DNA from: a virus | Taxonomy: Duplodnaviria; Caudoviricetes | IMG/VR virus record: IMGVR_UViG_3300020577_003313 | DNA: 64,000 bases | Direction: 5' to 3' (one strand) | In this document: positions 1-64,000 of the stretch, in pieces | How positions within the stretch are numbered: the first letter of the stretch is position 1 | Layout: each line of letters begins with the position of its first letter | Notes under the pieces: generated by a model | Database searches by the model: none | Seen by the model: only the letters and a program-made list of their open reading frames with translations | Told to the model about the DNA's origin: nothing | Position numbers and translations under genes: made by a program

Positions 1-188
1 CGCCATCCGTCGCGAAGGATGGAGAACCGATCACCACTGCTGAGCAGTGTGGTTCGCTGAACATCCACAGACAGCAGCCTGTAGTTGTTGTCCAGTGCGT
101 AGAGATAGCTCTCTACTCGGGTGTAAGCCCTGAGGGCCTGCACCACAGCGGGCTCTTGGTCCTTGTGGACCATGACGCTGATTCTCAT
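1..188 (-). CDS. hypothetical protein, runs off the window edge (MRISVMVHKDQEPAVVQALRAY...)
   Basis: Translated by hand: ATG at 188, open to position 1, starts 1 nt after the stop of the 306-190 ORF; not in the ORF track. Confidence 0.6.
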   Translation of the reverse strand, partial: MRISVMVHKDQEPAVVQALRAYTRVESYLYALDNNYRLLSVDVQRTTLLSSGDRFSILRDGW

Positions 189-189
189 C

Positions 190-306
190 TCACTGCCCCC
201 ACAGGAACAGCGCCGCACGGCAGATCAACGGCAGGCTGAGGATGAACCCCAGCATCAGAGCACTGCCCAGCAGGAAGGGGGCCACGGAGGACTTTGCCTT
301 TTTCAT
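190..306 (-). CDS. small membrane peptide, 38 aa (MKKAKSSVAPFLLGSALMLGFILSLPLICRAALFLWGQ)
   Basis: Hand translation; basic N-terminus then one hydrophobic helix; tiles with the neighbouring minus-strand genes. Confidence 0.55.
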   Translation of the reverse strand: MKKAKSSVAPFLLGSALMLGFILSLPLICRAALFLWGQ

Positions 307-326
307 GGTATCTCTAGCGCAAGCAT

Positions 327-396
327 TACTACCACTTTAATGTGGGTAGGTAGTATCACCCATTGACCTAGGTTAGGTTACTCTGGCCAACCTAGG
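327..396. promoter_or_regulatory. two intergenic inverted repeats (possible terminator or hairpin promoter)
   Basis: TACTACC 327-333 / GGTAGTA 349-355; CCTAGGTT 367-374 / AACCTAGG 389-396. Confidence 0.35.
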
Positions 397-404
397 AAAA
401 GCCA

Positions 405-614
405 TCAGCCGAACACCAGATCCGTGTACTCTTTGGAGAGTTCACGGTAGATGTCAGCTGCGTCCTCCCTCGTCTCTTCATCAAGAGAAGCATCGAGAGA
501 GGTATTCCACCAAAACAAGACCTCAGCCCTGAGGGCCAAGATCTTGTTCTGTCGAACGGCCTTGACCTTGGCTTCATCAGCCTTGATCTCGTCGCAGACT
601 TTCTTCAGACTCAT
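405..614 (-). CDS. hypothetical protein, 69 aa (MSLKKVCDEIKADEAK...)
   Basis: ORF track 405-716; start moved to ATG at 614, which follows a strong SD (TAAGGAGGTGTGT-ATG). Confidence 0.75.
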   Translation of the reverse strand: MSLKKVCDEIKADEAKVKAVRQNKILALRAEVLFWWNTSLDASLDEETREDAADIYRELSKEYTDLVFG

Positions 615-639
615 ACACACCTCCTTAGTAGTGTAGGTA

Positions 640-957
640 TCAGAACTCCAGGTCCACGCCACCGCTGATGAGAGGGCAACGGCTCGCGAGTACGTGCTTC
701 TGTGCCAGGGCAGCATTCATGATCATGCGTGCCATCGGAACACTCTGCAAGGCATCAGCGTGGAGCTTGCAGCGGTGCTGGTGACGCGACCCATAAGCAC
801 CCAAGCCATCCGACACGATGTCAGACAGCAGGACGTTGCGAGACGAGAAGGCCACGCCACAACTCTCACAGACCATGTCGTTCTTGCGACCAATGGCCGC
901 ATCAACGATCAGAGAAGTGGCAACAAGCGACGAAAGCGGACGGGTGATGTTGCTCAT
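640..957 (-). CDS. hypothetical protein, 105 aa, possible Zn-binding (CESC...CKLH)
   Basis: ORF track 640-1005; GAGG SD upstream of ATG at 957. Confidence 0.6.
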   Translation of the reverse strand: MSNITRPLSSLVATSLIVDAAIGRKNDMVCESCGVAFSSRNVLLSDIVSDGLGAYGSRHQHRCKLHADALQSVPMARMIMNAALAQKHVLASRCPLISGGVDLEF

Positions 958-1034
958 GACAGGAAACCTCACGTAAAAAGACCCGGTGGGCGTGAAACGT
1001 TTCAAGGCGGGTCCTCTAAACCTTAAAACGGACT

Positions 1035-1064
1035 ACTATACTTTCGTTTCCTCTTCTTCTTGAA
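1035..1064 (-). promoter_or_regulatory. possible sigma70-like promoter for the leftward genes
   Basis: Minus strand TTCAAG-N18-TATAGT. Confidence 0.3.
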
Positions 1065-1084
1065 TCACCCTCTCTTGCCTGCCA

Positions 1085-1141
1085 CCCCCCCCCCCAGAAA
1101 AAAATATACAAAAAATAAATTCCTACCGTATTAGAAAAAAA
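1085..1141. other. C11 homopolymer followed by A-tracts at the GC-content and strand switch
   Basis: CCCCCCCCCCC at 1085-1095, then AAAAAAA, AAAAAAA and AAAAAAA runs. Confidence 0.85.
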
Positions 1142-1171
1142 TTGATACGGCGCAATCTTAGCAACTATAAC
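1142..1171 (+). promoter_or_regulatory. possible sigma70-like promoter with A-tract UP element
   Basis: TTGATA-N18-TATAAC, upstream A-tracts, SD AGGAG at 1173-1177; the implied start site sits awkwardly close to the SD. Confidence 0.3.
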
Positions 1172-1187
1172 TAGGAGTTATACAATT

Positions 1188-1646
1188 ATGACCTGTTCAG
1201 GATGTCAACTAGAGTGGAGATTTCAAGGCAAGGCTAACGGATATAGCACCGGTACATTATACCACGGATCACTAAGTGGTATTGGTGGTACTGTTGCTCT
1301 TACTCCGACCTTTGTCCTAACAACGTTTGGCGGCCAACCATGGATGAGCATCCAGGGTGTCATGATGCCAGAAGGTTCCGGTAATCCTAATCACGGTCAC
1401 TGTGGCCCTTCGGGCCAACAGTCAGGCGCGCCGTGCATTGAGGTAACTCCGTGCAGTGGTATCAGAAGCTTGAACTATACAGTTTATGCTCCTTACACAA
1501 TGGATGTTGTCGCATACAATATTACTAATGGAGATCCATTCCACTGCGGTGAGACGGATTACATCACAGTAAGGGCGCTCTCAGGAAGCGGTATGGTAGT
1601 TGTTTCACCGAACAACACGCTTTCTATTAAGTGCGGCGATTGCTGA
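1188..1646 (+). CDS. Cys-rich beta-type protein, paralogue A (N-terminal CSGC, C-terminal CGDC)
   Basis: ORF with SD AGGAG; shares motifs with 1678-2229. Confidence 0.85.
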   Translation: MTCSGCQLEWRFQGKANGYSTGTLYHGSLSGIGGTVALTPTFVLTTFGGQPWMSIQGVMMPEGSGNPNHGHCGPSGQQSGAPCIEVTPCSGIRSLNYTVYAPYTMDVVAYNITNGDPFHCGETDYITVRALSGSGMVVVSPNNTLSIKCGDC

Positions 1647-1677
1647 AAACAAACCTAACCAAATAAGAGGAATAAAT

Positions 1678-2229
1678 ATGAGTACTGAATGTGATGGATG
1701 CAAGGCTGGCGCAGTGACCTACCAAGGTCAGGCCCTGAACTTTGTCAATGATATTAGCACTTCTTACCCAGTTAATGAAGTTGGCGCTATCATAGTAAAT
1801 CCTACTTGGGGTGGCGACAGCTGGTACGGAGGTACCATAAGTCGTGTTTATGTTGCCGAGCTAAAAGTTATGAAGCTTGACGGTAAGTGCAAGAAAGTAT
1901 CTGAAGACACAGAACCACCAAGAGAATACTGCGCACAAGAATATGGATGTGGATATTCTGTCGAAATTCATTTAGCCGCGACTAAGGGTTTTGGACCCGG
2001 TCAAGTTGGTATATCTACAGACGGAGGCGCTACTGTTCTTATGGGTACATTAGACAACGCTGGACAATATGTAGTTTCACATAATCCAATTGCTGCCCAG
2101 TGTGGAGAAACTAAGTTTATTACATATACTCTAATACTGCCAAAAATATCAAATCATACAGATCCTGATCTTATGAATCAACAGTACAGAGGTACTGTAA
2201 ACTTCACATTTGCCTGCGGTGATTGCTGA
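1678..2229 (+). CDS. Cys-rich beta-type protein, paralogue B (N-terminal CDGC, C-terminal CGDC)
   Basis: ORF track 1600-2229; start moved to ATG 1678 after SD AGAGGA, which aligns its N-terminus with paralogue A. Confidence 0.85.
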   Translation: MSTECDGCKAGAVTYQGQALNFVNDISTSYPVNEVGAIIVNPTWGGDSWYGGTISRVYVAELKVMKLDGKCKKVSEDTEPPREYCAQEYGCGYSVEIHLAATKGFGPGQVGISTDGGATVLMGTLDNAGQYVVSHNPIAAQCGETKFITYTLILPKISNHTDPDLMNQQYRGTVNFTFACGDC

Positions 2230-2262
2230 TAAATCATTTATTAGGCAGTAAAGTCTAATCCT

Positions 2263-2294
2263 GTAGCCCCTTAGCAGGGGCTACTTGTATTTTT
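2263..2294 (+). terminator. Rho-independent terminator
   Basis: GTAGCCCCT-TAGC-AGGGGCTAC followed by TTGTATTTTT. Confidence 0.8.
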
Positions 2295-2454
2295 AGGCTA
2301 TGTATATGGTCTAAAAGGGCTTTATGACCCTAAAAGGGTCAAAAATATCCTATCCAGAGCGCAATAACTGGTTATTTGAGCCTATTTTAGGGTTTTTTCC
2401 CCTATCCGTAGTAGATTAGTGGTTTTTAGGCACAAATACAGTGGGTAACTAAAA
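2291..2454. repeat. six CTAAAA/TTTTAG hexamers in an intergenic gap
   Basis: TTTTAG at 2291, 2385, 2424; CTAAAA at 2311, 2330, 2449; palindrome TGACCCT-AAA-AGGGTCA at 2325-2341. Confidence 0.6.
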
Positions 2455-2484
2455 TTATCCTCTAACTTAACAAAAAGGTGCTCT

Positions 2485-2661
2485 ATGAAAAAAGATTATG
2501 ACCTCAGAAAAAAAGTTAGAGTTGGATGGACCTGTGATAAGAAGGGATGTGGGCACCTGAATATAAGAGAACTGCCAAGCGGATACGTAATATTGGAAGA
2601 TGTGTGCGATAGTTGCATGAAACTACTACACGAACCAATACCTAAACGAATCAAGGACTAA
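2485..2661 (+). CDS. small zinc-ribbon protein, 58 aa (WTCDKKGCGHLN...VCDSC)
   Basis: Hand translation, below the ORF-track cut-off; SD AAGGTG; two Cys pairs; stop 1 nt before the next ATG. Confidence 0.75.
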   Translation: MKKDYDLRKKVRVGWTCDKKGCGHLNIRELPSGYVILEDVCDSCMKLLHEPIPKRIKD

Positions 2662-2662
2662 G

Positions 2663-3130
2663 ATGGCAGACGCAATAATTAAGTTTCCGGGTGCAGCAGT
2701 TAAATCTTCTTCTGGCATAGGAAATGCCGAGATGAATGCTATTAGCAAGATCATGGAACAGGCTCCTCCAGATGGAGCTGATAGTTATCCATGCATGCCA
2801 GTGCTTTCAGTTCCTGAAAGACTGAAGACAAGACCAGATTTTGCTTCTGCAAAAGATAGAAATCCTCATTGGGGAATGATTGCTAGCTTTAGTATCATTC
2901 CTGATCTAAGCAAAGCTCCAGTTGGTTCCATCATGCTTCCGACTTCTCCGAGTCAGTTTTTTGCCGCTGACACTTTAGAAGATCTGAAGAAGAGAGTTTT
3001 GTTTGAAGTAGAGAAGGCTTTCAGCTTAGCGCAGATTGCTACCGACAATCCTGAAGCCTACGAGCAGTATGAAAGATTGATGTTGGCCGATATGGCAAAA
3101 AGAATGCACGGAGCAGATGCTTCAGAGTGA
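2663..3130 (+). CDS. hypothetical protein
   Basis: ORF track; SD AAGGA; followed by a terminator. Confidence 0.8.
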   Translation: MADAIIKFPGAAVKSSSGIGNAEMNAISKIMEQAPPDGADSYPCMPVLSVPERLKTRPDFASAKDRNPHWGMIASFSIIPDLSKAPVGSIMLPTSPSQFFAADTLEDLKKRVLFEVEKAFSLAQIATDNPEAYEQYERLMLADMAKRMHGADASE

Positions 3131-3157
3131 AGTAGCCTGCATTTCTTTCAATAAATT

Positions 3158-3189
3158 CCTACCTGACGTAGAATCAGGTAGGTTTTTTT
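3158..3189 (+). terminator. Rho-independent terminator
   Basis: CCTACCTGA-CGTAGAA-TCAGGTAGG-TTTTTTT. Confidence 0.85.
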
Positions 3190-3205
3190 GTTTTAGGACT
3201 GAGTT

Positions 3206-3535
3206 ATGATTACAATCCAAGATAAGTTAATGAATCAAATACTGTCTATGATTCACATAGACAAGAAAGATAATAGTGTCATCAGAATTAATTTTGATGC
3301 AGTTATTCAGCTACTAAACAGATATGATATCTTTGTACCTGTCAAACATTTTGAACTGACGTTCTCTAAAGTAATTGAAGAGCGCCTAGTGGGCAAGATA
3401 CAAGCAAATGATGTAGCTAAGTGGGCAATTGCTCAAGCTTTGTTAAACACAGCTTTCTTATTAGCAATCAGTAAAGAAGAACTAATAAAACTGAAGTTAA
3501 AAGAAAACACGATTAACATAGATAGAAAGAAATAA
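3206..3535 (+). CDS. hypothetical protein
   Basis: ORF track; AGGA upstream. Confidence 0.75.
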   Translation: MITIQDKLMNQILSMIHIDKKDNSVIRINFDAVIQLLNRYDIFVPVKHFELTFSKVIEERLVGKIQANDVAKWAIAQALLNTAFLLAISKEELIKLKLKENTINIDRKK

Positions 3536-3777
3536 TGAACATACCAGTTGATTTAGTTATCAAGTGGCTTGAGGAAGACAATGACTTCAGAGAATACGCC
3601 AAAAGTAAGTATAAAACTGAATACGAGTATTATCGACGCTTTAGAGAAGCAAACGGAACAAGATGTCCCATCGCAAGAAGCGCCGCAAAGCGAATCTTCC
3701 AATTTGAACTTGAGTCCCGTGGCGCCGATTTCAGTAAACTTGTCCGTGACGGTTTATGGAGGTCCGCAGGAAGCTAA
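3535..3777 (+). CDS. hypothetical 80-aa protein overlapping the next gene in another frame
   Basis: TAATG coupling to the upstream gene; codon usage typical of the window. Confidence 0.55.
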   Translation: MNIPVDLVIKWLEEDNDFREYAKSKYKTEYEYYRRFREANGTRCPIARSAAKRIFQFELESRGADFSKLVRDGLWRSAGS

Positions 3778-4453
3778 AGAACAAGCCGTTGATAGTCTGA
3801 GTTCTGTTGCAAAACTGTTAGATCCTAATGTAACAGAAGAATCACTAGGTATAATTAAGTCATTTGTAGATAAAGCTAATAGAGGAACTAGTGCAGCATT
3901 ACCATTAATATGCAATGGTAAGCAGTGTCCGTTCTTACATGTATGCACTCTGGATCAAGCAAAAATACCTTTGCCTGTTGGTTCTAAGTGTCCTCTCGAA
4001 CTTACACTTGTTTCTTTGTGGGTAAACAAGCATTTGAAGTCTTTAGGTATTGACGATATTGATTCTCCAGAGAATAGCTTCGATATGGACATGCTATATG
4101 AGCTTGCAGCTCAAGAATTGATAAGATACAGATGCGGAGCCTACTTATCCAAGAACCCAAACATTGTAGAGAATAAGCTTGTAGGCGAGTCAGTACAAGG
4201 AACTCCTATTTTTGCAGATGTAATGAATCCAGTTATGGAAGCTATGGATAGAGCAGGAAGAAATATCTCTAAGCTAAGAGAAGCTTTGCTTGCTACACGC
4301 AAATCCCAGGTTAGTGCTGGTCAGGCAATTATTGACGTTACTGAGAAAGCTGCGCAAATTAGAATGAAAGCAAGAGAATTAAGCAAATCTAGAATGAGCA
4401 AAGAAGTTATCAAAGATGCAGATTTCAAGGTAAATGATGAGTCTGTTCAATAA
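3581..4453 (+). CDS. Cys-cluster protein, candidate terminase small subunit
   Basis: CNGKQCPFLHVC...KCPLE cluster, helical oligomerisation-like C-terminus (RNISKLREALLATRK), upstream of TerL; ATG 3581 after GAGGA; function inferred from position. Confidence 0.45.
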   Translation: MTSENTPKVSIKLNTSIIDALEKQTEQDVPSQEAPQSESSNLNLSPVAPISVNLSVTVYGGPQEAKEQAVDSLSSVAKLLDPNVTEESLGIIKSFVDKANRGTSAALPLICNGKQCPFLHVCTLDQAKIPLPVGSKCPLELTLVSLWVNKHLKSLGIDDIDSPENSFDMDMLYELAAQELIRYRCGAYLSKNPNIVENKLVGESVQGTPIFADVMNPVMEAMDRAGRNISKLREALLATRKSQVSAGQAIIDVTEKAAQIRMKARELSKSRMSKEVIKDADFKVNDESVQ

Positions 4454-4628
4454 ATTGTTCTCTAGTATATACTCTAACAGCAATAAATTGAGACCAACGC
4501 TTGGTCTTAGTTTTTTTCTACATGATATATCGCGCGGTAATGCTGTAACTAGAAGACTGCCTGGTCTTGGTAGACCAGTGAGAACAGTAAATAGATCTAG
4601 ACATTCAAGATATGTCCCTAATAAGTAG
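4434..4628 (+). CDS. small Arg-rich basic protein
   Basis: Fills the gap between neighbours, overlapping both ends. Confidence 0.55.
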   Translation: MMSLFNKLFSSIYSNSNKLRPTLGLSFFLHDISRGNAVTRRLPGLGRPVRTVNRSRHSRYVPNK

Positions 4629-5487
4629 AATCCTATGGGGCAGAGGTACCGCCCAAGCTGGAGCAAGACAAGCAGCAGCTAGAGCTGCTCCATTCTTCAG
4701 TTCAGGTGTAGGGACAGGCCAGGGTCTAAGAAAAGGATTTTCTGGTCCCATGGGAAAAAGATCAGTAGTATCTGATCTAGCCATAGGCGCCGGTATTGCT
4801 GGCGCGGGTTTAGTAGGCGGAGCCTTGATGCAGAACAGAGGCGATCTTGCTAGATCATATTATGGCGATCAAGAGTATCAAAATAAATTTCGCGGGTACT
4901 TTGAAACCTCTGCTTCAGTAATAAGGGGCGCGGGTATAGGTTTTGGCGCAGCCAGGGCTATGGGCTTCTCTTTCATGAGAACTGCCCAAAAATATGGCAA
5001 AGGCGTTAGAAACTACTCTGTCGGAAGAAAGATAGCAAAAAAGTATAGCGAGACCAGTCAAAGAGACTGGCCTATCTTTAAAAGAAGACCTAACGACGCC
5101 TTCTTTGAAAGAAAACGGGCTATAGCAAAAAGAATAACAACTAAGAACAATCCATTCTTCATGGCTCCAGCTAGACTAGCGATAGGAGGAGGATTGTTAG
5201 CAGGAACAGCTACTGCTGTTCTAGGTAATCCAGTTGGAGCTTTAGGTATAACCGCAGCTACTACTGCGGCAGGATTAGCTCCTCTTGCCTTACGGCACAT
5301 TAGGCCAGTATCCATTGGCGCTGCCGCATTCACGGCTGGCGCAGCCGCAGGGTACGGAAGATCGGCGCATACTGCTGCCGAAGGCAGTATTGAATCATTT
5401 GATTACAACAGTTCTGGTGTAATGAGTAGACTAAACTATTCGACAGCAGGATTAACACAAGCACTACATAACAATAGGAAAGGGTAA
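4612..5487 (+). CDS. basic Gly/Ala-rich protein with hydrophobic segments (possible internal virion/ejection protein)
   Basis: GAGIAGAGLVGGALM and LAIGGGLLAGTATAVLG segments; high Arg/Lys content. Confidence 0.6.
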   Translation: MSLISRILWGRGTAQAGARQAAARAAPFFSSGVGTGQGLRKGFSGPMGKRSVVSDLAIGAGIAGAGLVGGALMQNRGDLARSYYGDQEYQNKFRGYFETSASVIRGAGIGFGAARAMGFSFMRTAQKYGKGVRNYSVGRKIAKKYSETSQRDWPIFKRRPNDAFFERKRAIAKRITTKNNPFFMAPARLAIGGGLLAGTATAVLGNPVGALGITAATTAAGLAPLALRHIRPVSIGAAAFTAGAAAGYGRSAHTAAEGSIESFDYNSSGVMSRLNYSTAGLTQALHNNRKG

Positions 5488-6086
5488 TGAATATTGACTC
5501 ATTGCTAGATCCTAGAGGCGGAGATGGCTACGCTGATGGTATAAACAGTGGACTATTAGGTCTTATGGGTTTCGCAGCTGATAGAGGTATCGTAGGCTGG
5601 GCCTACGGCAAACCCATGCGGAAAAAGATCAATAGAGACATAAGAGAAGCTAGAAAAGCTATGTCAGTCTTTGGACCTGTGAATCAACCATTAATTGACA
5701 GTAAATGGAGCTCATTCACTAAGAGACGGTATAGTGGCTCTGCTTACTTTAAGGACGCATTACATACTTCTTCCCCCCTATCTTACAGAGCCTTGCTTCA
5801 GGAACGGAAATCAATTAAATTAGCGTCTCGTTCAGCAAGTAGTACTGCTAGAAGCCTCGGTTGGATGTTTATCATAGAAGGTCTCAGTAGCATGGGAAAT
5901 GCTGCCTTCTCTCCAGGGGTTAATCAAGTAACCATGAAGAAAGAGATGATGACACTAGCAGACGAATCTCCATTCGATTCTGCTAGATCAGCAACCGGAA
6001 GACAAAGAGCTTTGCAAGCAATTCACGACTCTCAAATGTCCGTTCGTAATGTAATTAGTAACGAGGCTTCTTACCTACATAAATAG
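5487..6086 (+). CDS. basic hypothetical protein (possible virion protein)
   Basis: TAATG-coupled; C-terminal RQRALQAIHDSQ...NEASYLH motif. Confidence 0.65.
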   Translation: MNIDSLLDPRGGDGYADGINSGLLGLMGFAADRGIVGWAYGKPMRKKINRDIREARKAMSVFGPVNQPLIDSKWSSFTKRRYSGSAYFKDALHTSSPLSYRALLQERKSIKLASRSASSTARSLGWMFIIEGLSSMGNAAFSPGVNQVTMKKEMMTLADESPFDSARSATGRQRALQAIHDSQMSVRNVISNEASYLHK

Positions 6087-6087
6087 A

Positions 6088-6831
6088 ATGACCGAAACAA
6101 AACTAAAAACTCTACTGCTGGACATAGAAACTGCTCCGAACTTAGGCTATACTTGGGGAAAATACGAGCAGGATGTCGTCAAATTTGTCCACGAGTGGTA
6201 CATAATGTGCTTCACAGCTAAGTGGCTAGACTCTGGTAAGACCGTGACAATGGCCCTGTGTGATTTTGCAGAATACGATCAAGACTCAAGAAATGACAAG
6301 AAGTTAGCAGAAGAGTTGCATAAACTACTAGACGAGGCAGATATTGTTGTAGCTCACAACGGAGACAAGTTCGACCTCAAAAGAATTCACTCTAGATTTG
6401 TAGTTCACGGACTAACTCCTCCTTCTCCATATAAAAGCGTCGATACTCTCAAGGTTGTAAAGAAGTACTTCGGTTTCAACTCTAATAAATTGAATGATCT
6501 AGGAGAAATGCTAAACCTAGGAACAAAGATTGACACTGGCGGATTCAGCCTTTGGGAAGACTGTATGAACGGCAATAAGGCTGCTTGGAAGAAAATGAAA
6601 GCCTACAACAAGCAGGACGTCAATCTATTAGAAAAAGTCTATCTAAGAGTTAGACCTTGGATGACGAATCACCCATTAGCTGATCATTCTCACGACATTA
6701 AGTGTCATGTTTGCTCAAGCACTAACGTGCAGAAACGTGGTTATACCTTTACTAAGGTATCAAGGTATCAGAGATATCAGTGTCAAGATTGTGGATCTTG
6801 GGGTCACGGACCTCTGGAAAAGAAAGAATGA
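6088..6831 (+). CDS. DnaQ/RNase H-fold DEDDy 3'-5' exonuclease with C-terminal zinc ribbon
   Basis: ExoI LLDIET, ExoII HNGDKFD, ExoIII YNKQDV; CHVC...CQDCG. Confidence 0.9.
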   Translation: MTETKLKTLLLDIETAPNLGYTWGKYEQDVVKFVHEWYIMCFTAKWLDSGKTVTMALCDFAEYDQDSRNDKKLAEELHKLLDEADIVVAHNGDKFDLKRIHSRFVVHGLTPPSPYKSVDTLKVVKKYFGFNSNKLNDLGEMLNLGTKIDTGGFSLWEDCMNGNKAAWKKMKAYNKQDVNLLEKVYLRVRPWMTNHPLADHSHDIKCHVCSSTNVQKRGYTFTKVSRYQRYQCQDCGSWGHGPLEKKE

Positions 6832-8708
6832 CCGAAGAATATAAGACATACATCCCTGAGTATGATTATGCGGCTACTAATTATAGACCGTTAGGTAAAT
6901 CATTTACAAAAGACCAGTGCGGCGATTGTAAAAAATACTACAAGATGCTCTTCGAGAAAGGACTCACAAAGAGTGAGTTCCCTGTTCCGTGTCAGGGACA
7001 CGTCATGGATCAGGTTGCCTTACTTCGTCCTTCTGACTTTGAAACAGAAGATGAGTACGAAGAAGCTAAAATTCTAATTGATCCAGTAGCCTGGGCTAAA
7101 TACGAGTTTGATTGGGATCACAGATGGTACCAGGAACTAGTTTCTAGCTGTACTGCTAAAACTAAGATACTGAGAGGCGGCAGAAGATCTGGTAAGTCAC
7201 GTGTAGAGATCATCTTAATGCTACACGAAATGATGACATTACCCAATAGAAGAGTTCTACTTCTCTGTCCTAGCGAAAGACTAATAGGTGAATTCTTTGA
7301 AGTAGTAGAAGAGTTCATTAAGAAGAGCACGTCTCTAAGAAGTTCTATTGAGAGAAATACAAAAAACCCTCATCTTCTGAGACTAAAGAATGGATCCAAG
7401 CTATTAGGCATTTCAATTTCTCCAAAAGATCCCGATGCTGGTGACAAGGCGAGAGGTTTCGATGCTCACCTAGTTATTATTGACGAAGCTGAAATGTTCA
7501 AAGACAAGGACATGGATGCTATCCTTGCTTTGCTAGCTTCTTCTGAAGAAACAAGAGTAATGATTTCTTCTACTCCAAAAGGTTTAAGAAAGCATTTCTA
7601 TCACACATGTACCAATAAAGACATGGGGTACAAGGAGTTCTGGTGGATTTCTGCTGAGAAGCCAGACTGGACTCCAGATATGGAAAGAACGTTCAAAGCT
7701 AAGTTCAATCCGACCGCATACACACAAGAATTCGACGCCGACTTCGGAGATCTCCAAGAAGGTGTTTTCAAAAAGAAATTCCTTGACGCTGCTATTTCAG
7801 ATTACGATACCATCAATGCTGTACCAACTGGTGGAAAGTATGTATTAGGAGTAGACTGGAATAGATCTGCTGGTGTTCATATGGCTATCATTGAGATAAT
7901 AGGTAATACTCAAATGAAGCTAATACAGAAGTTAATAACACCAGAATCAGAATACATGCAAACACAGGCAGTTCAAGATATCATAAAGCTCCACAGTAAG
8001 TGGAGATTTATGCATATATTCGTGGATAGAGGCTACGGAGACACGCAAATAGAACTACTTAGACAGTGGGGTACTACAAATCCGGCGTCCGGCCTCGCTG
8101 AGGCCGTGAAAGGTATCCATATGAACCAGCACATAGAAGTAAGAGATCCTGTGACTGGACTGCCGGAAAAACGCTTCGCTAAGCCATTCATAGTACAACA
8201 GACTGCTAAATTACTAGAAGACGGCAACCTAATACTACCTAAGTCAGAAGACTACGGTCATTTAGCTTCTGAAGATAATGAGATCGAGGATATTGGGTTA
8301 GTGCAGCAAATGAGAAACTATAAGGTAGAGTCTTACTCTATTTATAACCAGCCGCGATATTCTCAGGGTGCTGACCACACGCTAACCGCGTTCATGTTGG
8401 CCTGCGCTGGTTGGGTACTATATGAAGGTGATCTTAACAAGATCAACTATTTTACTAAAGTACTTAGTATACCGGCTAATACAACTCCGGCAGTGGAACT
8501 GCCGCTTACTGCTATAGAAAGAGAAAAAGATTTGACTAAGTTCAAATTAATAAATGCTACCGGCAGAGTAGCTGAAGTAAGGAAGCCAGCAGGAATAAGA
8601 GACCTGGATAAGTCAATGAACTCCAGAAATCCATACTACAGCCCTCATCCTGGCAATAGTAGTAGAAGATCTTCATTTGGTAAGCCAAAAGGTAGAGGAA
8701 CTCTGTAA
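6828..8708 (+). CDS. terL: terminase large subunit
   Basis: Walker A GGRRSGKS, Walker B LVIIDEAE, coupling motif SSTPKG, nuclease LGVDWN and DH; ATG 6828 overlaps the upstream TGA (ATGA). Confidence 0.95.
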   Translation: MTEEYKTYIPEYDYAATNYRPLGKSFTKDQCGDCKKYYKMLFEKGLTKSEFPVPCQGHVMDQVALLRPSDFETEDEYEEAKILIDPVAWAKYEFDWDHRWYQELVSSCTAKTKILRGGRRSGKSRVEIILMLHEMMTLPNRRVLLLCPSERLIGEFFEVVEEFIKKSTSLRSSIERNTKNPHLLRLKNGSKLLGISISPKDPDAGDKARGFDAHLVIIDEAEMFKDKDMDAILALLASSEETRVMISSTPKGLRKHFYHTCTNKDMGYKEFWWISAEKPDWTPDMERTFKAKFNPTAYTQEFDADFGDLQEGVFKKKFLDAAISDYDTINAVPTGGKYVLGVDWNRSAGVHMAIIEIIGNTQMKLIQKLITPESEYMQTQAVQDIIKLHSKWRFMHIFVDRGYGDTQIELLRQWGTTNPASGLAEAVKGIHMNQHIEVRDPVTGLPEKRFAKPFIVQQTAKLLEDGNLILPKSEDYGHLASEDNEIEDIGLVQQMRNYKVESYSIYNQPRYSQGADHTLTAFMLACAGWVLYEGDLNKINYFTKVLSIPANTTPAVELPLTAIEREKDLTKFKLINATGRVAEVRKPAGIRDLDKSMNSRNPYYSPHPGNSSRRSSFGKPKGRGTL

Positions 8709-10660
8709 TGAATAAGTTGGGCTATGACGGAACTCCGGAGTTCTCAAGAAAAAGAAAGCTAAGCGAGCTAAATCAGCAGGTCTCTGGTGACTTCACAATT
8801 GATCTAAAACCGCCGGTTGGCGATGATAGAGAAGTAGATGCTGACAAGCTATTCAAAGATCTAGCGGCTACCTACATTAAAGGTGAAGCCTTGAAGCGCG
8901 GACTGTCTAAAATGGATCCAGCTCAAGAAATACCCATTGATGAAACAGAAGAAGCTGTAATTGCTGCCGCAAGAAGAATAGCAGAAGAAGAATCTAGAAG
9001 TGGCACTGTAGTTACATACAGTATGTACCAGAATTGCATCAGTGCTATAAATGACAACAAATGGGAAATAAGAAGGTCCTATTTTAATCCTAGTAGTGTT
9101 TTTGAAGGCGCAGTCACAACTAGACACATATCTACTAAGGTACTTAGCAATAATAATGGAAAGAACAATCTACTAAAGCAGTTTTTTGACGAAAATGGTA
9201 TAGCAGGCTGTATTTTAGGTATGTTAACACTATCTCCATTCCAGTCGATAGTGTTCCAGGCTTTAGGAGTAGAAGAAGGCGCTAAGACAAGTCAATCTAT
9301 TCAAATACCAGTAGGAATTGCTTTCCTAATCGAACTAGGCATTAAAGCTGAAAGAATCAAAGATATAATGAAGGCTTCTAAGATTGATGTGCCTTTAGTA
9401 GAACAGCAACTAGTGAGAATGGAAAATCCAGATGAAAGAGCCACTGCTTTAGCTAGTGTTGGAGTGGATTACGGTGATTTCAAAAAGTCGATGTCTTTTA
9501 ATGATAATCAGACTATCATAAACTATGTAAGCCAGTACTACTCAAGATACGGCGGGCTAGTTGCACCAGGAAGTCATCTAAGTATAGATCACTGGATCGC
9601 ATACCTTCACGCCAGTGAGAATCAAATGATTCTCAAGAGTGCCCTTAACACAGCTGACGCCTATTCTCAGGATTTTGCTAATATAAGAAATCCTAGCGAT
9701 GATCAAACATCAAGCGCGGATGATGTGAATACTTTCACATCTAAGAATGAAAAGAACAGAATATCAGTTCACATAGCTAGTGCTACTAGAGCTATGAGAG
9801 AAAGAAGTGATAAGTTATACGATGATATACTTAATTCGTTTCTTTACAATGTCACAGATAGCCAAATCTGCTGCTTAGTGTCAATTTTCGGAGCTTACAA
9901 AGATACAGACTTCATTAAGACAATCGCGAGTCTTCTCAGACTGCTAGCGGTTGACCTAAGTGGAGAGATTGTAAGGCTAGACAATAAGATACGTCAATTT
10001 TTATCTAACTTATTCGCTCAAGCTATCTTTGAGCTAGCAGTAGATGTAGAAAGACTACTACAGAAGGTACTAGCTAAGGTAACCAAAGCCTTTACTGTAG
10101 AGATAGAAGGTTTAGAAAGATGTGTAGGATTGCTCTCTGTCGGATATGCAGTTCTAGAGGCTGTTAGAATCCTATTCAAAAATATAAAGCAATTACTCAA
10201 AGAATTGATGAGTATAGTCAATAACTATGGTCAGCCAGGGACAGGCGCGTGGACTGTGGCTGCTGATAGAAGACATCTATTAGGCATAGCTAGAATACTC
10301 GAAGTTCTAGCTGCTAGACTGGATGTTGCAAGTGTATGCGATCAAAAGATTAAAGATAAGACTCCTTCGCCTACTATAGAAGAAATTAAAGATAGGGCCG
10401 CCGGAGAAGTTGTACAATCAATGATAGAAACAAGCCCGCCGACCATACAATTATCAAATCAAGAAATTGATAAATATTTCAAAAACGTACAACCTCAAGT
10501 AAGCGAAAGACTTAGATTTAACTACGGAATACCAGGCTTGCAAAATCTTGAGACTAATGACACAAATACTAACTCTAAAGATTGCACGAAACAGATTAGT
10601 AAAGAAGAGGTTGATTCTCTCTTTAAGAGTTTCGTTGACGCACTAAATGACAATGGCTAA
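8708..10660 (+). CDS. large helical hypothetical protein between TerL and portal
   Basis: 650-aa ORF, TAATG-coupled. Confidence 0.8.
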   Translation: MNKLGYDGTPEFSRKRKLSELNQQVSGDFTIDLKPPVGDDREVDADKLFKDLAATYIKGEALKRGLSKMDPAQEIPIDETEEAVIAAARRIAEEESRSGTVVTYSMYQNCISAINDNKWEIRRSYFNPSSVFEGAVTTRHISTKVLSNNNGKNNLLKQFFDENGIAGCILGMLTLSPFQSIVFQALGVEEGAKTSQSIQIPVGIAFLIELGIKAERIKDIMKASKIDVPLVEQQLVRMENPDERATALASVGVDYGDFKKSMSFNDNQTIINYVSQYYSRYGGLVAPGSHLSIDHWIAYLHASENQMILKSALNTADAYSQDFANIRNPSDDQTSSADDVNTFTSKNEKNRISVHIASATRAMRERSDKLYDDILNSFLYNVTDSQICCLVSIFGAYKDTDFIKTIASLLRLLAVDLSGEIVRLDNKIRQFLSNLFAQAIFELAVDVERLLQKVLAKVTKAFTVEIEGLERCVGLLSVGYAVLEAVRILFKNIKQLLKELMSIVNNYGQPGTGAWTVAADRRHLLGIARILEVLAARLDVASVCDQKIKDKTPSPTIEEIKDRAAGEVVQSMIETSPPTIQLSNQEIDKYFKNVQPQVSERLRFNYGIPGLQNLETNDTNTNSKDCTKQISKEEVDSLFKSFVDALNDNG

Positions 10661-12791
10661 ATCTAAGGGTAAAGACATTCAGTTAGCTCTCTCAGGTGAG
10701 ACTGTTGCTAATATACAGAAAGCTCTAGAAACTAGATCTAAGATTCTCGGAAGAGTAAGAAGCTACGAGTCTACTACTCCTCCTAATGATGTTACTAGAA
10801 ACGCTAACTTTGTTAAGTCTCCATATGAGCTTGGCGAAATCGCCAGAGCGATGGATATCGAGGCTTATGTCATGCAGTCTATTAGGAAACATAGAACTGC
10901 GATCTTAAAAGAAGGATTTGAGATCTCTGGTAATGAAGAAGAAACAGTAAACTATGTAAAAAATAGACTATTCGAGATCTCCATGGTTACTGGCATACCC
11001 ACTTTACAGTGGCTAAGAGATCTGATAACTAATATCATTGCCTATCATAACGGTATTCTAATTTACAGAAGAGATCCTTCCAGATCTTCTGGAAAGAAAG
11101 TCAAGATGTACGGAAAGACCATCAATCCAATTGCTGGCATTTTCGTAGGCGACACAATCTCTATGGGAGTAGAGATTGACAGATTTGGAACTCCTATTAG
11201 ATGGAAGCAGAGAGTCGAATCACCAATGATCATGACTCAGGCTTCCAACGGGCCTCAGGAAGTGTATACTAATATCTTCGAGCCAGAAGACGTTGTACAT
11301 ATTCCAATAGATAGAAAGACAGGAATGACTTTCGGTACTCCGTACCTCATTACTGTACTAGATGATATCAGAGCTTTAAGAAAACTAGAAGAACTAATCT
11401 TAGTAATTGCGGAAAAAGAAGCTTTTCCGCTCTACCATTACAAGATTGGTACTCCAGAAAGACCAGCAATGGTATATAACGATGGAGGAGACGAAGTCTC
11501 CTTAGTTATGTCTCAATTGCAGAATATGCCTTCTAATGGCTATATTGCCACTAGTGAAAGGCACGAAGTTAAGTTAATTAGCCGCGAAAAGGCGGCTATG
11601 GATCTTTCTCCTCTATTGGAGTACTTTGAGGCAAGAGTACTCGCGGGATTATCAATATCCCCAATGGATATTGGCAGAGGAGATACCTCTAATAGAGGTA
11701 CAGGTAATCTAATAGGCAAGAATCTAGAAGATTCTGCAAAAGACTACCAATCAATCATATCTGAGTACCTTACTCAGTTCTTAGTTATCCCTCTTCTGTT
11801 AGAAGGCGGATACGACGTTACCTTGGAAAATATGGTCTACTTTGAATTCCCGACCATTGACCAAGAAGATCTTAGAGCCCATCAGAATCACGGATTGCAA
11901 CTTTATCTTGGTAATGCTATTTCCCTACAAGAATATAGAAACGATTACCTAAAGAAGAAGGGCGAGCTTGATGATACTGACACAAATATGCACAAGCAGC
12001 TAACTGCTGACATAACATTAGCCAGAGCTCAACCTAAGCCAGCAACATCTAGTTCTGGTAAGTCTTCTATAAGCGCGATAAAGCGTGCTGCTGCTAATAG
12101 AGCAAAGCCTGCTAATCAGTATGGATCTACAAATAAGAGTAGATTCAAAAAGAAAAACGATTATCTAGAAACTTGTCAATCTGCTATCTTGTCTATGAAA
12201 GACGAGATTCTTAAGATAAGTGCAGATCCTACTACAGTAGATGCCACTGTCACGAGATTGCTTTCTGAGTTTGTTAATAAGTGCGTCGCTGCTAGCGACG
12301 AAGTAATAAACGAAGCAATAGAAAGCGGATTCCATGCGGCTGAAGATCAATATTTTGACCAGAATCCTGAAGCTAGAGAAGTAGATGAAGAGCTTGGAGG
12401 AAGAACAGTTTCTAGGTTCTTTACTAACTTCGTTGCTAAATCATTCTGGAAAGTTCTAAATCCATACAAGCCATCAATAATTAGAAATATACAGCCGGAT
12501 CTGGCTGGTAATACTGCTTCTTATTTAGTAATCAAGACAGTAGAAGCTATTGCAAAAGACCTAAAATCTCTGATTCCAGAACAAATCGAGACTGCTAAAA
12601 GATTTGGGTTCGCAAAATATGCGAAACGCGTAGGTTACAATAAGATTGATTTTGTCAATGACGATCAAGAATTGGTAGAGCAAATAAATATATCAGAGAT
12701 AATCTACAAAGATCTAATGCCAACAGATACAAATAGTAACTGTTTTATGAGATTAACCTCTTCGGAGAATAACACTAGTGAAGATCTATAG
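10647..12791 (+). CDS. portal protein with C-terminal extension
   Basis: FEPEDVVHI, FGTPYL...DDIRALRKLEE, YFEFPTID portal-type motifs; located between TerL and protease. Confidence 0.85.
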   Translation: MTMAKSKGKDIQLALSGETVANIQKALETRSKILGRVRSYESTTPPNDVTRNANFVKSPYELGEIARAMDIEAYVMQSIRKHRTAILKEGFEISGNEEETVNYVKNRLFEISMVTGIPTLQWLRDLITNIIAYHNGILIYRRDPSRSSGKKVKMYGKTINPIAGIFVGDTISMGVEIDRFGTPIRWKQRVESPMIMTQASNGPQEVYTNIFEPEDVVHIPIDRKTGMTFGTPYLITVLDDIRALRKLEELILVIAEKEAFPLYHYKIGTPERPAMVYNDGGDEVSLVMSQLQNMPSNGYIATSERHEVKLISREKAAMDLSPLLEYFEARVLAGLSISPMDIGRGDTSNRGTGNLIGKNLEDSAKDYQSIISEYLTQFLVIPLLLEGGYDVTLENMVYFEFPTIDQEDLRAHQNHGLQLYLGNAISLQEYRNDYLKKKGELDDTDTNMHKQLTADITLARAQPKPATSSSGKSSISAIKRAAANRAKPANQYGSTNKSRFKKKNDYLETCQSAILSMKDEILKISADPTTVDATVTRLLSEFVNKCVAASDEVINEAIESGFHAAEDQYFDQNPEAREVDEELGGRTVSRFFTNFVAKSFWKVLNPYKPSIIRNIQPDLAGNTASYLVIKTVEAIAKDLKSLIPEQIETAKRFGFAKYAKRVGYNKIDFVNDDQELVEQINISEIIYKDLMPTDTNSNCFMRLTSSENNTSEDL

Positions 12792-14307
12792 TTCCCTCGA
12801 CTCTGTGCTGATTGATCAGCCCACTGATCCAATCATAAAAGACGCAGCTGTTGCTGCGGTAGCTAAAGATAAAAATCCTCGTCTATCTATTACCATAGAT
12901 GCTACCCATTCTGGGGTTATAACCAATAGAAGAGTTTATCCTGCCAAGACTGTATCCACAGGATACAAGTCGTTTACCTCTAAAGCTAACGGAGGTAGCG
13001 CGGAATATGATAAGCCAGTACTGAAGCATCACGATCTTCATGAAGATCCGATTGGTAGAATCGTTAAGGCTAGCTATGTTCCTCTAAAGTCTGGAAAAGA
13101 GTTTGACGAAGACTTTAAGAGACCAGATCCAGTGGGCGGTAAAGGTTCTGGAGTTGTTACTGTAACTGCATTAATTACAGATCAAGAGTCTATACAGAAA
13201 ATTATTGACGGTAGATACCTATCGGTATCTGCTGGACACAATACAGACTCAATGACTTGCTCTATCTGTGCAAAGTCTATCCTAAAGTGCAATCACTGGC
13301 CCGGCAAGTACTATGATGCCGAAGGCGAAGAAACTGATGAAGAGAACGGTTTTTACTGTTTCTACATCACAGGCAACATGGATTACGAAGAACTAAGCTT
13401 CGTTAATATGCCTGCTCAGCCACCAGCAAAGCTGGTTAATTTTAAATGGGAAGACTGCCTAGCTAAGTCTGATTTTGAAAAGAAAGACTTCCTCATAGAG
13501 TCTATGACGAGAGGCAAAAAGTCGATGGTTCGCGGCTTCTCTCTGATGGACGATGATGGGGAATTCAATCTTCTTAAGGGAACTTTCGAAAGTTCAACTA
13601 AGAAGACAGTAGTCGCTATGACTAGCCCAGTAGCCAATAATTCTGATAAGCATGCGGAGACGCCTAAAGTCCCTCAAGCAAAAAATTCAAAGAATAGCGC
13701 GGCTCAGGAAACAAACATAGCTAATTCTAACACTAAGGATTCAAAAATGGATCTTACAACCGAACAGAATGGCTTGGATGTACAGACGTTACAAACGTCA
13801 CTGCAAGCCGTCTCAGCAGAAAAAGATAAGCTCAGCAAGGAAAAAGCTGCGGCTGATCAGAAAATTGCTACTCTTGAGGCTACACTAGCTTCTAAGAATA
13901 GCGAAATTGAAAGACTCACAAAAGCTCAGACTGACTCTCAGGTCGAAATGAGCAAGGCTCTTGCAACTGCTCTAACTTCCCACAGAATGAAGTTGGGCAA
14001 GCCGGATACCGTTTCCATTGACTCCACAGAGAAGTTCAATGAATATGTATCTAAGCTAGCTAAGAGATCAGCAGATTCACTCAGAGATGCTATTGAAGAT
14101 ATCATGTCTGAGCTAGGTCACAAGGCTCCCACAGGAGCCAAAGAGAAAACTGAAGATAATGTGACCGCAAATTCTTCAGTAGCCAACCAAAAGCTGGGTA
14201 ATCCTGCTCAGGTTGACACAAAAAGCAAAGTTGTCCAAGCTGGCAAGGAACAACCTTCCAAGACTGGGGACTCCAAGCGCACGATTGATAAAGCCTTTGA
14301 TAACTAA
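12778..14307 (+). CDS. prohead maturation protease fused to a coiled-coil scaffold
   Basis: DATHSG, PVLKHHD...PIGRI, YLSVSAG, CSIC..C.H, ELSFVNMPA (HK97/herpes-type protease pattern); coiled-coil C-terminus; GTG start. Confidence 0.85.
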   Translation: MKIYSSLDSVLIDQPTDPIIKDAAVAAVAKDKNPRLSITIDATHSGVITNRRVYPAKTVSTGYKSFTSKANGGSAEYDKPVLKHHDLHEDPIGRIVKASYVPLKSGKEFDEDFKRPDPVGGKGSGVVTVTALITDQESIQKIIDGRYLSVSAGHNTDSMTCSICAKSILKCNHWPGKYYDAEGEETDEENGFYCFYITGNMDYEELSFVNMPAQPPAKLVNFKWEDCLAKSDFEKKDFLIESMTRGKKSMVRGFSLMDDDGEFNLLKGTFESSTKKTVVAMTSPVANNSDKHAETPKVPQAKNSKNSAAQETNIANSNTKDSKMDLTTEQNGLDVQTLQTSLQAVSAEKDKLSKEKAAADQKIATLEATLASKNSEIERLTKAQTDSQVEMSKALATALTSHRMKLGKPDTVSIDSTEKFNEYVSKLAKRSADSLRDAIEDIMSELGHKAPTGAKEKTEDNVTANSSVANQKLGNPAQVDTKSKVVQAGKEQPSKTGDSKRTIDKAFDN

Positions 14308-14322
14308 TAGGAATTAAACCCT

Positions 14323-15210
14323 ATGGCAATGCGTATTCCTCGCGGTTATGCACGTAACCGCCCGTACTTCCGCGAAGTCTGTGAAGGTGCCCGTCCCAAC
14401 TCTCAAGCAGTTGCACGATTACCATATACAGGACTTCCTCACGTCCGTGTAGACGATTTAACTCAGGATCCGTTCGTTTTCGATCCAGGTACCCTAGTAG
14501 GTATCATTACTGGTAACAACATTGGTTCAGGAACATTTGCTCCTGCAATGTGCTCTACTGGTTCTGCTGCTCTACCATCTGGATTCCTAAGAATCTACGG
14601 ATCTACAGAAGCAGCTACTGCTTGGGGACTCCCAAGCTCTTCTTCCGGTCAGCTAAACATTGGTGTTATTAAGCCTCTAGGCGTAATTTTCGCGCCTACT
14701 TATCACCCAATTCTATCTACTGCTTTCACCAACTATAAGCGGCAACACTCTATTGCATTCCTTACGGAATATGTAATTCAGGTTCCTGCTACTAACGATG
14801 AAGAAGTAAGAATTGAAGCTGGCGACCTTGTACAGGTTGGTTCTGGTAACCACTATGGTATAGGCTGCACATCTCCATTCGATACTCAGAAGCAGGCAGG
14901 TAGATATGCTCCGTACAACTCAGCCGACGTGTACGCTGCTGAGCGTATCGTTGGTCGCTGCTTGAAGAAAACCTATCTCGGATGGGGTAACTCTTCAGTA
15001 GCAACTGGTGACTTGCTAGCTGACAGCTTGTCTAACTTTACCGCATCTGCTGATGTCCTTGCAGAGTGGTCTGGATTAGACCAGGTCGAACCTGTTCCAG
15101 GTCTCGGTCTGTCTGGTGCGACTACAAAGGGCGTTCCTGCATTCCTTCTCGGGGCTCGCGCAGACTCCGCTAAGAGATTCTATGCACTTACACTACTAAT
15201 CAGACTCTGA
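14323..15210 (+). CDS. head decoration/cement-like structural protein
   Basis: Immediately before the major capsid gene; IEAGDLV...IVGRC beta-tulip-like pattern; high-expression codons. Confidence 0.6.
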   Translation: MAMRIPRGYARNRPYFREVCEGARPNSQAVARLPYTGLPHVRVDDLTQDPFVFDPGTLVGIITGNNIGSGTFAPAMCSTGSAALPSGFLRIYGSTEAATAWGLPSSSSGQLNIGVIKPLGVIFAPTYHPILSTAFTNYKRQHSIAFLTEYVIQVPATNDEEVRIEAGDLVQVGSGNHYGIGCTSPFDTQKQAGRYAPYNSADVYAAERIVGRCLKKTYLGWGNSSVATGDLLADSLSNFTASADVLAEWSGLDQVEPVPGLGLSGATTKGVPAFLLGARADSAKRFYALTLLIRL

Positions 15211-15221
15211 GGAACTAAAAC

Positions 15222-16604
15222 ATGGACCTAGAATTTGATACGTTAGATGACGAACAGAAGAAAGTTTTGGTTCCGCTTTACAACAAGCTCAAGGACCAAC
15301 TTCAGTCTGAATTCAAGCAAAAGATGGAAAAGCTAACCGGAGAGGATGCTCTACCGGAAACTGCTGACGAAGCTGTAAAGCTCGCTCATCAGGATGCTAA
15401 GCGTCTTGAAACAATGACCAAGCTCTGGAAGAACAACGGCTACGTCTCTGGTGCAAAAGACCAGATCACGCTAGATCAGATGTTCAAGAAAGATCTTGAG
15501 CTAACAGCGAAGATGAGAGACAATACTTCGACGGATCACCCACTCTTGATCCCGAGAGTTATCTCTAACATTGCTAGAGAGGCAATTGAGCCCGCTCTAG
15601 TAATCACTCCGCTACTTCAGAGAATTAACTATTCTCACGGCACCACAATCCGCTTCCCAGCAGTTAGCACTTCCATGCAAGCTGCGGAAATGGGTGAAGG
15701 TGAAGAGTACCCAGAAGGTACCTTCGAGCTTGCTGGTCAGGCTGAAGCGACGATTGGAAAGCAGGGTATTGCATTCAAGGTTACAGAAGAAGTAATTCGC
15801 TATAGCCTTTTCGATGTAATCTCTATCCTTTCTCGCGCGGCAGGTAAGGCAATGGCTCGTCTAAAAGAAAAGAAGGCTGTGGCCTTGATTACTGCTGACT
15901 ACGGCACTACGCTGATTGACAACTCGTCTGCTTCTTACAGAAGCTCGACTGGTCGTGACGCTGCTGGTGCGTACAACGGTACTCTCTGCCTAGACGATCT
16001 TTTCTATTGCTACGCGACAATGGTCGACCGTGGCTTCATGCCAGATACTCTAATCATGCACCCGTTTGCATGGCAGATCTTCGCTCAGGAAGGTATTGCA
16101 AGAGCGTTTGGATTCTCTCAGGGTTCTCCAGAACTCATGTGGAGACTCGCTCAGGGTAGACTCGGTAATGCTCCTCAGTTCCGTGCTGGCGGGCTAAACC
16201 AGAATACCTGGGTAACTAACGTCGGTAACGTCGCAGGTACTTACACAAACGTGCCTTCTCCGTTCCCGCTACCGTTCAACGTTGTGGTTTCTCCATTCAT
16301 GCCCTACACTGCTTCAACGCAGAAGACGGACATTGTAATGGCGTCCTCAGCTGACCTCGGTCTACTCGTTGTCGATGAAGATCTCACGACTGACGAATGG
16401 GTCGATCCAGCGAGAGACATCAAGAAAATCAAGATGCGCGAACGCTATGGTATGTGTATGGTTAACGATGGTAAGGGCATTGGCTTACTTAAGTCTATTA
16501 AGGTCGCCAAGAGCTTTGACTTCGCTGACAAGTACGTCTATCAGCTTAGCAGCTTGACCAACCCGTTGACGGGTGATGCTGGTAACGTCCTACCGACTCC
16601 TTGA
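15222..16604 (+). CDS. major capsid protein (HK97 fold)
   Basis: LLIPRVIS...REAIEP, EMGEGEEYP, KVTEEVIRYS, PDTLIMHP, KMRERYG; strong SD; followed by a terminator. Confidence 0.92.
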   Translation: MDLEFDTLDDEQKKVLVPLYNKLKDQLQSEFKQKMEKLTGEDALPETADEAVKLAHQDAKRLETMTKLWKNNGYVSGAKDQITLDQMFKKDLELTAKMRDNTSTDHPLLIPRVISNIAREAIEPALVITPLLQRINYSHGTTIRFPAVSTSMQAAEMGEGEEYPEGTFELAGQAEATIGKQGIAFKVTEEVIRYSLFDVISILSRAAGKAMARLKEKKAVALITADYGTTLIDNSSASYRSSTGRDAAGAYNGTLCLDDLFYCYATMVDRGFMPDTLIMHPFAWQIFAQEGIARAFGFSQGSPELMWRLAQGRLGNAPQFRAGGLNQNTWVTNVGNVAGTYTNVPSPFPLPFNVVVSPFMPYTASTQKTDIVMASSADLGLLVVDEDLTTDEWVDPARDIKKIKMRERYGMCMVNDGKGIGLLKSIKVAKSFDFADKYVYQLSSLTNPLTGDAGNVLPTP

Positions 16605-16627
16605 TAGATAGGTAAGGATGTTTGAAC

Positions 16628-16658
16628 GTGGCCCGGTCAGCAATGGCCGGGCCATTTT
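16628..16658 (+). terminator. Rho-independent terminator with GCAA tetraloop
   Basis: TGGCCCGGTCA-GCAA-TGGCCGGGCCA-TTTT. Confidence 0.8.
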
Positions 16659-16673
16659 ACTTAAGAGGTAGCA

Positions 16674-19600
16674 ATGGCACAGGTAATAGCACAATGGCGA
16701 ACTATGACTGGCATAAGAAGAACATCTTCTTCCCAGTCTGTTAATCTAATCGTAGAAGCATATCATAATATTGCAGAAGGCGAAGTACAGCGAGTAGATT
16801 TTGCTATTTCTGTGAATGGTGGAGCTAGCTCTATTCAGTCTGTCTCTACAAGACAAGACTGGGTTCCTGATGACACAACTGAAGTAGATCCACTGCCTGG
16901 ATGCTCAACGGGTCCGGCGGCTATACCTGGATGTTTCGGATACACGCTCTCTATGTCTAGCTATGCTGCTGGGTATATTGACGTTACTCCTACAGCTTAC
17001 CCCGTAAGCGGACAATCCAGAGTACTACCTACAATAAGAATCTACAATGATAAAGACGGAACAGATCGCCGTCCGTCTACTAAAGTAATATATGTCCATC
17101 CCTATGGGGATGATACTAGAGCAGGAGATACCTCTGCTCTCCCTGTAAAAAGCATAAACAAAGCAATAGAATTATGCCGCATGGGCGGCACTTCTGGTGG
17201 TAACGTAGGTGGAGCAACCATCTATTTAATGGGTGGAATCCATTATTGGGGCACAGAAGCTAACGGAAATACCGCTAACACATCCTACTATACCGAAGGT
17301 CATCATTGGTTAACTATAACCAGAGCGCCCTGGTTAACGAGAAACCAAGTAGTTATTCAAAGAAATGAGAATGTGTCTTCTTGGCCAAATTCCCAAGGCA
17401 CGGCTGCTGGCCAGGCTCTTAGAGTTAGGCTAAAAGGTGTCGAAGTTTCTGGAAAGTCTCTGGCATGGACTTTAGGTCCATGGCCAACAACAAATCTAAC
17501 TGGACACTTCTGGGCAGATGGTTGTGTGTTCTATGGTTCTATTGATAACGACCAAGATGCTCCTTCAATCAATGTTGAAGGAAGTTCTGGAGGAGTATTC
17601 TCCTGGAATCCAACTTCTGGAACACATTATACATATGCAACTGGTACTACAGTAAAAATGTCTAAGGGCGGATTCTCCTCTTTTAGAATGGTAAGAGGAT
17701 GTCTAGTTAAAGATATTGTAGGAGTTGCTATTCAGATCGGCAATAGCGATGAAGGCTATTGCAATATAGAAGTTAGAAATATTTATCAAAATGATGGTGT
17801 TAAGGGTTATTTCCCGTCTATAACCGGAAATCTAAATGCTACTATTGTTGGCAACAGATTAAAGATAACGGCAGCCAATACTTCAGTAACTGACTTTGGA
17901 ACTGCTTGTAGGTACTTGAAGGACAAGACCATCATGGGTATCCGCCTATCTGGCTGGAGTACTGTCAATAATGGTAACTTTACAGTTTATGATGCCGGGT
18001 ACGAAAACGGCCTAAGCTACGTTATTCTAAACAACACTAACGGAGTTGCACAAGTTGGAAGCTCGTCAGTAACTATGGCTCCTGCCAGAATGTCTGATGG
18101 TTCTCCATGGGAAACAATACTCCATAGCGATATTCACCAATATAATGCAGATAATACATCTAATGTAATCTTCTCTAATGTAAGAGCTGTAAACACTGTA
18201 CAAGCCCAGGGCTTGTCTGACAATTTTAGACCAATCAGCAATTTTGCCATCATTAACTTCACTGACGGAGTTCCTACTGGCGGCAACTCAAATAGTTATC
18301 TAAACGGAATCTGGACGCACGGGATAATCAGACACTGCACTTTCCTAGGGACTTTCCTACTAGATACAACCGTTTACACAAGAACAAACTCCGAAATATC
18401 GGATTGCTATTTTAATAGCTTAGCAATAACAGGAACTCAGGCTCTCAACGGTATAACCTGGGCTAGCAATCATTATGGTCCGGGGGTACCCGTAGCCAGC
18501 AGACTTGGCACAAATCCAACTTCTGGATCTTTCCTAAGAGAACGATTTGCCGGAACTAGAGGAGATGTAGGATTACTTCAGAATTCCTCAGGATATGGAA
18601 CTGCTTCTACAGCGTGGAGCAGAGGAAGTACATTCTTTGAAAATAACAGAGGATGTTACGCTAACGTCGCTAACGGCTGCTGGATAAATCAGCCACAAAC
18701 TACTATTACACAAGTTAGAACTCTAAATAGAACTAACTATGCGAGAAGCGATGTAGTTACATGCGGTGTACCATTCCCCGCCGGAATGGTATGGAGTGAA
18801 GGACAAACTTTAACAATAAGCGGCGCTACTTCCTCTCCACAAAAAGTACAATGGTCAGCTTTTCCAGGGAGACACGCTGATGGTTCTATAAAGTATGCTA
18901 AGGTATCTTATAGAGCAGACCTAACAGCTAACCAAGTTCTTGACGCTACGCTAAGACTAAAAGGCTCATACACTAGCGTTCCGTTCAGTAATTCTGTAGT
19001 AACTCAGCTACAGTCTACTCTAGTAGAGTTCTCCATTAATGGTAATATAGTACAGATACCATTCTCTGGCTCAACCTTAATAGAAGGAGGAGGTCCGGAG
19101 GACCAATTTGCTAGATATAGAACATTTACTAGACATCCGCAGGCTCAGAATATTTGGTATGAGTTTACCTGGGATATCTACTCTTCTCTAGACATTGTAA
19201 AGTTCTACTTTAGATTTGGCAATTCAATAGTATCCAGAGGATACATAGATTCTCCAGGTCCTTATGCCAGCACTTACAACTACACGCTATCTTCTCCAGT
19301 AACTCTAACTATAAGAAATTCAGGAGACAACATAGTATATCTCCAAGACTACGAACTTTCTGGATACGCCTCGATTACTGGAGGTAAGAGATACACAATA
19401 GTCGATAACGCATTCTGGCAAGCAAATGCTTCTAGATTCCCAGGAGGATTCTCAAAATCTTTCAAAGGAGTTATATTATTTAGCTCTTCGTCAAATACTG
19501 CTAATGCAGAAAGATCTTCTCCTACTACAACAATGGCCCTAAATTGGGCCGGTAAAGTTCCTGGGTACTATGCTACAAATCCTGTACCAGCAGGAATAAC

Positions 19601-21827
19601 TTCAGAAGCGGTAGGCAGAACCTACATTGAGAACACATTCTTGGCTAATGCTCAGAATATGGTTCCTCAGCACCCATATCAGCCAGGAAAGTATTCTAAC
19701 CTAGAATACTGCGGATTAACTGGAGATTTAGGATTTGGCGGTAATGTTTTCTGGCAAAGTTTCTTATATCACATAGTAGCATCTAATTGGCCAGTAGAAC
19801 TTCCTTATGTAGACTTCTCAATAAGAACAATGGCTCATAGAGCCATGTGGTTCTATGAACCAAATCTTAATCCTGTAAGGATAGAAACTTTCCCGAATCT
19901 AGTAATATGGTACGGAACTATCCATGATTTTGCTTCACAGGACAGACTTGGATATGGATCAGGCTTTTTTGTTGAAGCGCCAAAAGGACCAAACGGATCT
20001 TCGTGGACTGGTATCGAAGAGCAGCACGGTCAATGTTCAAACGAAGCATTTGGAGCTCTACTAACTTGTGATTACCTGTCTCTGAGAATTATAGATTTCT
20101 GGAAAGAAATCTTAGCATACAAAACAAGAACTGACACTCCTAATTTTTTCATGTCAGAGTTTATGGGATCTAGAGACTACGCAAGACCTATGATGGGATC
20201 TGTAGCTCTATATGACTACACGGAACATCCGCCACTTAAGAAAGCTCTAGAAAGTAGAATAAACTTACTATACAGTATAATGAATGCTCCGCCTTCCCAA
20301 GTCGGAGGGGCACAGACTCTGTATAGATGGGGCTGCCAATTAAACGGCATAGATAAACTAAAGTTTTGCCAGCTAGAAGTCGGAGATGCGGTAGGAAATC
20401 TACAGAATAACAGAAGACACTTTTATCCTTGGCAAGAAGCCTTCGTTGCTGGAGCTCTGTACCAGGCATACAAGGTAATAAATAGCAAAAACCCTGGCTA
20501 CTACGTAGCTGCAAGAGCTAAAGAAATGTCTTATCAGCTTGCAGCAACAAACGTTCTGTACACTCAGCAGAAATTTGGACCTGGAAGTGAGAATAACTGG
20601 GACTGCATAGAAGTTATGCTTTCTTCTGTTGCTTCGGGCACAAACATGGGACCAATTCAGGAATGGCCTCTTGGATCTTCTGTAAGAGGATTAACATCAG
20701 GAGCAACTGGTGTAATATTTAGAGTCAAGAAAATAGACGGCGTCGTTGGATGGAACCGCGCCATGTTAAATCTAAAGAGCGTCACCGGAACATTTGTAGC
20801 TGGAGAGCCTATTCGAAATCTTACTAGCGGTGTAACTACTTCTATATCTGGGTTGGTAAGAGGTTATCACGGTAGTACTTCTTATTATGTAAACTATGTA
20901 GGAACTGAACAACAAAGACAAACGCCACTTTCAGTGGCTCAGATGGAAGAATGGGAAACTACTCCGTGGGATGAAGATGTTCTCGGAGCCCTAAAGTACA
21001 TTCACTTCTATACTGCCTATGAGAAATGGCAAAGAACGGCGGCGTCTATAGTTATTAAAGCCTCTAATGAGGCTTATTACACAGACTCAGGAACTGTGAC
21101 TGCTGCCTATCTAAGAGCCAAAGCTATAGACATTCTTCTCGATTCATACAACTATAGTAATGCAATTACAGGAAGCTGGGATACAGATTTCTGGCCTCAT
21201 TGCATGACTATTGATAACCTTGCAATTAATTTAGTTCAAGGCGGTCCTACTGTTCTAAATAGAACAGTATCTATACTAAGCGCGCTTGGATCTGGCAGTA
21301 GATTACCTTTGTCATATGTGACAACAGTAGTTTCAATTAGCAGAACAGTATCAATAGGGTCTGCGATAAACGGAACTTCTCAAATTCCTACTCACAGTGC
21401 TTCTGGTGTAATTGTAATATCGCCAATAGTTAGACCTCTAGCTATAAATAGCAGCTCTCAGGTCCCGACTCACATTCCTAGAGCTTACGTGGTCTTAAAT
21501 AAGACTGTGTCTGTGTCTAGCGCACTCGGAGGTAATTCTAGTATACCATCTACTACTGTAGTTTGTGAAAGAAATGAAATAAGCCATGTCTCTCTTAACG
21601 TGGTTCTAGAGATGTTAATGGATGGTCCTCAGTACTTATCCGGACCCGGCAGTATACCGGCATGGTCTGATGCCACAGCATCAGACGTGGCTAATCAATT
21701 GATTGCAAGAGCAGAAGTTACTGCGTCTGACGCAACTAACGTAGATGATAGAGCATCGACCTACTCTTCTGATCAGGCTGTAGAGATATTAGAATTTGAT
21801 CCAAATAGTGTTGATGCAACAGAATAA
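16674..21827 (+). CDS. 1717-aa appendage: right-handed beta-helix + PL26/YetA-like lyase module + C-terminal repeats
   Basis: IYVHPYGDDTRAGDTSALPVKSINKA beta-helix start; VTCGVPFPAG...RHADGSIKYA resembles the PcRGLX/YetA N-terminal domain; four C-terminal repeats. Confidence 0.6.
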   Translation: MAQVIAQWRTMTGIRRTSSSQSVNLIVEAYHNIAEGEVQRVDFAISVNGGASSIQSVSTRQDWVPDDTTEVDPLPGCSTGPAAIPGCFGYTLSMSSYAAGYIDVTPTAYPVSGQSRVLPTIRIYNDKDGTDRRPSTKVIYVHPYGDDTRAGDTSALPVKSINKAIELCRMGGTSGGNVGGATIYLMGGIHYWGTEANGNTANTSYYTEGHHWLTITRAPWLTRNQVVIQRNENVSSWPNSQGTAAGQALRVRLKGVEVSGKSLAWTLGPWPTTNLTGHFWADGCVFYGSIDNDQDAPSINVEGSSGGVFSWNPTSGTHYTYATGTTVKMSKGGFSSFRMVRGCLVKDIVGVAIQIGNSDEGYCNIEVRNIYQNDGVKGYFPSITGNLNATIVGNRLKITAANTSVTDFGTACRYLKDKTIMGIRLSGWSTVNNGNFTVYDAGYENGLSYVILNNTNGVAQVGSSSVTMAPARMSDGSPWETILHSDIHQYNADNTSNVIFSNVRAVNTVQAQGLSDNFRPISNFAIINFTDGVPTGGNSNSYLNGIWTHGIIRHCTFLGTFLLDTTVYTRTNSEISDCYFNSLAITGTQALNGITWASNHYGPGVPVASRLGTNPTSGSFLRERFAGTRGDVGLLQNSSGYGTASTAWSRGSTFFENNRGCYANVANGCWINQPQTTITQVRTLNRTNYARSDVVTCGVPFPAGMVWSEGQTLTISGATSSPQKVQWSAFPGRHADGSIKYAKVSYRADLTANQVLDATLRLKGSYTSVPFSNSVVTQLQSTLVEFSINGNIVQIPFSGSTLIEGGGPEDQFARYRTFTRHPQAQNIWYEFTWDIYSSLDIVKFYFRFGNSIVSRGYIDSPGPYASTYNYTLSSPVTLTIRNSGDNIVYLQDYELSGYASITGGKRYTIVDNAFWQANASRFPGGFSKSFKGVILFSSSSNTANAERSSPTTTMALNWAGKVPGYYATNPVPAGITSEAVGRTYIENTFLANAQNMVPQHPYQPGKYSNLEYCGLTGDLGFGGNVFWQSFLYHIVASNWPVELPYVDFSIRTMAHRAMWFYEPNLNPVRIETFPNLVIWYGTIHDFASQDRLGYGSGFFVEAPKGPNGSSWTGIEEQHGQCSNEAFGALLTCDYLSLRIIDFWKEILAYKTRTDTPNFFMSEFMGSRDYARPMMGSVALYDYTEHPPLKKALESRINLLYSIMNAPPSQVGGAQTLYRWGCQLNGIDKLKFCQLEVGDAVGNLQNNRRHFYPWQEAFVAGALYQAYKVINSKNPGYYVAARAKEMSYQLAATNVLYTQQKFGPGSENNWDCIEVMLSSVASGTNMGPIQEWPLGSSVRGLTSGATGVIFRVKKIDGVVGWNRAMLNLKSVTGTFVAGEPIRNLTSGVTTSISGLVRGYHGSTSYYVNYVGTEQQRQTPLSVAQMEEWETTPWDEDVLGALKYIHFYTAYEKWQRTAASIVIKASNEAYYTDSGTVTAAYLRAKAIDILLDSYNYSNAITGSWDTDFWPHCMTIDNLAINLVQGGPTVLNRTVSILSALGSGSRLPLSYVTTVVSISRTVSIGSAINGTSQIPTHSASGVIVISPIVRPLAINSSSQVPTHIPRAYVVLNKTVSVSSALGGNSSIPSTTVVCERNEISHVSLNVVLEMLMDGPQYLSGPGSIPAWSDATASDVANQLIARAEVTASDATNVDDRASTYSSDQAVEILEFDPNSVDATE
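21252..21560 (+). repeat. four imperfect ~26-aa protein repeats
   Basis: NRTVSILSALGSGSRLP / SRTVSIGSAINGTSQIP / PIVRPLAINSSSQVP / NKTVSVSSALGGNSSIP. Confidence 0.7.
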
Positions 21828-21834
21828 ACTTTGC

Positions 21835-21976
21835 GGTAGTCCGGTTTGTGCGACCGGACGGATCGTGTCACTAGGTGGTCAACAGACTCCAGTGACGAAC
21901 AGGGCTATGTCTTCCTTCGCTACCTTAGGCATAGCCCAGGGGGGGACGTACTACTCAAGTACGTCTCCCCTTTTTT
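21835..21976 (+). ncRNA. candidate structured RNA (three hairpins plus terminator)
   Basis: Stems 21839-45/21853-59, 21863-80/21885-98, 21902-12/21927-37, then terminator; GC-rich island in an AT-rich operon. Confidence 0.6.
21938..21976 (+). terminator. strong Rho-independent terminator
   Basis: GGGGGGACGTACT-ACTCA-AGTACGTCTCCCC-TTTTTT. Confidence 0.85.
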
Positions 21977-21993
21977 CTTCTTAGGGCAAAAAT

Positions 21994-22734
21994 ATGACAG
22001 CTAAAAACAATAAGAAAACAGAACCGCAGAAACCAGTGGAACTGAATACGCAACAGGATCAGGTTATCAGTATCCCAGAGGTCTCTATTGGGTCTAGTTC
22101 GGTAAGTCTAACTCCTAGTAAGGGTACAATAATCGGAAAGGAAATTTCCATTAATTTAAAAGCCACCACATTCTTTGGAATTGGAGATATTTGGCTAACT
22201 CCAGACAATTACTGGGCTGTTGTTCCGGACAATCTATCAGATAGGGACTACGCTATCATCCTAGCCAGCTTAAAAGCTGGCACTATCAAACTTGGTAAAC
22301 AGTTCATACCTCCTGTAGATAAAGCGTCAGATGTCAGGGAACGCTATTGGTTCCTTATTGAAAGGACTGGTTTTGAGACCAAAGCTTCTAAGCAAGCATT
22401 TAAAGACTTGATGGTAAGGGGCACAGATGATGGTTGGACTGCTATAGAGATAGCAAATTTCTGCCTGGATAAGGAAAATAATGGCAGAAAGAGAAAAGAT
22501 GTGATTAGAATGCTAACTAAGTTAGTGGACAACTATGATGGTCCAATTAGTCTCTATGATCCTCCAGATAGCGCCGAAGGCATCAAAAAAGTGACAATTA
22601 AGTCTGACGGGACTATTGTCGCAGAGACTAACTCGGGTAAAAAAGTCGCAAAACCACTATCAGCACCGCCTCCACAGAACCACCTTCCCGGTAACAAAAG
22701 TTCTGAAGAGGCAATGAATGATCTTCTGAAGTAA
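21994..22734 (+). CDS. hypothetical protein (head-tail region)
   Basis: 246-aa ORF. Confidence 0.75.
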   Translation: MTAKNNKKTEPQKPVELNTQQDQVISIPEVSIGSSSVSLTPSKGTIIGKEISINLKATTFFGIGDIWLTPDNYWAVVPDNLSDRDYAIILASLKAGTIKLGKQFIPPVDKASDVRERYWFLIERTGFETKASKQAFKDLMVRGTDDGWTAIEIANFCLDKENNGRKRKDVIRMLTKLVDNYDGPISLYDPPDSAEGIKKVTIKSDGTIVAETNSGKKVAKPLSAPPPQNHLPGNKSSEEAMNDLLK

Positions 22735-22737
22735 TAA

Positions 22738-24081
22738 ATGACCCTAACTTTCTCTAGTTCAGTTCCATCAACAGGGGCCGTTGACTTCTATGTCAACAGG
22801 TCCCTTACTGTCACATTTAATGAGGCACTAGATCCAGACTATGTGTCTGACGGAACTATACTTCTCTATGATCTAACATCCGGCGCAAATGTTCCCGTAG
22901 ATGTACAGATAAAAGCTACAGATAGTTCTACTATTGTAGTTATTCCTAGAGCTAATCTTAGAGAAAACTGCAATTTCAGATTAGTAGTAATTGGCACAGA
23001 TCAGGGGATAGGAACTCCGTTAGCCGCGCTTAATGGAGATGTATTAGCTACATCGGTTCAAATAGTATTTGCTACTGGCGATAATGTCTATTCTATAGAC
23101 ACAGCAATACAAAAAGAAGCTGCACAGGTCACCCTCGAAGGTGACCTATTCCTGCCTACAAATATAAAAGCTGTAGGCTATGATTTTACATTAGCAAAGA
23201 TAAGACCAGTAAATCACTCCGCGCTAACTGGTTCTCAGACTGGTATAGTATTCACTTTTACTAAGAATCTTCTTACCGGACAAGACCTGTCAACGTGGGT
23301 AAATGTACAAGTATTCCCAATACTACAAGACACCGCATATCTATGTAGTGGAGTTACAATGGATCTAGGATCCAATACTGTACAGATCCCTTCTAGTTCT
23401 GTATCTATAAGTGGAACAGAACTAAGAGTTGACTTTAGTCAAGAACTACCAAAGAATGTCGCGGTAGTGGCAACTCTGACTACTTCAATAAAATCAGAAG
23501 ACAATGACGAGCTAGGTGATGGCTTAAATTATAGTATATTGACGGAACTGTATCCTTCAGTATATGGACCATATGTTATTAAAACAGATCTGAACGCTCT
23601 AGATGGAAAGCTCAACGATGACTATGTGGCGACTCTGCTATTTAAGAATACTATAGAAACATGGGAACGTTTAGGAAGATCCCTTAATCTGAGCTCTCTA
23701 GGGTACGCTTTCAAGAAGTATGTAAAAGAATCCACTATTTTAGATATTCTTGAAGATCAAGATTATAGAAAGTTCCTAGTAGCCGGAACTAGAAGACAGC
23801 TAGGAGATCTAAATGTTTCTGTCGATAACATGATCGGCAGACTAGCTTTAAAGATCGCCAGTACTCAAAAAGAAAAAGATCTTGCATTTGAAAGCCTTGT
23901 AAAAGGCTGGCAATTCAAAGTATCAAACTATGTGTCTAATTCCATGTTTCAAGGAACTAGACTATGGTACGACGTCAACTTTAGATACAGAGACCCTGTT
24001 TGGAAATACTATCAGCCGAATCTTCCAATCAGTAACATCTCTATTAATAGACAGGCAAAAACAACTAATCCACTTTGGTAA
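22738..24081 (+). CDS. Ig-like (Big_5-type) domains + probable head-tail adaptor
   Basis: SSVPSTGAVD...LTVTFNEALD Ig pattern occurring twice; C-terminal RRQLGDLNVS adaptor-like motif. Confidence 0.65.
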   Translation: MTLTFSSSVPSTGAVDFYVNRSLTVTFNEALDPDYVSDGTILLYDLTSGANVPVDVQIKATDSSTIVVIPRANLRENCNFRLVVIGTDQGIGTPLAALNGDVLATSVQIVFATGDNVYSIDTAIQKEAAQVTLEGDLFLPTNIKAVGYDFTLAKIRPVNHSALTGSQTGIVFTFTKNLLTGQDLSTWVNVQVFPILQDTAYLCSGVTMDLGSNTVQIPSSSVSISGTELRVDFSQELPKNVAVVATLTTSIKSEDNDELGDGLNYSILTELYPSVYGPYVIKTDLNALDGKLNDDYVATLLFKNTIETWERLGRSLNLSSLGYAFKKYVKESTILDILEDQDYRKFLVAGTRRQLGDLNVSVDNMIGRLALKIASTQKEKDLAFESLVKGWQFKVSNYVSNSMFQGTRLWYDVNFRYRDPVWKYYQPNLPISNISINRQAKTTNPLW

Positions 24082-24087
24082 CCTACT

Positions 24088-24531
24088 ATGGGAAGTACAC
24101 TTTACAGACACTACAAAAAGATGGCGCTGTCAGGCGCTATTAACTTAATTACTGACAACATCTACTGCATGTTGGTTTCAGGTAACCACGATCCTTCGCT
24201 TTCTACATACCTAACCCACAGAATCACTGGTGACCTCACCAATAAGGAAGTTGTAGGCCAAGGATATCTGAGAGGAGGAGTTCTCCTATCTTCTAAGGTC
24301 GTTGGAGAAGGATCCCCAGCTCAGACAGCAGAAGCATACTTCGATGCTGCTGACGTTTCATGGAGCAACTCTACTATTACAGCTTCTGGAGCAATTCTTT
24401 GGAGAAGCGGAAGCGCGTCTCACTTAGACGCCCACGTTATTGCGTGGATTGACTTTGGTGCTGATCAGCCTTCTTCAAACGGATTATTCTCCATTCAGTG
24501 GAACTCTGAAGGTATAATCAACTGGAACTGA
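24088..24531 (+). CDS. small virion structural protein
   Basis: FDAADVSW...ITASGAIL...IAWIDFG...NG.FSIQW pattern, common in phage minor tail proteins. Confidence 0.7.
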   Translation: MGSTLYRHYKKMALSGAINLITDNIYCMLVSGNHDPSLSTYLTHRITGDLTNKEVVGQGYLRGGVLLSSKVVGEGSPAQTAEAYFDAADVSWSNSTITASGAILWRSGSASHLDAHVIAWIDFGADQPSSNGLFSIQWNSEGIINWN

Positions 24532-25085
24532 TGACCGATAAGAAGCACTACGATGCTAGCTTCATAGACATTAGAGGGGAACTAGGAGAACTGGTTCCAC
24601 ACTTCCAGTGGTATGGACTTAGACAAGTAGACTATAGTAGGCAGTGTTCATGCATGAGCCAGGCACCCGATGGTATACCTGGCTCAGGTGGTTGTAATAG
24701 ATGTTTAAGAACAGGGTTCTTGTTCACAGACCTTTTGGTAAAAGGATATATGTGGTCAAGTTCCCTGGGCTTCATGTTTAATACAAAAGTAGGGCAGATA
24801 TCCACAGATAGATGCAATTTTGTAGTCAAGCACGATAAGCCTATTAATAAGTTTGACTACATTGTAGTCCTGGATACAAATTCAGATACAGGAAGGCTAG
24901 TACAGCCTCTTAGAATAATCCGGTATTATTCGGTTCAAGACTCTATACCGTTGTACGGTAAGAACGGTAGAATAGAATTCTTCAAATGTTCTCTAGAAGA
25001 GAGAAATCTCGACGACGGTAGACCTAACTCTAAGGGAACTGGTTTTAGTTACAAGAGCAATAGACCCGATGACCTACCCTGGTGA
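24531..25085 (+). CDS. probable head-closure/neck protein with Zn site
   Basis: CSC...CNRCLRTG; C-terminal GKNGRIEFF; position in the neck module. Confidence 0.55.
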   Translation: MTDKKHYDASFIDIRGELGELVPHFQWYGLRQVDYSRQCSCMSQAPDGIPGSGGCNRCLRTGFLFTDLLVKGYMWSSSLGFMFNTKVGQISTDRCNFVVKHDKPINKFDYIVVLDTNSDTGRLVQPLRIIRYYSVQDSIPLYGKNGRIEFFKCSLEERNLDDGRPNSKGTGFSYKSNRPDDLPW

Positions 25086-26124
25086 TATACCCTCTTTCAA
25101 TGAATTCTATACTGAATATTTTGATCCAGTAGAGAAGAGTTTTGAAGTAAGAAGAAAGAGCCGCACTGACGGCTCTTTGTCCATAACAGAGGCTATGGAA
25201 TATTTTGATAGGTACTTAAAATCCTATCAGACTGTTTATGTTCCTAATAAAGCTGACAAAACATTAATATTCTTCCCATTCATGTTTAATAAGCCCCACG
25301 AAGGGGATCTTCTTCTTAACTCTACTACAAAAGAAACATACAAAGTAACTCAAATTATTACCAACCCTAGTACCGGCCAATGGGAAGGTGTACTAAAGCT
25401 AGACCTGAAGGTTCCACCTTCAGTGGAGAGTCTGCATCCATTAGTGTATCTAAACCAGGAAAGGTTAGTAAAATTCAGCCACGAGGTGCCAGATGTCATC
25501 CCAAACCCTGTGGGCGCAAATTTGGAGAAGTTGCTAAAACAACCTCCTCCGATGAATCCAACAGTAACCTGGACAATAAAATCTGTAGAGCCCGGCTCCC
25601 TGGGCGCTATAGGAAACTCTAAAAAAGAGTGGAAACCAAGAATAAGAGAGTCAGTTAAGGACCCCTTAGTCCCAGGATATACTGTTGATATTTACGGACA
25701 GTTTTTTGATAACATTGTTCAATTTGACTGCTGGTCTAACGACCCGCGAACCAGCGATAGGCTAGTCAGATGGTTTGAGCAGTTTGTCAGATTATACACT
25801 AGATTCCTCAGAAAAGAAGGTTTGAACCAGTTACTCTTTTGGCAAAGACCAGAAGATTCATCGAATCAAACTTGGAGACAAGCTTACTCTGTAAGAGGGA
25901 TACAATACTTAATCAGAACTGAACAGATTACTGCCTCTTACCAAAGAGACATATTACAGATCAACATCTCAGTAGAGACAACTGATGAATTGTCAAGTAA
26001 AAATAACGAGACAAGATGGATAGCTGACCAGATGGTTTCCGGTCAACTTACCCAGGATCAGTACAGATCGCTGTTCTACCATTCCGGACAATACTTGTTC
26101 GGAGGAATTGACATAAAACAATAG
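25069..26124 (+). CDS. probable tail completion/terminator protein
   Basis: FDNIVQFDCWS...DRLVRWFEQF pattern; directly before the sheath gene. Confidence 0.55.
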   Translation: MTYPGDIPSFNEFYTEYFDPVEKSFEVRRKSRTDGSLSITEAMEYFDRYLKSYQTVYVPNKADKTLIFFPFMFNKPHEGDLLLNSTTKETYKVTQIITNPSTGQWEGVLKLDLKVPPSVESLHPLVYLNQERLVKFSHEVPDVIPNPVGANLEKLLKQPPPMNPTVTWTIKSVEPGSLGAIGNSKKEWKPRIRESVKDPLVPGYTVDIYGQFFDNIVQFDCWSNDPRTSDRLVRWFEQFVRLYTRFLRKEGLNQLLFWQRPEDSSNQTWRQAYSVRGIQYLIRTEQITASYQRDILQINISVETTDELSSKNNETRWIADQMVSGQLTQDQYRSLFYHSGQYLFGGIDIKQ

Positions 26125-26139
26125 CAGGAGAATTAGAAA

Positions 26140-27726
26140 ATGACTAACTATCTTCCTGGTATCGGTGTAACCATAAACGATTCGGGCCTTAAACTTGGTC
26201 AGCCACCGGCTGGACCAAAGGTCACTCTTTTAGGTGTTACCTCAAATACTGGTTTGCTAATTAGAGAGCCATACACAATTGCCTCAGTAGAGAAGGCAAT
26301 GAACTCTCTGTATTTCGACTTTTCAGGACTTTCAATCCCTGGAGGACTTGCCAGTCAGTCTGGTAGAGTTCCAGGAGAATTAGCTCTAGCAGTAGAAGAA
26401 GTTTCTGCGGCTGGAACCTCAAACATTGAGGTAATGATCATAGGATGCTATTCCGGATCTTACCTACAAGATTACTTAAGAGCAGATATTGACAAGACTG
26501 GAAGATATCTAGACTTGTCTGGTGCTTACGATATCTTGAGAAATAGAGAACTAGATGTAGTTGTCCCAGTCGGGGTCTACATGGACGATCTATTTACTGG
26601 ATCACTAGGATCGACTTGGAACTTTGGTAAGCAGCTAGCCAATTTCTGCTTCCAGGCTACAGCCGAATCTAGCGCGACTCACGGTGTTATTGGTGTAAGA
26701 CCAGTCCTTGAGTGGGCTACGTGCAACAGAACTGGATTACTCCCAGTTAGCTCCTCTCTGTCTGGTGAGCTAGTCTCACTATACGGAATGGCTGCAACTG
26801 GACAATTCAATACAAACGCTCTAATTGCCCAACAGTTCAAGGCAAACGCTTTCAGCACTGCAAGCACTGCGCTAGTTAATAGCTGGCAGACTTACATGCT
26901 AGGCGACGGTGTTGGTCTTTACAACCCAACATTCACAGCTTGGTTAGCTGGAGCAAAGGATCAGTTTGGTAACAAGCTATCTGCAATCGACGTAAATACA
27001 GCTTCTAGCGTAAACAGCGCCTACTTCCCATACTGGCAAGCAGTTGACAGTGATGGTGTCGTGGCATTTGACTCTAGAGGAGTGAAGGTAGATGCTGGCG
27101 CATACATTAGCGTGTTTGCGGCACCTCTACGTCACGTCGGTACTCTAGTAAGACCATTGGCTCTAGCCCTTGGAGCTTCTCCAGCACTGACAAGCAGAAA
27201 CACATCTGCTGCGGCAGCTTATGCTGGTAAGATCCTAAGCTTGGCGCCTCAGTCTGGAACGACTTTCAAGGCAATTGATGGTCTAACCCAGCTGAAGCTA
27301 CTGTCTGCAAGACAGGCTAATGATTTGCTTGGAATGAGATATGTTACTATGTATTCCAGAACTAAGGGACTAGTAGTAGCACAAGGTGTTACTGGCGCAT
27401 ATAACGTCAGTAAGTATGTAAGATCTGACTTCGTCAACTTGACCACGGTTAGAATCGTGGCTGCTGTTGTCGATCTGATCAGAGCTGTCGGAGATAAGTA
27501 CATTGGTGAATCCAATGATGCAGCTAGAATCAACGCATTCGATGCTGACGTTCAGCAGGTATTGGGATCTATGAAGGGTGCCGGAGCTCTAAGAGCTGCC
27601 GACTACTCGATCTCTTCATCTCCTGACGAAAGAGTCCTAGGCATCATCAATGTTAACTTAACTATAGTACCAGCTTTCGAAATCGTTAAGATTAACTTAA
27701 CAGTATCCCTGTCTAAAGGAGAATAA
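26140..27726 (+). CDS. tail sheath protein
   Basis: YLPGIGVTIND N-terminus; C-terminal LTTVRIV...KYIGESN...VNLTIVPAFEIVKINLTV sheath signature. Confidence 0.92.
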   Translation: MTNYLPGIGVTINDSGLKLGQPPAGPKVTLLGVTSNTGLLIREPYTIASVEKAMNSLYFDFSGLSIPGGLASQSGRVPGELALAVEEVSAAGTSNIEVMIIGCYSGSYLQDYLRADIDKTGRYLDLSGAYDILRNRELDVVVPVGVYMDDLFTGSLGSTWNFGKQLANFCFQATAESSATHGVIGVRPVLEWATCNRTGLLPVSSSLSGELVSLYGMAATGQFNTNALIAQQFKANAFSTASTALVNSWQTYMLGDGVGLYNPTFTAWLAGAKDQFGNKLSAIDVNTASSVNSAYFPYWQAVDSDGVVAFDSRGVKVDAGAYISVFAAPLRHVGTLVRPLALALGASPALTSRNTSAAAAYAGKILSLAPQSGTTFKAIDGLTQLKLLSARQANDLLGMRYVTMYSRTKGLVVAQGVTGAYNVSKYVRSDFVNLTTVRIVAAVVDLIRAVGDKYIGESNDAARINAFDADVQQVLGSMKGAGALRAADYSISSSPDERVLGIINVNLTIVPAFEIVKINLTVSLSKGE

Positions 27727-27729
27727 TCC

Positions 27730-28419
27730 ATGGTTATAGGTAATGGACTGCCGCCTTCTGGCGCACAAAGAGCAGGGGCTTCTCTAACTAAGACCTACAA
27801 CAGCTTCTCTGGAGCTGATATTGTTGCCACTTTCGGTGGCAAGATTATCGGTGAGCTCCAGGGAGTCTCGTTTACGGTTCAGAGAGAAAAAGCTCCTATT
27901 TACACTATGGGAGAAGCTAATCCTAGATCTTTCTCTCGTGGTAAGAGAGGTATAGCTGGTTCTGTAGTTTTCCAGGTTTTTGATAGAAACGCGCTTCTGG
28001 AAGTAATGAGAGATAGACCTTACATTGCTAGCAGATACTCGATTCCTGATGATTTCGTGGTAAGTGATATCAACATCAATACCATTGAGATTATACCTGG
28101 TATTATTGGAGCAGCAGTTGGAGCCGCATCTCCAACTATATCTAGAATTGCACTCGATAAGGTACTGGCTAATCCTCAGTATCTAGATCAAGTACTGCCA
28201 TTCGATATAGTACTCACAGCAAGCAACGAATACGGAAGCGTTGCTAAGATGGCAATTCACGGAGTCGAAATCCTAAACTCTGGTACGTCAATGTCAGTTG
28301 ACGATATCAGCTTGGATCAGGCTTGCACGTTTATCGCTACTGCAATAACTGACTGGAACAGTCAGGGATTCGTTAGAGTAAACAATGACGGTAGATCTGC
28401 TTCATTCGAAGCAGGTTAA
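27730..28419 (+). CDS. tail tube protein (paralogue 1, probably the major tube)
   Basis: Follows the sheath; SFSGADI...GELQGVSF...REKAPIYTMG...RGKRGIAGS; followed by a terminator. Confidence 0.75.
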   Translation: MVIGNGLPPSGAQRAGASLTKTYNSFSGADIVATFGGKIIGELQGVSFTVQREKAPIYTMGEANPRSFSRGKRGIAGSVVFQVFDRNALLEVMRDRPYIASRYSIPDDFVVSDININTIEIIPGIIGAAVGAASPTISRIALDKVLANPQYLDQVLPFDIVLTASNEYGSVAKMAIHGVEILNSGTSMSVDDISLDQACTFIATAITDWNSQGFVRVNNDGRSASFEAG

Positions 28420-28445
28420 TCGCCAGTGATAGATAGCTAACAAAC

Positions 28446-28475
28446 GAGCAGGCAGAAATGCCTGCTCATTTTTTT
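28446..28475 (+). terminator. Rho-independent terminator with GAAA tetraloop
   Basis: GAGCAGGCA-GAAA-TGCCTGCTC-ATTTTTTT. Confidence 0.85.
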
Positions 28476-29297
28476 ATGAATGAATTCCAAAGAAATGTAA
28501 TAAACTCCAAGGTTGAGAGAGAACTAGGCCAATTCCCTGGCTCAGAGGCTCAAACCTTTAGTGGAACAGACATAAAAGCTGTCATGTATCTCCCTTTACT
28601 GACTGCTAATTCTGTTCTTGGTAAAAATCCTACCAAAATTAAAGTATTTGGAGACTTACAGACGATCTCTATATCATCTGCTAGGTCAATAAGCCCTGTT
28701 CGCCGATTAGGAAAGTCAAATCCAGTAGCATTTACACGAGGAGCCGTGACTTTTGCAGGAACTATGGTGTTTGCTACTATAAATAGAGACGCTTTTAGTG
28801 AAATTTATGATACAGACTTAGGAGAGAGCGCGGTTAATGCTTCTAATTCTATCATAGCTCATCAGCTTCCTCCATTTTCCATAGTAATTACAGCAGGAAA
28901 TGAGAAAGGAGCAGCAGGAATTCAGGTTATTCACGGAATAACCATCACAAATTACGGAACCACGTATTCAGTTGATGACCTTTATACAGAAACAAGCTAC
29001 ACATATGTGGCTACTGATTGTACTCCATTGGTTCCAGCTTCAGACGACCTTAAAAAGTTTGCTGACGTCCTAGAAGGAATAGGCAATACTGCTAAGACTA
29101 TAACTCAGTTAGTGTCAGAAAGTATGGATTCTGCCTATGGCTTTATCCAATCAGCGGCGACCACAACTAATCAGTTTGGCTTAGCTAGAAAAAATTATCA
29201 AAAGAGCTCAGAAGCTGGGTATGATGCTCTAATAAAGAGCAAAATACAGCCGCCAATAGGTGATTTTAGAAGATCAGATCTTGTGTTCCCTGAGTAA
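28476..29297 (+). CDS. tube-like protein (paralogue 2)
   Basis: TFSGTDI...GDLQTISI...RGAVTFAGT...LPPFSIVI...SVDDL aligns with paralogue 1; ATG 28458 lies inside the terminator stem, so 28476 is preferred. Confidence 0.7.
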   Translation: MNEFQRNVINSKVERELGQFPGSEAQTFSGTDIKAVMYLPLLTANSVLGKNPTKIKVFGDLQTISISSARSISPVRRLGKSNPVAFTRGAVTFAGTMVFATINRDAFSEIYDTDLGESAVNASNSIIAHQLPPFSIVITAGNEKGAAGIQVIHGITITNYGTTYSVDDLYTETSYTYVATDCTPLVPASDDLKKFADVLEGIGNTAKTITQLVSESMDSAYGFIQSAATTTNQFGLARKNYQKSSEAGYDALIKSKIQPPIGDFRRSDLVFPE

Positions 29298-29303
29298 ACT
29301 ATA

Positions 29304-30011
29304 ATGGTACAGATATATCCTACAGCTAGTACATCCGCAGTATTCCTAAATGGAATACATGTAGATGAAGCATATAGTTTTGGCTACAAAGCCAACGTGC
29401 CTAAGGTACCTATTTACGGTTACAATGACTACGAGTACTCTAAAGTTGTAAGAGGAAAGGGCATAGTTCAAGGAATGCTAGTGGTTAACTTTACTTTCCC
29501 TGGATATCTAGGATTTGTATTAGACAAACAAAGTTCTGCTTTTGTTCCGAGACTATATAACTACTCCATAGAGAAAGAGAATCTTTCTACTATAGATCAG
29601 TATGGTAAGAGTGTAATCAAAAGAATGGAAACTGAGTTGCCTTCTAATGACACTTCAGCGTCTAGAGCCGAGAGAGCAGAGTTTATAGCTTCTCTGGTTA
29701 CTAAGAAAGACAGAACAACCAAAGCTACTATAAAGAAAGCAATTAATTCATTCTTCTCCACTACTGGTATAGAAACAACCAGTATTATCCCAAATACACT
29801 TACTAAGGATTCCAAAATAGGTAATGTACTAGATGTATACTATATGGATCCAAACCTTTCCTTATGGTTCAATAGATTCAACTCCGTTGAATTCACTGAG
29901 GAAGGACAGACTATAAGCCAAGCAGGTGCCGAAGGCTCTTCTGAGCCACTCTACACCATATATCAATTTATTGCCAAAAACGTAGAGACAGTTAGAGTTT
30001 CTAGGTCCTAA
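29304..30011 (+). CDS. tube-like protein (paralogue 3)
   Basis: KVPIYGY...RGKGIVQG aligns with KAPIYTMG...RGKRGIAG. Confidence 0.6.
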   Translation: MVQIYPTASTSAVFLNGIHVDEAYSFGYKANVPKVPIYGYNDYEYSKVVRGKGIVQGMLVVNFTFPGYLGFVLDKQSSAFVPRLYNYSIEKENLSTIDQYGKSVIKRMETELPSNDTSASRAERAEFIASLVTKKDRTTKATIKKAINSFFSTTGIETTSIIPNTLTKDSKIGNVLDVYYMDPNLSLWFNRFNSVEFTEEGQTISQAGAEGSSEPLYTIYQFIAKNVETVRVSRS

Positions 30012-30022
30012 GAATTAAAAAT

Positions 30023-30394
30023 ATGAGCACATCAATAGAAGATAAGATCAAAGCAGCTAAAACATGCGGTAGTCGTGTCATGAAGTCTAAGGTCTCCGGT
30101 ATTGAGGTTATCTATAGAAGCCTGACACGAAAGGAAATGCGAGACCTTCAGAGGAAGGTCGCTGACAAAACCGATTCTCTCAGGAAAGATAAAGAACGCC
30201 TCTCCGAAGCAGAGCTCCTCCGCCTAAAGGAGGAGGGAGAAGAAGCGATTGTCTTCAGGGGAGTACTTTCTCCAAACCTGGAATCTGAACTAGACTTGCT
30301 AGGTCTTCCGGCTGCATTTGTCCCCAATGTCGCGGAATATATTCTTAGTGCCTCCGGTTTCGGCGAAGAAATTACACCCCCAGAAGAACTATAA
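30023..30394 (+). CDS. tail assembly chaperone A
   Basis: IYRSLTRKE motif; between tube and tape measure genes. Confidence 0.65.
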   Translation: MSTSIEDKIKAAKTCGSRVMKSKVSGIEVIYRSLTRKEMRDLQRKVADKTDSLRKDKERLSEAELLRLKEEGEEAIVFRGVLSPNLESELDLLGLPAAFVPNVAEYILSASGFGEEITPPEEL

Positions 30395-30397
30395 GAT

Positions 30398-31021
30398 GTG
30401 AGCGAGACGAAAGAATTAGTCCATCCTGATGTAGGTTTTGGGCTGCTCGAAGCGCGACAACGTTTCGAGCGGCTTTTTTTGTTTAGACTGAAAGGTAAAA
30501 CCTTCATATTCAGACCACTCACAATAAGTGAGTGCGAGTCAATATTTAGTCTTGCAGACTATGTAGATAGCTTTGTAGTAGACGATTGGATCGTTACTAA
30601 AACTGCTATATCCGGAGATGTGAACTGGCTTCTAAACGAAGCCATGGCAGGGTATACTGCTAGCGTTGCTAGCTATATAATCAAAAAATCTACCCTGAAG
30701 GACGTGGAAGAAATTGCTATTCTCCTTGATAAGGAGAGAGAATCTAAATCAGCGATCTCGTGTGTCTTAGATTCTATGGTAATGCTGGCCGCTGGCCACA
30801 TCGTCAAAGATTCTAAGTCACTAACATACCGACAGCAAATTAAGTATGTAGCATTTGCTGAAGATGTACTATCCAAAAAATTGGAGCTAGCTAAGCCTTC
30901 TTCTCTACCAGAGAACAAGAAAAACAGAAAGCTTAGTCCAGAAGCTGCAAGAATACTCAGTAAAGAAGCTGCCGATAAACCAAACTTCGAGAAAGACAAC
31001 GAAGCACTTAGAAACGTGTAA
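30398..31021 (+). CDS. tail assembly chaperone B (paralogue of A)
   Basis: FIFRPLTISE motif; GTG start; same frame as chaperone A. Confidence 0.6.
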   Translation: MSETKELVHPDVGFGLLEARQRFERLFLFRLKGKTFIFRPLTISECESIFSLADYVDSFVVDDWIVTKTAISGDVNWLLNEAMAGYTASVASYIIKKSTLKDVEEIAILLDKERESKSAISCVLDSMVMLAAGHIVKDSKSLTYRQQIKYVAFAEDVLSKKLELAKPSSLPENKKNRKLSPEAARILSKEAADKPNFEKDNEALRNV

Positions 31022-34000
31022 TGGCTGATAACTACATCAACCAAAAAAGGCAGCAAGAACTAGCCAACCAACATAAGGACAACCTTTGGTGGTTGTACCC
31101 TATGGGAGCGGGACTGGGCGCTATTGGTCTTGGTGCTTTCATATACAAGTCTACAGCGAGCCAGGGCGGTACTGTAGTATCTAACTTAATGCACTTCCTA
31201 GGCAGACCTAGGGGCGTTGCTGTAAATGTAGATACCATATCTAATGCTGGCCCTAGTGCTCCATCTTCGGGAATGTCTGGAATCAGATCATTCCTCAGTG
31301 CCACATTCAATATCAGCAAGCAAAAAGTTGATCTAGGCCCAATAGATCTGATTAGAGATCTCGGGGGATCTCTAGAAATCATTGGCAATACTAGAGCCCC
31401 GGTTAGAGAAGCTGTTCAGAATAGAGTTACTGAAGCTATAAACAGACGTTATGTCAATAACGCCAATACCGCGAGTTTCTTTTCTCAGAACTTACAAAGA
31501 GTAACTGTAGGAGAAGTACTACAGAATAAAGACATTTGGTCTAACTTAATAGGGCTTCACCAGTGGAACGTTCTTTCTGCTGCTTCTTCTAGAAACTTAG
31601 TTAGTGCTTCAACTCCTCTAGATAGGAATATATTCAAGACTAGCACTGGATATCTGAGAGATACCAGAATTAGAAATATATTCATGAGGTCGGAGAATGG
31701 ACAGCTAAAGCCTAAGATCGACTTCTTCTCGCAGTTTAGCTCAATCAAGTCCTTAATGGGAGAAGGCAATAGATTTGCTGTACTCAGAAATACTCCAAAT
31801 GTAAAAGGAAACAGTTACTTTATAGACGGAAATGTCTATGCCTATACTAAAAGTACTGCTGGCAATTTTACAGAACATCTAGTAGAAACTGGTAAGATTC
31901 TCAGAAACAATGGAGATAGATTAGAACCTATAAGAGCTGCTAAAGAAGGCAGGCTAAAGTTTGATCTCAAGATAAGAACCTCACCGCTCGGAGGACTAGT
32001 TACTCAGTTCGAGAAAGCAACAGGAGTAGGAACTAGCTTTCAGAATAGATACACATTTGCGCAGAGATGGTTGGTCAACCCAGTAAAGAGACTAGCAGGA
32101 CTATCTTCTGGATTTGCCCAAGTTAGAAAGATACAAGTACTCAATTCTAACAGAATTGAAGGTATCATTGATGAGTTCGCGGGATCTACAACCCCAGAGA
32201 TTGTAAGACAAGGACCCAGAAAGACTATCATAGTTGGTGATCATGTAGATTTCAAGTCCCTTTCTGGATTTGAAAAGATAGCTACTATCTTTGGTCACAG
32301 TAACAAACATACTCTAATTAACTCAGGATCTGGTTCTTATTACGATTCTATCCTTACAGGCGGAGTAGAACCTCACCTACGGCCTAAAGATTGGTTTATT
32401 CCTAAGCCTCCAGAAGGAGGCTTCAAGATAGAGAGTACTAAGTCAGAGTTTTATACTGCTCCAGAAAGTAAGCTAATTCCTGGAATTACTTCCTTAAGAG
32501 ATTTCGCTAGCTACTCTATGTACAGAGTTAGCCACTTGGCTTCTGAAACTCTATTCGGAATCAGCTTTGCTCCTTCTGCATCGTTCTTGGGTAATGCAGC
32601 AAGACTTGCTGCTATACCAATGATATATGAAGCAGGTAGACAGTTAGTTAATTACGCAGATTATGGTCTAGAATCTACAATAGGATTCTCTCCTATAAAA
32701 GCTGCCGCGACTATCTATACTAAAATAAGAGAAGCTCAGCAGTCAGTTAGATCTAGCTTAGGTATTCAACAAGCGGCTGCTGAACTAGAAAAGAACTTCC
32801 CAGGATCTATGGATACGACTGGGTCGTTAATTGCTAGAAGTATTGTTGCTCCTGCTATAGCGTTTGCTTCTTTATCCAAGTTTACGTCAATAGGTAAAGC
32901 TGCTCTAGGAGCAGCGGGTGTATTTGGGTTAATAGGAGGATCTGATGTTCAGCAAACTCCTGAAGCTCTTGCTAAAGAATATGCAGGAGATATAAAAGTA
33001 CCAGTAAGAAAAGGTAGATGGTGGAGCATTGGCGGTACGCCATATGAAGGCGGAGATATAGAAAGATTTGACTACAGCTGGTACCACAAGCTAAAGAGCG
33101 ACTATAAGAACAAATCTATTTACGGATCTTCGGATGAGTACTGGAAGTACAACGCTAATGTGTTCGGTATTCCATTACCGACTCCTAGCAATTGGTTTGG
33201 ACTAAGAAACATTCTTAATCCTTACAGGGCCGAGATAATCAATAAAGATTCAAGACCTTACGAGGAGACCGCGCCAGCTCTCAGTGATATACCAATATTT
33301 GGTCCAGCACTAGGAGAAACAATAGGAAGACTAATGAAGCCTTCGGCTTCTAGAGTTCCGGGACCAGTAGCTGAGGTAGGTCTTGTACCAAGAGGTCTTA
33401 CAGCTTCTGATGCTAGATCTCTAGGTATTCCAGAGATGAACATCTCTGAGATAGATTTCTCCCCATCTCTTCTAGACAAAGTAAAGAAGATGGCGGATGT
33501 TGCATCCGAACCTATCGGTGTGTATAAGTTCGTGATGGAATATTTTGGTATACGGCTCGAACCTAAGAAAGAACAACTAGCTACTTCTTCTAATATAGAC
33601 TCAGTAGGGAAAGGTCTCTATGACATGGACCTTGGCGGCGGCCTAGGTCAGACCGAATTCCTAAGAAGATTCATGCTGAGCGATTACCATGATAGCTCGC
33701 AGACAGCTAGAATGGTTAACAGAATCAGAAATAATATGCCAGACTGGGTGCCCGGATCTGGCTCTGTCTTTGAAAAAGACAAAGATTACTACATAGACTA
33801 TGGTACCGGATCTCCGTTTGATAAGCTAACGCAAGGAGAAGCGAGATTACCTGGTAGAGGCTACGAAAGCTTAAATAAACTAGAGTCAGGACAAGAGCGA
33901 GTTTATAGCCCTGTAGACAGATTACTCATTCTATCAGACATAGCTCCATACTCAGAAGCATATAAGTATTACGACAATTTAGTTTCTAAGATGAAACTTG

Positions 34001-35226
34001 CCCCTGAGTGGCAAGAAAAAGTTAAACTAGCTAGGGAGTATAAGGAAAAATCTACTAGAATTGATAATAGGTTTCCTAGATATACAGATTCCCTTATTGC
34101 CATTAACGAAAGAATCAAAGACTCAGCAGCATATAAAACTACTAGAGGAATCTACGATACTATAACACATGATGTTCTTAGCGAGATCCCACTGTTTGGA
34201 AGTAAACTGTTCCCATTTAGGGACAGCTATGAACGATACAGAAAAGAGCACATAGAAGGTTCTCAGTTTGCTTCATGGTTTACTCCATGGGAAGACATAC
34301 AAAGACCAGCTCTAACTGATATGGCTTTGTCTAATCCATTAGTCGGAGCCCTGAAGGGAGGAACTATAGGATTCTTGCTAGGAGGACCAATGAGTTGGGC
34401 AAGTCCTCTGTCCATAGGACCTTCTACCTCTATTGTAGGAGGTATGATAGTTGGAGGAGCACTAAGCGCGGGTCGAATTGCTCTTGGAGTCTCAGATAAC
34501 TATGTTCCGGATCATGTTAGAGAAGAATCGAATACTAATATGTACTTAGATTCTCTATCTTACATAAAGAACAGAGCTCTCGAAGAGAGAGCTAATAGCA
34601 TGGGCGTTTCTTCTTCTGAGTTTAGAAAGAATGCTAGAAAGACTTTAGTCGGCGCAAATACTCCAATTATGTTAAGAGCTTCTCTTCCGACTTCTCTAGA
34701 TAAGAAATATTTTGATCAGTTCCTAGAGACTCCAGTCGGTAATAGAGAGCAACTCCTTGCAGGAGTGTCTCCTCATCTAGCTTATGCTCTAAACAAAGCA
34801 TGGGGCATGGGCTACAATAGCCAACAGTCTGCTGATACAGAAGCTGTAGCAAGAGTATCAGATGTAGGTGTTCCATCTTTTGATTCCTTAGCCTGGCATC
34901 CAATGGTAGACAATAGGTCAATGGGACTCAAGCTAGTCACCCACGGACTTAATGGAGTTAGCGATAACTACCACAGATATGGCTTCTATGAAGCCAACGA
35001 AGCTACCATAAGAACAAGAATGCCAGATCTTTGGAACGAATCGACTACTTTCGTAAGTCCTCCTAACTTTGCTAGCGCAAAGGAATACATACAGAACATT
35101 GGCCAAAATATTGATGGCAGGGTTACTACTTCTGTAACCTACACTCCATACAGAGCCAAATATACTCAGAAGCTGCAAATAGATAGAAGTAAAGATAATC
35201 TGCCGATTATTCAAGGTAGGTACTAG
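31021..35226 (+). CDS. tape measure protein
   Basis: 1401 aa after the chaperones; helical Ala/Gly-rich stretches and several hydrophobic segments. Confidence 0.7.
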   Translation: MADNYINQKRQQELANQHKDNLWWLYPMGAGLGAIGLGAFIYKSTASQGGTVVSNLMHFLGRPRGVAVNVDTISNAGPSAPSSGMSGIRSFLSATFNISKQKVDLGPIDLIRDLGGSLEIIGNTRAPVREAVQNRVTEAINRRYVNNANTASFFSQNLQRVTVGEVLQNKDIWSNLIGLHQWNVLSAASSRNLVSASTPLDRNIFKTSTGYLRDTRIRNIFMRSENGQLKPKIDFFSQFSSIKSLMGEGNRFAVLRNTPNVKGNSYFIDGNVYAYTKSTAGNFTEHLVETGKILRNNGDRLEPIRAAKEGRLKFDLKIRTSPLGGLVTQFEKATGVGTSFQNRYTFAQRWLVNPVKRLAGLSSGFAQVRKIQVLNSNRIEGIIDEFAGSTTPEIVRQGPRKTIIVGDHVDFKSLSGFEKIATIFGHSNKHTLINSGSGSYYDSILTGGVEPHLRPKDWFIPKPPEGGFKIESTKSEFYTAPESKLIPGITSLRDFASYSMYRVSHLASETLFGISFAPSASFLGNAARLAAIPMIYEAGRQLVNYADYGLESTIGFSPIKAAATIYTKIREAQQSVRSSLGIQQAAAELEKNFPGSMDTTGSLIARSIVAPAIAFASLSKFTSIGKAALGAAGVFGLIGGSDVQQTPEALAKEYAGDIKVPVRKGRWWSIGGTPYEGGDIERFDYSWYHKLKSDYKNKSIYGSSDEYWKYNANVFGIPLPTPSNWFGLRNILNPYRAEIINKDSRPYEETAPALSDIPIFGPALGETIGRLMKPSASRVPGPVAEVGLVPRGLTASDARSLGIPEMNISEIDFSPSLLDKVKKMADVASEPIGVYKFVMEYFGIRLEPKKEQLATSSNIDSVGKGLYDMDLGGGLGQTEFLRRFMLSDYHDSSQTARMVNRIRNNMPDWVPGSGSVFEKDKDYYIDYGTGSPFDKLTQGEARLPGRGYESLNKLESGQERVYSPVDRLLILSDIAPYSEAYKYYDNLVSKMKLAPEWQEKVKLAREYKEKSTRIDNRFPRYTDSLIAINERIKDSAAYKTTRGIYDTITHDVLSEIPLFGSKLFPFRDSYERYRKEHIEGSQFASWFTPWEDIQRPALTDMALSNPLVGALKGGTIGFLLGGPMSWASPLSIGPSTSIVGGMIVGGALSAGRIALGVSDNYVPDHVREESNTNMYLDSLSYIKNRALEERANSMGVSSSEFRKNARKTLVGANTPIMLRASLPTSLDKKYFDQFLETPVGNREQLLAGVSPHLAYALNKAWGMGYNSQQSADTEAVARVSDVGVPSFDSLAWHPMVDNRSMGLKLVTHGLNGVSDNYHRYGFYEANEATIRTRMPDLWNESTTFVSPPNFASAKEYIQNIGQNIDGRVTTSVTYTPYRAKYTQKLQIDRSKDNLPIIQGRY

Positions 35227-38200
35227 TGTCAAGCTCTTCAGATAACCCAATTGGTAATATTTTTGACAACGTGATGGGCTTTAGCAAGCCTAAAAACGTT
35301 AGCGAATACCTAGACAGAATGCGGGGTCTATCTGATGATAATACTCCGCTATCTTATCTATTACAGAGAAAAGACAAGTACAATATCTTCGGAAGAGCCA
35401 GAGGTACTGTCTGGCAGAGAACTGGCAGCAAAGCAGATCCTATTACTCCAAACAGTTACCAAGGATCTCCTTTTGAGGTTCTTTCTCCTAATAGATATGC
35501 CTCTCTTCCAGGAGTAAATCCTACAAGAGCTAGAATGTTGCAGAAGTATAACCTGCATCTAGCTCACTCTAGTTCTCTAAAGGAGATGTACTTACTTGGT
35601 ACAGATGGATGGCAGGGTGCTCTTCCAATACAAGAAGGCGGTCTTGTACATACAGGAGGCTCAGTAAGAGGAGCTTATAGGCTAAAGTACACTGATTCTT
35701 TAGGAGAAGAAACATATCACTCTCTATTCTATCAAAAACTAGATGAACTCATAGGTCGAAACTTACCAAGAGGAAAGTTCTTAAGAGAGTTCAGAAAGAT
35801 TAACGAAAGTGTAATTGGTACAGGTGTAAAAGGAAAACTAAAGCTCGGCGCCTTGTTAGGCAGCCCTGTAACAAGAAGAGGTAGTGATATAGGTTTATTT
35901 AACGCTCAGTCTCATGAGCTGAGAATGAGAGTAGTCGATAGACCTGGCGCTTCGGAAAGTGATATAATTTCCAAGTTCAAGCAGTTTAAGCAAGACACAA
36001 GAACTATCAATCTCTTAGTAAAGACTAAGGGCAATGTGATACCTGACTACCTACCGGATTCAAATGCCCTGACGGCATTTGACCAAGCTAGAAGAGGTAT
36101 AGAGTCATTCCATGAATGGCTCCCTTCTATGTACGCAAGGCTTGGAATTTCTGGTATGCATCAGCTTGCAAAAGCTGATTATTTAACTGGTCAGAAAGGT
36201 CTAGTACTACCAAGCAGTATAGGCAAGGAAGTATTTGGAAGCTTTGCTTCTATTAGAGAACAAACTAAAGGTTTGTTCCAGGAATACAATAGAGCATATT
36301 TCACGAAAGGCCAAAGAGAGCATATCTTTGCTACCCAAGGTAGCCCGATAGCGTCATTTATGACTGCTGCCGAAGATAGAAAATATGGTCCTTGGTTAAA
36401 GAGAAAAGCTAAGATAGCTATTGTAGACTTTAAGTCTATGCAGGATGAATTACTTACTGTAGGTGATTCAGGTTTTGCAATGACTTACAAAGGCTCTGTA
36501 AGAGCCGCTTCTCATCAATACATTGGTTCTTTAAGAATAGCTGCGCCAGATCAGCTAAAAATTAGTGCGGTAGAAGATCTACTAGGAGTCTCTAATCCTC
36601 GCGGGATAGTCAAGAGTGCTGTTCCAATTTCCTTTACTAAAAAGGAACTCGAAAGAGCAAGATGGAGTAGACGGTATGCGCAGAAAAATTCTCTGCCTAC
36701 TTTCTATAAGTGGGGCGACCTAACTGAAAAAGAAAGAGCACTTAGAGTTTTAGCGAGATCTAAATCTTCAGGAGTCCTAGATGCTGTAGCTAATCATGGA
36801 GGAAGTGTATTCGCTACTGTAACTCATAAGAGTGGTAAGCTATCCATAGACTTCCTGACTAGTAGATTGCTCAATCCTGGCACGGCAGAAATGTTGGTAG
36901 GCGGACTCCGTATGACCGGAACTACCACTACTGCTGACAGTCCTATACACACTGCTTTAAATACTCTAGCAGATAAGCACGGAGTGGAATTAGTAATATC
37001 CGGATCATCTGCGTCCAAGATGAGAGAGTCCAGTATTATTACCGGGTTCCTCCATGAGATGGAAGAACAAGGTAAACTAGATGAAGCAATAAAGATACTC
37101 GGAGGAAATAAAGGTAATACCACTTACGGAGACATTCCTGTAGTAAAAGATTTTGAATCTGCACACAGAGCCGCCCTACAGTATATCAAAGATTTAGAAA
37201 AGTCTAAGATAAAGAAAAACATAAAGATAGCAGCTAGAATGCGGCGCGGTAAGCAAATTTCTGCTGCCGTGTTTGGATTGCAAGATATTGCTCACTCTGT
37301 AAGTATATTCAATGCCGACATATCTCTAAGAGCAGATGCAACTCTAGATATGAACTCCGTCAATCCTGGAAGAATAACTCCAGGAAAGATGAAGACTATA
37401 GCTCTTGCTGCTAGATTAAGAGGACACAGTAATCCTTATAATGATGTTGTATTTAGAACTCTGGCAAATCACTGGAAGAGTTCTCACTTTGGATATGATC
37501 ACTCGACTATGGATTTCAGACTTGGTTCTGAAAGTCCTATCCTTAAGTGGACAGAGGCGATAAACGGTAGTCCTATCTCTCATAGAGTAGAGGACCTCGG
37601 TAGAAATCTAGTTATTTCTAGACACGGAAATAAAGTCTGGGCTAAGGGTGCAAATGCTAGTTACATGCTAAAGACTCCTAGACGCGAAGCGTTTAGAATG
37701 TCTGCTGATGGCATGAGCTATGACGAGCTGTCTAATACAATTCTAGACAGAAGATTTAGAAACAAGATGGCTTACCTAGATCTAGGAAAAGAGATGAACC
37801 TAGATCTGCTTGGACAAAACAAGTCTATTCGTTATCTGCCAATACCTCTGGAACTGTCTAGAGTAAGTGCGACTGACCATAGAGTCATTATGGATGATAA
37901 GCATCCATTTGCATCTTACATGGATCTTCTAAGAGAGTATTCTGCAAACGGAAGCGATACTCAGAAATTTGCTAAGCTTGCTAGAACAGCTACTGAAGGA
38001 ATGTACAAGTCCATACTTGGTAAAGATGGACTACTAGCTAAGACAAATATAATTCATCTTAAGAATTCTCTACCATTTAGACTAACAGCCCAAAGAGGAA
38101 ACTACTGGAACAAGGGCAATATGTTCTCGGCAGAGAACTTCTATGATATCCAGGTATCTAGAAAGCAGTTTTCTGCTGAAGCTCTTAAGAAGATGGGCTA

Positions 38201-39824
38201 TTCAGAGGAAGACGCCCGCAGACTAATAAAGTCTGCAAAAGTTAGAAAGTCTATGTATGTGATGCTAGGAGCAGATCCTGCTCAGCGTCCAGAACACATA
38301 GGCCAGATATGGAGATTAGTATTTAATGATTCTGATAATGTAGGAAAAGATTTCAGACTAACCGGAGCTACTCACCCAATAGCTCAGAGAATGTTGGAAA
38401 GAGACAACGACATGGATAAGTTGTTTCTGCACTTCATCGGCCACGAAGCTGAAAAAGCAGAAGGCATAGCAGTAAACAGACAGTTTGCCAGTATTATTGA
38501 GCAACAAAAGAAGGCAGTTGCTCCAGTACTTAACTTTGTAAAGAGCGAAATAGAGAAAGATTACGGAAAGTCTTCTTCTGGAAGGACAGCTATACTCAAA
38601 GATATAATGGAAGCCTACACAGGTCAAAAGACCTGGGCGTCTTTGGGATATACAATAACGAGACCAGACGAAAGATTAATTCATACTATCTTAACAGAAG
38701 GCGCGGAAGGTCTCAAAGCAAAAGGAATTTCTCTAGGAACTAAAGCTGGACTTAACGAATTCCATATTCAGCAAATGCGTGCTGCACTAGGAGGAGAAGC
38801 CTATGCTCCTGCTATGGTGCTAAGTCAGTATTTATACCAGGGCGGCGTTACTAAGGGTGGCGTTAAGGGAAGCTTGCTCGATCTTTCTAGAGCACTTATA
38901 GAAACTGCACAGAAAGCTAAGACTCAGGACCTAGATCTAGATGAAGCGTTTAGAACCGGAAAGCAGCACATTCTGGATTTTATTGAGGGTTCCGATAAGA
39001 ACAGACTATGGGCTACTACTGAGTATTTAGTAAATAAGATCAATAGACGTAGCTCCACTCCTCTAGTCCTTCAGGGACTAGCAGAAGGTTCTGCTGAAAT
39101 GGCTAATGCCAGAAAGGCAGTGTTTGACGAAGCTGCCGACCTAATGTCAAAGCTAATATTTGGTAGTGCCGCAATTCACGGGGCTATGGGCAGGGGTGTT
39201 AGCAATCTAACTGCTGTAATGGAAGATAGAGCGCCAACTGAAGGTCCTCTTCATCCTAGATCAGTATGGAATAGATTCATTGCCCCAGTACTTGGCTTTG
39301 GACAAGCTGGAACTCCTCCGCCCTCTAGTGAGGGCGCAGCTACTCAAGTACTAGGAACTGCTACTGGACCTACCGTAACTCCTGCCGAATCGCCCACGTC
39401 CAGATCTTTCAGATCTTCATTCTCTGAAATTGGAGAAAACCTATTAAGTAACTTTAAGAGTATATCTAAGAGCAAGTATCTTTGGCCTTCTGTTGGTGGC
39501 CTAGCAGCCATTGGTGCATATGGCTACATGTCTAGACCTGACCTTAGTTCTTCTGACATGCCGCCTCCAATGGATGTTTCTATGCCTACAGACAGAGGAC
39601 CGGATGTGCCGGATTATTCTAATGTAGCTAGAGTTAATAACTCTAGGCCAATAGCGCCTGCTTCTAGACTTAGAAAGCAATTTAACTATAACCAAGTCTC
39701 TACTAGCAGATTCCCAGGTAGATCTAGTTCAAATGTAATTATAGAAGACAGGACTAGCCCAACTAGTCCTTGGTTAATTAGACAACAAATGCAAAAAGTC
39801 AGCGAAAGCGACTTTGTGAGATAA
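35226..39824 (+). CDS. putative single-chain two-barrel (beta/beta'-like) virion RNA polymerase
   Basis: Ordered motifs KIAIVDF..GDSG, LLNPG, GVELVISG (beta-like), then YLPIP, ILGKDGLL, VMLGADP, HPIAQRMLERDNDMDKLFLH (beta'-like). Confidence 0.65.
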   Translation: MSSSSDNPIGNIFDNVMGFSKPKNVSEYLDRMRGLSDDNTPLSYLLQRKDKYNIFGRARGTVWQRTGSKADPITPNSYQGSPFEVLSPNRYASLPGVNPTRARMLQKYNLHLAHSSSLKEMYLLGTDGWQGALPIQEGGLVHTGGSVRGAYRLKYTDSLGEETYHSLFYQKLDELIGRNLPRGKFLREFRKINESVIGTGVKGKLKLGALLGSPVTRRGSDIGLFNAQSHELRMRVVDRPGASESDIISKFKQFKQDTRTINLLVKTKGNVIPDYLPDSNALTAFDQARRGIESFHEWLPSMYARLGISGMHQLAKADYLTGQKGLVLPSSIGKEVFGSFASIREQTKGLFQEYNRAYFTKGQREHIFATQGSPIASFMTAAEDRKYGPWLKRKAKIAIVDFKSMQDELLTVGDSGFAMTYKGSVRAASHQYIGSLRIAAPDQLKISAVEDLLGVSNPRGIVKSAVPISFTKKELERARWSRRYAQKNSLPTFYKWGDLTEKERALRVLARSKSSGVLDAVANHGGSVFATVTHKSGKLSIDFLTSRLLNPGTAEMLVGGLRMTGTTTTADSPIHTALNTLADKHGVELVISGSSASKMRESSIITGFLHEMEEQGKLDEAIKILGGNKGNTTYGDIPVVKDFESAHRAALQYIKDLEKSKIKKNIKIAARMRRGKQISAAVFGLQDIAHSVSIFNADISLRADATLDMNSVNPGRITPGKMKTIALAARLRGHSNPYNDVVFRTLANHWKSSHFGYDHSTMDFRLGSESPILKWTEAINGSPISHRVEDLGRNLVISRHGNKVWAKGANASYMLKTPRREAFRMSADGMSYDELSNTILDRRFRNKMAYLDLGKEMNLDLLGQNKSIRYLPIPLELSRVSATDHRVIMDDKHPFASYMDLLREYSANGSDTQKFAKLARTATEGMYKSILGKDGLLAKTNIIHLKNSLPFRLTAQRGNYWNKGNMFSAENFYDIQVSRKQFSAEALKKMGYSEEDARRLIKSAKVRKSMYVMLGADPAQRPEHIGQIWRLVFNDSDNVGKDFRLTGATHPIAQRMLERDNDMDKLFLHFIGHEAEKAEGIAVNRQFASIIEQQKKAVAPVLNFVKSEIEKDYGKSSSGRTAILKDIMEAYTGQKTWASLGYTITRPDERLIHTILTEGAEGLKAKGISLGTKAGLNEFHIQQMRAALGGEAYAPAMVLSQYLYQGGVTKGGVKGSLLDLSRALIETAQKAKTQDLDLDEAFRTGKQHILDFIEGSDKNRLWATTEYLVNKINRRSSTPLVLQGLAEGSAEMANARKAVFDEAADLMSKLIFGSAAIHGAMGRGVSNLTAVMEDRAPTEGPLHPRSVWNRFIAPVLGFGQAGTPPPSSEGAATQVLGTATGPTVTPAESPTSRSFRSSFSEIGENLLSNFKSISKSKYLWPSVGGLAAIGAYGYMSRPDLSSSDMPPPMDVSMPTDRGPDVPDYSNVARVNNSRPIAPASRLRKQFNYNQVSTSRFPGRSSSNVIIEDRTSPTSPWLIRQQMQKVSESDFVR

Positions 39825-39828
39825 TAAT

Positions 39829-40383
39829 ATGACAAGTGTAACAGTTGTAATTGGAAATCCCATCTCTACATATAGCTATGTGAACTACTATAGCGTTACA
39901 GCAATAAGATCCATAGTACTTGTTGTACAGAGACCTGTTGGTAGTTCTTATGTCAGAAAGCAACATAGCGTTACACTAGGTTACGGTAAGGTCATAACCC
40001 CGTTTAGAATAAGTACTTCTTCTAGAATACCTACTCTACAGAATGTACTTCATACATTTGGAGTATTCGTTCCCTTACCTCAGATTACAACTCTCAATAA
40101 CATAAGAGAGTCGTCCGCTGTAAACACTTCTCAAGTACTTCCTACTCCAAGAAATAACGATCCAGAGTCTCACATTGCAGTTGCAGAATTGATCTCTTCT
40201 GGAGGAAGCTTAGACGGGCTACCAGAAGGTAGCCGACAAATTATTGCCAAAACTGTTACGCCTAACGTAAAATCTTCGAAAGAAGTATCTGTTGTTATTT
40301 CAACACTAGCAAATAATTACGGCGCTAAGTCTAATCCTAGACAGATCACCACATCATATTCTAATAGAATCAGAAGATCATGA
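39829..40383 (+). CDS. Ser/Thr/Val-rich hypothetical protein
   Basis: 184-aa ORF, ATGA-coupled to the next gene. Confidence 0.65.
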   Translation: MTSVTVVIGNPISTYSYVNYYSVTAIRSIVLVVQRPVGSSYVRKQHSVTLGYGKVITPFRISTSSRIPTLQNVLHTFGVFVPLPQITTLNNIRESSAVNTSQVLPTPRNNDPESHIAVAELISSGGSLDGLPEGSRQIIAKTVTPNVKSSKEVSVVISTLANNYGAKSNPRQITTSYSNRIRRS

Positions 40384-43300
40384 CGTCAACTAGCCTACAG
40401 ATTGGTCCATATACTTTTCAACATTCTGTACAAAGTATTGTTCTCCAAGAACAGAAAGCTCTGAATGCGGCGGAAACTACCAGATCTAGTAAGAACCTTA
40501 TTATTGATACTGGAAAAACTTCCAGTAAGGCAGTTATTCAGTTTCTGTTTTCTGGTATTAACGAGATAAATACTGACGCTAGAAGATTAATAGCATTATT
40601 TAGATGCTGTCCAGTGATCTCATGTAAAAATGAGATGATCTCTAACTCTTGGAAGCCTCTGACAAATCAAACAAAGAAAGATACTGATATCTTACCAAAA
40701 GATACAGCTGCTGTAGATAGAACAGAATATAACCAATTTGTTCCTGTTGGGCTAGAAGAAATATCAATAAGTTCGGTTCCAGATTTGCCATTTTGTATTT
40801 ACCTTACTCTTACTCTATCTAAGATAGATGTTTCAAACGCTACGTCTGGAGATATTCTGTATCAGGACGAGAACCCCGCGAATAGATGGACAGATCCAGC
40901 AAAAGCTTTCTGGCTAAAGAAATGGGTAGACACTATTCTAGAAGATCAAAAAATTCCTATCTTAATCAGAGAGGACTTCGATAATATATCCTTTGAATGG
41001 TTTGGCAAAGATATCTTTGGGGATAGGGTCACGTCAAATAATATCCCTGGTAGAATTAACCTAGAACAAGACAGCCCATATTTAAAAATACAAGCAGAGA
41101 CCTGTACCATAAGAAATAACTTTGTGTACAATACCCTTATCGGTAAGGGCTCTCCTTCTCCTCAGCATATGGGTTCTACCAGTAGGTATTACTCATTAGA
41201 TATCCTATCTAATGGTCAGACTGACTCTGGAGAGTCAGAATACAAGATGCTTCAAACTTTTAAAGAAGCATCCGACGAGATGGCGAGATCTAAAAATAGA
41301 GAGAACAGAATCATTGGATGGGCAGTCACAAGTCCTATTTCAAAACTTTTAGCAGTATCGTCTTATCCAATAAGATACCGGTCAGGTATCTTTGTTCCTA
41401 TAACTGTAAGCCAAGAGACTTCATCGGAGCCATTTGTAAAGACCATATCTATTGATATGATCGAAAACAATGTTGATTTCTTTCAGCAAAATGAAATCCT
41501 CCTTACTGAAGGAGGAACTGATTATGATGATCTACTAGCTTACTACAAGAGACTTACTGAAAAAGAATATCAGTTCAGAAAGAACAAGCAAACGCCGGGC
41601 TATGTAGATTCAGCATTGAGCGGAACATCAATACAGAGTCAAGAAGAATATGACGCGTGGTCTCTATTCTGGCCAATCTCTTCCCCAGGATATACTTGGG
41701 TAAAGAACACAGATATCTTCGGTGTTCTCTCTAAAGAAACTCTAAAGGCAGTGTTCTTAGATCCGGAGTACGATACTAAGGAAAGACTAGCAATAGCGTT
41801 AAACCAAGCTATTTTAGTTGTAGGAGAGACTCTGTCTGGTTCAAGACAAGTACCTATTTGGACAAAGACAAAAATAAATCTAGACCAGATAAGATCTCTA
41901 GTAGCAGGTTCTGATAGTGATGAGAAAGATCTAGCATCTATATTCATAGCTATTAAAGATCTAGTGTCTACTAAGATGATACTCGGAGCAGATGAAACTG
42001 CTATAAACTTTCTATCCCAGAAAATATTCCTGTCTTTCTTAGGAGATTTTGACGGAGTGTTGGATGTCAACACAGAATCCGGATCTGTGGTTCAGATCCT
42101 AGCAGGATCTGTTTATCAATTTCATCCAGATTTCTTAAGTGCTTTATTCAGAGTACTAGTAGAGAGAAGAAAGCCTCCTCAGTTTAAGATACCAGCATAC
42201 AGCATTGATGCTGTAAACACTAGCTTCTTTAAGCTAATTGCAGCATTTGCAAAAGACAACAATAAATTACCGATCTACAAAGAGCCAGAACCGGGTACTT
42301 CTAATGACAACGCAAAAGCATTAAGTGTTGTCAAAGCAAATAATAGATGCCTTTACCCTGATCTGCTATTGCCGACATATGGCGAGCTCTACGAGGATAA
42401 GTGGACTCTGTTCGCTCCTACCTATAATGATTTTGGTATTATCAATAGAAAGCCTAGCAGTGATTCTGTTATTGCAGACAACCCTCAAAATGAAATAGCA
42501 GTATCTATTGACGACTATGTTTCCCCAGCTGCTTGGTTCTTTAATAAGAAATTCAAAGAAGGATTGGATAAGCTTCTATCCTTTGTAGATAAGGATGCCA
42601 GTGCTGCCGCTGCTGTGGGCCATAACCTAGTAATATCCATACCTTTTGATACTGATGAGATCGAAGAACTAGAAGAACTTCTGCAAAAGAAAGAAGAAGA
42701 TAACCCGACCTACAGAGCAGCTTCACTACCCACAATCATAGAAAGATCTGAATCAATAATTAGGAATGCTATCCAGCGCCAACTGGATAATCCTAATCAA
42801 AAGTTCTACGATAGCTTAAAACAGCTAGAAATAATTGATGCTAACGAAGCTCTAAGACAGCAGTATCTTTCTAGCTCCTCCAAAACTGTATCAATTCTAC
42901 AGTCTAACGCAGGTAGTATTACAGTAAAAAGAAAGTTAACAGCTCCTGGTGTCGCTGGAGCTATTGTCAGAGTCTTAAAAGAGTACAAGCTTTTATCCAC
43001 TAGTGATAGACTGCCCAGACTCGATGCCTACGAAGAGTATAGATCCGCCGACAAGACATCAGAATTCAAATTCATTAGAGGTTTAGACGAGAACACTCAA
43101 CAGAGTGTGAAGTCTATGATTGACCAGCTTCCTGATACATATGAAAGTATGGTCAAACTATTCCCTGCTTGTAAGGTGTACTTAGTAGATAAAAGAGGAA
43201 CTGATATCGTCGGAGACGATAGTTTCTTTACAGTTAATCCAATTGTGTCTATAGATATTACACTAGACAAAGAAGAGGCAGATCTGGCAGTCATTAGGGT

Positions 43301-46300
43301 AGCTGATCCTATGTATATTCTGCAAAGAGATTACTTCCCTACTGGCGGCATCAATACAATAAAAGGTCAAGACGGAGCTACTTTAAGTAGAACAGTACTA
43401 GGTTCTTTAAAGGGTAATAATTTTGATCACTATCTAAAAAGATTTAAGCTAGCCCAAGGTAGAAGAATACAAATAAAGATGGGCTATGATTCTAATCCCA
43501 AAAATCTGAAAACAGTTTTCACTGGCAGAATAGCTGAAATAGAACCCGGAGATGTAGTTACAATTGTTGCCCAAGGATGGAAGGCCGAGCTCATGTCTAG
43601 ACAAGTAGCATTTGCTAACTCAAATGCTAAATCTTGGGGAGCTAAAGATCTTGCTGTACAAGCTATCACAGCAGCGAATCCAGACGGATTCGGAGACTTC
43701 TATGCTCAAAGAGATACCAATTTTATCTTAAGAAATCTACCTAGTGCAGATGCAGAAGAGCTAGCTAGACAAGTTCTAAGAGTACAAGAAGGTTCCATAA
43801 CAGAACACGGTGAAAGAGGATTCTTATCTTCTGCAAAGAACTCAGTAGTATCGTTCTTTGGTGGTACAGAGTATGATAAAGAAAATCCAGGTCTAGACAC
43901 AAGACTGAAGAATATCTGGTATCCAGAAATACCAGAGGTTAGTAACATTCTAGGATTGAGGTCTTTCTTTCAGATACTTCCTTCTCAGGTAAATGATAGC
44001 TGGGTTGTGCCTTTACAGCCAGCATGGGAAGTCCTTAAAGAGGCAGCCAGACATACTTGGAACTATATAGTTCAAGTTGTTCCATATGATGGAGAAGCTA
44101 CTATATTCTTCGGTCATCCGGATCAGCCTTACTACTACACGAAAGGTAACAAAATCTCTAGAACCTATTATGACAAATTCCTAGAAGGATTTGTCAAGTC
44201 CGGAGAAGATGTAAATAACTTAGTTTCTGGATTCTTCTCTAGTCCTTTCTATGGAGAAGGATATGTTCCTAATATAGATAACTTACAAAAAATTAATAAT
44301 GCCATCACTAACTCTTATGACAATGCTGAACTAGGATTCGCATCTGATAAGAAGATAAACAGTAAGTACGATTTGGGATCCTTCATAGAAAATCCAGAAG
44401 TCTTGGATGACTTTTATCAAGAACTGACTAAGTCTAGAAGATCGGCAGTTACATTTAGAGAAGCAAACAGATCCTATAAGATGCTAGAGCATCTGCTCAA
44501 TAGTAATCTATTTGGTAATTTATTTGTAAAGCTCGCGCTTAAATCTAAAGCTCCCTTAGCTGCTTATCAAGATTTAAAATCTACATACCTAAAGTCAAGA
44601 ACAGATACGATAATTGCCAAGCTATTCTTTGAAATGCCAGAGATAGAAGCGCAGGCTTATTTCTGGAGAAACATAGGCAGAGATATGGAAACACTGATGT
44701 CTCCTAGTGTAAATTTAGGAGATCTACAAGACATATCAAATGGAATGTCTGTTGACCTTTCTATAAAAGAAGTTATCATAAATGAGATCAACTCCATATA
44801 CAAGTCTGTAAGTAGTGCGTGGTATTATGACGTCGGTCGCACTCCTACTGTAGTTGTTAAAGATATTGACAATCTTAGAAACTTAGTTGTCTCAAAAGCA
44901 ACAAATCTTTACTCTAGATACTACACTAATGAACTATATGCGGCCAGCATTAAGTCTCTAAATGAAAAAATTGCCGAATGGGGCAATAACAAGATTACAG
45001 GAGAATCCACTAAGCAACTACAGTCTGTGGTCAGCTCAATAAGAGAATCCATAAAGAAGCTTAATCCTAAATTCTCTTCGATAAAGGAAGATATCCAATC
45101 TGAAACTCTGGTAGCAAAGCTAAGAATCTTTGTCTACTACCTAGCGGAATACCTAAAAAATGATTCTCAAGGAAGACTAGAGGCTGACAAGATATCAACA
45201 CTAGCTATATCTTTACCTCCCACAATGCAGGTATTTAGAGTGTTCCATAATATTGATAGCGATCACGATATTGTTTCAAATAATATCGTAGCTAGTACAA
45301 GAGATATGTGGAATACTGTTGTCATTGAGTATCCAGAAAGAGATGCGGCAACAGACAAGGTAGACGATGAAACAGCTCTATACAATAAGACTGAGTTCTA
45401 TAGCGGCATCAAGTGGGTATACTGGCCTAAGAATGAAGTCTCCGGTGTAGTAGGACTACAGTTTCATCCAGGTCTAACACTTGCAAATAAAAAGATTAGA
45501 GTATTTACTGAGATAAACTGCCAGGGCGGAGAGCTAGCTGCAAAGCTAGCTTGTAATAGATTGGCAGAAGGTCTTAGAAAGATGTACCGAGGAACCCTTA
45601 CCATAAAGGGCAGACACATAAAGCCGTATGACAGAATCATTTTAAACGATGATTACACGAATATGGTCGGCCCAGTAGAGGTTGAGTCAGTAGTCCATCA
45701 CTGGAATCTAGACACCGGATGGGTATCAAATATACAGCCGGAGGCTGTGTGTGATTCTAATGCGGGCGCAGCTGTAGTACAGACTGCTGCTATGGAAGCT
45801 CTATTTGATAAGGTATTCAGAACTACAGATTTCCTCACTGACCTAGTAACCTATTGTATAATTGTAGCCACTTTAGGTGGCGGCACTCCAATAGTTGGAG
45901 GTCAGTTTGCTGTTAAGAAAGGTCTGACCGGAGCTATAAAGAAATGGTGGGAAAAGGGAACTAAGGATTATATCTATGATAGGCTAATTGCTGGAAAAGA
46001 TAACATCCTTAAACTTAAGGACATAATAGCAGGACAATACAAAGATCCGCTGAATGCTCTCAGAACTATAATTAGAACATTCATCCAGGGACCAGGTGGT
46101 AAAATATTTGCTAGCCAGGTTATATCTGGAGCAGTAGATACACTAACTGATACAGCATTTAAGCTTACAGTATGTACATCTTTCGTTATGAATGCTCAGA
46201 AAGCTGAGCAATTACCAGTACTCCTTTCTCCTCTTTTATTTAATGGAATGCCGTTCCTTGCAGGATTGGAAACTGAAGATCCGATCTGGGCTGTATTCTT

Positions 46301-46397
46301 TAATGGAACTTTCTGGTCGTTAAAGGATATGCAATTAGGAGCGGCGGAATTCGTTAACGAAATAGGATTCGGAGAACTTCTTAAGGAAATCAAATGA
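40380..46397 (+). CDS. large baseplate hub-like protein (gp27/VgrG-like core with insertions)
   Basis: GRRIQIKMGY...VFTGRIAEI...VTIVAQG and YRGTLTIKG...IKPYDRI...VESVVHHW hub patterns. Confidence 0.7.
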   Translation: MTSTSLQIGPYTFQHSVQSIVLQEQKALNAAETTRSSKNLIIDTGKTSSKAVIQFLFSGINEINTDARRLIALFRCCPVISCKNEMISNSWKPLTNQTKKDTDILPKDTAAVDRTEYNQFVPVGLEEISISSVPDLPFCIYLTLTLSKIDVSNATSGDILYQDENPANRWTDPAKAFWLKKWVDTILEDQKIPILIREDFDNISFEWFGKDIFGDRVTSNNIPGRINLEQDSPYLKIQAETCTIRNNFVYNTLIGKGSPSPQHMGSTSRYYSLDILSNGQTDSGESEYKMLQTFKEASDEMARSKNRENRIIGWAVTSPISKLLAVSSYPIRYRSGIFVPITVSQETSSEPFVKTISIDMIENNVDFFQQNEILLTEGGTDYDDLLAYYKRLTEKEYQFRKNKQTPGYVDSALSGTSIQSQEEYDAWSLFWPISSPGYTWVKNTDIFGVLSKETLKAVFLDPEYDTKERLAIALNQAILVVGETLSGSRQVPIWTKTKINLDQIRSLVAGSDSDEKDLASIFIAIKDLVSTKMILGADETAINFLSQKIFLSFLGDFDGVLDVNTESGSVVQILAGSVYQFHPDFLSALFRVLVERRKPPQFKIPAYSIDAVNTSFFKLIAAFAKDNNKLPIYKEPEPGTSNDNAKALSVVKANNRCLYPDLLLPTYGELYEDKWTLFAPTYNDFGIINRKPSSDSVIADNPQNEIAVSIDDYVSPAAWFFNKKFKEGLDKLLSFVDKDASAAAAVGHNLVISIPFDTDEIEELEELLQKKEEDNPTYRAASLPTIIERSESIIRNAIQRQLDNPNQKFYDSLKQLEIIDANEALRQQYLSSSSKTVSILQSNAGSITVKRKLTAPGVAGAIVRVLKEYKLLSTSDRLPRLDAYEEYRSADKTSEFKFIRGLDENTQQSVKSMIDQLPDTYESMVKLFPACKVYLVDKRGTDIVGDDSFFTVNPIVSIDITLDKEEADLAVIRVADPMYILQRDYFPTGGINTIKGQDGATLSRTVLGSLKGNNFDHYLKRFKLAQGRRIQIKMGYDSNPKNLKTVFTGRIAEIEPGDVVTIVAQGWKAELMSRQVAFANSNAKSWGAKDLAVQAITAANPDGFGDFYAQRDTNFILRNLPSADAEELARQVLRVQEGSITEHGERGFLSSAKNSVVSFFGGTEYDKENPGLDTRLKNIWYPEIPEVSNILGLRSFFQILPSQVNDSWVVPLQPAWEVLKEAARHTWNYIVQVVPYDGEATIFFGHPDQPYYYTKGNKISRTYYDKFLEGFVKSGEDVNNLVSGFFSSPFYGEGYVPNIDNLQKINNAITNSYDNAELGFASDKKINSKYDLGSFIENPEVLDDFYQELTKSRRSAVTFREANRSYKMLEHLLNSNLFGNLFVKLALKSKAPLAAYQDLKSTYLKSRTDTIIAKLFFEMPEIEAQAYFWRNIGRDMETLMSPSVNLGDLQDISNGMSVDLSIKEVIINEINSIYKSVSSAWYYDVGRTPTVVVKDIDNLRNLVVSKATNLYSRYYTNELYAASIKSLNEKIAEWGNNKITGESTKQLQSVVSSIRESIKKLNPKFSSIKEDIQSETLVAKLRIFVYYLAEYLKNDSQGRLEADKISTLAISLPPTMQVFRVFHNIDSDHDIVSNNIVASTRDMWNTVVIEYPERDAATDKVDDETALYNKTEFYSGIKWVYWPKNEVSGVVGLQFHPGLTLANKKIRVFTEINCQGGELAAKLACNRLAEGLRKMYRGTLTIKGRHIKPYDRIILNDDYTNMVGPVEVESVVHHWNLDTGWVSNIQPEAVCDSNAGAAVVQTAAMEALFDKVFRTTDFLTDLVTYCIIVATLGGGTPIVGGQFAVKKGLTGAIKKWWEKGTKDYIYDRLIAGKDNILKLKDIIAGQYKDPLNALRTIIRTFIQGPGGKIFASQVISGAVDTLTDTAFKLTVCTSFVMNAQKAEQLPVLLSPLLFNGMPFLAGLETEDPIWAVFFNGTFWSLKDMQLGAAEFVNEIGFGELLKEIK

Positions 46398-46864
46398 GCC
46401 TATCCTCAAAGATAGATCTAAATTCTAGAAATGCTTCTAGACGATTTGCCAAAGGAACTCTATGCTCCATACTATATGGAGTAGATATAGTTTCATTTAT
46501 TAGCAGAAACGGTTTATTCCCCACTGGATTCAGATTAACACATCCAGAATTTGGCTACAATGCTAAGTCAAATAGAGTTCTGTGCGTGCCTAAGGTTAAC
46601 AAGCCAGAGCTGGATGGTCTACTGGGATATGCTAATTCGTCAGGAGATGACGCAATAAATAGAGCAGCCGGGCTATCTGCTTTCTTAAAGCAGAACATGA
46701 TTCTCGTTTATTTAAATAATAAGACTAATGAGCTAGAGATAGCTAAGTTAGTGGCTTATGATGTTGAGATAGATTCAATGGACCTGCTAGGATCTCTATC
46801 AGGAAATCTAGTTCTCAAGTCTGGAGTGACTGATGAGAACGAAGGAAATAAATGGAATGACTGA
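46394..46864 (+). CDS. hypothetical baseplate-region protein
   Basis: ATGA-coupled ORF. Confidence 0.7.
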   Translation: MSLSSKIDLNSRNASRRFAKGTLCSILYGVDIVSFISRNGLFPTGFRLTHPEFGYNAKSNRVLCVPKVNKPELDGLLGYANSSGDDAINRAAGLSAFLKQNMILVYLNNKTNELEIAKLVAYDVEIDSMDLLGSLSGNLVLKSGVTDENEGNKWND

Positions 46865-47528
46865 CAGTTCGCAAAATAATCCAAACTCAATTGCAGGCTC
46901 AGCAGATGGAGCAGCAACACAAGACGAGCTAGTTTCTGGTGTAGTAGATATCAATCTAACTCCTAGCAATAAAGATCTACAGACCCTTGCCGCAGATACT
47001 CTGCGGGCACTAGAATGGTCTACCACTTCTAAGACTAATGTTTCGTCCTCTCCTAAGTATCCTGGCAGTCCTTATAACTCTTACATAGGAGGAGGATCAT
47101 TTAGTATGGTTCCCCTGCTTGGTAGGTTTGTGTTTTCTTCTTCTGAAAATGAAGAAAGCCCTCCTGCTTTAAAAGTTGATAAGGCGTCTTCCACTTTTTC
47201 CTCAACAAGTACTTCCACAACACTAGGTAGTAAAAATATTGATACCCTTGATGGGTATCAGGTGACTCAAACAGATCGCCCCAGTACTCCATTCAGTCCC
47301 CAGAAGACCTGGGTGAAGGACATATTTAACACCCTAGCAGATAGTAAGTTAGTGCAGCTAGCTTTCTTAGAAGCAATTAATGTATTACTTCTCTCTGCAC
47401 TTAGCAATAAAGGGACAAAATCAGAGCAAATAACTAAGACAACAGGTCCAGATATCGGTACAACGATAGTTGACAATCAAGAAATTGAAGATAGAATCTT
47501 GGCCGAGGTATACAGTAGAAGACAATGA
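46857..47528 (+). CDS. hypothetical baseplate-region protein
   Basis: ORF track 46833-47528; ATG 46857 preferred because it reduces the overlap and follows AAGGA. Confidence 0.65.
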   Translation: MTDSSQNNPNSIAGSADGAATQDELVSGVVDINLTPSNKDLQTLAADTLRALEWSTTSKTNVSSSPKYPGSPYNSYIGGGSFSMVPLLGRFVFSSSENEESPPALKVDKASSTFSSTSTSTTLGSKNIDTLDGYQVTQTDRPSTPFSPQKTWVKDIFNTLADSKLVQLAFLEAINVLLLSALSNKGTKSEQITKTTGPDIGTTIVDNQEIEDRILAEVYSRRQ

Positions 47529-47962
47529 CTAGCTATACAGAACAAGACATTGCTCTAACCTTTGACGGAGATATAATTCTAGAGTCGAATGGTGACATAA
47601 AGGTGGCCAATTCTTTGGACACCTACAAGAGCGCGGCTAACTTTGTCCTAAGAACTGACTATGGAGATTATGCGGCCGATAACAATGTCGGCTGTAACCT
47701 AGGTTCTTTCATTGGTGCTACCAATACACCAGATGTACACGCTGAAATGGAATACAACATAACCAGTACTCTACAGAACGAAATTTTTGGTCAGGGTTCT
47801 GTTGTAGCTACTGTAGTTCCATTTGATATAGATGAGGCCCTGGCCATAATAGAAATCGCAGGAATTTTCTTGATAGACGGTGAGTATACCTATGTTCAGG
47901 GCGATCGTATGAATTATGCTTTCCCGTATATTGACGGAAACCCAACACCACTAGTAGTTTAA
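47525..47962 (+). CDS. baseplate wedge gp25-like sheath initiator
   Basis: DIALTFDGDIILESNGDI...LRTDYGDY...VGCNLGSFIG; directly before baseplate J. Confidence 0.8.
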   Translation: MTSYTEQDIALTFDGDIILESNGDIKVANSLDTYKSAANFVLRTDYGDYAADNNVGCNLGSFIGATNTPDVHAEMEYNITSTLQNEIFGQGSVVATVVPFDIDEALAIIEIAGIFLIDGEYTYVQGDRMNYAFPYIDGNPTPLVV

Positions 47963-47965
47963 CAT

Positions 47966-49120
47966 ATGCCGTTAAAAAAGAAAAGCCTATCTGAGATGAC
48001 CAAGGATTCTCTGCGGTATCTAGCAGAGAATACAAATATTACATATTTTGCCCAGGGGTCGGTATCTAAAGCTCTAATAGAAGCAACAAACCTAGAGATA
48101 TCTAGATTACAAGATTTTGTATCTACTACTTTTGATAACGGATTCCTCTCTACAGCAAGCGGTATCTACCTAGATCTATTCGGAGAAATGCTGAATACTC
48201 CTAGAATCAGAGACAGGGCCGCCTCGTCCTCTGCTGAGGACGGGGCTGTGAGGTTCTATGTAGATAGTGGTACTCTAGGATCAAAGCTTCCTAGCCTTAT
48301 TGTAGCTAACAAGGGCACGATTCCTTCGGGTACCAGAGTATCCACTAAAGACGGATCTATTACTTACTATGTAAGTAATGATGTAACATTCCCAATTAAC
48401 GCTAGAAGCGTTTTCGTTCCTGTAAGTGTTTCTAGTTCTGGCTCTTCATACAATGTTGGAGCCAATCAGCTAACAACACATAGTCTTTCTTCCTCTGATA
48501 TTAAGGTTACAAACGACCTTGCTATCACATCCGGAACAGATGTAGAGTCTGATGCTGAGTACAGATATCGCCTGTCAAAGGCGATGACAACCAAGTTTGG
48601 AGCTAATAGAACGGCTATACAAGTAGCTGCTTCTTCTCAACCTGGAGTATCAAGAGCAGATGTACTTCCTTTTACAAGAGGATCCGGCACCTTCGATGTG
48701 TTGCTAATCCCCCAAGGAAACAGACTTACCGTAACTGCTAAGGAAGATACCAGAAGAGCTATAGAGCAGGTAACTGCTTTTGGCGTTAGCCCTAGAATTC
48801 TAGAACCAGTCTATGTACCATTTAGAATTATAGTTCAATTAATTTACCAGGAAGGAACCGCAGAGGGTCAAAAAATTACTATAAGAACTGGCGCAGAATC
48901 GGCCATTCTTAGATACTTCGCATCTATCCCAATAGGTGGAGAAGTTGTAATGAATCAAATCAGAGCAGCAGTACTAACCAGCAATACTGCTATCAAAGAT
49001 ATGAGGATAGTAGAGCTCTGCATAGATAATCACCAGAGAACAATAAACAATGTTCAGCTAGAAAAAGATGAACTCCTAGTTCCAGATTCAGAGTCCGACG
49101 ACAGCGTAAAGGTAGTATAA
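47966..49120 (+). CDS. baseplate J-like wedge protein
   Basis: TASGIYLDLFG, TIPSGTRV, SGTDVESDAEYRYR, RGSGTFDV. Confidence 0.92.
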   Translation: MPLKKKSLSEMTKDSLRYLAENTNITYFAQGSVSKALIEATNLEISRLQDFVSTTFDNGFLSTASGIYLDLFGEMLNTPRIRDRAASSSAEDGAVRFYVDSGTLGSKLPSLIVANKGTIPSGTRVSTKDGSITYYVSNDVTFPINARSVFVPVSVSSSGSSYNVGANQLTTHSLSSSDIKVTNDLAITSGTDVESDAEYRYRLSKAMTTKFGANRTAIQVAASSQPGVSRADVLPFTRGSGTFDVLLIPQGNRLTVTAKEDTRRAIEQVTAFGVSPRILEPVYVPFRIIVQLIYQEGTAEGQKITIRTGAESAILRYFASIPIGGEVVMNQIRAAVLTSNTAIKDMRIVELCIDNHQRTINNVQLEKDELLVPDSESDDSVKVV

Positions 49121-49590
49121 TGTTCAAATTTTTCCAAGCACAGTATAACCCACAAGATCTTACAGGAACTGTAGGTGGTTCTATATCTACTTTGGAACTT
49201 AGTGGATATCTCGGAGAACTGTTTACATATACAGTAGCTCCACCAGAAGAGTACACTGGTGCATATTACCAGTATAGAAAGATCTTTGTGATGAACGATT
49301 ACGAATCATCTTCATCTAATACAAGACTGTGGCTGGATGCTCAGCAGCATCCTGATCAAATATCAATAGCTGTTCAGACTGGAGGAACTCCTACTGTAGC
49401 TAATGCTTCCACAGAACCAAACGGCATAACAACATGGGCACAGCCTTCTAACTTCTCAGAAGGAGTAGAGATTGGAACCATGACATCTAGCTCCTACACT
49501 GGAGTTTGGCTCAGACAAAAACTGAGCGAAGTAACTGAAGCAGATCCATACTCGTCTCTAAGAATCTATATAGGCGGGATCATTAACTAA
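49120..49590 (+). CDS. virion structural protein, hypothetical
   Basis: YRKIFVMN...YTGVWLRQ beta-sandwich pattern; TAATG-coupled. Confidence 0.7.
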   Translation: MFKFFQAQYNPQDLTGTVGGSISTLELSGYLGELFTYTVAPPEEYTGAYYQYRKIFVMNDYESSSSNTRLWLDAQQHPDQISIAVQTGGTPTVANASTEPNGITTWAQPSNFSEGVEIGTMTSSSYTGVWLRQKLSEVTEADPYSSLRIYIGGIIN

Positions 49591-49598
49591 GGTAACAC

Positions 49599-51227
49599 AT
49601 GACAGACAGTATCGGCATTAACTTAGCGTTCGATTATCAATCACTTCGCTATAAAATAAGCGCGCTATACAACGCAAGATCGTTCCCGTCTACATCCTAT
49701 ACTACTGAATTATTCAGTAACAGCGGGTTCGCATCTCCTGGAACTGTATCAACATTGCTTGGAGGAGTTATATCGTCAACCGCTAGCTCCGCCTACCAGC
49801 TACCTTACTCAATACTAGATAGCGATGGCACGCCCATGGCTGCTGGTTACATATTACAGCATTCTATTGTACAAGGTAGATCCTACGGATCTACTACTCC
49901 TAAGTTTGGTATAAACGACGTAGGCGGATTCGGCTACGATAGAGGTAGCGAGAATTCAAGTGTTTACATTACTAATCCATTCTCAGAAATGAGAGTAGAC
50001 TATAACGTAGACCCAACATTATACTCTTCTTATGCAGGCTTGTCTGGCCAAATAGTAGACTATTTAATTAACCTAGACACGTTCTTAAGTAAGAAAAATG
50101 ATTCATATGTTTCTGTTCCTGTTCAGTTCTCAAGAGGAGATGCTTCTCTTAATGCTAAAGTAACTGCTCAACAGAACAATAGAATCACTTGGGACAACCC
50201 ATTCTTAGTAACATCTGTAGGAACTACAGACTTTACAGATGCTAAGCTTTCTGTGCTATCAGGAGTTGAATCTGGAAACTCGTTTAGAGTAGTTTCTTAT
50301 GATAACTCCAATAAGTACTTGTATCTAGATAAGTCTGGTTCTTTCGTTAATTCTATAATCCAAGTAGCTCCTAGAGCTACGGTCATGGCTTATTCTGGAT
50401 GGAGTGACTCCGCACAAGTTAGATGTAAGTTTGATTTGAATAAATCATTCCCGGTCGGAATGGGATATTACTCCGGAGTAGTGAGCTACTCTGGACAAAG
50501 CACATACGAGCTAACTCCAGGAGTTAATGTTCTTACAGATACTGTAACCATTCCTAAGGATATATACATGAGAGCTCCGGAGTTCGGAGACATTTTCATG
50601 TTCAAAACGCCGTCTTCTGTTACAGCAAGCGGACTGATTGTATCTGTGTCTCACAATTCATCCACATATGGTATACAGTATTATCCAAGACAGCAGCCAG
50701 GAACTACTCCTCCTAACAACGCCTTTACTCTAAAAAGAACTGCAAAGTTTGATCTAGAGTACTATCCTCAGTTTGGTAAGAACTACACTCTTGTGAGCTA
50801 CATTGATGGCTCTTCACTTGAAGCAGGAATTGTAAATGTTCCAGCACCGACTGCAACCTTGGAAATTGCAGCAGGAGATTACGATAGCTCCTTTAGTTCA
50901 GTTACTGATACAAGCCATTTCCACATTGGTCCAATCCATCTATCAGATGGAAGTGTACTGACGGGTACAAATATCTTAATTAGTGGAAGCCTCTATAACA
51001 ACAATCCAACATCAAACGTTCCTCTAGGAACTTGGAATAGGTTTACTTCTGCAAGTACAAACGTTGCTCCTGTTTACTCTGGGTTGTATGCAAAGAATGG
51101 ATCGCTAATAACGGTTCTGCCGAACTCTTTCACAACTCCTGACATGCTAACACTAATTGCTTCTGCAAGTGTAGGCAGCTCAACAATTAACAAGATCATA
51201 AACTTACCAGTTCAGCCTCCAGTCTAA
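49599..51227 (+). CDS. Ser/Thr/Gly/Tyr-rich beta-structured virion protein
   Basis: 542-aa ORF in the baseplate module. Confidence 0.7.
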   Translation: MTDSIGINLAFDYQSLRYKISALYNARSFPSTSYTTELFSNSGFASPGTVSTLLGGVISSTASSAYQLPYSILDSDGTPMAAGYILQHSIVQGRSYGSTTPKFGINDVGGFGYDRGSENSSVYITNPFSEMRVDYNVDPTLYSSYAGLSGQIVDYLINLDTFLSKKNDSYVSVPVQFSRGDASLNAKVTAQQNNRITWDNPFLVTSVGTTDFTDAKLSVLSGVESGNSFRVVSYDNSNKYLYLDKSGSFVNSIIQVAPRATVMAYSGWSDSAQVRCKFDLNKSFPVGMGYYSGVVSYSGQSTYELTPGVNVLTDTVTIPKDIYMRAPEFGDIFMFKTPSSVTASGLIVSVSHNSSTYGIQYYPRQQPGTTPPNNAFTLKRTAKFDLEYYPQFGKNYTLVSYIDGSSLEAGIVNVPAPTATLEIAAGDYDSSFSSVTDTSHFHIGPIHLSDGSVLTGTNILISGSLYNNNPTSNVPLGTWNRFTSASTNVAPVYSGLYAKNGSLITVLPNSFTTPDMLTLIASASVGSSTINKIINLPVQPPV

Positions 51228-54200
51228 TGATTATTACCAAGAATACAGTAGGCGCCTCTCCTGTAAGAGGCGGTTCTTTTTTAAGCCAGAAAGGATTTGC
51301 TTCTAGAAGACCTACAGTTAGTACTAGCAATGCTGAAAAGAATTACAGCACACTGTCTAGGTCGCCTGACAATACTACAGTATTCAGACTTTTTAATACT
51401 GAGGCAGAGTTTATATTTGAGTACGACCCTATAACTGGTGTTAGACTATCTAAGTTTAGGTCAAATGATGATGATACTTACTTCATTAATCATTCGAGAA
51501 AATTGTGGGAACTATGTATAAGAAGACAAACTGTTGTCGATGTTCCAACCAATTATGTTTTCGTAGATAAGTATTTTGTAAGACCTACTAGAGCCACGTT
51601 CTCAGTACCTTCAGTAATTCCAGTTTCCACATCTGAAGGAAAAACATTTGTCTTTAGATGGAAAGACGTTCCATATAATTACAAAAACAGAACTAAAACA
51701 TGTAGCGTGTCGCTGACAGCATTTTTACCAAAGGGGTCTCCTTATCTAGAGATGTCTGTGTCTGTTGAAGCAAATCACGCAATATCGTCTAAGGATGTGG
51801 ACGTGTGTATTTCTGCTGTTGGCATGCCCAGTCTTTCTCTTAGAAAGAGAGGTGCTAATCAATCGCAAGATTACATCTCCTTACCAATAACTGAAGGGTC
51901 TACTATACTTGATCCGATCAAAAGACTTGCCGCTCCAAGATTTGACGAAGAATCATTTCAGTTTAATGAGAATGCTACTAAGACTTATTTAGGAGCAGGA
52001 CTTCCTGGTAATCCTCTTGTTAGGACTCTGAAGAGAGGAAACTTTGGTAGTCCGGGACAGATGTCTGTCCCTTTAATTATATTTGGTAATAGAACTGACA
52101 AGCGCGGATTCATTTATTACGCAATGGATCCAGATCTATTACACTCTAAGCAATTTCAATATTTTTCTGATGGCTATTCTATGCATATCAGAACTTATGA
52201 TATATCTGATCACGAAATAGACCCATATGGAATGGGAGGCAAAGTATCTTATGAGAATGTCTCTTATCCTTCTCCTGTGTTGGCGTATGGTAACCGGAAA
52301 AATACGATTGGATGGAAAGTAAGAATAAGACCATATACCTCCCCAACTATATGGGGAGATTGGTACGCTACTACTTTATACAAAAAAGAAGTAGTCCCAG
52401 AGCTAGAAGCTAGTGGAGTCATTCCGAAATCGTTCAAAGAACGATATTTAAGTGGGTATCTGGATAAAAGGGATTCTGAAGTCCCATTCATAGCAGTCCA
52501 TTATGGGTATCTTTCTGGATCTGTGACTCCGTCACTTTCTGGAAATTCCTACTTACAGAATCTGTACAAAGACGCTACGTATCCTTCTACTCAGCAATCT
52601 CCAAAAGTAATAACGCACTTTCAGCCTGTTTCTCTTAACAACCTAGAAAATACTGGAAGTATTTACTATGGATGGGAACAGTGGGCTAGTAAGAATCCTA
52701 TTAGCACGAAGGGCCAGTTTTTATCTCCTGATATCTCAGGATTTAATAATAACTTTGCTTCTATAGTAAGCACAATGCAGGCAAGTGGGCAGTCCCTTTC
52801 TGTCTACACTATGTGGCCATTCCTAATCAGTAGCGGATCTAATTGGACTAGGACACATTCTGGCATGGACTTAATTACTAAGTCCCCAATTAATCAATCC
52901 AAGACTTTCACTACTGGTGACTATAAGTACTATCTTGTTGACAACCAGCAAACTATTGCTACTGGTGAAGTATTCAGTTGCTGTATCGCTCCTACTCTAT
53001 ACTATGACAAGCATGTAGAAATAAGCAGAGACATGTCCAATAGTGGGCTAATGCAATTCTACTTTGATACAGCTGGAGCATGGTCTAGAGGATGCTATGC
53101 TGAGTCGCATCAATATTATCATACAGGATTAGCTAGAACGGTTTCCTTAAAGCACCCAAGAGCTGGAACTTCTCACTATTTCAATAGACTACAGTACAAA
53201 GCCTTCACAGGCGCTAGAGGCGCCACTCTTGCAAATAGAAGTGCTAATTGGCCAGACGTAAGTGGCTCAGTATTTAATCCTTCGTTCTTTGAACACATCT
53301 GTGATGCTAACATTCCGGTCACAGATGGTTCGCTTCTGTACAATCCTACTTCAGCGATATACGCAACTTATTTCAGTCCGCTATCCTTAACCAATCCTCT
53401 ATGGAGTGGTTCTCCTAGAGGAGACGCCATCTGGGGATCACTAGGAACTGTATACTATAATGTTGTGGCTATAGAACCTCCGAACTGGCTACAAACAAAC
53501 CCAATCTTTACTACTATCTATGGAGATAGACAGTTTATAAGTGATTGGTTTAACGCTTCGATTGGCAACCATTTACTTATGTCTGGAGCGTGCTGGCCAA
53601 CAGAACCAGCCGGAACTACATCAATATATGGTTACCCAGATTCTAGGATACCCAATGACTCCGGTAGATATTATCAGAACAAGAACTGGGTAGCATCTAG
53701 AATAAATATGCTACCGAGAATAACCGCAACATATCAGTACCGCGATTATTCTGGTATAGATTCTAGATGGGTTCCAGCTACTCCAGAAATGTCTGGAGCG
53801 ATGAACGCTCCTGTCTGGAGCGGTATGCAGCAATTTACGAGATCAATCTGTAGGCTTCTGGCATATGCGCCAGATCATATGTATCACGGCTATGCTGAGC
53901 ATCCGCTAGAATCCTGGACAGTAGGAAACGATGCGTCTGCCTATGGACCTAGAGTCTATAGAAGCACTAGAATTCCAAATGCTAGCGGATGGCTAAGAGG
54001 CGACGACAAAGTTATTCACGGTGTTAGAAGACACCATTCAAACGATTCAGTAGTGCTCTGGATAGCTAACTGGACTTCAGGATCGGCATTCTTCTCGGGT
54101 AGCTTCGATCCAGCTGCTTACGAATTTGAATCTGGTTACGGAGTAACCCAGATAGACCTTTCTGATACTGGAAATGGAACACTATCTAACTTTGGTCTGT

Positions 54201-55930
54201 ACTCCTATAACACTCCATATTCAGTAGTTGGAACGTTAGCTGAGAACGAAATTAGAGCCTACATTATAGATCCTACTGTATCCCTATATACTGATACAGA
54301 AATAAATAGTGATTCTCCAATATCAGTAACTACTAACTTCGCATATGTTAGATATGCTTATGGCCAGCAAGAGCTAAGCACAAACAATACTTCTGTAGTT
54401 TATGAGTATGGATCTCAACATGTAAAAGAATACAATCCTCCGTCTGAAGGATACAAAGCTCCTATGACGCAGGCTATTGCTAATAATTTACCTCAGTGGC
54501 TAAAGCTCAGACAGGATGTGACATCTACTGGATGGATGTTAGTCAATAGCTGGGCTCAAAACCTAGAAGAAGTACTTGACGAAGTCAAGTTAAATGTTCC
54601 AAATAAGTTTGTATCTTCTTCAGATACATCTTTAAAGAATCTAGTAAATTACTTTGATATAACAAACGAAGAGCTCCTCGATAACAGAGTCAAGGATAAT
54701 CTTCTGTTTAATACAGACTTTACAATTAGCTCTCCTGCTAGATACGAGCTACCAGCCGGTTGGTCTGACTATGCTACAACAACCGACTATATTCAGCTAT
54801 CACTAAACAAGCCATTCATTACTGCCAACAGTATAAAGGCAACAGGGTCCGGAAAGTTTGGACAAACAGCATACCTAGATAATGCTCAAATCAAAGATTT
54901 GACGGCTAGTATTTATCTCTTGTCTAATGCAGAGAACACTGTTATAAAACTTCTAACAAGCATAGAAATGCTTGACGGATCAATACTTCATAAGCAGTCT
55001 CTGGTCACTACAAGATCTGCTGAATGGAGAAGACTGACTCACACAGTGCCTGTGAATGGTCAGGTGTATAGAGTACAGTTTATGGTGTTTACTGATTGCT
55101 CAGATACAGTTTACTTCAATGCTCCAAAACTAGAGGCGTCTAGTTTTGCTACTAAGTGGTCAGCAGGACCTACAGACTACCTGCCATATCTAACTAGCTC
55201 TAGCATTTTCAATGCTGTCTATGTAATAGGCAATGAAAGTACCAGCAATAAGAAGATACCGCTCTATCCTATTTCTTCCGAAGAAGAGTTCCTCAGAATA
55301 GATGTTCCTACCAGAATCGAAAAATTTGTAGTCTCTAACCCAGAAGATCTCTATCCTTTTACTACTGATGTAAAGGGAAGAAAGATATCCTACTTCAATG
55401 AAATATTTGATGTCCGCTGGGTTGTCGAAGATGACAAAGTTAAGATGAAGTCTTATGGTATAAACCAGTTTGACACTTTCAGAGAACTAGGTATAAGAGA
55501 TCTATCCTTTGATGAAGGCGTTAAGTATGGCACATATCTTGAGAACAACCTAACTACTAAGCCTTTGCTTAGTTGTATCAAGGGAAACAAGCTATATGTT
55601 CTCTGCTTAGAAACCTATTATGGGTACAGCAAATATGTAGTTAAGATTGTCGAAGCTGTAGAACCTCTACAGGACAGAGATTATCTTGAATCACTCATAG
55701 ACTTTGATCTAGACCTACCTCTCAATCAGGGTCAATTTTTTAACGAGAGCGAAGAAAGCCCGGTCACTCTAGCTTTCTCAGAAGTAGATCCAACTTGTAT
55801 GGTCGTGACGACTAACCTCTCACGTCAATTTTATTACAAGTTGCACTTCGATTACTACTTCTATGCCTCAGCCGCAAATAGAGTATACACAATAGAGTCT
55901 TACAACGAATCTAAGATTCAGGTAATGTAA
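51227..55930 (+). CDS. 1567-aa baseplate appendage: glycoside-hydrolase-like (DUF6259-like) region + wedge-anchor + CBM-like domain
   Basis: FYFDTAGAWSRGCYAESH...HP pattern; TQAIANNLPQW; NLLFNTDF...LPAGW...EWRRLT CBM4/9-like pattern. Confidence 0.5.
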   Translation: MIITKNTVGASPVRGGSFLSQKGFASRRPTVSTSNAEKNYSTLSRSPDNTTVFRLFNTEAEFIFEYDPITGVRLSKFRSNDDDTYFINHSRKLWELCIRRQTVVDVPTNYVFVDKYFVRPTRATFSVPSVIPVSTSEGKTFVFRWKDVPYNYKNRTKTCSVSLTAFLPKGSPYLEMSVSVEANHAISSKDVDVCISAVGMPSLSLRKRGANQSQDYISLPITEGSTILDPIKRLAAPRFDEESFQFNENATKTYLGAGLPGNPLVRTLKRGNFGSPGQMSVPLIIFGNRTDKRGFIYYAMDPDLLHSKQFQYFSDGYSMHIRTYDISDHEIDPYGMGGKVSYENVSYPSPVLAYGNRKNTIGWKVRIRPYTSPTIWGDWYATTLYKKEVVPELEASGVIPKSFKERYLSGYLDKRDSEVPFIAVHYGYLSGSVTPSLSGNSYLQNLYKDATYPSTQQSPKVITHFQPVSLNNLENTGSIYYGWEQWASKNPISTKGQFLSPDISGFNNNFASIVSTMQASGQSLSVYTMWPFLISSGSNWTRTHSGMDLITKSPINQSKTFTTGDYKYYLVDNQQTIATGEVFSCCIAPTLYYDKHVEISRDMSNSGLMQFYFDTAGAWSRGCYAESHQYYHTGLARTVSLKHPRAGTSHYFNRLQYKAFTGARGATLANRSANWPDVSGSVFNPSFFEHICDANIPVTDGSLLYNPTSAIYATYFSPLSLTNPLWSGSPRGDAIWGSLGTVYYNVVAIEPPNWLQTNPIFTTIYGDRQFISDWFNASIGNHLLMSGACWPTEPAGTTSIYGYPDSRIPNDSGRYYQNKNWVASRINMLPRITATYQYRDYSGIDSRWVPATPEMSGAMNAPVWSGMQQFTRSICRLLAYAPDHMYHGYAEHPLESWTVGNDASAYGPRVYRSTRIPNASGWLRGDDKVIHGVRRHHSNDSVVLWIANWTSGSAFFSGSFDPAAYEFESGYGVTQIDLSDTGNGTLSNFGLYSYNTPYSVVGTLAENEIRAYIIDPTVSLYTDTEINSDSPISVTTNFAYVRYAYGQQELSTNNTSVVYEYGSQHVKEYNPPSEGYKAPMTQAIANNLPQWLKLRQDVTSTGWMLVNSWAQNLEEVLDEVKLNVPNKFVSSSDTSLKNLVNYFDITNEELLDNRVKDNLLFNTDFTISSPARYELPAGWSDYATTTDYIQLSLNKPFITANSIKATGSGKFGQTAYLDNAQIKDLTASIYLLSNAENTVIKLLTSIEMLDGSILHKQSLVTTRSAEWRRLTHTVPVNGQVYRVQFMVFTDCSDTVYFNAPKLEASSFATKWSAGPTDYLPYLTSSSIFNAVYVIGNESTSNKKIPLYPISSEEEFLRIDVPTRIEKFVVSNPEDLYPFTTDVKGRKISYFNEIFDVRWVVEDDKVKMKSYGINQFDTFRELGIRDLSFDEGVKYGTYLENNLTTKPLLSCIKGNKLYVLCLETYYGYSKYVVKIVEAVEPLQDRDYLESLIDFDLDLPLNQGQFFNESEESPVTLAFSEVDPTCMVVTTNLSRQFYYKLHFDYYFYASAANRVYTIESYNESKIQVM

Positions 55931-58386
55931 TGCCATTCAAGAACATATCTGACCACGCTCCTACAGGAGTGAGCCACACAAAAGTATCTAGCAATAGCTA
56001 TGATCCAGTCTACGGGAGAAACACTCCATACCCATACAGATTCTCTGTGTATGTAAACAAAATTCCAGAGACGGACGGATCACAGTCTGTAGTTGAATAT
56101 AGAATTCCTGGAGATTTAGTCGGCAATAGACTTTACTTGTGGCATAGACCTCTAACCACAGCCGCTGGTACTGTAACTAGTATCACGGTTTCAAATGGTA
56201 CACTAGATACTACAGCGACTAACGCTAAGCAAGGTTATATAGTTTTCTCTACACTGCCTACTGTAAACTTTACAGTATCTTATGTAGCTGCTCCGGACTG
56301 CATTAGTGCAGTCCACATCAATTCATTGCAAGACGATGTGATGGAGCTTCAGAAGTCGGTCGGACCGGCGAACCTAACAGGATGGCCTGGATTAAAGAAT
56401 CTTAGCTACGGTATTTTTGATACTCCTGTTGATGCCAACCTGACTGGTGTAGCAACTAGATCTGTATACCTTTCTCACCTAAACCAAAATATTGTCATTG
56501 GCTCAACCAATGATGCATCTTTAGTCGCAAGCTTAGGCACTCAGCACAATATCCAGTTAGGTCGCGCAACTGACTCCTTGACTGTAGATGTTACTGGGTT
56601 AACTATAACCCAGAGCAATGCGCTTTACTCAACTAGAATACAGCTAGGAACGAGAACTGGAGATAACCTAACATATAAGGGAACTCTTTCTGGGGCAGGA
56701 CCTCTTATTGTCGGCGGACCTGAATGGTCAATTTACTCTGGAGTTGTATTCAGTACAGCACTAACTGGTAGCTTCTATAGTGGTTCAATGCTTCGTATTC
56801 ATGGCGATGCCTCATTCATGGGTAACGTCAAGGCATACGGAAACATAACGATTGTTAATACAACAGGAACCACGTCAACAGTAATGGGTGACTGGACTGT
56901 AAGAGATGAACTATTCGTAGATGGCGCGACTCATTTAAATGGAGACACAGACACTAACAGACTAGAGGTTAACAACCACCTCTATGTAGACGGCAACATT
57001 ATACTAAATAACCAGATTGGTTCCAGCAATGGCCAGTCTTTAGTAGATAACCTAGACCCGTCTGAAATAGCTGTAAGCTATAAAACTGTAACTAAGAAAA
57101 GACTTCCATATTCAGTAGTAGACGGATGCTTTAACTTATCTCAAGTCAGTCCTAAACTGACGGCATATTCTCCGTTCTATTCTCTGAGCGGTAATAAATT
57201 AGCTGGCGATCTCTTTACCATAACTGGTAAAGTAAATGCTGCTTCTGGTCCTTCTGGAGAACACCCAAACGTCATCCAGCTAAATCTAAACAGCAAGATA
57301 GTTTCTGGAACTTATATAGGCACTACTGGAACTTTAGATGGAGTTTGGTGCCCTGGATTAATGAATCCAGGAGATATGTGGATCTATATCACACAAGGTC
57401 AGGCTGCTGGATTTAACGCTCCTATCTACGGCTATACTTTCCAAACCGGAAACTTACAGTACTGCCTAGGTCTGAACGTTATGGTTCCTGAACTAGTTGA
57501 GCCAAGACCTACTACAAACGATGTAGCCCTAATCTACAATCCCAATAACATACCTTATAACTTCGTAGGAGCAGCCGGTGGAGCTTCTCCTACTTTCCAA
57601 GTTTCTGGTTCTGCTACGTTCCCATTCAAGGTAGCGTTTGATGACGAAGTCAGAGTAATGACTTCTAATACCGCTAATATTTCACTATCGACTGCATTGT
57701 CCAGATCTATATCCGGACAGCCAGGAACTGTGCAAACTGGTATAGCTTATATCTTTGCAGCACTTACTGGAACGGATCCAGAGAATCCGCCAATGTTCAA
57801 AGCAAGACCAGTTCCTTTCAGAATGCCTGGAGAAACTGTCATAGGAGAAGTAGTTGCTTCCTGGAACGGAAGCTCATGGTCTGTACTAGATACTGTATCC
57901 TATAGACCAGGCGGAGTGTACGATTCTTGCTGGATGCCAATCCTTGGCTCAGTAGGAGTAACTCAGCATTCTGGTAGATTCATTCCTCAGTTAGCTACAA
58001 CTGGTAATCCAGTAAACATTTACTTCCAGCATCAACTAGGTCCAGATTTAAACCTATCTATGTCTAACATAGATCTGTATCTAGGTAAGTTCTCTACAAC
58101 GGGAATCAACACTGGATTCAGTGCGACAGTAACTGATCTATTCTCCTTTGCGGGAATGGACAGTAGAGCAGGATTTGGTAATGGAGGGTTCTTAAGAGTA
58201 CCGCTTAACGGAGCTAGAACAAGCGCGTCTAGCTCTGCTAGAGATGCTTCTATCTTCTACTTGGATGGTAAGCTAATAGGTCTACAGCTTACTCCAGGAC
58301 TTATAGACGGAATACAAACTGGATCAGGATCCTCCGTTGGTCCGACGTTTGATCATCTTAGACTAGTAATGAGAAGAGATGTCTGA
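55930..58386 (+). CDS. tail fibre/spike-like protein
   Basis: ISAVHINSLQDDVMELQKSVG trimer motif; beta-repeat stretch LRIHGDASFMGNVKAYGNITI...LYVDGNI. Confidence 0.65.
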   Translation: MPFKNISDHAPTGVSHTKVSSNSYDPVYGRNTPYPYRFSVYVNKIPETDGSQSVVEYRIPGDLVGNRLYLWHRPLTTAAGTVTSITVSNGTLDTTATNAKQGYIVFSTLPTVNFTVSYVAAPDCISAVHINSLQDDVMELQKSVGPANLTGWPGLKNLSYGIFDTPVDANLTGVATRSVYLSHLNQNIVIGSTNDASLVASLGTQHNIQLGRATDSLTVDVTGLTITQSNALYSTRIQLGTRTGDNLTYKGTLSGAGPLIVGGPEWSIYSGVVFSTALTGSFYSGSMLRIHGDASFMGNVKAYGNITIVNTTGTTSTVMGDWTVRDELFVDGATHLNGDTDTNRLEVNNHLYVDGNIILNNQIGSSNGQSLVDNLDPSEIAVSYKTVTKKRLPYSVVDGCFNLSQVSPKLTAYSPFYSLSGNKLAGDLFTITGKVNAASGPSGEHPNVIQLNLNSKIVSGTYIGTTGTLDGVWCPGLMNPGDMWIYITQGQAAGFNAPIYGYTFQTGNLQYCLGLNVMVPELVEPRPTTNDVALIYNPNNIPYNFVGAAGGASPTFQVSGSATFPFKVAFDDEVRVMTSNTANISLSTALSRSISGQPGTVQTGIAYIFAALTGTDPENPPMFKARPVPFRMPGETVIGEVVASWNGSSWSVLDTVSYRPGGVYDSCWMPILGSVGVTQHSGRFIPQLATTGNPVNIYFQHQLGPDLNLSMSNIDLYLGKFSTTGINTGFSATVTDLFSFAGMDSRAGFGNGGFLRVPLNGARTSASSSARDASIFYLDGKLIGLQLTPGLIDGIQTGSGSSVGPTFDHLRLVMRRDV

Positions 58387-58389
58387 TAA

Positions 58390-60984
58390 ATGTCAATACC
58401 AAATTGTGCAGGTAGATTTCCGCCGCTTTGCTCTACTTCGTTACCAGAAGTAACGAACTATGACTATGAAACAAATCCCTCTACAAGAGGGATAGAAGAT
58501 AGAAATTTTCGCTGGCAAGAAGTTTTCGTAGAAGCAAATTGGCTCTTCCTAGAGGCCACGGCCAGTGGCCAATTAGAGTATTCTCCATTGTCGGCCACGC
58601 TGACGGGACAATCTGGCCAACTAACAATTACCTACCCAACTACTTCCTACACAGGCTTTAGTGGTTGGATTTTAACCGGGGGCTATACTACACTAGTAGG
58701 GTACTCTGGTTCCTATTTCTATTCCGGAAATCTAACTGGCTATACAGGCCAAGGTTTCTGGGCCAATCCAATTGAAGGAAACCAATCAGTAGGTCTGTGG
58801 TGTAACAGTTCTAATATACCCAAGATACAGTCGCACGACCTTCTAAACAATCCTTCTGGAGTTCAGAATAACCAAAGTCACCAAGTATATCTACAGGCTT
58901 ATGCAAATAAATACACTGGAGCTACGCCAAGGCTGAAGGCTTATGTTCAAGCATTCACAGGATCCACCACGCTAGGCTATTATGATCCAATCAGCAAGCA
59001 CTGGTCTCTCACTTTACCTACTGGATCATTCTCTGTCTCTACAAGTACCTACACGGAAATCAAATACACATTCTCTCCGGCGAGCTTGCCATTTGCTAAT
59101 CCAACAAGCTATAAGCTGGTAGTAGAGAACATTGTCACTGGGTCATTTGTGACTGTAGATGATTTGCATGTTGATCAATACCTAGAGAAAGATCCGTTCA
59201 TGGATTACATTATCCCAACAGGATACATGATCCAAATCAGCCCGGACTTAGGATGGCATAATCCTGTTGCTCTTTTCGAGAGCAATAGCCAGGGACTACA
59301 GAATCCTTACATAAAAACACTAGGTCCATACTTAGTCGATTACGGTAATTTAGCTGATAATCTAGATACCTCAGTTACAGCAACTATAGACTCTGGAGAC
59401 TTCGCGTCTTCTGTCGTGTCTTCTTATGGTAAATATCTTTGGAGAGCCATACCAATATCACCAAACGGTGATATAGGTAAGGGAGGAATGCCAGAGAAAT
59501 TTGAGTACATCGGTTCTAGAATAGAGAAAGAATTTGAAGTTCTAGAAGTTAGAGAAGACCCTGCTTCTCCTATCAAGATTATTACAGGTAAGAGAACTAA
59601 TAGAATTAGGGTTTTAGTTAACAGTATAGAGAATCATCCAGCCCTAGAGTATCCAAGTGATAACACTTGGAAGCTCTCTTATTATGTCGGAGGAGCTAAG
59701 GAAGTTATTTACTTGCAAGGTAAAGACAAGGGCGGAGCGTTAACTACTAAACGTTACATTGAGCTTTCAAATGAAAGCCACGAGCTTGCGTCACAAGCTG
59801 TTTGGAACGTTTTTGATGAGCACGGATTGCTTCTAGATCTTAAGAGACTACCAGGCGAAAGCAACATCTCTTACAAGAAGAGATTAATGGATGTCACCAA
59901 GAATAGAGGCGGGGCTTCTTATCAGGGAGTAGCCAATAGCTCTACTAGAGAAATAGGATTAAAGAAGATAGAAGATGGCATAGTTCTTTCTATGCCTAAG
60001 AACTCAACAAACACAAGTCTTAATAAGATACTTAGTGTAGAGTTTGGATCAGCTAGCTTTAATATAAGAACACCTGAGATGATTATCTCAGAAACTGTAT
60101 ATGTAGATCCAGTTTATGGAACAGCTAGTTTGTCTAAAAAGATAATAGAGAACCCTGTATTCGCTGTAACTACTGACGGAATACAAGTTCCACTCACAAG
60201 CTGCTCTGTATATATTGACGAGGACCATCCCTCTCTCAGTCAAATATTTGTAGATCACGATACTGCTTGTGGTAAGTACATAACTGTTACATATAAGTAT
60301 TCTGAGCAGCTAACATATAAAGATTACCCAACACTAGCCGAGCTAGTTACTGCTATTGACGGGCTAACGGATCATGCTGGAAATAAACTAGTAGACGTTA
60401 CTCTGAGCATGCAATTAAGTGGCAACGAAGATTGCCTAGGACTCTTTATTATCTCCGGAGGAGTAACAGGCACTAATTCTCTATCCGTAGCTTGGACTCC
60501 AATCAAGCTTAGAAGAATATCCGATAAGGCTTTCAGAGAATACTTTGAAACAGAAGACCATACATTCAGAGAAACAAGATTCCAAGAATATGTAAGTGAG
60601 CTTATTTCTAATTCCAGAACACTCTGGGGAAATATAGAAGCCGACAGAGACTACTGGGATGCAGTAGATTCTACTGTAGATTCCTTTGACTATCTACCGA
60701 CTGTATTTGACCCAGACATTGCAAGATTCTACCTAAGCGGAGAGAATCAATATATTGATAGTATCAGGGCATGGGGTAGATCTTTTGTCGGAGACAACAA
60801 GGAAATCATGTTTAACAATGGCCTAGAACATACTCTATTCCATCCGGGCGTGGCTCATACTAATGATCTTATGCCAGACATTCATGCTACATACTTAAAA
60901 TCTATTGATCCAACGGCTCAAAGAACTAACATATCCGTAGAAATGAATGACAATAATATAGTCCTCTTCTCAGGTCAACGCTAG
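58390..60984 (+). CDS. baseplate wedge (P2 gpI-like motif) with N-terminal CBM-like domain
   Basis: FDEHGLLLDLKRLPGESNISYKKRL motif; N-terminal [ST]G-rich segment. Confidence 0.6.
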   Translation: MSIPNCAGRFPPLCSTSLPEVTNYDYETNPSTRGIEDRNFRWQEVFVEANWLFLEATASGQLEYSPLSATLTGQSGQLTITYPTTSYTGFSGWILTGGYTTLVGYSGSYFYSGNLTGYTGQGFWANPIEGNQSVGLWCNSSNIPKIQSHDLLNNPSGVQNNQSHQVYLQAYANKYTGATPRLKAYVQAFTGSTTLGYYDPISKHWSLTLPTGSFSVSTSTYTEIKYTFSPASLPFANPTSYKLVVENIVTGSFVTVDDLHVDQYLEKDPFMDYIIPTGYMIQISPDLGWHNPVALFESNSQGLQNPYIKTLGPYLVDYGNLADNLDTSVTATIDSGDFASSVVSSYGKYLWRAIPISPNGDIGKGGMPEKFEYIGSRIEKEFEVLEVREDPASPIKIITGKRTNRIRVLVNSIENHPALEYPSDNTWKLSYYVGGAKEVIYLQGKDKGGALTTKRYIELSNESHELASQAVWNVFDEHGLLLDLKRLPGESNISYKKRLMDVTKNRGGASYQGVANSSTREIGLKKIEDGIVLSMPKNSTNTSLNKILSVEFGSASFNIRTPEMIISETVYVDPVYGTASLSKKIIENPVFAVTTDGIQVPLTSCSVYIDEDHPSLSQIFVDHDTACGKYITVTYKYSEQLTYKDYPTLAELVTAIDGLTDHAGNKLVDVTLSMQLSGNEDCLGLFIISGGVTGTNSLSVAWTPIKLRRISDKAFREYFETEDHTFRETRFQEYVSELISNSRTLWGNIEADRDYWDAVDSTVDSFDYLPTVFDPDIARFYLSGENQYIDSIRAWGRSFVGDNKEIMFNNGLEHTLFHPGVAHTNDLMPDIHATYLKSIDPTAQRTNISVEMNDNNIVLFSGQR

Positions 60985-63900
60985 TGGTCACATATATCTA
61001 CAATGTCAGTCAGTCTGGAAACTACACGACTATCCAGCACGCGATAAATAATATACAAAGTGAGCTCGTATTAGAGACTCCTACTCAAGACATTGTAATT
61101 AATGTAGATGATGGAGCATACCCTGGATTCAGAATCCCAGACGGCGCTCTGTTCCCACTGATGGGAACTGTGTTCAGGCTGATCATTAGATCAGCCGGTA
61201 ATTTCTTTCCTATCATAGACTTCAATGAATCTACAGAAGATTACTATGTGGGAGCAGACATTGGAACCTCTAACCCCAATGTAACTATAGAGAAGCTCAG
61301 ATTTCAATTTTTTGCGGTAGGTGTTAGAGCATCACTAAACTGTCACAACCTAAAGATTTCTAAATGTATTGTAGCGAACAATAGAAACTGCGGGATACTA
61401 GTTGACCAGTGCGATAACATTCAAGTACTTCAGAATATAGTCACTAACGGTGACTTTGGCATAGTCACAAGACTATGCAAGAACATAGCTCTAATACACA
61501 ACAGCGTCTTTCTGAACGGATCAATCTCTACTACAGTAGGCAAAGCAACTTCAGCCATATGGTGTCAGTTAGCTAAAGACTACGGAAGAAGTGAAAAAGG
61601 AAAGCTATACCTGGTAGGAAATATAGCTTGGAACTTAATAGGTTCTACCTTGTCCCTATTCATAGACGATGTAGAATCGGTGGATACCGTCTATTCTAAC
61701 TACAATGACTTCGTTGTAGGCAACAAAGATAAATTCATATCCTTAGAAGACTCTTCTTTTTATGCTGGGGCTAATGCTAAACCAAGAAGATACTATAAGA
61801 CTTTGTCTGAATGGAAACCTCTTGGCTATGACAGCAACTCTATTTCAGAAGATCCAAAGTTCTTTGTTCCTCTCAAAGTCTCTAGCTCTACTAGAAAAAA
61901 TGCGATAGATCTTAATCTGTTAACGATTAGTCCATGTCTAGGAAAAGTTCCTAACTTTTCTAGGAACACAGCAGCAGCAGCTTTATGGCTGCCTTCCTAT
62001 GTAGATAGTGCAGACTTAGATACAGACATTCTAGGTAACTCTAGATCTCAGTACCTAACTGCAATAGGAGCTAATGAAAAAGAATCAAACTCAGGGTTCT
62101 TCGGTCAAGATATCCTTAGCATTCCAATAGAGGACTTAACTGCTTCTTCGTGTGGAGTAGATCCTCTATTTGATGTAATCCAAAGAAAACTTGACCTTTG
62201 GTATCCAAAGTATAAGGCTGGGTATTTCTATAGCTACGATAGATCTTTCTATCTCTATTCAAGAAAAAAGTGCGTAACTCTTGGATACCTATCTAGAACT
62301 GAATTTATTCTTCCTTCCAGAGTAGATATACATAAGCCTGTTGTTCTAAAAGTGAACGGACTGGATGTGACCAACCCTAATTACTACGACGTAATAAGCA
62401 ACACATTTGTACTCTACCATTTAAACCTACCAATAAACAGTTTAAACGAAGAGATAGAAATCAGCTATTCTGTATCTAGTTGGTCTGATAATGGGTTCAT
62501 TAGTACACCAACTTATGTAAGATTTAAGATCAGCGAAGGCAAGACTAGATTCTTCTTAGAATCTGACTACGTAGCTAAGGGTCCTGTTGTAATAACAGAT
62601 GACTTCGCAAGTCCCACGGATAAAGATCTTTATTCAAATAAAGAGTTCTCAATTGATTGGGACTACGATGTACAAAGAGCGGAAATAAAGTTTGCTCAAA
62701 ACTCTAATAAGGTAATAAACAGTCAATTTGACTATTCTCAATCTGGTATATATCCTCTATACTGGAGCACTACTGGTTCATCTATAACTACTGGTACACA
62801 TCTTTTGTACCCAGTTTGTGGATCTTTTATGTGCTCTCTTGAGCACAACGGATATATTGAACAGCAGCTTCCAGCACATTCTGGGGAAGCTACTTTAAGT
62901 TTTTATGCGGCAAGAACTGGAGATAGCTCTAGAGTTTCTTATGCTTTATCTTTCTATGACTCCTTCAACAGAGACTTAGGTTATGTAGTGACAGGATCCT
63001 TAGATCCTGGATTAACTTGGAATAGATATTACGTGACCCTAGGAACTACAGGTTCGACTATAAATCAAACCTCTCCAGATGATTACCCGCACGCATATCT
63101 ACAGCACTTTCCAGTTCCTGAAAATGCTAGCAAAATGCTAGCAAGATTTACTTCGTCTGGACTTAGTATGCTAGACGCCGTGCAGTATGAATATGCTTCA
63201 ACTCCTTCTTCCTATCACAGAAGAAATCTACTGGGCGAGTTTACAGTAGAATATGAAACAAGTGACGATGAATATTTTGTAGACTACAACAGAGCAATGG
63301 CTTCTTCTATGTCTACTGTTAATGATGGATTCCTATACATCCCGGAGATCCCGGCATCGGCATATGGCGGACCTATATCTCCTTCTATTACTACATTCTA
63401 TGAGTGGAGATGGAGAGATGGCAGAACCAATTATATTCCATGGGCTAGACTTTATGGTAAAGACAAGTTAAGATTTAGAACTATATTCCACCAGTATCCT
63501 CAACCTAGACCTCCGGTCTCTACTCCTGTTCTCTTTACTCCAAGTGTAAAGGCAATAGACATCATTCCGTCTGCGCCTATTGTACTACAGGGCAGCGAAG
63601 ATCCGGTTCAGATTAATGTTGTAATCACAGACGAAGATAACAACCCATTTACAAATGCGAGCTGCAACCTTATTGTAAGTGACTACCAAGGGGAATACCC
63701 AGGACTCTTGCATAAGAAACTGTATGGAACTAAGGAACAGCTAGGTCAGGCAATATATGGTAAAACGAATAGTGCAGGTTCAGTAGTCACTTACTGGCTA
63801 CCACCTGATAAGGTGGATTGCTTAATAAGCACAACTACTCCTATACCATCTTCGTTCTCAGAGAATGGACAAAAAATGTCTTACATTAAGACCAAGTATC

Positions 63901-64000
63901 CAGTTAATCTAGATTACTTTGGTAATGTAATTATTCTCGACGAATCTGGTAATAAATTGCCGGTCAATTCCACTGTGGTAGAAAAGAATGTATTCTCTAC
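60984..64000 (+). CDS. beta-helix (pectin-lyase-like) tail appendage, >1000 aa, truncated by the window end
   Basis: Hand translation from GTG 60984 (TAGTG coupling): GNYTTIQHAIN...VDDGAY...NVTIEKL...ISKCIVANNRNCGILV; the same frame reads cleanly at the window end; absent from the ORF track, consistent with no stop. Confidence 0.8.
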   Translation, partial: MVTYIYNVSQSGNYTTIQHAINNIQSELVLETPTQDIVINVDDGAYPGFRIPDGALFPLMGTVFRLIIRSAGNFFPIIDFNESTEDYYVGADIGTSNPNVTIEKLRFQFFAVGVRASLNCHNLKISKCIVANNRNCGILVDQCDNIQVLQNIVTNGDFGIVTRLCKNIALIHNSVFLNGSISTTVGKATSAIWCQLAKDYGRSEKGKLYLVGNIAWNLIGSTLSLFIDDVESVDTVYSNYNDFVVGNKDKFISLEDSSFYAGANAKPRRYYKTLSEWKPLGYDSNSISEDPKFFVPLKVSSSTRKNAIDLNLLTISPCLGKVPNFSRNTAAAALWLPSYVDSADLDTDILGNSRSQYLTAIGANEKESNSGFFGQDILSIPIEDLTASSCGVDPLFDVIQRKLDLWYPKYKAGYFYSYDRSFYLYSRKKCVTLGYLSRTEFILPSRVDIHKPVVLKVNGLDVTNPNYYDVISNTFVLYHLNLPINSLNEEIEISYSVSSWSDNGFISTPTYVRFKISEGKTRFFLESDYVAKGPVVITDDFASPTDKDLYSNKEFSIDWDYDVQRAEIKFAQNSNKVINSQFDYSQSGIYPLYWSTTGSSITTGTHLLYPVCGSFMCSLEHNGYIEQQLPAHSGEATLSFYAARTGDSSRVSYALSFYDSFNRDLGYVVTGSLDPGLTWNRYYVTLGTTGSTINQTSPDDYPHAYLQHFPVPENASKMLARFTSSGLSMLDAVQYEYASTPSSYHRRNLLGEFTVEYETSDDEYFVDYNRAMASSMSTVNDGFLYIPEIPASAYGGPISPSITTFYEWRWRDGRTNYIPWARLYGKDKLRFRTIFHQYPQPRPPVSTPVLFTPSVKAIDIIPSAPIVLQGSEDPVQINVVITDEDNNPFTNASCNLIVSDYQGEYPGLLHKKLYGTKEQLGQAIYGKTNSAGSVVTYWLPPDKVDCLISTTTPIPSSFSENGQKMSYIKTKYPVNLDYFGNVIILDESGNKLPVNSTVVEKNVFS

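Follow-up and report, generated by a model that had tools for sequence, protein, structure and literature searches.

Does an uncultured phage encode an RNA polymerase (RNAP) among its tail genes, and is this enzyme carried in the phage particle? The question is raised by P0001, a gene of an uncultured 175-kb contractile-tailed phage (myovirus) that sits among the tail genes. The window, which is the whole stretch of 64,000 nt analyzed here, carries the genes for the sheath, tube, baseplate, portal, and capsid. The original prediction had taken P0001 for a highly diverged single-chain RNAP, delivered through the tail and encoded as a separate gene next to the tape measure. P0001 starts with GTG and overlaps by one base with the TAG stop codon of the upstream gene, g1401 (Table 1).

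Table 1 Features of P0001 and its neighborhood (positions in the 64,000-nt window)
Feature	Position	Strand	Description and basis
Two small genes, 123 and 207 aa	30023..31021	+	Place of the split tail-chaperone pair orf143/144; synteny only
g1401, upstream partner, 1401 aa	31021..35226	+	Ortholog of 0305phi8-36 gp145; stop overlaps P0001 start
P0001, single-chain two-barrel RNAP-like protein, tail module	35226..39824	+	ORF, 1532 aa; 43 homologs at E ≤ 1e-10
P0001 N-terminal region, residues 1-280	35226..36065	+	Extreme N-terminus M..DNPI conserved; N7 and P8 nearly invariant
P0001 beta/Rpb2-like half, residues ~295-717	36108..37376	+	Model matches to beta chains; conservation
P0001 beta'/Rpb1-like half, residues ~766-1240	37521..38945	+	Model matches to beta'/Rpb1-type chains
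P0001 beta'-type double-psi beta-barrel (DPBB), residues ~947-1071	38064..38438	+	Fold matches to isolated DPBB domains at model residues 668-792
DNDMD, candidate Mg-binding triad D1060/D1062/D1064	38403..38417	+	Invariant in 43 and 46 sequences; family consensus ERDxDRD
Helix of 31 residues (1081-1111) immediately behind the catalytic barrel	38466..38558	+	Model helix 802-832; Q1094 nearly invariant
Gly/Ala-rich hydrophobic segment, residues 1418-1435	39477..39530	+	Sequence; conserved in family consensus
P0001 Pro-rich C-terminal tail, ending in conserved ..SDF.Y	39531..39821	+	P1454, D1456, P1459, S1528, and D1529 nearly invariant
g184, conserved small gene downstream of P0001	39829..40383	+	Gene of 136-221 aa there in every relative examined
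g2005, giant hub/lysin protein	40380..46397	+	Counterpart of 0305phi8-36 gp147 and ME3_37

P0001 has no Pfam match at E ≤ 0.1, including PF00623, PF00562, and PF05183, and no sequence match in PHROGs, in the PDB sequence search, or in 50,697 phage genomes. These sequence comparisons indicate that P0001 belongs to an undescribed protein family, which is recognized by no annotation library. Similarly, the family profile finds no RNAP among the PDB sequences, and profile methods give no significant E-value linking the family to any RNAP family. Such absence of matches to curated models is usual for diverged phage RNAPs such as gp96, gp64, and gp66 (PMC10770324). About 45 homologs of P0001 were found, all metagenomic and of 21–36% identity. 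Five of them (P0005, P0021, P0043, P0045, and P0046) contain a PF00929 DEDD exonuclease domain, at residues 62–228 or 223–408, and this insertion falls in the region equivalent to the N-terminal residues 1–280 of P0001. The exonuclease domain may be counted toward a nucleic-acid role of the family.

Every segment on which the original prediction drew is found in P0001 where it had been placed. HPIAQRMLERDNDMDKLFLHF covers residues 1050–1070 (nt 38373–38435), and upstream of it are IRYLPIPLELSR at 868, ILGKDGLL at 930, and YVMLGADPAQR at 1011. In the N-terminal half, AKIAIVDF is at 395, GDSG at 413, SIDFLTSRLLNPG at 540, and GVELVISGSSASKMR at 586; at the level of blocks, these beta-like segments lie within conserved blocks and predicted strands. 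The three aspartates, on whose conservation the prediction depended, are invariant in all homologs (43–46 sequences), together with R1059, P872, R952, P1018, Q1020, and H1024, and G935 is nearly so. The mean column identity in the same alignments is only 17–22%. The invariant residues fall in four of the segments that had been singled out. Conserved motifs of the beta'-like half are RYLP.P (868–873), GK.GLL (932–937), ADP.QR.EH (1016–1024), GY (1141–1142), and Q.L.QGGV.KG (1201–1211), and those of the beta-like half are G.RR.T (R562), GVD..EF.KM (K598), and R.DFM.DIN (R702, D704, D708, and N710). R562 and K598, the candidate basic residues of the beta barrel, vary hardly at all among the homologs and fall in predicted strands and turns.

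A bare DxDxD in P0001 is not significant, because about 0.23 would be expected by chance for a protein of its length and Asp content, and a second DxDxD at 1235 is not conserved. It is the conservation across homologs that lifts the motif at 1060 above chance. The catalytic loop is also the top local alignment of P0001 both to the NADFDGD loop of Escherichia coli beta' and to the ADTDGD loop of 0305phi8-36 orf99. In the best local profile alignment with E. coli beta', D1060/1062/1064 fall on D460/462/464 (E = 0.037, not significant alone).

The AlphaFold2 model of residues 280–1240 is confident (pLDDT 88.1, pTM 0.87) and shows a compact mixed alpha/beta globule of ~960 residues, which is followed by ~290 residues. 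The best 50 Foldseek matches in the PDB are all beta'/Rpb1-type chains, and an exhaustive VIA structure search gives only RNAPs at the top: QDE-1 (Z 12.2, 385 residues), P74-26 gp62 (Z 10.3), AR9 beta (Z 10.2), vaccinia Rpo147 (Z 9.4), RDR2 (Z 8.8), P23-45 gp96 (Z 8.6), and crAss gp66 (Z 5.3). Neighbors in the ESM Atlas are phage proteins with PF00562 and PF00623 fused, and in BFVD giant phage proteins rank first, with NCLDV RNAP subunits next.

The two halves of the model match different subunits. Model residues 16–438 resemble the beta subunit of the AR9 (Z 10.2) and phiKZ (Z 8.9) nvRNAPs, ASFV RPB2 (Z 8.9), Pol I A135 (Z 8.4), plastid beta (Z 8.4), and bacterial beta (Z 7.8); the regions matched are the barrel-bearing C-terminal halves of these chains, and the match is made by the whole half. 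Model residues 487–961 resemble vaccinia Rpo147 (Z 9.4), the largest subunits of Pol I, II, and III (Z 8.7–9.3), and Mycobacterium tuberculosis beta' (Z 7.6). A double-psi beta-barrel, which the original prediction expected to be present, is matched at model residues 668–792 by isolated DPBBs (Z 6.2–7.5), including the designed proteins 7dww (Z 7.2) and 7dvc (Z 6.2); the VAT-N and CDC48-N domains also match there. D1060/D1062/D1064 lie in the loop preceding the last strand of this beta'-type barrel, and the helix directly behind it is a candidate bridge helix in the model. A clamp-like N-terminal region of beta' is seemingly retained (weak match, Z 4.8). P0001 unites in one chain a predicted beta'-type DPBB, an N-terminal half with a probable beta-type barrel, and a conserved DxDxD. 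The confident model, the RNAP-only matches, the beta-like and beta'-like halves, and the invariance of the three aspartates bear out the proposal of a highly diverged single-chain two-barrel RNAP. Structure prediction, fold matches, and conservation together identify P0001 as a single-chain protein that is related to the cellular RNAP core but has diverged very far from it.

We then consider where the gene lies. HMM comparison relates g1401, which has three Gly-rich hydrophobic segments, to 0305phi8-36 gp145 (E = 4.6e-89), Moorella phage CDS26 (E = 6e-76), and ME3_35 (E = 1.6e-42). The two small genes before it and g184 have no family match. g2005 matches phrog_20474, "endolysin" (E = 1e-32, residues 1617–1796), and, by BLASTP, ME3_37, "baseplate hub protein" (E = 7e-10); its counterpart gp147 has a role in 0305phi8-36 that has been described (PMC2147016). 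ME3_37 is itself annotated as a gp147 homolog. From g1401 through g2005 the genes follow one another without intergenic space, and no intrinsic terminator interrupts the run. P0001 is encoded inside the tail operon with late structural genes. The order of chaperone-like pair, ~1400-aa gene, polymerase, small gene, and ~2000-aa hub was found in every relative examined, the most divergent included. The junction between g1401 and P0001 varies among relatives (a 2-nt gap or an overlap of 1 or 4 nt), so that there is no conserved fusion or frameshift.

The proposed place next to the tape measure has to be revised. P0001 is indeed a separate 1532-aa ORF, and a covalent tape-measure fusion of the gp96 type was not found; the upstream neighbor, however, is orthologous to gp145, a virion protein with no tape-measure assignment. 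In the 0305phi8-36 lineage the tape-measure role is assigned to orf146 (PMC2147016), and P0001 itself occupies the orf146/gp146 slot, separated by one gene from the chaperone-like pair and just before the gp27-like hub/lysin gene, as in 0305phi8-36. No extended helical ruler was found in residues 280–1240, which are predicted with high confidence to be a compact enzyme core.

Bacillus phage 0305phi8-36 gp146 ("hypothetical tape measure protein") lies between gp145 and gp147, all three being annotated as virion proteins by mass spectrometry in the record. Like P0001, gp146 has a hydrophobic segment near the C-terminus, but it is 2537 residues long, lacks any DxDxD, and has no sequence similarity to P0001 that could be detected, and because of this lack of similarity a virion location is carried over to P0001 by position only. 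gp146 is likely to be either a genuine ruler or another kind of cargo. Structural modeling also points to a remote relative in a cultured phage, ME3_36 of Acinetobacter phage vB_AbaM_ME3 (KU935715, 33172–37983; "hypothetical protein", 1603 aa). The BFVD model A0A172Q021_2 (802 residues, half of 1603) matches the P0001 model (E = 1.4e-4), its assignment to ME3_36 being made by length only. ME3_36 is of similar length to P0001, occupies the same slot, with its start overlapping the stop of the gp145 homolog ME3_35 and the hub gene ME3_37 next, and has a single DxDxD (GGDHDQD at 1217). The best local profile alignment pairs P.Q...DxDxD of both proteins at equal spacing (E = 0.43, not significant). 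ME3_36 is not detected by the P0001 family HMM, and no description of it as a polymerase was found in the papers examined. Hydrophobic segments similar to that of P0001 are found ~100–150 aa from the C-termini of ME3_36 and gp146 (alignments weak, not significant).

Among characterized enzymes, the tape-measure-fused virion RNAP gp96 of Thermus phage P23-45 (PDB 8H2M/8H2N; Chaban et al. 2024, PMC10770324) shares with P0001 the single-chain two-barrel RNAP architecture, a DxDxD loop, hydrophobic C-terminal parts, and a tape-measure position in the tail module. It matches the P0001 model at Z 8.3–8.6 over ~300–325 residues spanning the whole model, and the proposed role, transcription of the first-entering genes, is the same. 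The two differ in that gp96 forms the N-terminal portion of the 5002-residue tape measure of a noncontractile siphovirus, whereas P0001 is a stand-alone protein of a phage with a contractile tail. No sequence similarity between them was detected (motif DFDGD in gp96, ERDxDRD in P0001), no metallopeptidase domain was found in P0001, and gp96 is flat and clampless, whereas P0001 apparently keeps a clamp-like region. Activity and virion location have been demonstrated for gp96 and are only conjectured for P0001. QDE-1 (PDB 7Y7P), the best match, covers both halves, and P0001 shares the chain order, beta-like and then beta'-like, with the QDE-1/YonO/PF05183 clade. Unlike the YonO/PF05183 clade, which includes 0305phi8-36 orf99, P0001 has no PF05183 match; QDE-1 is a eukaryotic RNAi enzyme, and YonO and orf99 are nonvirion enzymes encoded outside structural modules. 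The giant virion-packaged single-chain two-barrel RNAP gp66 of crAss-like phi14:2 (PDB 6VR4) shares with P0001 its encoding among structural genes but belongs to a podovirus and has 2180 residues, a DFDID motif, no sequence similarity, and a weak structural match.

Could P0001 be an active RNAP that is not packaged, encoded in the tail operon and acting late or on middle and late genes? Many phages encode nonvirion two-barrel RNAPs (YonO, P23-45 gp64, and 0305phi8-36 orf99), and two features of the model speak against packaging: the folded ~960-residue core would be too bulky to pass the tail tube, and the apparent clamp (weak match) sets P0001 apart from gp96. We nevertheless consider a nonpackaged enzyme rather unlikely, given that in every relative examined the gene lies strictly between orthologs of proven virion proteins and is translationally coupled there, that the conserved termini, hydrophobic segment, and Pro-rich tail are unnecessary for a soluble enzyme, and that it would be strange to regulate a middle or late transcriptase by coexpressing it with low-copy tail proteins. 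A two-barrel polymerase of other specificity, either RNA-dependent or dual as QDE-1, a primase-like replication starter, or a PolD-like DNA polymerase, is unlikely. QDE-1, an RdRP/DdRP, is the best structural match (Z 12.2), RDR2 is matched as well (Z 8.8), and the DnaQ-type 3'-5' exonuclease of some homologs is more typical of DNA polymerases; however, PolD is absent among the structural matches listed for the model, the characterized phage members of the clade (YonO, gp96, and gp64) are DNA-dependent RNAPs (PMC10770324), and a dsDNA phage has no evident need of an RdRP, as argued for orf99 (PMC2147016).

It is very unlikely that P0001 is a structural protein that kept an RNAP-derived fold and lost catalysis, even though its slot is the one assigned to the tape measure in 0305phi8-36, its catalytic loop is noncanonical (R and D/M/N/K in place of the usual F and G), and a DxDxD is altogether absent from the syntenic giants of 0305phi8-36 and the Moorella phage. 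A core of 960 residues that is globular is no ruler, and lineages sharing only ~22% identity all keep the three aspartates and about a dozen further core residues unchanged, which suggests selection on an active site. That the motif arose by chance in a giant protein unrelated to RNAPs is hardly credible: the expectation of 0.23 for a single DxDxD in a protein of this size and the nonsignificant profile comparisons to RNAPs would allow it, but it is contradicted by the confident model, the RNAP-only fold matches of both halves, and the invariance of the motif.

The explanation that we favor, and hold to be reasonably probable as a whole, is that P0001 is a single-chain two-barrel RNAP that is packaged in the virion, ejected, and used to transcribe the first-entering phage genes. 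A beta-like and a beta'-like half would be fused in one polypeptide, with the catalytic Mg ions bound by the invariant triad in the beta'-type barrel. The gene would be expressed late within the tail operon, in translational coupling with the gp145-like gene. Because a polymerase made with late structural genes would be useful for early transcription only if packaged, its timing points to virion packaging, for which N4, crAss phi14:2, and P23-45 provide precedents (PMC10770324). P0001 would be built into the virion where related phages put their putative tape measure, beside the gp27-like hub/lysin, and on sheath contraction would be ejected along with other tail-lumen and hub proteins. The hydrophobic segment near the C-terminus, a possible membrane or tail-lumen anchor, may hold the polymerase at the entry pore. 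P0001 would then transcribe the first-entering genes without the host polymerase, and its transcription may help to pull in the DNA, a role proposed for gp96. As judged from synteny, the phage probably carries P0001 in its particle, delivered through the tail, to start its own transcription.

By structure prediction and by conservation, P0001, the product of the second of three giant ORFs lying between the tube and baseplate genes, has the core of a two-barrel polymerase, in which the acidic triad is strictly conserved. All the motifs quoted in the original prediction, which read P0001 as a virion RNA polymerase (RNAP), are present with the same coordinates and residue numbers. A bare DxDxD is weak evidence, as ~0.23 occurrences are expected by chance in P0001; a second DxDxD at residue 1235 is not conserved and was rejected as a functional motif. 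Searched exhaustively with HMMER, a set of 1.84 billion representative proteins yielded 42 homologues, mostly of ~1500 aa, all with E<=7e-14 and 40 of the 42 below 1e-30. The mean column identity of the family alignment is 22%, and its invariant positions include R1059, D1060, D1062, D1064, P872, R952, P1018, Q1020 and H1024, with G935 nearly invariant. These positions form the centres of the beta'-like segments of the original prediction (RYLP.P, GK.GLL, ADP.QR.EH and ERDxDRD). C-terminal to the core are helical segments, a Gly/Ala-rich hydrophobic stretch (residues 1418-1435), a segment rich in Pro and the conserved ending ..SDF.Y.

AlphaFold2 was run on residues 280-1240 of P0001 with a 46-sequence alignment and gave a confident model (mean pLDDT 88.1, pTM 0.87). 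The best 50 Foldseek matches in the PDB are all beta'/Rpb1/RPA1 chains, with a probability of 0.9-1.0 for nearly all, yet with E of just ~4e-3. In an exhaustive VIA search, QDE-1 ranks first (Z 12.2, 385 residues across model positions 11-948), followed by P74-26 gp62 (Z 10.3), while P23-45 gp96 scores Z 8.3-8.6 and crAss gp66 Z 5.3. The N-terminal half of the model (model 16-438) matches beta/Rpb2 chains, including those of AR9 nvRNAP (beta, Z 10.2), phiKZ nvRNAP (beta), Pol I (A135), ASFV (RPB2) and bacterial and plastid RNAPs (beta), and the C-terminal half (model 487-961) matches beta'/Rpb1 chains, namely vaccinia Rpo147 and the largest subunits of Pol I, II and III (Z 8.7-9.4). The segment carrying the triad (model 668-792) matches isolated double-psi barrels, and a 31-residue helix directly after this barrel (residues 1081-1111) is, on the model, a plausible candidate for the bridge helix. 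Neighbors of the model in the ESM Atlas are phage and bacterial proteins with fused PF00562 and PF00623. Two objections foreseen in the original prediction, a predicted structure with no double-psi barrels and homologues that do not conserve the three aspartates, do not apply to the model or to the alignment, and the confident model, the RNAP fold matches and the conserved triad together support its reading of P0001 as an RNAP. With QDE-1 as the best match, P0001 may differ in template or product specificity from a DNA-dependent RNAP.

At the sequence level, P0001 has no match in Pfam or PHROGs, nor in the PDB by phmmer, and a word-indexed protein search returned the query itself as its sole match. 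No relative was found by tblastn of P0001 and of its homologue P0009 against 50,697 phage records, or in a search for related loci in viral contigs. When PDB sequences were searched with a profile built on the beta' part, the lone match, dystrophin, was judged spurious. The family HMM and PF00623 have no match in Microcystis phage MaMV-DC, Acinetobacter phage ME3, Moorella phage MTATph1 or Bacillus phage 0305phi8-36. The best local profile alignments of the family fall on the catalytic loop, in E. coli beta' (E 0.037), 0305phi8-36 orf99, which is a PF05183 RNAP (E 0.065), and ME3_36 (E 0.43), none of them significant alone. Thus, neither curated libraries nor profile searches link the family to known RNAPs, and its motif strings are absent from the accessible portion of the supplementary files of a paper compiling 23 two-barrel RNAP families. 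Given these results and the empty search of the phage records at tblastn sensitivity, we regard the family as undescribed in the literature searched, and its structural setting as new too. In five of the longer homologues, the N-terminal region contains a DEDD exonuclease of the RNase_T/DnaQ type, closest to epsilon-like genes of Flavobacterium phages, and tblastn of one homologue (P0043) gave matches through the exonuclease domain alone. That the fusion recurs is a hint of proofreading or RNA processing, which phage RNAPs are not known to perform.

Features of the window and their positions in nucleotides
Feature	Position	Remark
GC-richer region	1-2000	GC 0.50, ~0.40 elsewhere in the window; small ORFs on both strands
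Large terminase	6780	PHROG match
Portal	10647	PHROG match
Major capsid protein	15222	PHROG match
1717-aa ORF	16674-21827	directly 3' of capsid gene; PF19501 (PcRGLX-like RIFT barrel) matched weakly, at E 1e-3, below cut-off
Tail sheath	26140	PHROG match, E 2e-53
Two tube-like genes	27730, 28458	PHROG matches
Terminator-like hairpin	28446-28467 (+)	9 bp, 6 GC, T-run; directly 3' of first tube gene
GC-rich hairpin and T-run	30440-30475 (+)	15 bp; ~40 nt inside second chaperone-like gene
g1401, first giant ORF	31021-35226	
P0001, second giant ORF	35226-39824 (+)	1532 aa
g184	39829-40383	184 aa, small Ser/Thr/Val-rich protein without family match; precedes g2005
g2005, third giant ORF	40380-46397	matches PHROG 20474 'endolysin'
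Baseplate wedge genes	47525, 47966	PHROG matches

The window covers the half of a large contractile-tailed phage that carries its structural genes; the parent contig is ~175 kb long and comes from a JGI metagenome (3300033066, Ga0364482_10088). By sheath and terminase, the closest sequenced phages are MTATph1, 0305phi8-36 and its relatives, and ME3, with only 25-38% identity. The GC-richer region may be a genome end or the boundary of an early region, and the 1717-aa ORF may encode a head-associated appendage that degrades glycans. All relatives examined, the most divergent member included, share the gene order around P0001: the sheath gene is followed by a tube gene and its paralogue, a gene of ~240 aa, a pair of small chaperone-like genes, a gene of ~1400-1560 aa, the polymerase gene, a gene of 136-221 aa, which always separates the polymerase and hub genes, a ~2000-aa gene and then the baseplate. 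An HMM of the g1401 family matches 0305phi8-36 gp145 (E 5e-89), Moorella CDS26 (E 6e-76) and ME3_35 (E 2e-42), so on sequence g1401 is their orthologue, and g2005 matches ME3_37, which is the hub protein homologous to gp147. For 0305phi8-36, orf146 was tentatively given the tape-measure role on the basis of tail length, with the chaperonin pair orf143/144 noted to lie one gene away from it (PMC2147016). This orf146 sits between gp145 and gp147, and all three products are annotated as virion proteins by mass spectrometry. Since g1401 corresponds to gp145, it is not assigned as the tape measure, and the placement of P0001 'next to the tape measure' has to be corrected: P0001 occupies the tape-measure slot itself, after the gp145 orthologue. 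The g1401 protein has three Gly-rich hydrophobic segments (residues ~25-42, 600-640 and 1105-1155) as well as numerous invariant aromatic/Pro motifs, DYSWYHKL and FGIPLPTPSN among them. An AlphaFold2 model of its residues 202-1401 from five sequences was uninformative (pLDDT 37), and an Atlas feature search gave no usable match.

The slot is filled by different proteins. Similarity of P0001 to gp146 or Moorella CDS27 was detected neither by the family HMM nor by comparing the family with these giant syntenic proteins in hhalign, and DxDxD is absent from both proteins. HMMs of the family termini gave only non-significant matches to gp146, ME3_36 and CDS27, to a hydrophobic segment; gp146 and ME3_36 have a hydrophobic stretch like that of P0001 at a comparable distance from the C-terminus, with an alignment that is not significant. 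In ME3, the slot is filled by ME3_36 (1603 aa; KU935715 33172-37983, or 24173-28984 of our comparison locus L022), which is annotated as hypothetical, has its start at the ME3_35 stop codon and contains one DxDxD, GGDHDQD at 1217. The BFVD model A0A172Q021_2 matches the P0001 model (E 1.4e-4) and was taken to be ME3_36, as its 802 residues are half of 1603. Thus, an RNAP-like protein occupies the slot in two or more lineages (P0001 and ME3_36) and another protein in two (gp146 and CDS27). A second ME3 protein, A0A172Q0S6 (798 aa), shows a weak RNAP-like match (E 9.7e-3). Giant 'hypothetical' ORFs with beta'-type loops also occur in MaMV-DC (KF356199) at 49224-54257 (-) and 66652-77334 (-), with GDADGD in ORF65L and GDFDGD in ORF82L (3560 aa); for the second half of ORF65L there is a BFVD model that matches the one of P0001 (E 2e-5), and both ORFs lie outside the tail operon.

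The TAG stop of g1401 and the GTG start of P0001 share one G, and the junction varies among relatives, with either a gap of 2 nt or an overlap of 1 or 4 nt. Such geometry points to translational coupling rather than a conserved frameshift fusion; a fusion or frameshift was rejected on this variation and on the conserved family N-terminus M..DNPI, which confirms the start of P0001. Paralogy of g1401 and P0001 was also rejected (BLASTP E>1). No intrinsic terminator was found between g1401, P0001, g184 and g2005. A GCTGC...GCAGC-T5-7 hairpin lies at the site of the 15-bp hairpin in three of four relatives (L003 ~5240, L006 ~5100 and L020 ~5008), and the hairpin may be an attenuator reducing expression of the downstream low-copy giants, polymerase included. 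The terminator-like hairpin at 28446-28467 lies directly 3' of the first tube gene, where attenuation following a high-copy tail gene is usually found.

Virion-delivered two-barrel RNAPs are known from few phages, namely crAss-like podoviruses, the siphovirus P23-45 and phiKZ-like phages with head-packaged enzymes. We infer that P0001 is delivered through the tail. It would be expressed late together with the tail proteins, incorporated at or close to the tape-measure/hub position of the virion and ejected upon contraction, and would then transcribe the first-entering genes independently of the host, possibly anchored at the pore. This scheme is modelled on P23-45 gp96 (PMC10770324). A difficulty for it is that the compact core of ~960 residues in the predicted model is too bulky for the tail tube when folded, and P0001 may instead be packaged in the head and ejected unfolded, as for N4 and crAss.

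Taken together, we consider it possible, if somewhat doubtful, that across a whole lineage of large contractile-tailed phages a stand-alone RNAP has taken the place of the protein in the tape-measure slot or been added to it. The enzyme would be stored in the tail or baseplate, fired into the cell by sheath contraction and held at the entry pore by a hydrophobic anchor at its C-terminus, so linking the entry of the genome with early transcription independent of the host. In some members it would act jointly with a 3'-5' exonuclease of its own, and the cultured ME3 would be a diverged example. The P0001 family, with at least 46 diverse members, is recognised by no library; in large myoviruses related to 0305phi8-36, ME3 and MTATph1, it has a fixed place in the tail module. 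A giant 'hypothetical' gene is thereby given a concrete predicted function, and the cultured phage ME3 is singled out as a putative tractable relative. If P0001 is packaged, tail-borne polymerases would be more than an oddity of a single thermophilic siphovirus, and the question would be how a contractile tail could store and expel a 170-kDa enzyme.

Follow-up and report, generated by a model that had tools for sequence, protein, structure and literature searches.

A probable single-chain two-barrel RNA polymerase with a non-canonical selectivity motif encoded in the tail module of an uncultured phage

Here, we used a computational approach to study a protein, P0001, whose gene lies in the tail module of an uncultured, contractile-tailed phage of ~177 kb, in a 64,000-nt window (the whole stretch of DNA that was analysed; IMG/VR record IMGVR_UViG_3300020577_003313). 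With a probability of roughly 0.6, P0001 is a catalytically active nucleotide polymerase with two barrels on one chain, and most probably a DNA-dependent RNA polymerase (RNAP) that would be packaged in the virion and delivered to transcribe the first phage genes; we infer its activity, RNA rather than DNA as its product, its packaging and its injection. Its family is best read as undescribed, with a non-canonical selectivity motif. A sequence-only reading had proposed an RNAP with substituted active-site residues that might be altered, dead or repurposed for genome translocation. The RNAP assignment and the non-canonical residues are borne out here, whereas the dead or repurposed scaffold finds no support; rather than a dead enzyme, P0001 is more likely a functional polymerase, probably injected, whose nucleotide pocket is unusual.

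Fold and domain architecture

P0001 is not recognised by sequence profiles (Pfam, PHROGs and PDB sequences), but the RNAP reading holds because a confident model matches two-barrel RNAPs. An AF2 model built for aa 300-1300 reaches a pLDDT of 85.3 and a pTM of 0.87, and its best 50 Foldseek matches in the PDB are all β′/Rpb1 chains (probability ~1). In VIA, the best solved match is QDE-1 (Z 12.0, 380 residues aligned, rmsd 4.6), and the phage matches are P74 gp62 (Z 9.5), P23-45 gp96 (Z 9.0) and crAss gp66 (Z 6.9, 451 aligned). VIA places β-type chains on the first half of the model (1-410), namely the AR9 nvRNAP β-like chain (Z 9.6), Pol I A135 (Z 9.0), ASFV and bacterial β, and Rpb1/β′ chains on the second (450-960; Pol I A190, Rpo147, Rpb1 and β′ at Z 7.5-9.4), with designed and isolated double-psi β-barrel domains aligning to model residues 648-772. 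The nearest ESM Atlas shapes (TM 0.45-0.50 over 557-600 residues) come from phage and bacterial clusters, mostly Uroviricota, and all carry PF00562 and PF00623; fused Rpb2_6+Rpb1_2 phage clusters are among these matches, and viral RNAP subunits are among those in BFVD.

At finer scale, the DSSP strand order of the second barrel, that is, b3 (1009-1015), the P1018/H1024 loop, b4, b5, a helix (HPxxxx), the Asp loop and b6, is the order seen in β′. A local hhalign match, weak at a pairwise E of 0.02, sets residues 1046-1090 on E. coli β′ 446-481, with D1060/1062/1064 on D460/462/464 of NADFDGD; hhalign found no match of P0001 to rpoB, gp64, gp96 or ME3 gp036. The equivalence of the motifs to those of RNAPs is based on fold, strand topology, this local match and column conservation. 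Judged from the model, P0001 is a very diverged one-chain relative of cellular RNA polymerase.

Table 1. Features of P0001 and its flanking genes, with coordinates in the window
Feature	Coordinates	Strand	Description or basis
Upstream gene, 1401 aa	31021..35226	+	Translationally coupled to P0001; BLASTP and record annotation
P0001 ORF, 1532 aa	35226..39824	+	Single-chain two-barrel RNA-polymerase-like protein
N-terminal region, aa 2-345	35229..36260	+	β-rich domain and long helical hairpin; AF2 pLDDT 83
β-subunit-like half, aa ~300-735	36123..37430	+	First double-psi β-barrel; VIA, model 1-410
b3-b4 hairpin (b-motif position)	36879..36926	+	GTAEMLVGGLRMTGTT; strands 553-558 and 561-567 in model; conservation
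Conserved block	37323..37397	+	R702-x-D704...D708-x-N710...R716...P719-x-K721-M; conservation
Connector between barrels, aa ~736-940	37431..38045	+	Between β-type and β′-type matched ranges; pLDDT 58-90
β′-like half, aa ~941-1260	38046..39005	+	Second double-psi β-barrel, bridge helix, trigger-loop-like hairpin; VIA
Pro-gate / selectivity (s-) motif	38259..38303	+	VMLGADPAQRPEHIG; column conservation
Catalytic Asp loop	38391..38423	+	MLERDNDMDKL; conservation, hhalign register to β′ NADFDGD
Bridge-helix candidate, aa 1124-1157	38595..38696	+	Long helix, GQKxxASLGY; model and conservation
Trigger-loop candidate, aa 1196-1216	38811..38873	+	Helix-loop-helix, LSQYLYQGGVTKGGVKG; model and conservation
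C-terminal tail	39477..39821	+	Gly-rich hydrophobic YLWPSVGGLAAIGAYGYM (aa 1418-1435), conserved Pro-rich stretch, terminal SDF motif
Downstream gene, 2005 aa	40380..46397	+	Baseplate hub / cell-wall lysin type; phrog_20474, E 1e-32

Conservation of the active site

The family comprises 45 metagenomic homologues of 1150-1940 aa (20-36% identity), all "hypothetical proteins", which have the N-terminus in common with P0001 (M1 and P8 conserved). Of the 14 columns that are invariant across them, 13 belong to catalytic elements, evidence against a dead scaffold: R952 in barrel-A strand 1; P1018, Q1020 and H1024 in the Pro-gate loop; R1059, D1060, D1062 and D1064 in the Asp loop; G1141 and Y1142 in the bridge helix; and Q1205, V1208 and K1210 in the trigger-loop-like hairpin. 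Read from the alignment, this pattern is as expected for an enzyme under selection for catalysis.

The three motif strings on which the sequence-only reading was built are present in the translation of the ORF where it had placed them: GTAEMLVGGLRMTG at aa 552-565 (nt 36879-36920), GADP at aa 1015-1018 (nt 38268-38279) and DNDMD at aa 1060-1064 (nt 38403-38417). The substitutions are real and are found throughout the family rather than being peculiar to P0001, since column conservation shows them across the 45 homologues. Ala does replace the NTP-contacting Arg of R-x-P, with position 1016 being Ala in 26 homologues, Val in 16, Ile in 2 and Phe in 1, and never basic. That Arg hydrogen-bonds the NTP 2′-OH in QDE-1 and msRNAPs, and its conservation among two-barrel RNAPs is described as strict (PMC9508822; PMC7708050); reference s-motifs read NRAP (β′), FRNP (gp96), NRRP (gp64), SREP (ME3 gp036) and R962-S-P964 (QDE-1). 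The remaining Pro-gate columns are held by D1017 and R1021 (each 44/45), E1023 (42/45) and P1018, Q1020 and H1024 (45/45), and the P0001 loop exceeds RxPxLH by three residues. The change of DFDGD to DNDMD is likewise present, with the three metal ligands retained in every homologue, the residues between them variable, and E1058 (43/45) occupying the place of β′ N458 in the hhalign register. Elsewhere the middle residues read DNDGD (YonO), DSDFD (CAC1139) and DFDID (crAss gp66), and changes there are ordinary among phage single-chain RNAPs.

In the first barrel, the β lysines had been called not obvious, with one Arg only, and the alignment agrees: across the 45 homologues, the β-type hairpin is without Lys, and R562 (44/44) is the sole strictly kept basic residue there. 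Its other conserved columns are E555 (36/45), G559, R561 (32/45, but Leu in P0001) and T564 (39 Thr, 5 Ser). Set against AGLKGTV (P23-45 gp96), AWKGVI (gp64), SAKGMW (QDE-1) and NKGV (β), R562 aligns either with the canonical Lys, whose conservation throughout the two-barrel polymerases is described as strict, or two positions ahead of that Lys. In pattern and secondary structure, the block from R702 to K721 resembles β DIVLNP...VPSRM (first-barrel b5 and helix 2).

A general loss of basic residues, as had been suggested, overstates the case. R562, R702 (44/44), K721 (40), R952 (45/45), R1021, R1059 (45/45) and K1210 (45/45) are invariant or nearly so, and R/K716 (42) and K1214 (36) are conserved as well, although three basic residues of most relatives are missing in P0001 (R561L, R950P and R1063M). 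In the homologue P0015, R1021S is coupled with E1058R, a double change that hints at one Arg being needed where the Pro-gate and Asp loops meet. The bridge-helix candidate shows a GQ-x7-G spacing common to P23-45 gp96 and gp64, and the trigger-loop candidate was compared with a trigger-loop alignment and with V1115/D1116/K1119 of QDE-1, which touch the base, 3′-OH and γ-phosphate.

In the mechanism that we propose, D1060, D1062 and D1064 in the second barrel would hold two Mg2+ ions for catalysis, and the nascent 3′ end and NTP phosphates would be gripped by R562, standing in for the canonical β Lys, by K721 at a PxKM position like that of β PSRM, and by K1210 from the trigger-loop-like hairpin. 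The selectivity loop, [A/V]-D-P-x-Q-R-x-E-H in place of R-x-P-x-L-H, is non-canonical, so the ribose would be read differently, most plausibly by D1017, E1058 and a relocated arginine acting in compensation, which may be either R1021, within the longer loop, or R1059, beside the first catalytic Asp. Several features of the sequences count against the main reading: the R-x-P Arg is absent in all 45 members, the canonical Lys is not Lys, P0001 itself is without the three basic residues of most relatives named above, and profiles are silent.

Genomic context and comparison with known systems

The GTG start of P0001 overlaps the TAG with which its upstream neighbour ends (TAGTG); the product of that neighbour is a homologue of 0305phi8-36 gp145, ME3 gp035 and MTATph1 CDS0026 (BLASTP E 1e-25 to 1e-17). 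According to the record annotation, gp145 is a virion protein by mass spectrometry; gp146, in the same slot as the P0001 gene, is likewise a virion protein. The downstream gene matches ME3 gp037 and MTATph1 CDS0032 (BLASTP). The order of sheath, tube, ~1440-aa gene, P0001-family gene, ~2020-aa hub gene and Baseplate_J gene is kept in two other contigs, and the slot flanked by the gp145-like and hub genes is strictly conserved in three contigs and ME3. Together with the precedent of the P23-45 virion RNAP, the synteny, the gp145-homologous neighbour, the gp146 slot and ME3 gp036 suggest that virion delivery is probable; the polymerase would enter the virion with the tail proteins, and then the host, for first-gene transcription.

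In Acinetobacter phage vB_AbaM_ME3, this slot holds gp036 (1603 aa, uncharacterised), for which our literature search found no study as an RNAP. The BFVD fold match A0A172Q021_2 (E 7.8e-5, 732 columns), which is an 802-residue fragment from an uncharacterised protein of ME3, is taken as half of gp036. Both proteins have the s-motif and DxDxD ~40 residues apart and [D/E]NPI near the N-terminus, without significant sequence similarity to each other, but gp036 keeps the canonical Arg (S-R-E-P-A-Q-G versus G-A-D-P-A-Q-R in P0001) and reads GGDHDQD.

Thermus phage P23-45 encodes a tape-measure-fused virion RNAP, gp96 (PDB 8H2M/8H2N; PMC10770324), and a non-virion RNAP, gp64, corresponding to P74-26 gp62 (PMC10770324). 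Like gp96, P0001 is a single-chain two-barrel protein encoded in a tailed-phage tail module; like gp96 and gp62 (fold matches at Z 9.0-9.5), it conserves only the Asp residues of DxDxD, and a PF00623 search of P23-45 finds nothing, so that these RNAPs are equally invisible to Pfam. In contrast, gp96 and gp64, to which hhalign detected no sequence similarity, keep R-N-P or R-R-P and the K-G lysine where the P0001 family has [AV]-D-P and Arg. Moreover, P0001 is a separate gene adjoining that of a long tail-lumen protein rather than a fusion, its phage is contractile-tailed and not a siphovirus, and a connector of ~200 residues sets it apart from the clamp-less gp96.

Neurospora QDE-1 and the eukaryotic RNAi RdRPs (PDB 7Y7P, 2J7N; PMC9508822) also carry both barrels on one chain, together with a bridge helix and a trigger loop that is rigid and bears a V...K pair, but the Pro-gate Arg of QDE-1 (R962-S-P964), which binds the NTP 2′-OH (PMC9508822), is Ala or Val in most of the P0001 family, its Asp loop is GGDYDGD instead of ERDxDxD, and its biology is RNA silencing. 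YonO-like fused β-β′ RNAPs of phages and prophages share the single chain and, in YonO, Asn at the second DxDxD position; Pfam recognises the nearest ESM Atlas shape clusters and misses the P0001 family, and YonO-type genes lie outside the tail module (e.g., in 0305phi8-36). Finally, crAss-like phi14:2 gp66 (PDB 6VR4) is likewise a single chain with two barrels, an RNAP delivered with the virion whose DxDxD lacks Gly, but it matches at lower Z, has ~1600 of its 2180 residues in unrelated domains and comes from a phage of podovirus-like type.

Alternative explanations

The replacement of both the 2′-OH-sensing Arg (Ala, Val, Ile or Phe at 1016 in 45/45) and the Asn before the Asp triad (E1058 for β′ N458) raises a reading other than a standard transcriptase, namely a polymerase with poor rNTP/dNTP discrimination, with a dNTP or modified-NTP preference, or with RNA or ssDNA as an unusual template. 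Archaeal PolD DP2, the only two-barrel DNA polymerase and the only described two-barrel polymerase without the s-motif Arg (PMC7708050), also has a hydrophobic residue there (GLAPHT), and QDE-1, the best solved match, is a dual RNA/DNA-templated enzyme. Yet the steric-gate His of PolD at P+1 is missing from the P0001 family (position 1019 is T/M/A/L/V/S), PolD is absent among the fold matches listed for the model, QDE-1 makes RNA although it likewise lacks the Asn (GGDYDGD), D1017, E1058, R1021 and R1059 could restore ribose recognition, and the virion-delivered two-barrel enzymes known so far are DNA-dependent RNAPs; we consider altered chemistry unlikely. An active RNAP that, like P23-45 gp64, is synthesised in the infected cell and lies in the tail operon by an accident of gene order would fit the facts that phage RNAP genes can occupy any genome position and that the connector is kept, in contrast to the flat, clamp-less gp96. 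This we regard as distinctly unlikely, given the start/stop overlap with a virion-protein homologue, the strictly conserved position before the hub gene, and late structural-operon expression, which ill suits an early-needed enzyme unless it is packaged.

A catalytically dead fold, retained as a structural or ejection tail protein, would account for the missing canonical Arg and Lys, the tail-gene location and the hydrophobic, Pro-rich C-terminal tail, and in the cultured relatives 0305phi8-36 and MTATph1 this slot is indeed filled by non-polymerase proteins that lack DxDxD. It appears highly improbable, because the family's invariance clusters in the three Asp, the loop of the Pro-gate, the bridge helix and the trigger-loop hairpin, none of which a scaffold would need, and every member retains the full Asp triad. 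Hardly credible is a non-polymerase with expansin/RlpA-type double-psi barrels, as in a cell-wall-degrading tail protein: such lysins are frequent in tail modules, and in VIA expansins and a cyanophage baseplate protein match single barrels (Z 5.1-5.7), but these matches span ~85-90 residues, compared to 260-450 for RNAP matches covering both barrels and the following helices at Z 9-12, DxDxD sits exactly in the β′-type loop, and the nearest Atlas shapes all have RNAP domains.

Terminal regions

The N-terminal region has no known fold that we could find, a wide VIA search returning helical-hairpin matches only (Z<7), and carries a conserved DNPI motif at aa 6-9. The C-terminal tail is possibly a region of membrane or tail-lumen interaction.

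Results

Because a DxDxD string is expected by chance in a protein of the size of P0001, the 1,532-aa product studied here, we asked whether the protein around it belongs to the RNA polymerases (RNAPs) and whether the motif register is right. The motif strings picked out by the sequence-only reading, at 36870-38417 (aa 549 to D1064 of P0001), are present exactly as described: GTAEMLVGGLRMTG at aa 552-565, GADP at aa 1015-1018 and DNDMD at aa 1060-1064. HMMER, run exhaustively over 1.84 billion representatives, yielded 45 homologues of about 1150-1940 aa with 20-36% identity, all of them metagenomic and unnamed, and AlphaFold2 run on their alignment modelled aa 300-1300 at a pLDDT of 85.3 and a pTM of 0.87. 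Since this model and the structure searches agree, we assign P0001 a predicted single-chain, β-then-β′ two-barrel polymerase fold. The best 50 Foldseek matches in the PDB were all β′/Rpb1 chains. In an exhaustive VIA-align search, QDE-1 ranked first (Z 12.0, 380 residues, spanning model 1-946), followed by the AR9 nvRNAP β-like chain, P74-26 gp62, Pol I A190, Pol IV-RDR2 and vaccinia Rpo147; gp96 of Thermus phage P23-45 reached Z 9.0, and crAss gp66 aligned over 451 residues. Model 1-410 was matched by β-type chains and model 450-960 by β′-type chains, with isolated or designed double-psi barrels falling on model 648-772, and the nearest ESM Atlas shapes (TM 0.45-0.50, 557-600 residues) were phage and bacterial clusters carrying both PF00562 and PF00623. 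The model thus has the layout that defines the superfamily, namely two DPBB domains with one cleft, β then β′, followed by a bridge helix and a trigger loop, with the acidic DxDxD in the second barrel. The N-terminal 345 residues form a confident fold that matches only generic helical hairpins.

Sequence comparison gave almost no signal. Pfam returned no match to P0001 at E ≤ 0.1, PF00623 (RNA_pol_Rpb1_2) and PF00562 (RNA_pol_Rpb2_6) staying below their gathering thresholds; PHROGs returned nothing; PDB sequences, queried by single-sequence phmmer and by profile hmmsearch, gave noise only; a word-indexed search of 5.8 billion proteins recovered the query alone; and tblastn against 50,697 phage records, an IMG/VR pattern scan and an ESM Atlas feature search produced no match, no relative and no usable lead, respectively. 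With hhalign, the family profile had no signal against rpoB, ME3 gp036 (Acinetobacter phage) or MTATph1 CDS0026/0027 (Moorella phage), and its probability against P23-45 gp64 and gp96 was below 1%, short of a common sequence family; the likeness of P0001 to these two proteins is structural only. A relaxed second-barrel search had a sole hit, in Synechococcus phage S-BM3 (E = 2), which we rejected as spurious, as it lies on the strand opposite to the annotated gene. The silent Pfam result says little, because PF00623 also finds nothing in P23-45, which encodes two experimentally proven RNAPs. Nor does PF00623 find anything in Bacillus phage 0305phi8-36, for which a YonO-like gene is reported; phage RNAPs of these kinds escape screens based on Pfam.

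Three motifs have been defined for the two-barrel superfamily (Zatopek et al., PMC7708050): an a-motif (the Asp triad DxDxD), a b-motif (a basic hairpin in the first barrel) and an s-motif (in RNAPs, the R-x-P Pro-gate loop). In the second barrel of P0001, DSSP assigned a strand at 949-953 that contains the invariant R952, a strand at 974-978, helices, a strand at 1009-1015, a short helix at 1022-1025, strands at 1028-1034 and 1046-1049, a helix at 1051-1056, the Asp loop and a strand at 1065-1069, which is the order seen in β′ (...VLLNR / APTLHRLG / IQAF... / AIQL / HPLVCAAY / NADFDGD / QMAVH). The Asp-loop region was the sole match between the family profile and Escherichia coli β′ (rpoC), a match weak on its own that places D1060, D1062 and D1064 on D460, D462 and D464, E1058 on N458 and R1059 on A459. 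R1059 and the three aspartates are present in 45/45 members and E1058 in 43/45, while the positions between the aspartates are variable (T/L/V/N/F/A and R/K/N/M/A/L). Such variation is ordinary (YonO DNDGD, CAC1139 DSDFD, crAss gp66 DFDID), so that DNDMD in place of DFDGD, although correctly noticed, is unremarkable.

The Pro-gate loop departs from the canonical motif. A1016-D1017-P1018 directly follows the strand that ends at G1015 and occupies the R-x-P position of β′ NRAP, gp96 FRNP, gp64 NRRP (within NRRPDLPTGQ), ME3 gp036 SREP and QDE-1 R962-S-P964. Position 1016 is Ala in 26 members, Val in 16, Ile in 2 and Phe in 1, and is basic in 0/45; the loss of the NTP-contacting arginine, first proposed from GADP, is therefore real and family-wide. 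In QDE-1, this arginine hydrogen bonds to the 2′-OH of the NTP (PMC9508822); published work regards it as strictly conserved and has even used it to filter searches, as in the phage RNAP pattern [RK]xPx{20,100}DxDxD of Chaban et al., which all 45 members fail at the canonical site. Compared with RxPxLH, the loop has three extra residues, and R-x-P(-x-L-H) itself is absent from the family, though P1018 and H1024, together with Q1020, are invariant (45/45); D1017 and R1021 are kept in 44/45 and E1023 in 42/45. A PolD-type s-motif (GLAPHT, with a steric-gate His after the Pro) was also considered and rejected, position 1019 being T16/M15/A9/L2/V2/S1 and never His.

In the first barrel, strands 553-558 and 561-567, linked by a two-residue GG turn, form the hairpin that bears GDKMAGRHGNKG in β and the universal K-G in gp96 (AGLKGTV), gp64 (AWKGVI), QDE-1 (SAKGMW) and PolD. 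Its conserved residues are E555 (36/45), R561 (32/45; Leu in P0001), R562 (44/44) and T/S564 (44/45), and no family member has a lysine at aa 552-567, where the b-motif Lys would be expected. Two registers are possible from the aligned residues: one sets R562 on the canonical Lys (GGLRMTG against AGLKGTV), and the other, which is gapless and matches D1064/E555 and the glycines, leaves R562 two residues before it. We infer that R562 may be functionally equivalent to this lysine. Of the b-motif lysines, one (Tth β K846) is kept strictly across the superfamily, whereas the other (K838) occurs only in msRNAPs and PolD (PMC7708050). Of the two β lysines described as not obvious, neither is in the hairpin, but loss of the first is normal for single-chain enzymes. 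The real departures are the lost Pro-gate Arg and an Arg instead of the strictly conserved Lys.

The window holds the plus-strand structural module of a contractile-tailed phage, whose recorded contig measures 176,613 bp. The closest relative of its terminase is that of Moorella phage MTATph1 (32% identity), with ME3 and 0305phi8-36 more distant. G+C content is 50% in window positions 1-2000, against about 40% across the remaining window.

Coordinates of the polymerase gene and other structural-module genes in the window
Feature	Position	Strand	Remark
Large terminase gene	6780-8708	+	
Portal gene	10647-12791	+	
Major head protein gene	15222-16604	+	
Tail sheath gene	26140-27726	+	
Upstream 1401-aa gene	31021-35226	+	Homologue of 0305phi8-36 gp145, ME3 gp035 and MTATph1 CDS0026
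P0001 gene (1532 aa)	35226-39824	+	GTG start overlaps TAG stop of the upstream gene (TAGTG, 35224-35228)
184-aa ORF	39829-40383		Between polymerase and hub genes
Downstream 2005-aa gene	40380-46397	+	Similar to hub/lysin proteins ME3 gp037 and MTATph1 CDS0032
Baseplate wedge gene	47966-49120	+	

The order sheath, tube, small genes, ~1440-aa gene, polymerase gene, ~2020-aa gene and Baseplate_J gene recurs in two other contigs. Mass spectrometry has shown gp145 of 0305phi8-36, a homologue of the upstream 1401-aa protein, to be part of the virion. The upstream protein carries a hydrophobic, Gly-rich segment close to its N-terminus and may either reside in the tail lumen or serve as the true tape measure. 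The 2005-aa protein carries a phrog_20474 "endolysin" segment at aa 1617-1796 and probably serves as the baseplate hub or as a cell-puncturing lysin rather than as a tape measure. In relatives, the counterpart of the 184-aa ORF differs in length (172 aa in locus L003, 937 aa in L005); only the last ~54 residues of the 184-aa product resemble the L005 protein.

Discussion

The sequence-only reading had asked whether the unusual residues of P0001 mark an altered or a dead enzyme. The substitutions proved to be real, correctly placed as far as testable and, across 45 homologues, shared family-wide. A dead enzyme is contradicted by the conservation pattern. Of 14 invariant columns, 13 fall within five catalytic elements, namely barrel-A strand 1, the Pro-gate and Asp loops, the long helix 1124-1157 and the helix-loop-helix 1196-1216. 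The long helix carries GQ-x7-GY with the same spacing as the bridge helices of gp96 and gp64, and the V1208/K1210 pair of the helix-loop-helix resembles V1115/K1119 of QDE-1, residues in contact with the base and with the gamma-phosphate. The view that metal ligands are kept while basic residues are lost holds for the three aspartates, but a general basic loss is too strong a statement, given that R562, R702, R952, R1059 and K1210 are kept. Among the further basic positions, R702 is present in 44/44 members, R/K716 in 42, K721 in 40 (within P-x-K-M, resembling β P-S-R-M), R952 and K1210 in 45/45 each and K1214 in 36/45. P0001 looked basic-poor because it happens to lack basic residues at three positions where its relatives commonly have them (R561L, R950P and R1063M).

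Compensation may come from R1021, which lies in the lengthened Pro-gate loop, or from R1059, the invariant residue immediately preceding the first Asp, where all other families compared have G/A/V. Two single cases hint at a relocated arginine. ME3 gp036, the positional counterpart of P0001, has S-R-E-P-A-Q-G in place of G-A-D-P-A-Q-R, and in the family alignment the homologue P0015 is both the sole member without R1021 (Ser) and the sole member with Arg at 1058 (RRDTDKD); R1021S and E1058R may be a compensatory pair joining the Pro-gate and Asp loops. We speculate, at a probability of roughly 0.15, that P0001 represents a virion-delivered two-barrel lineage with a rebuilt nucleotide pocket, where the role passes to the lengthened D-P-x-Q-R-x-E-H loop and to the E-R pair preceding the Asp triad, and selectivity is unlike that of every characterised two-barrel RNAP. 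If so, other sugar or substrate selectivity would follow, with, for example, dNTPs, 2′-modified or otherwise unusual nucleotides being tolerated.

In the literature searched, no earlier RNAP-like two-barrel family lacks the R-x-P Arg in all members while keeping the remaining catalytic apparatus strictly conserved; that literature describes neither the P0001 family nor any RNAP in ME3. This combination makes the family a natural experiment on ribose selection in an ancient polymerase fold at the RNAP/PolD divide, and it means that motif-based phage RNAP screens miss whole families.

The conserved C-terminal tail of the P0001 family (a Gly-rich hydrophobic segment, a Pro-rich stretch and a terminal SDF motif), the gene-neighbour context and the P23-45 precedent make packaging in the virion and ejection the most likely biology for P0001. 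To our knowledge, few systems with particle-delivered single-chain two-barrel RNAPs are known, crAss-like gp66 and P23-45 gp96, and the P0001 family would extend this class to ~170-190-kb contractile-tailed phages; N4 vRNAP belongs with these two to the wider functional class of virion-delivered phage RNAPs. The slot between the gp145-like and hub genes is not always a polymerase, since DxDxD is absent from 0305phi8-36 gp145/gp146 and MTATph1 CDS0026/0027/0032; in these two phages it holds non-polymerase virion proteins, and in ME3 it holds gp036, a fold-related polymerase-like protein with a canonical motif. ME3 gp036 (L007:24172-28983; 1603 aa, SREPAQG...GGDHDQD) is unannotated in this cultured phage, is a BFVD fold relative of P0001 and shares with the P0001 family [D/E]NPI near the N-terminus; it probably represents a two-barrel RNAP of the tail module that has gone unrecognised in a cultivable system.

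The best viral predicted-structure matches in BFVD were A0A8S5SD80 (Siphoviridae sp. ctnpt50, "Minor tail protein"; E 9e-9) and A0A075BUT7 (Microcystis phage MaMV-DC; E 2e-5), annotated as tail protein or uncharacterised. These predicted structures suggest that tail modules, among them those of a cultured cyanophage lineage, hold further unrecognised members. One truncated family member, P0005 (MHA2065914.1), lies on a 6.9-kb contig in a Candidatus Thorarchaeota MAG; the contig is probably a mis-binned phage fragment.
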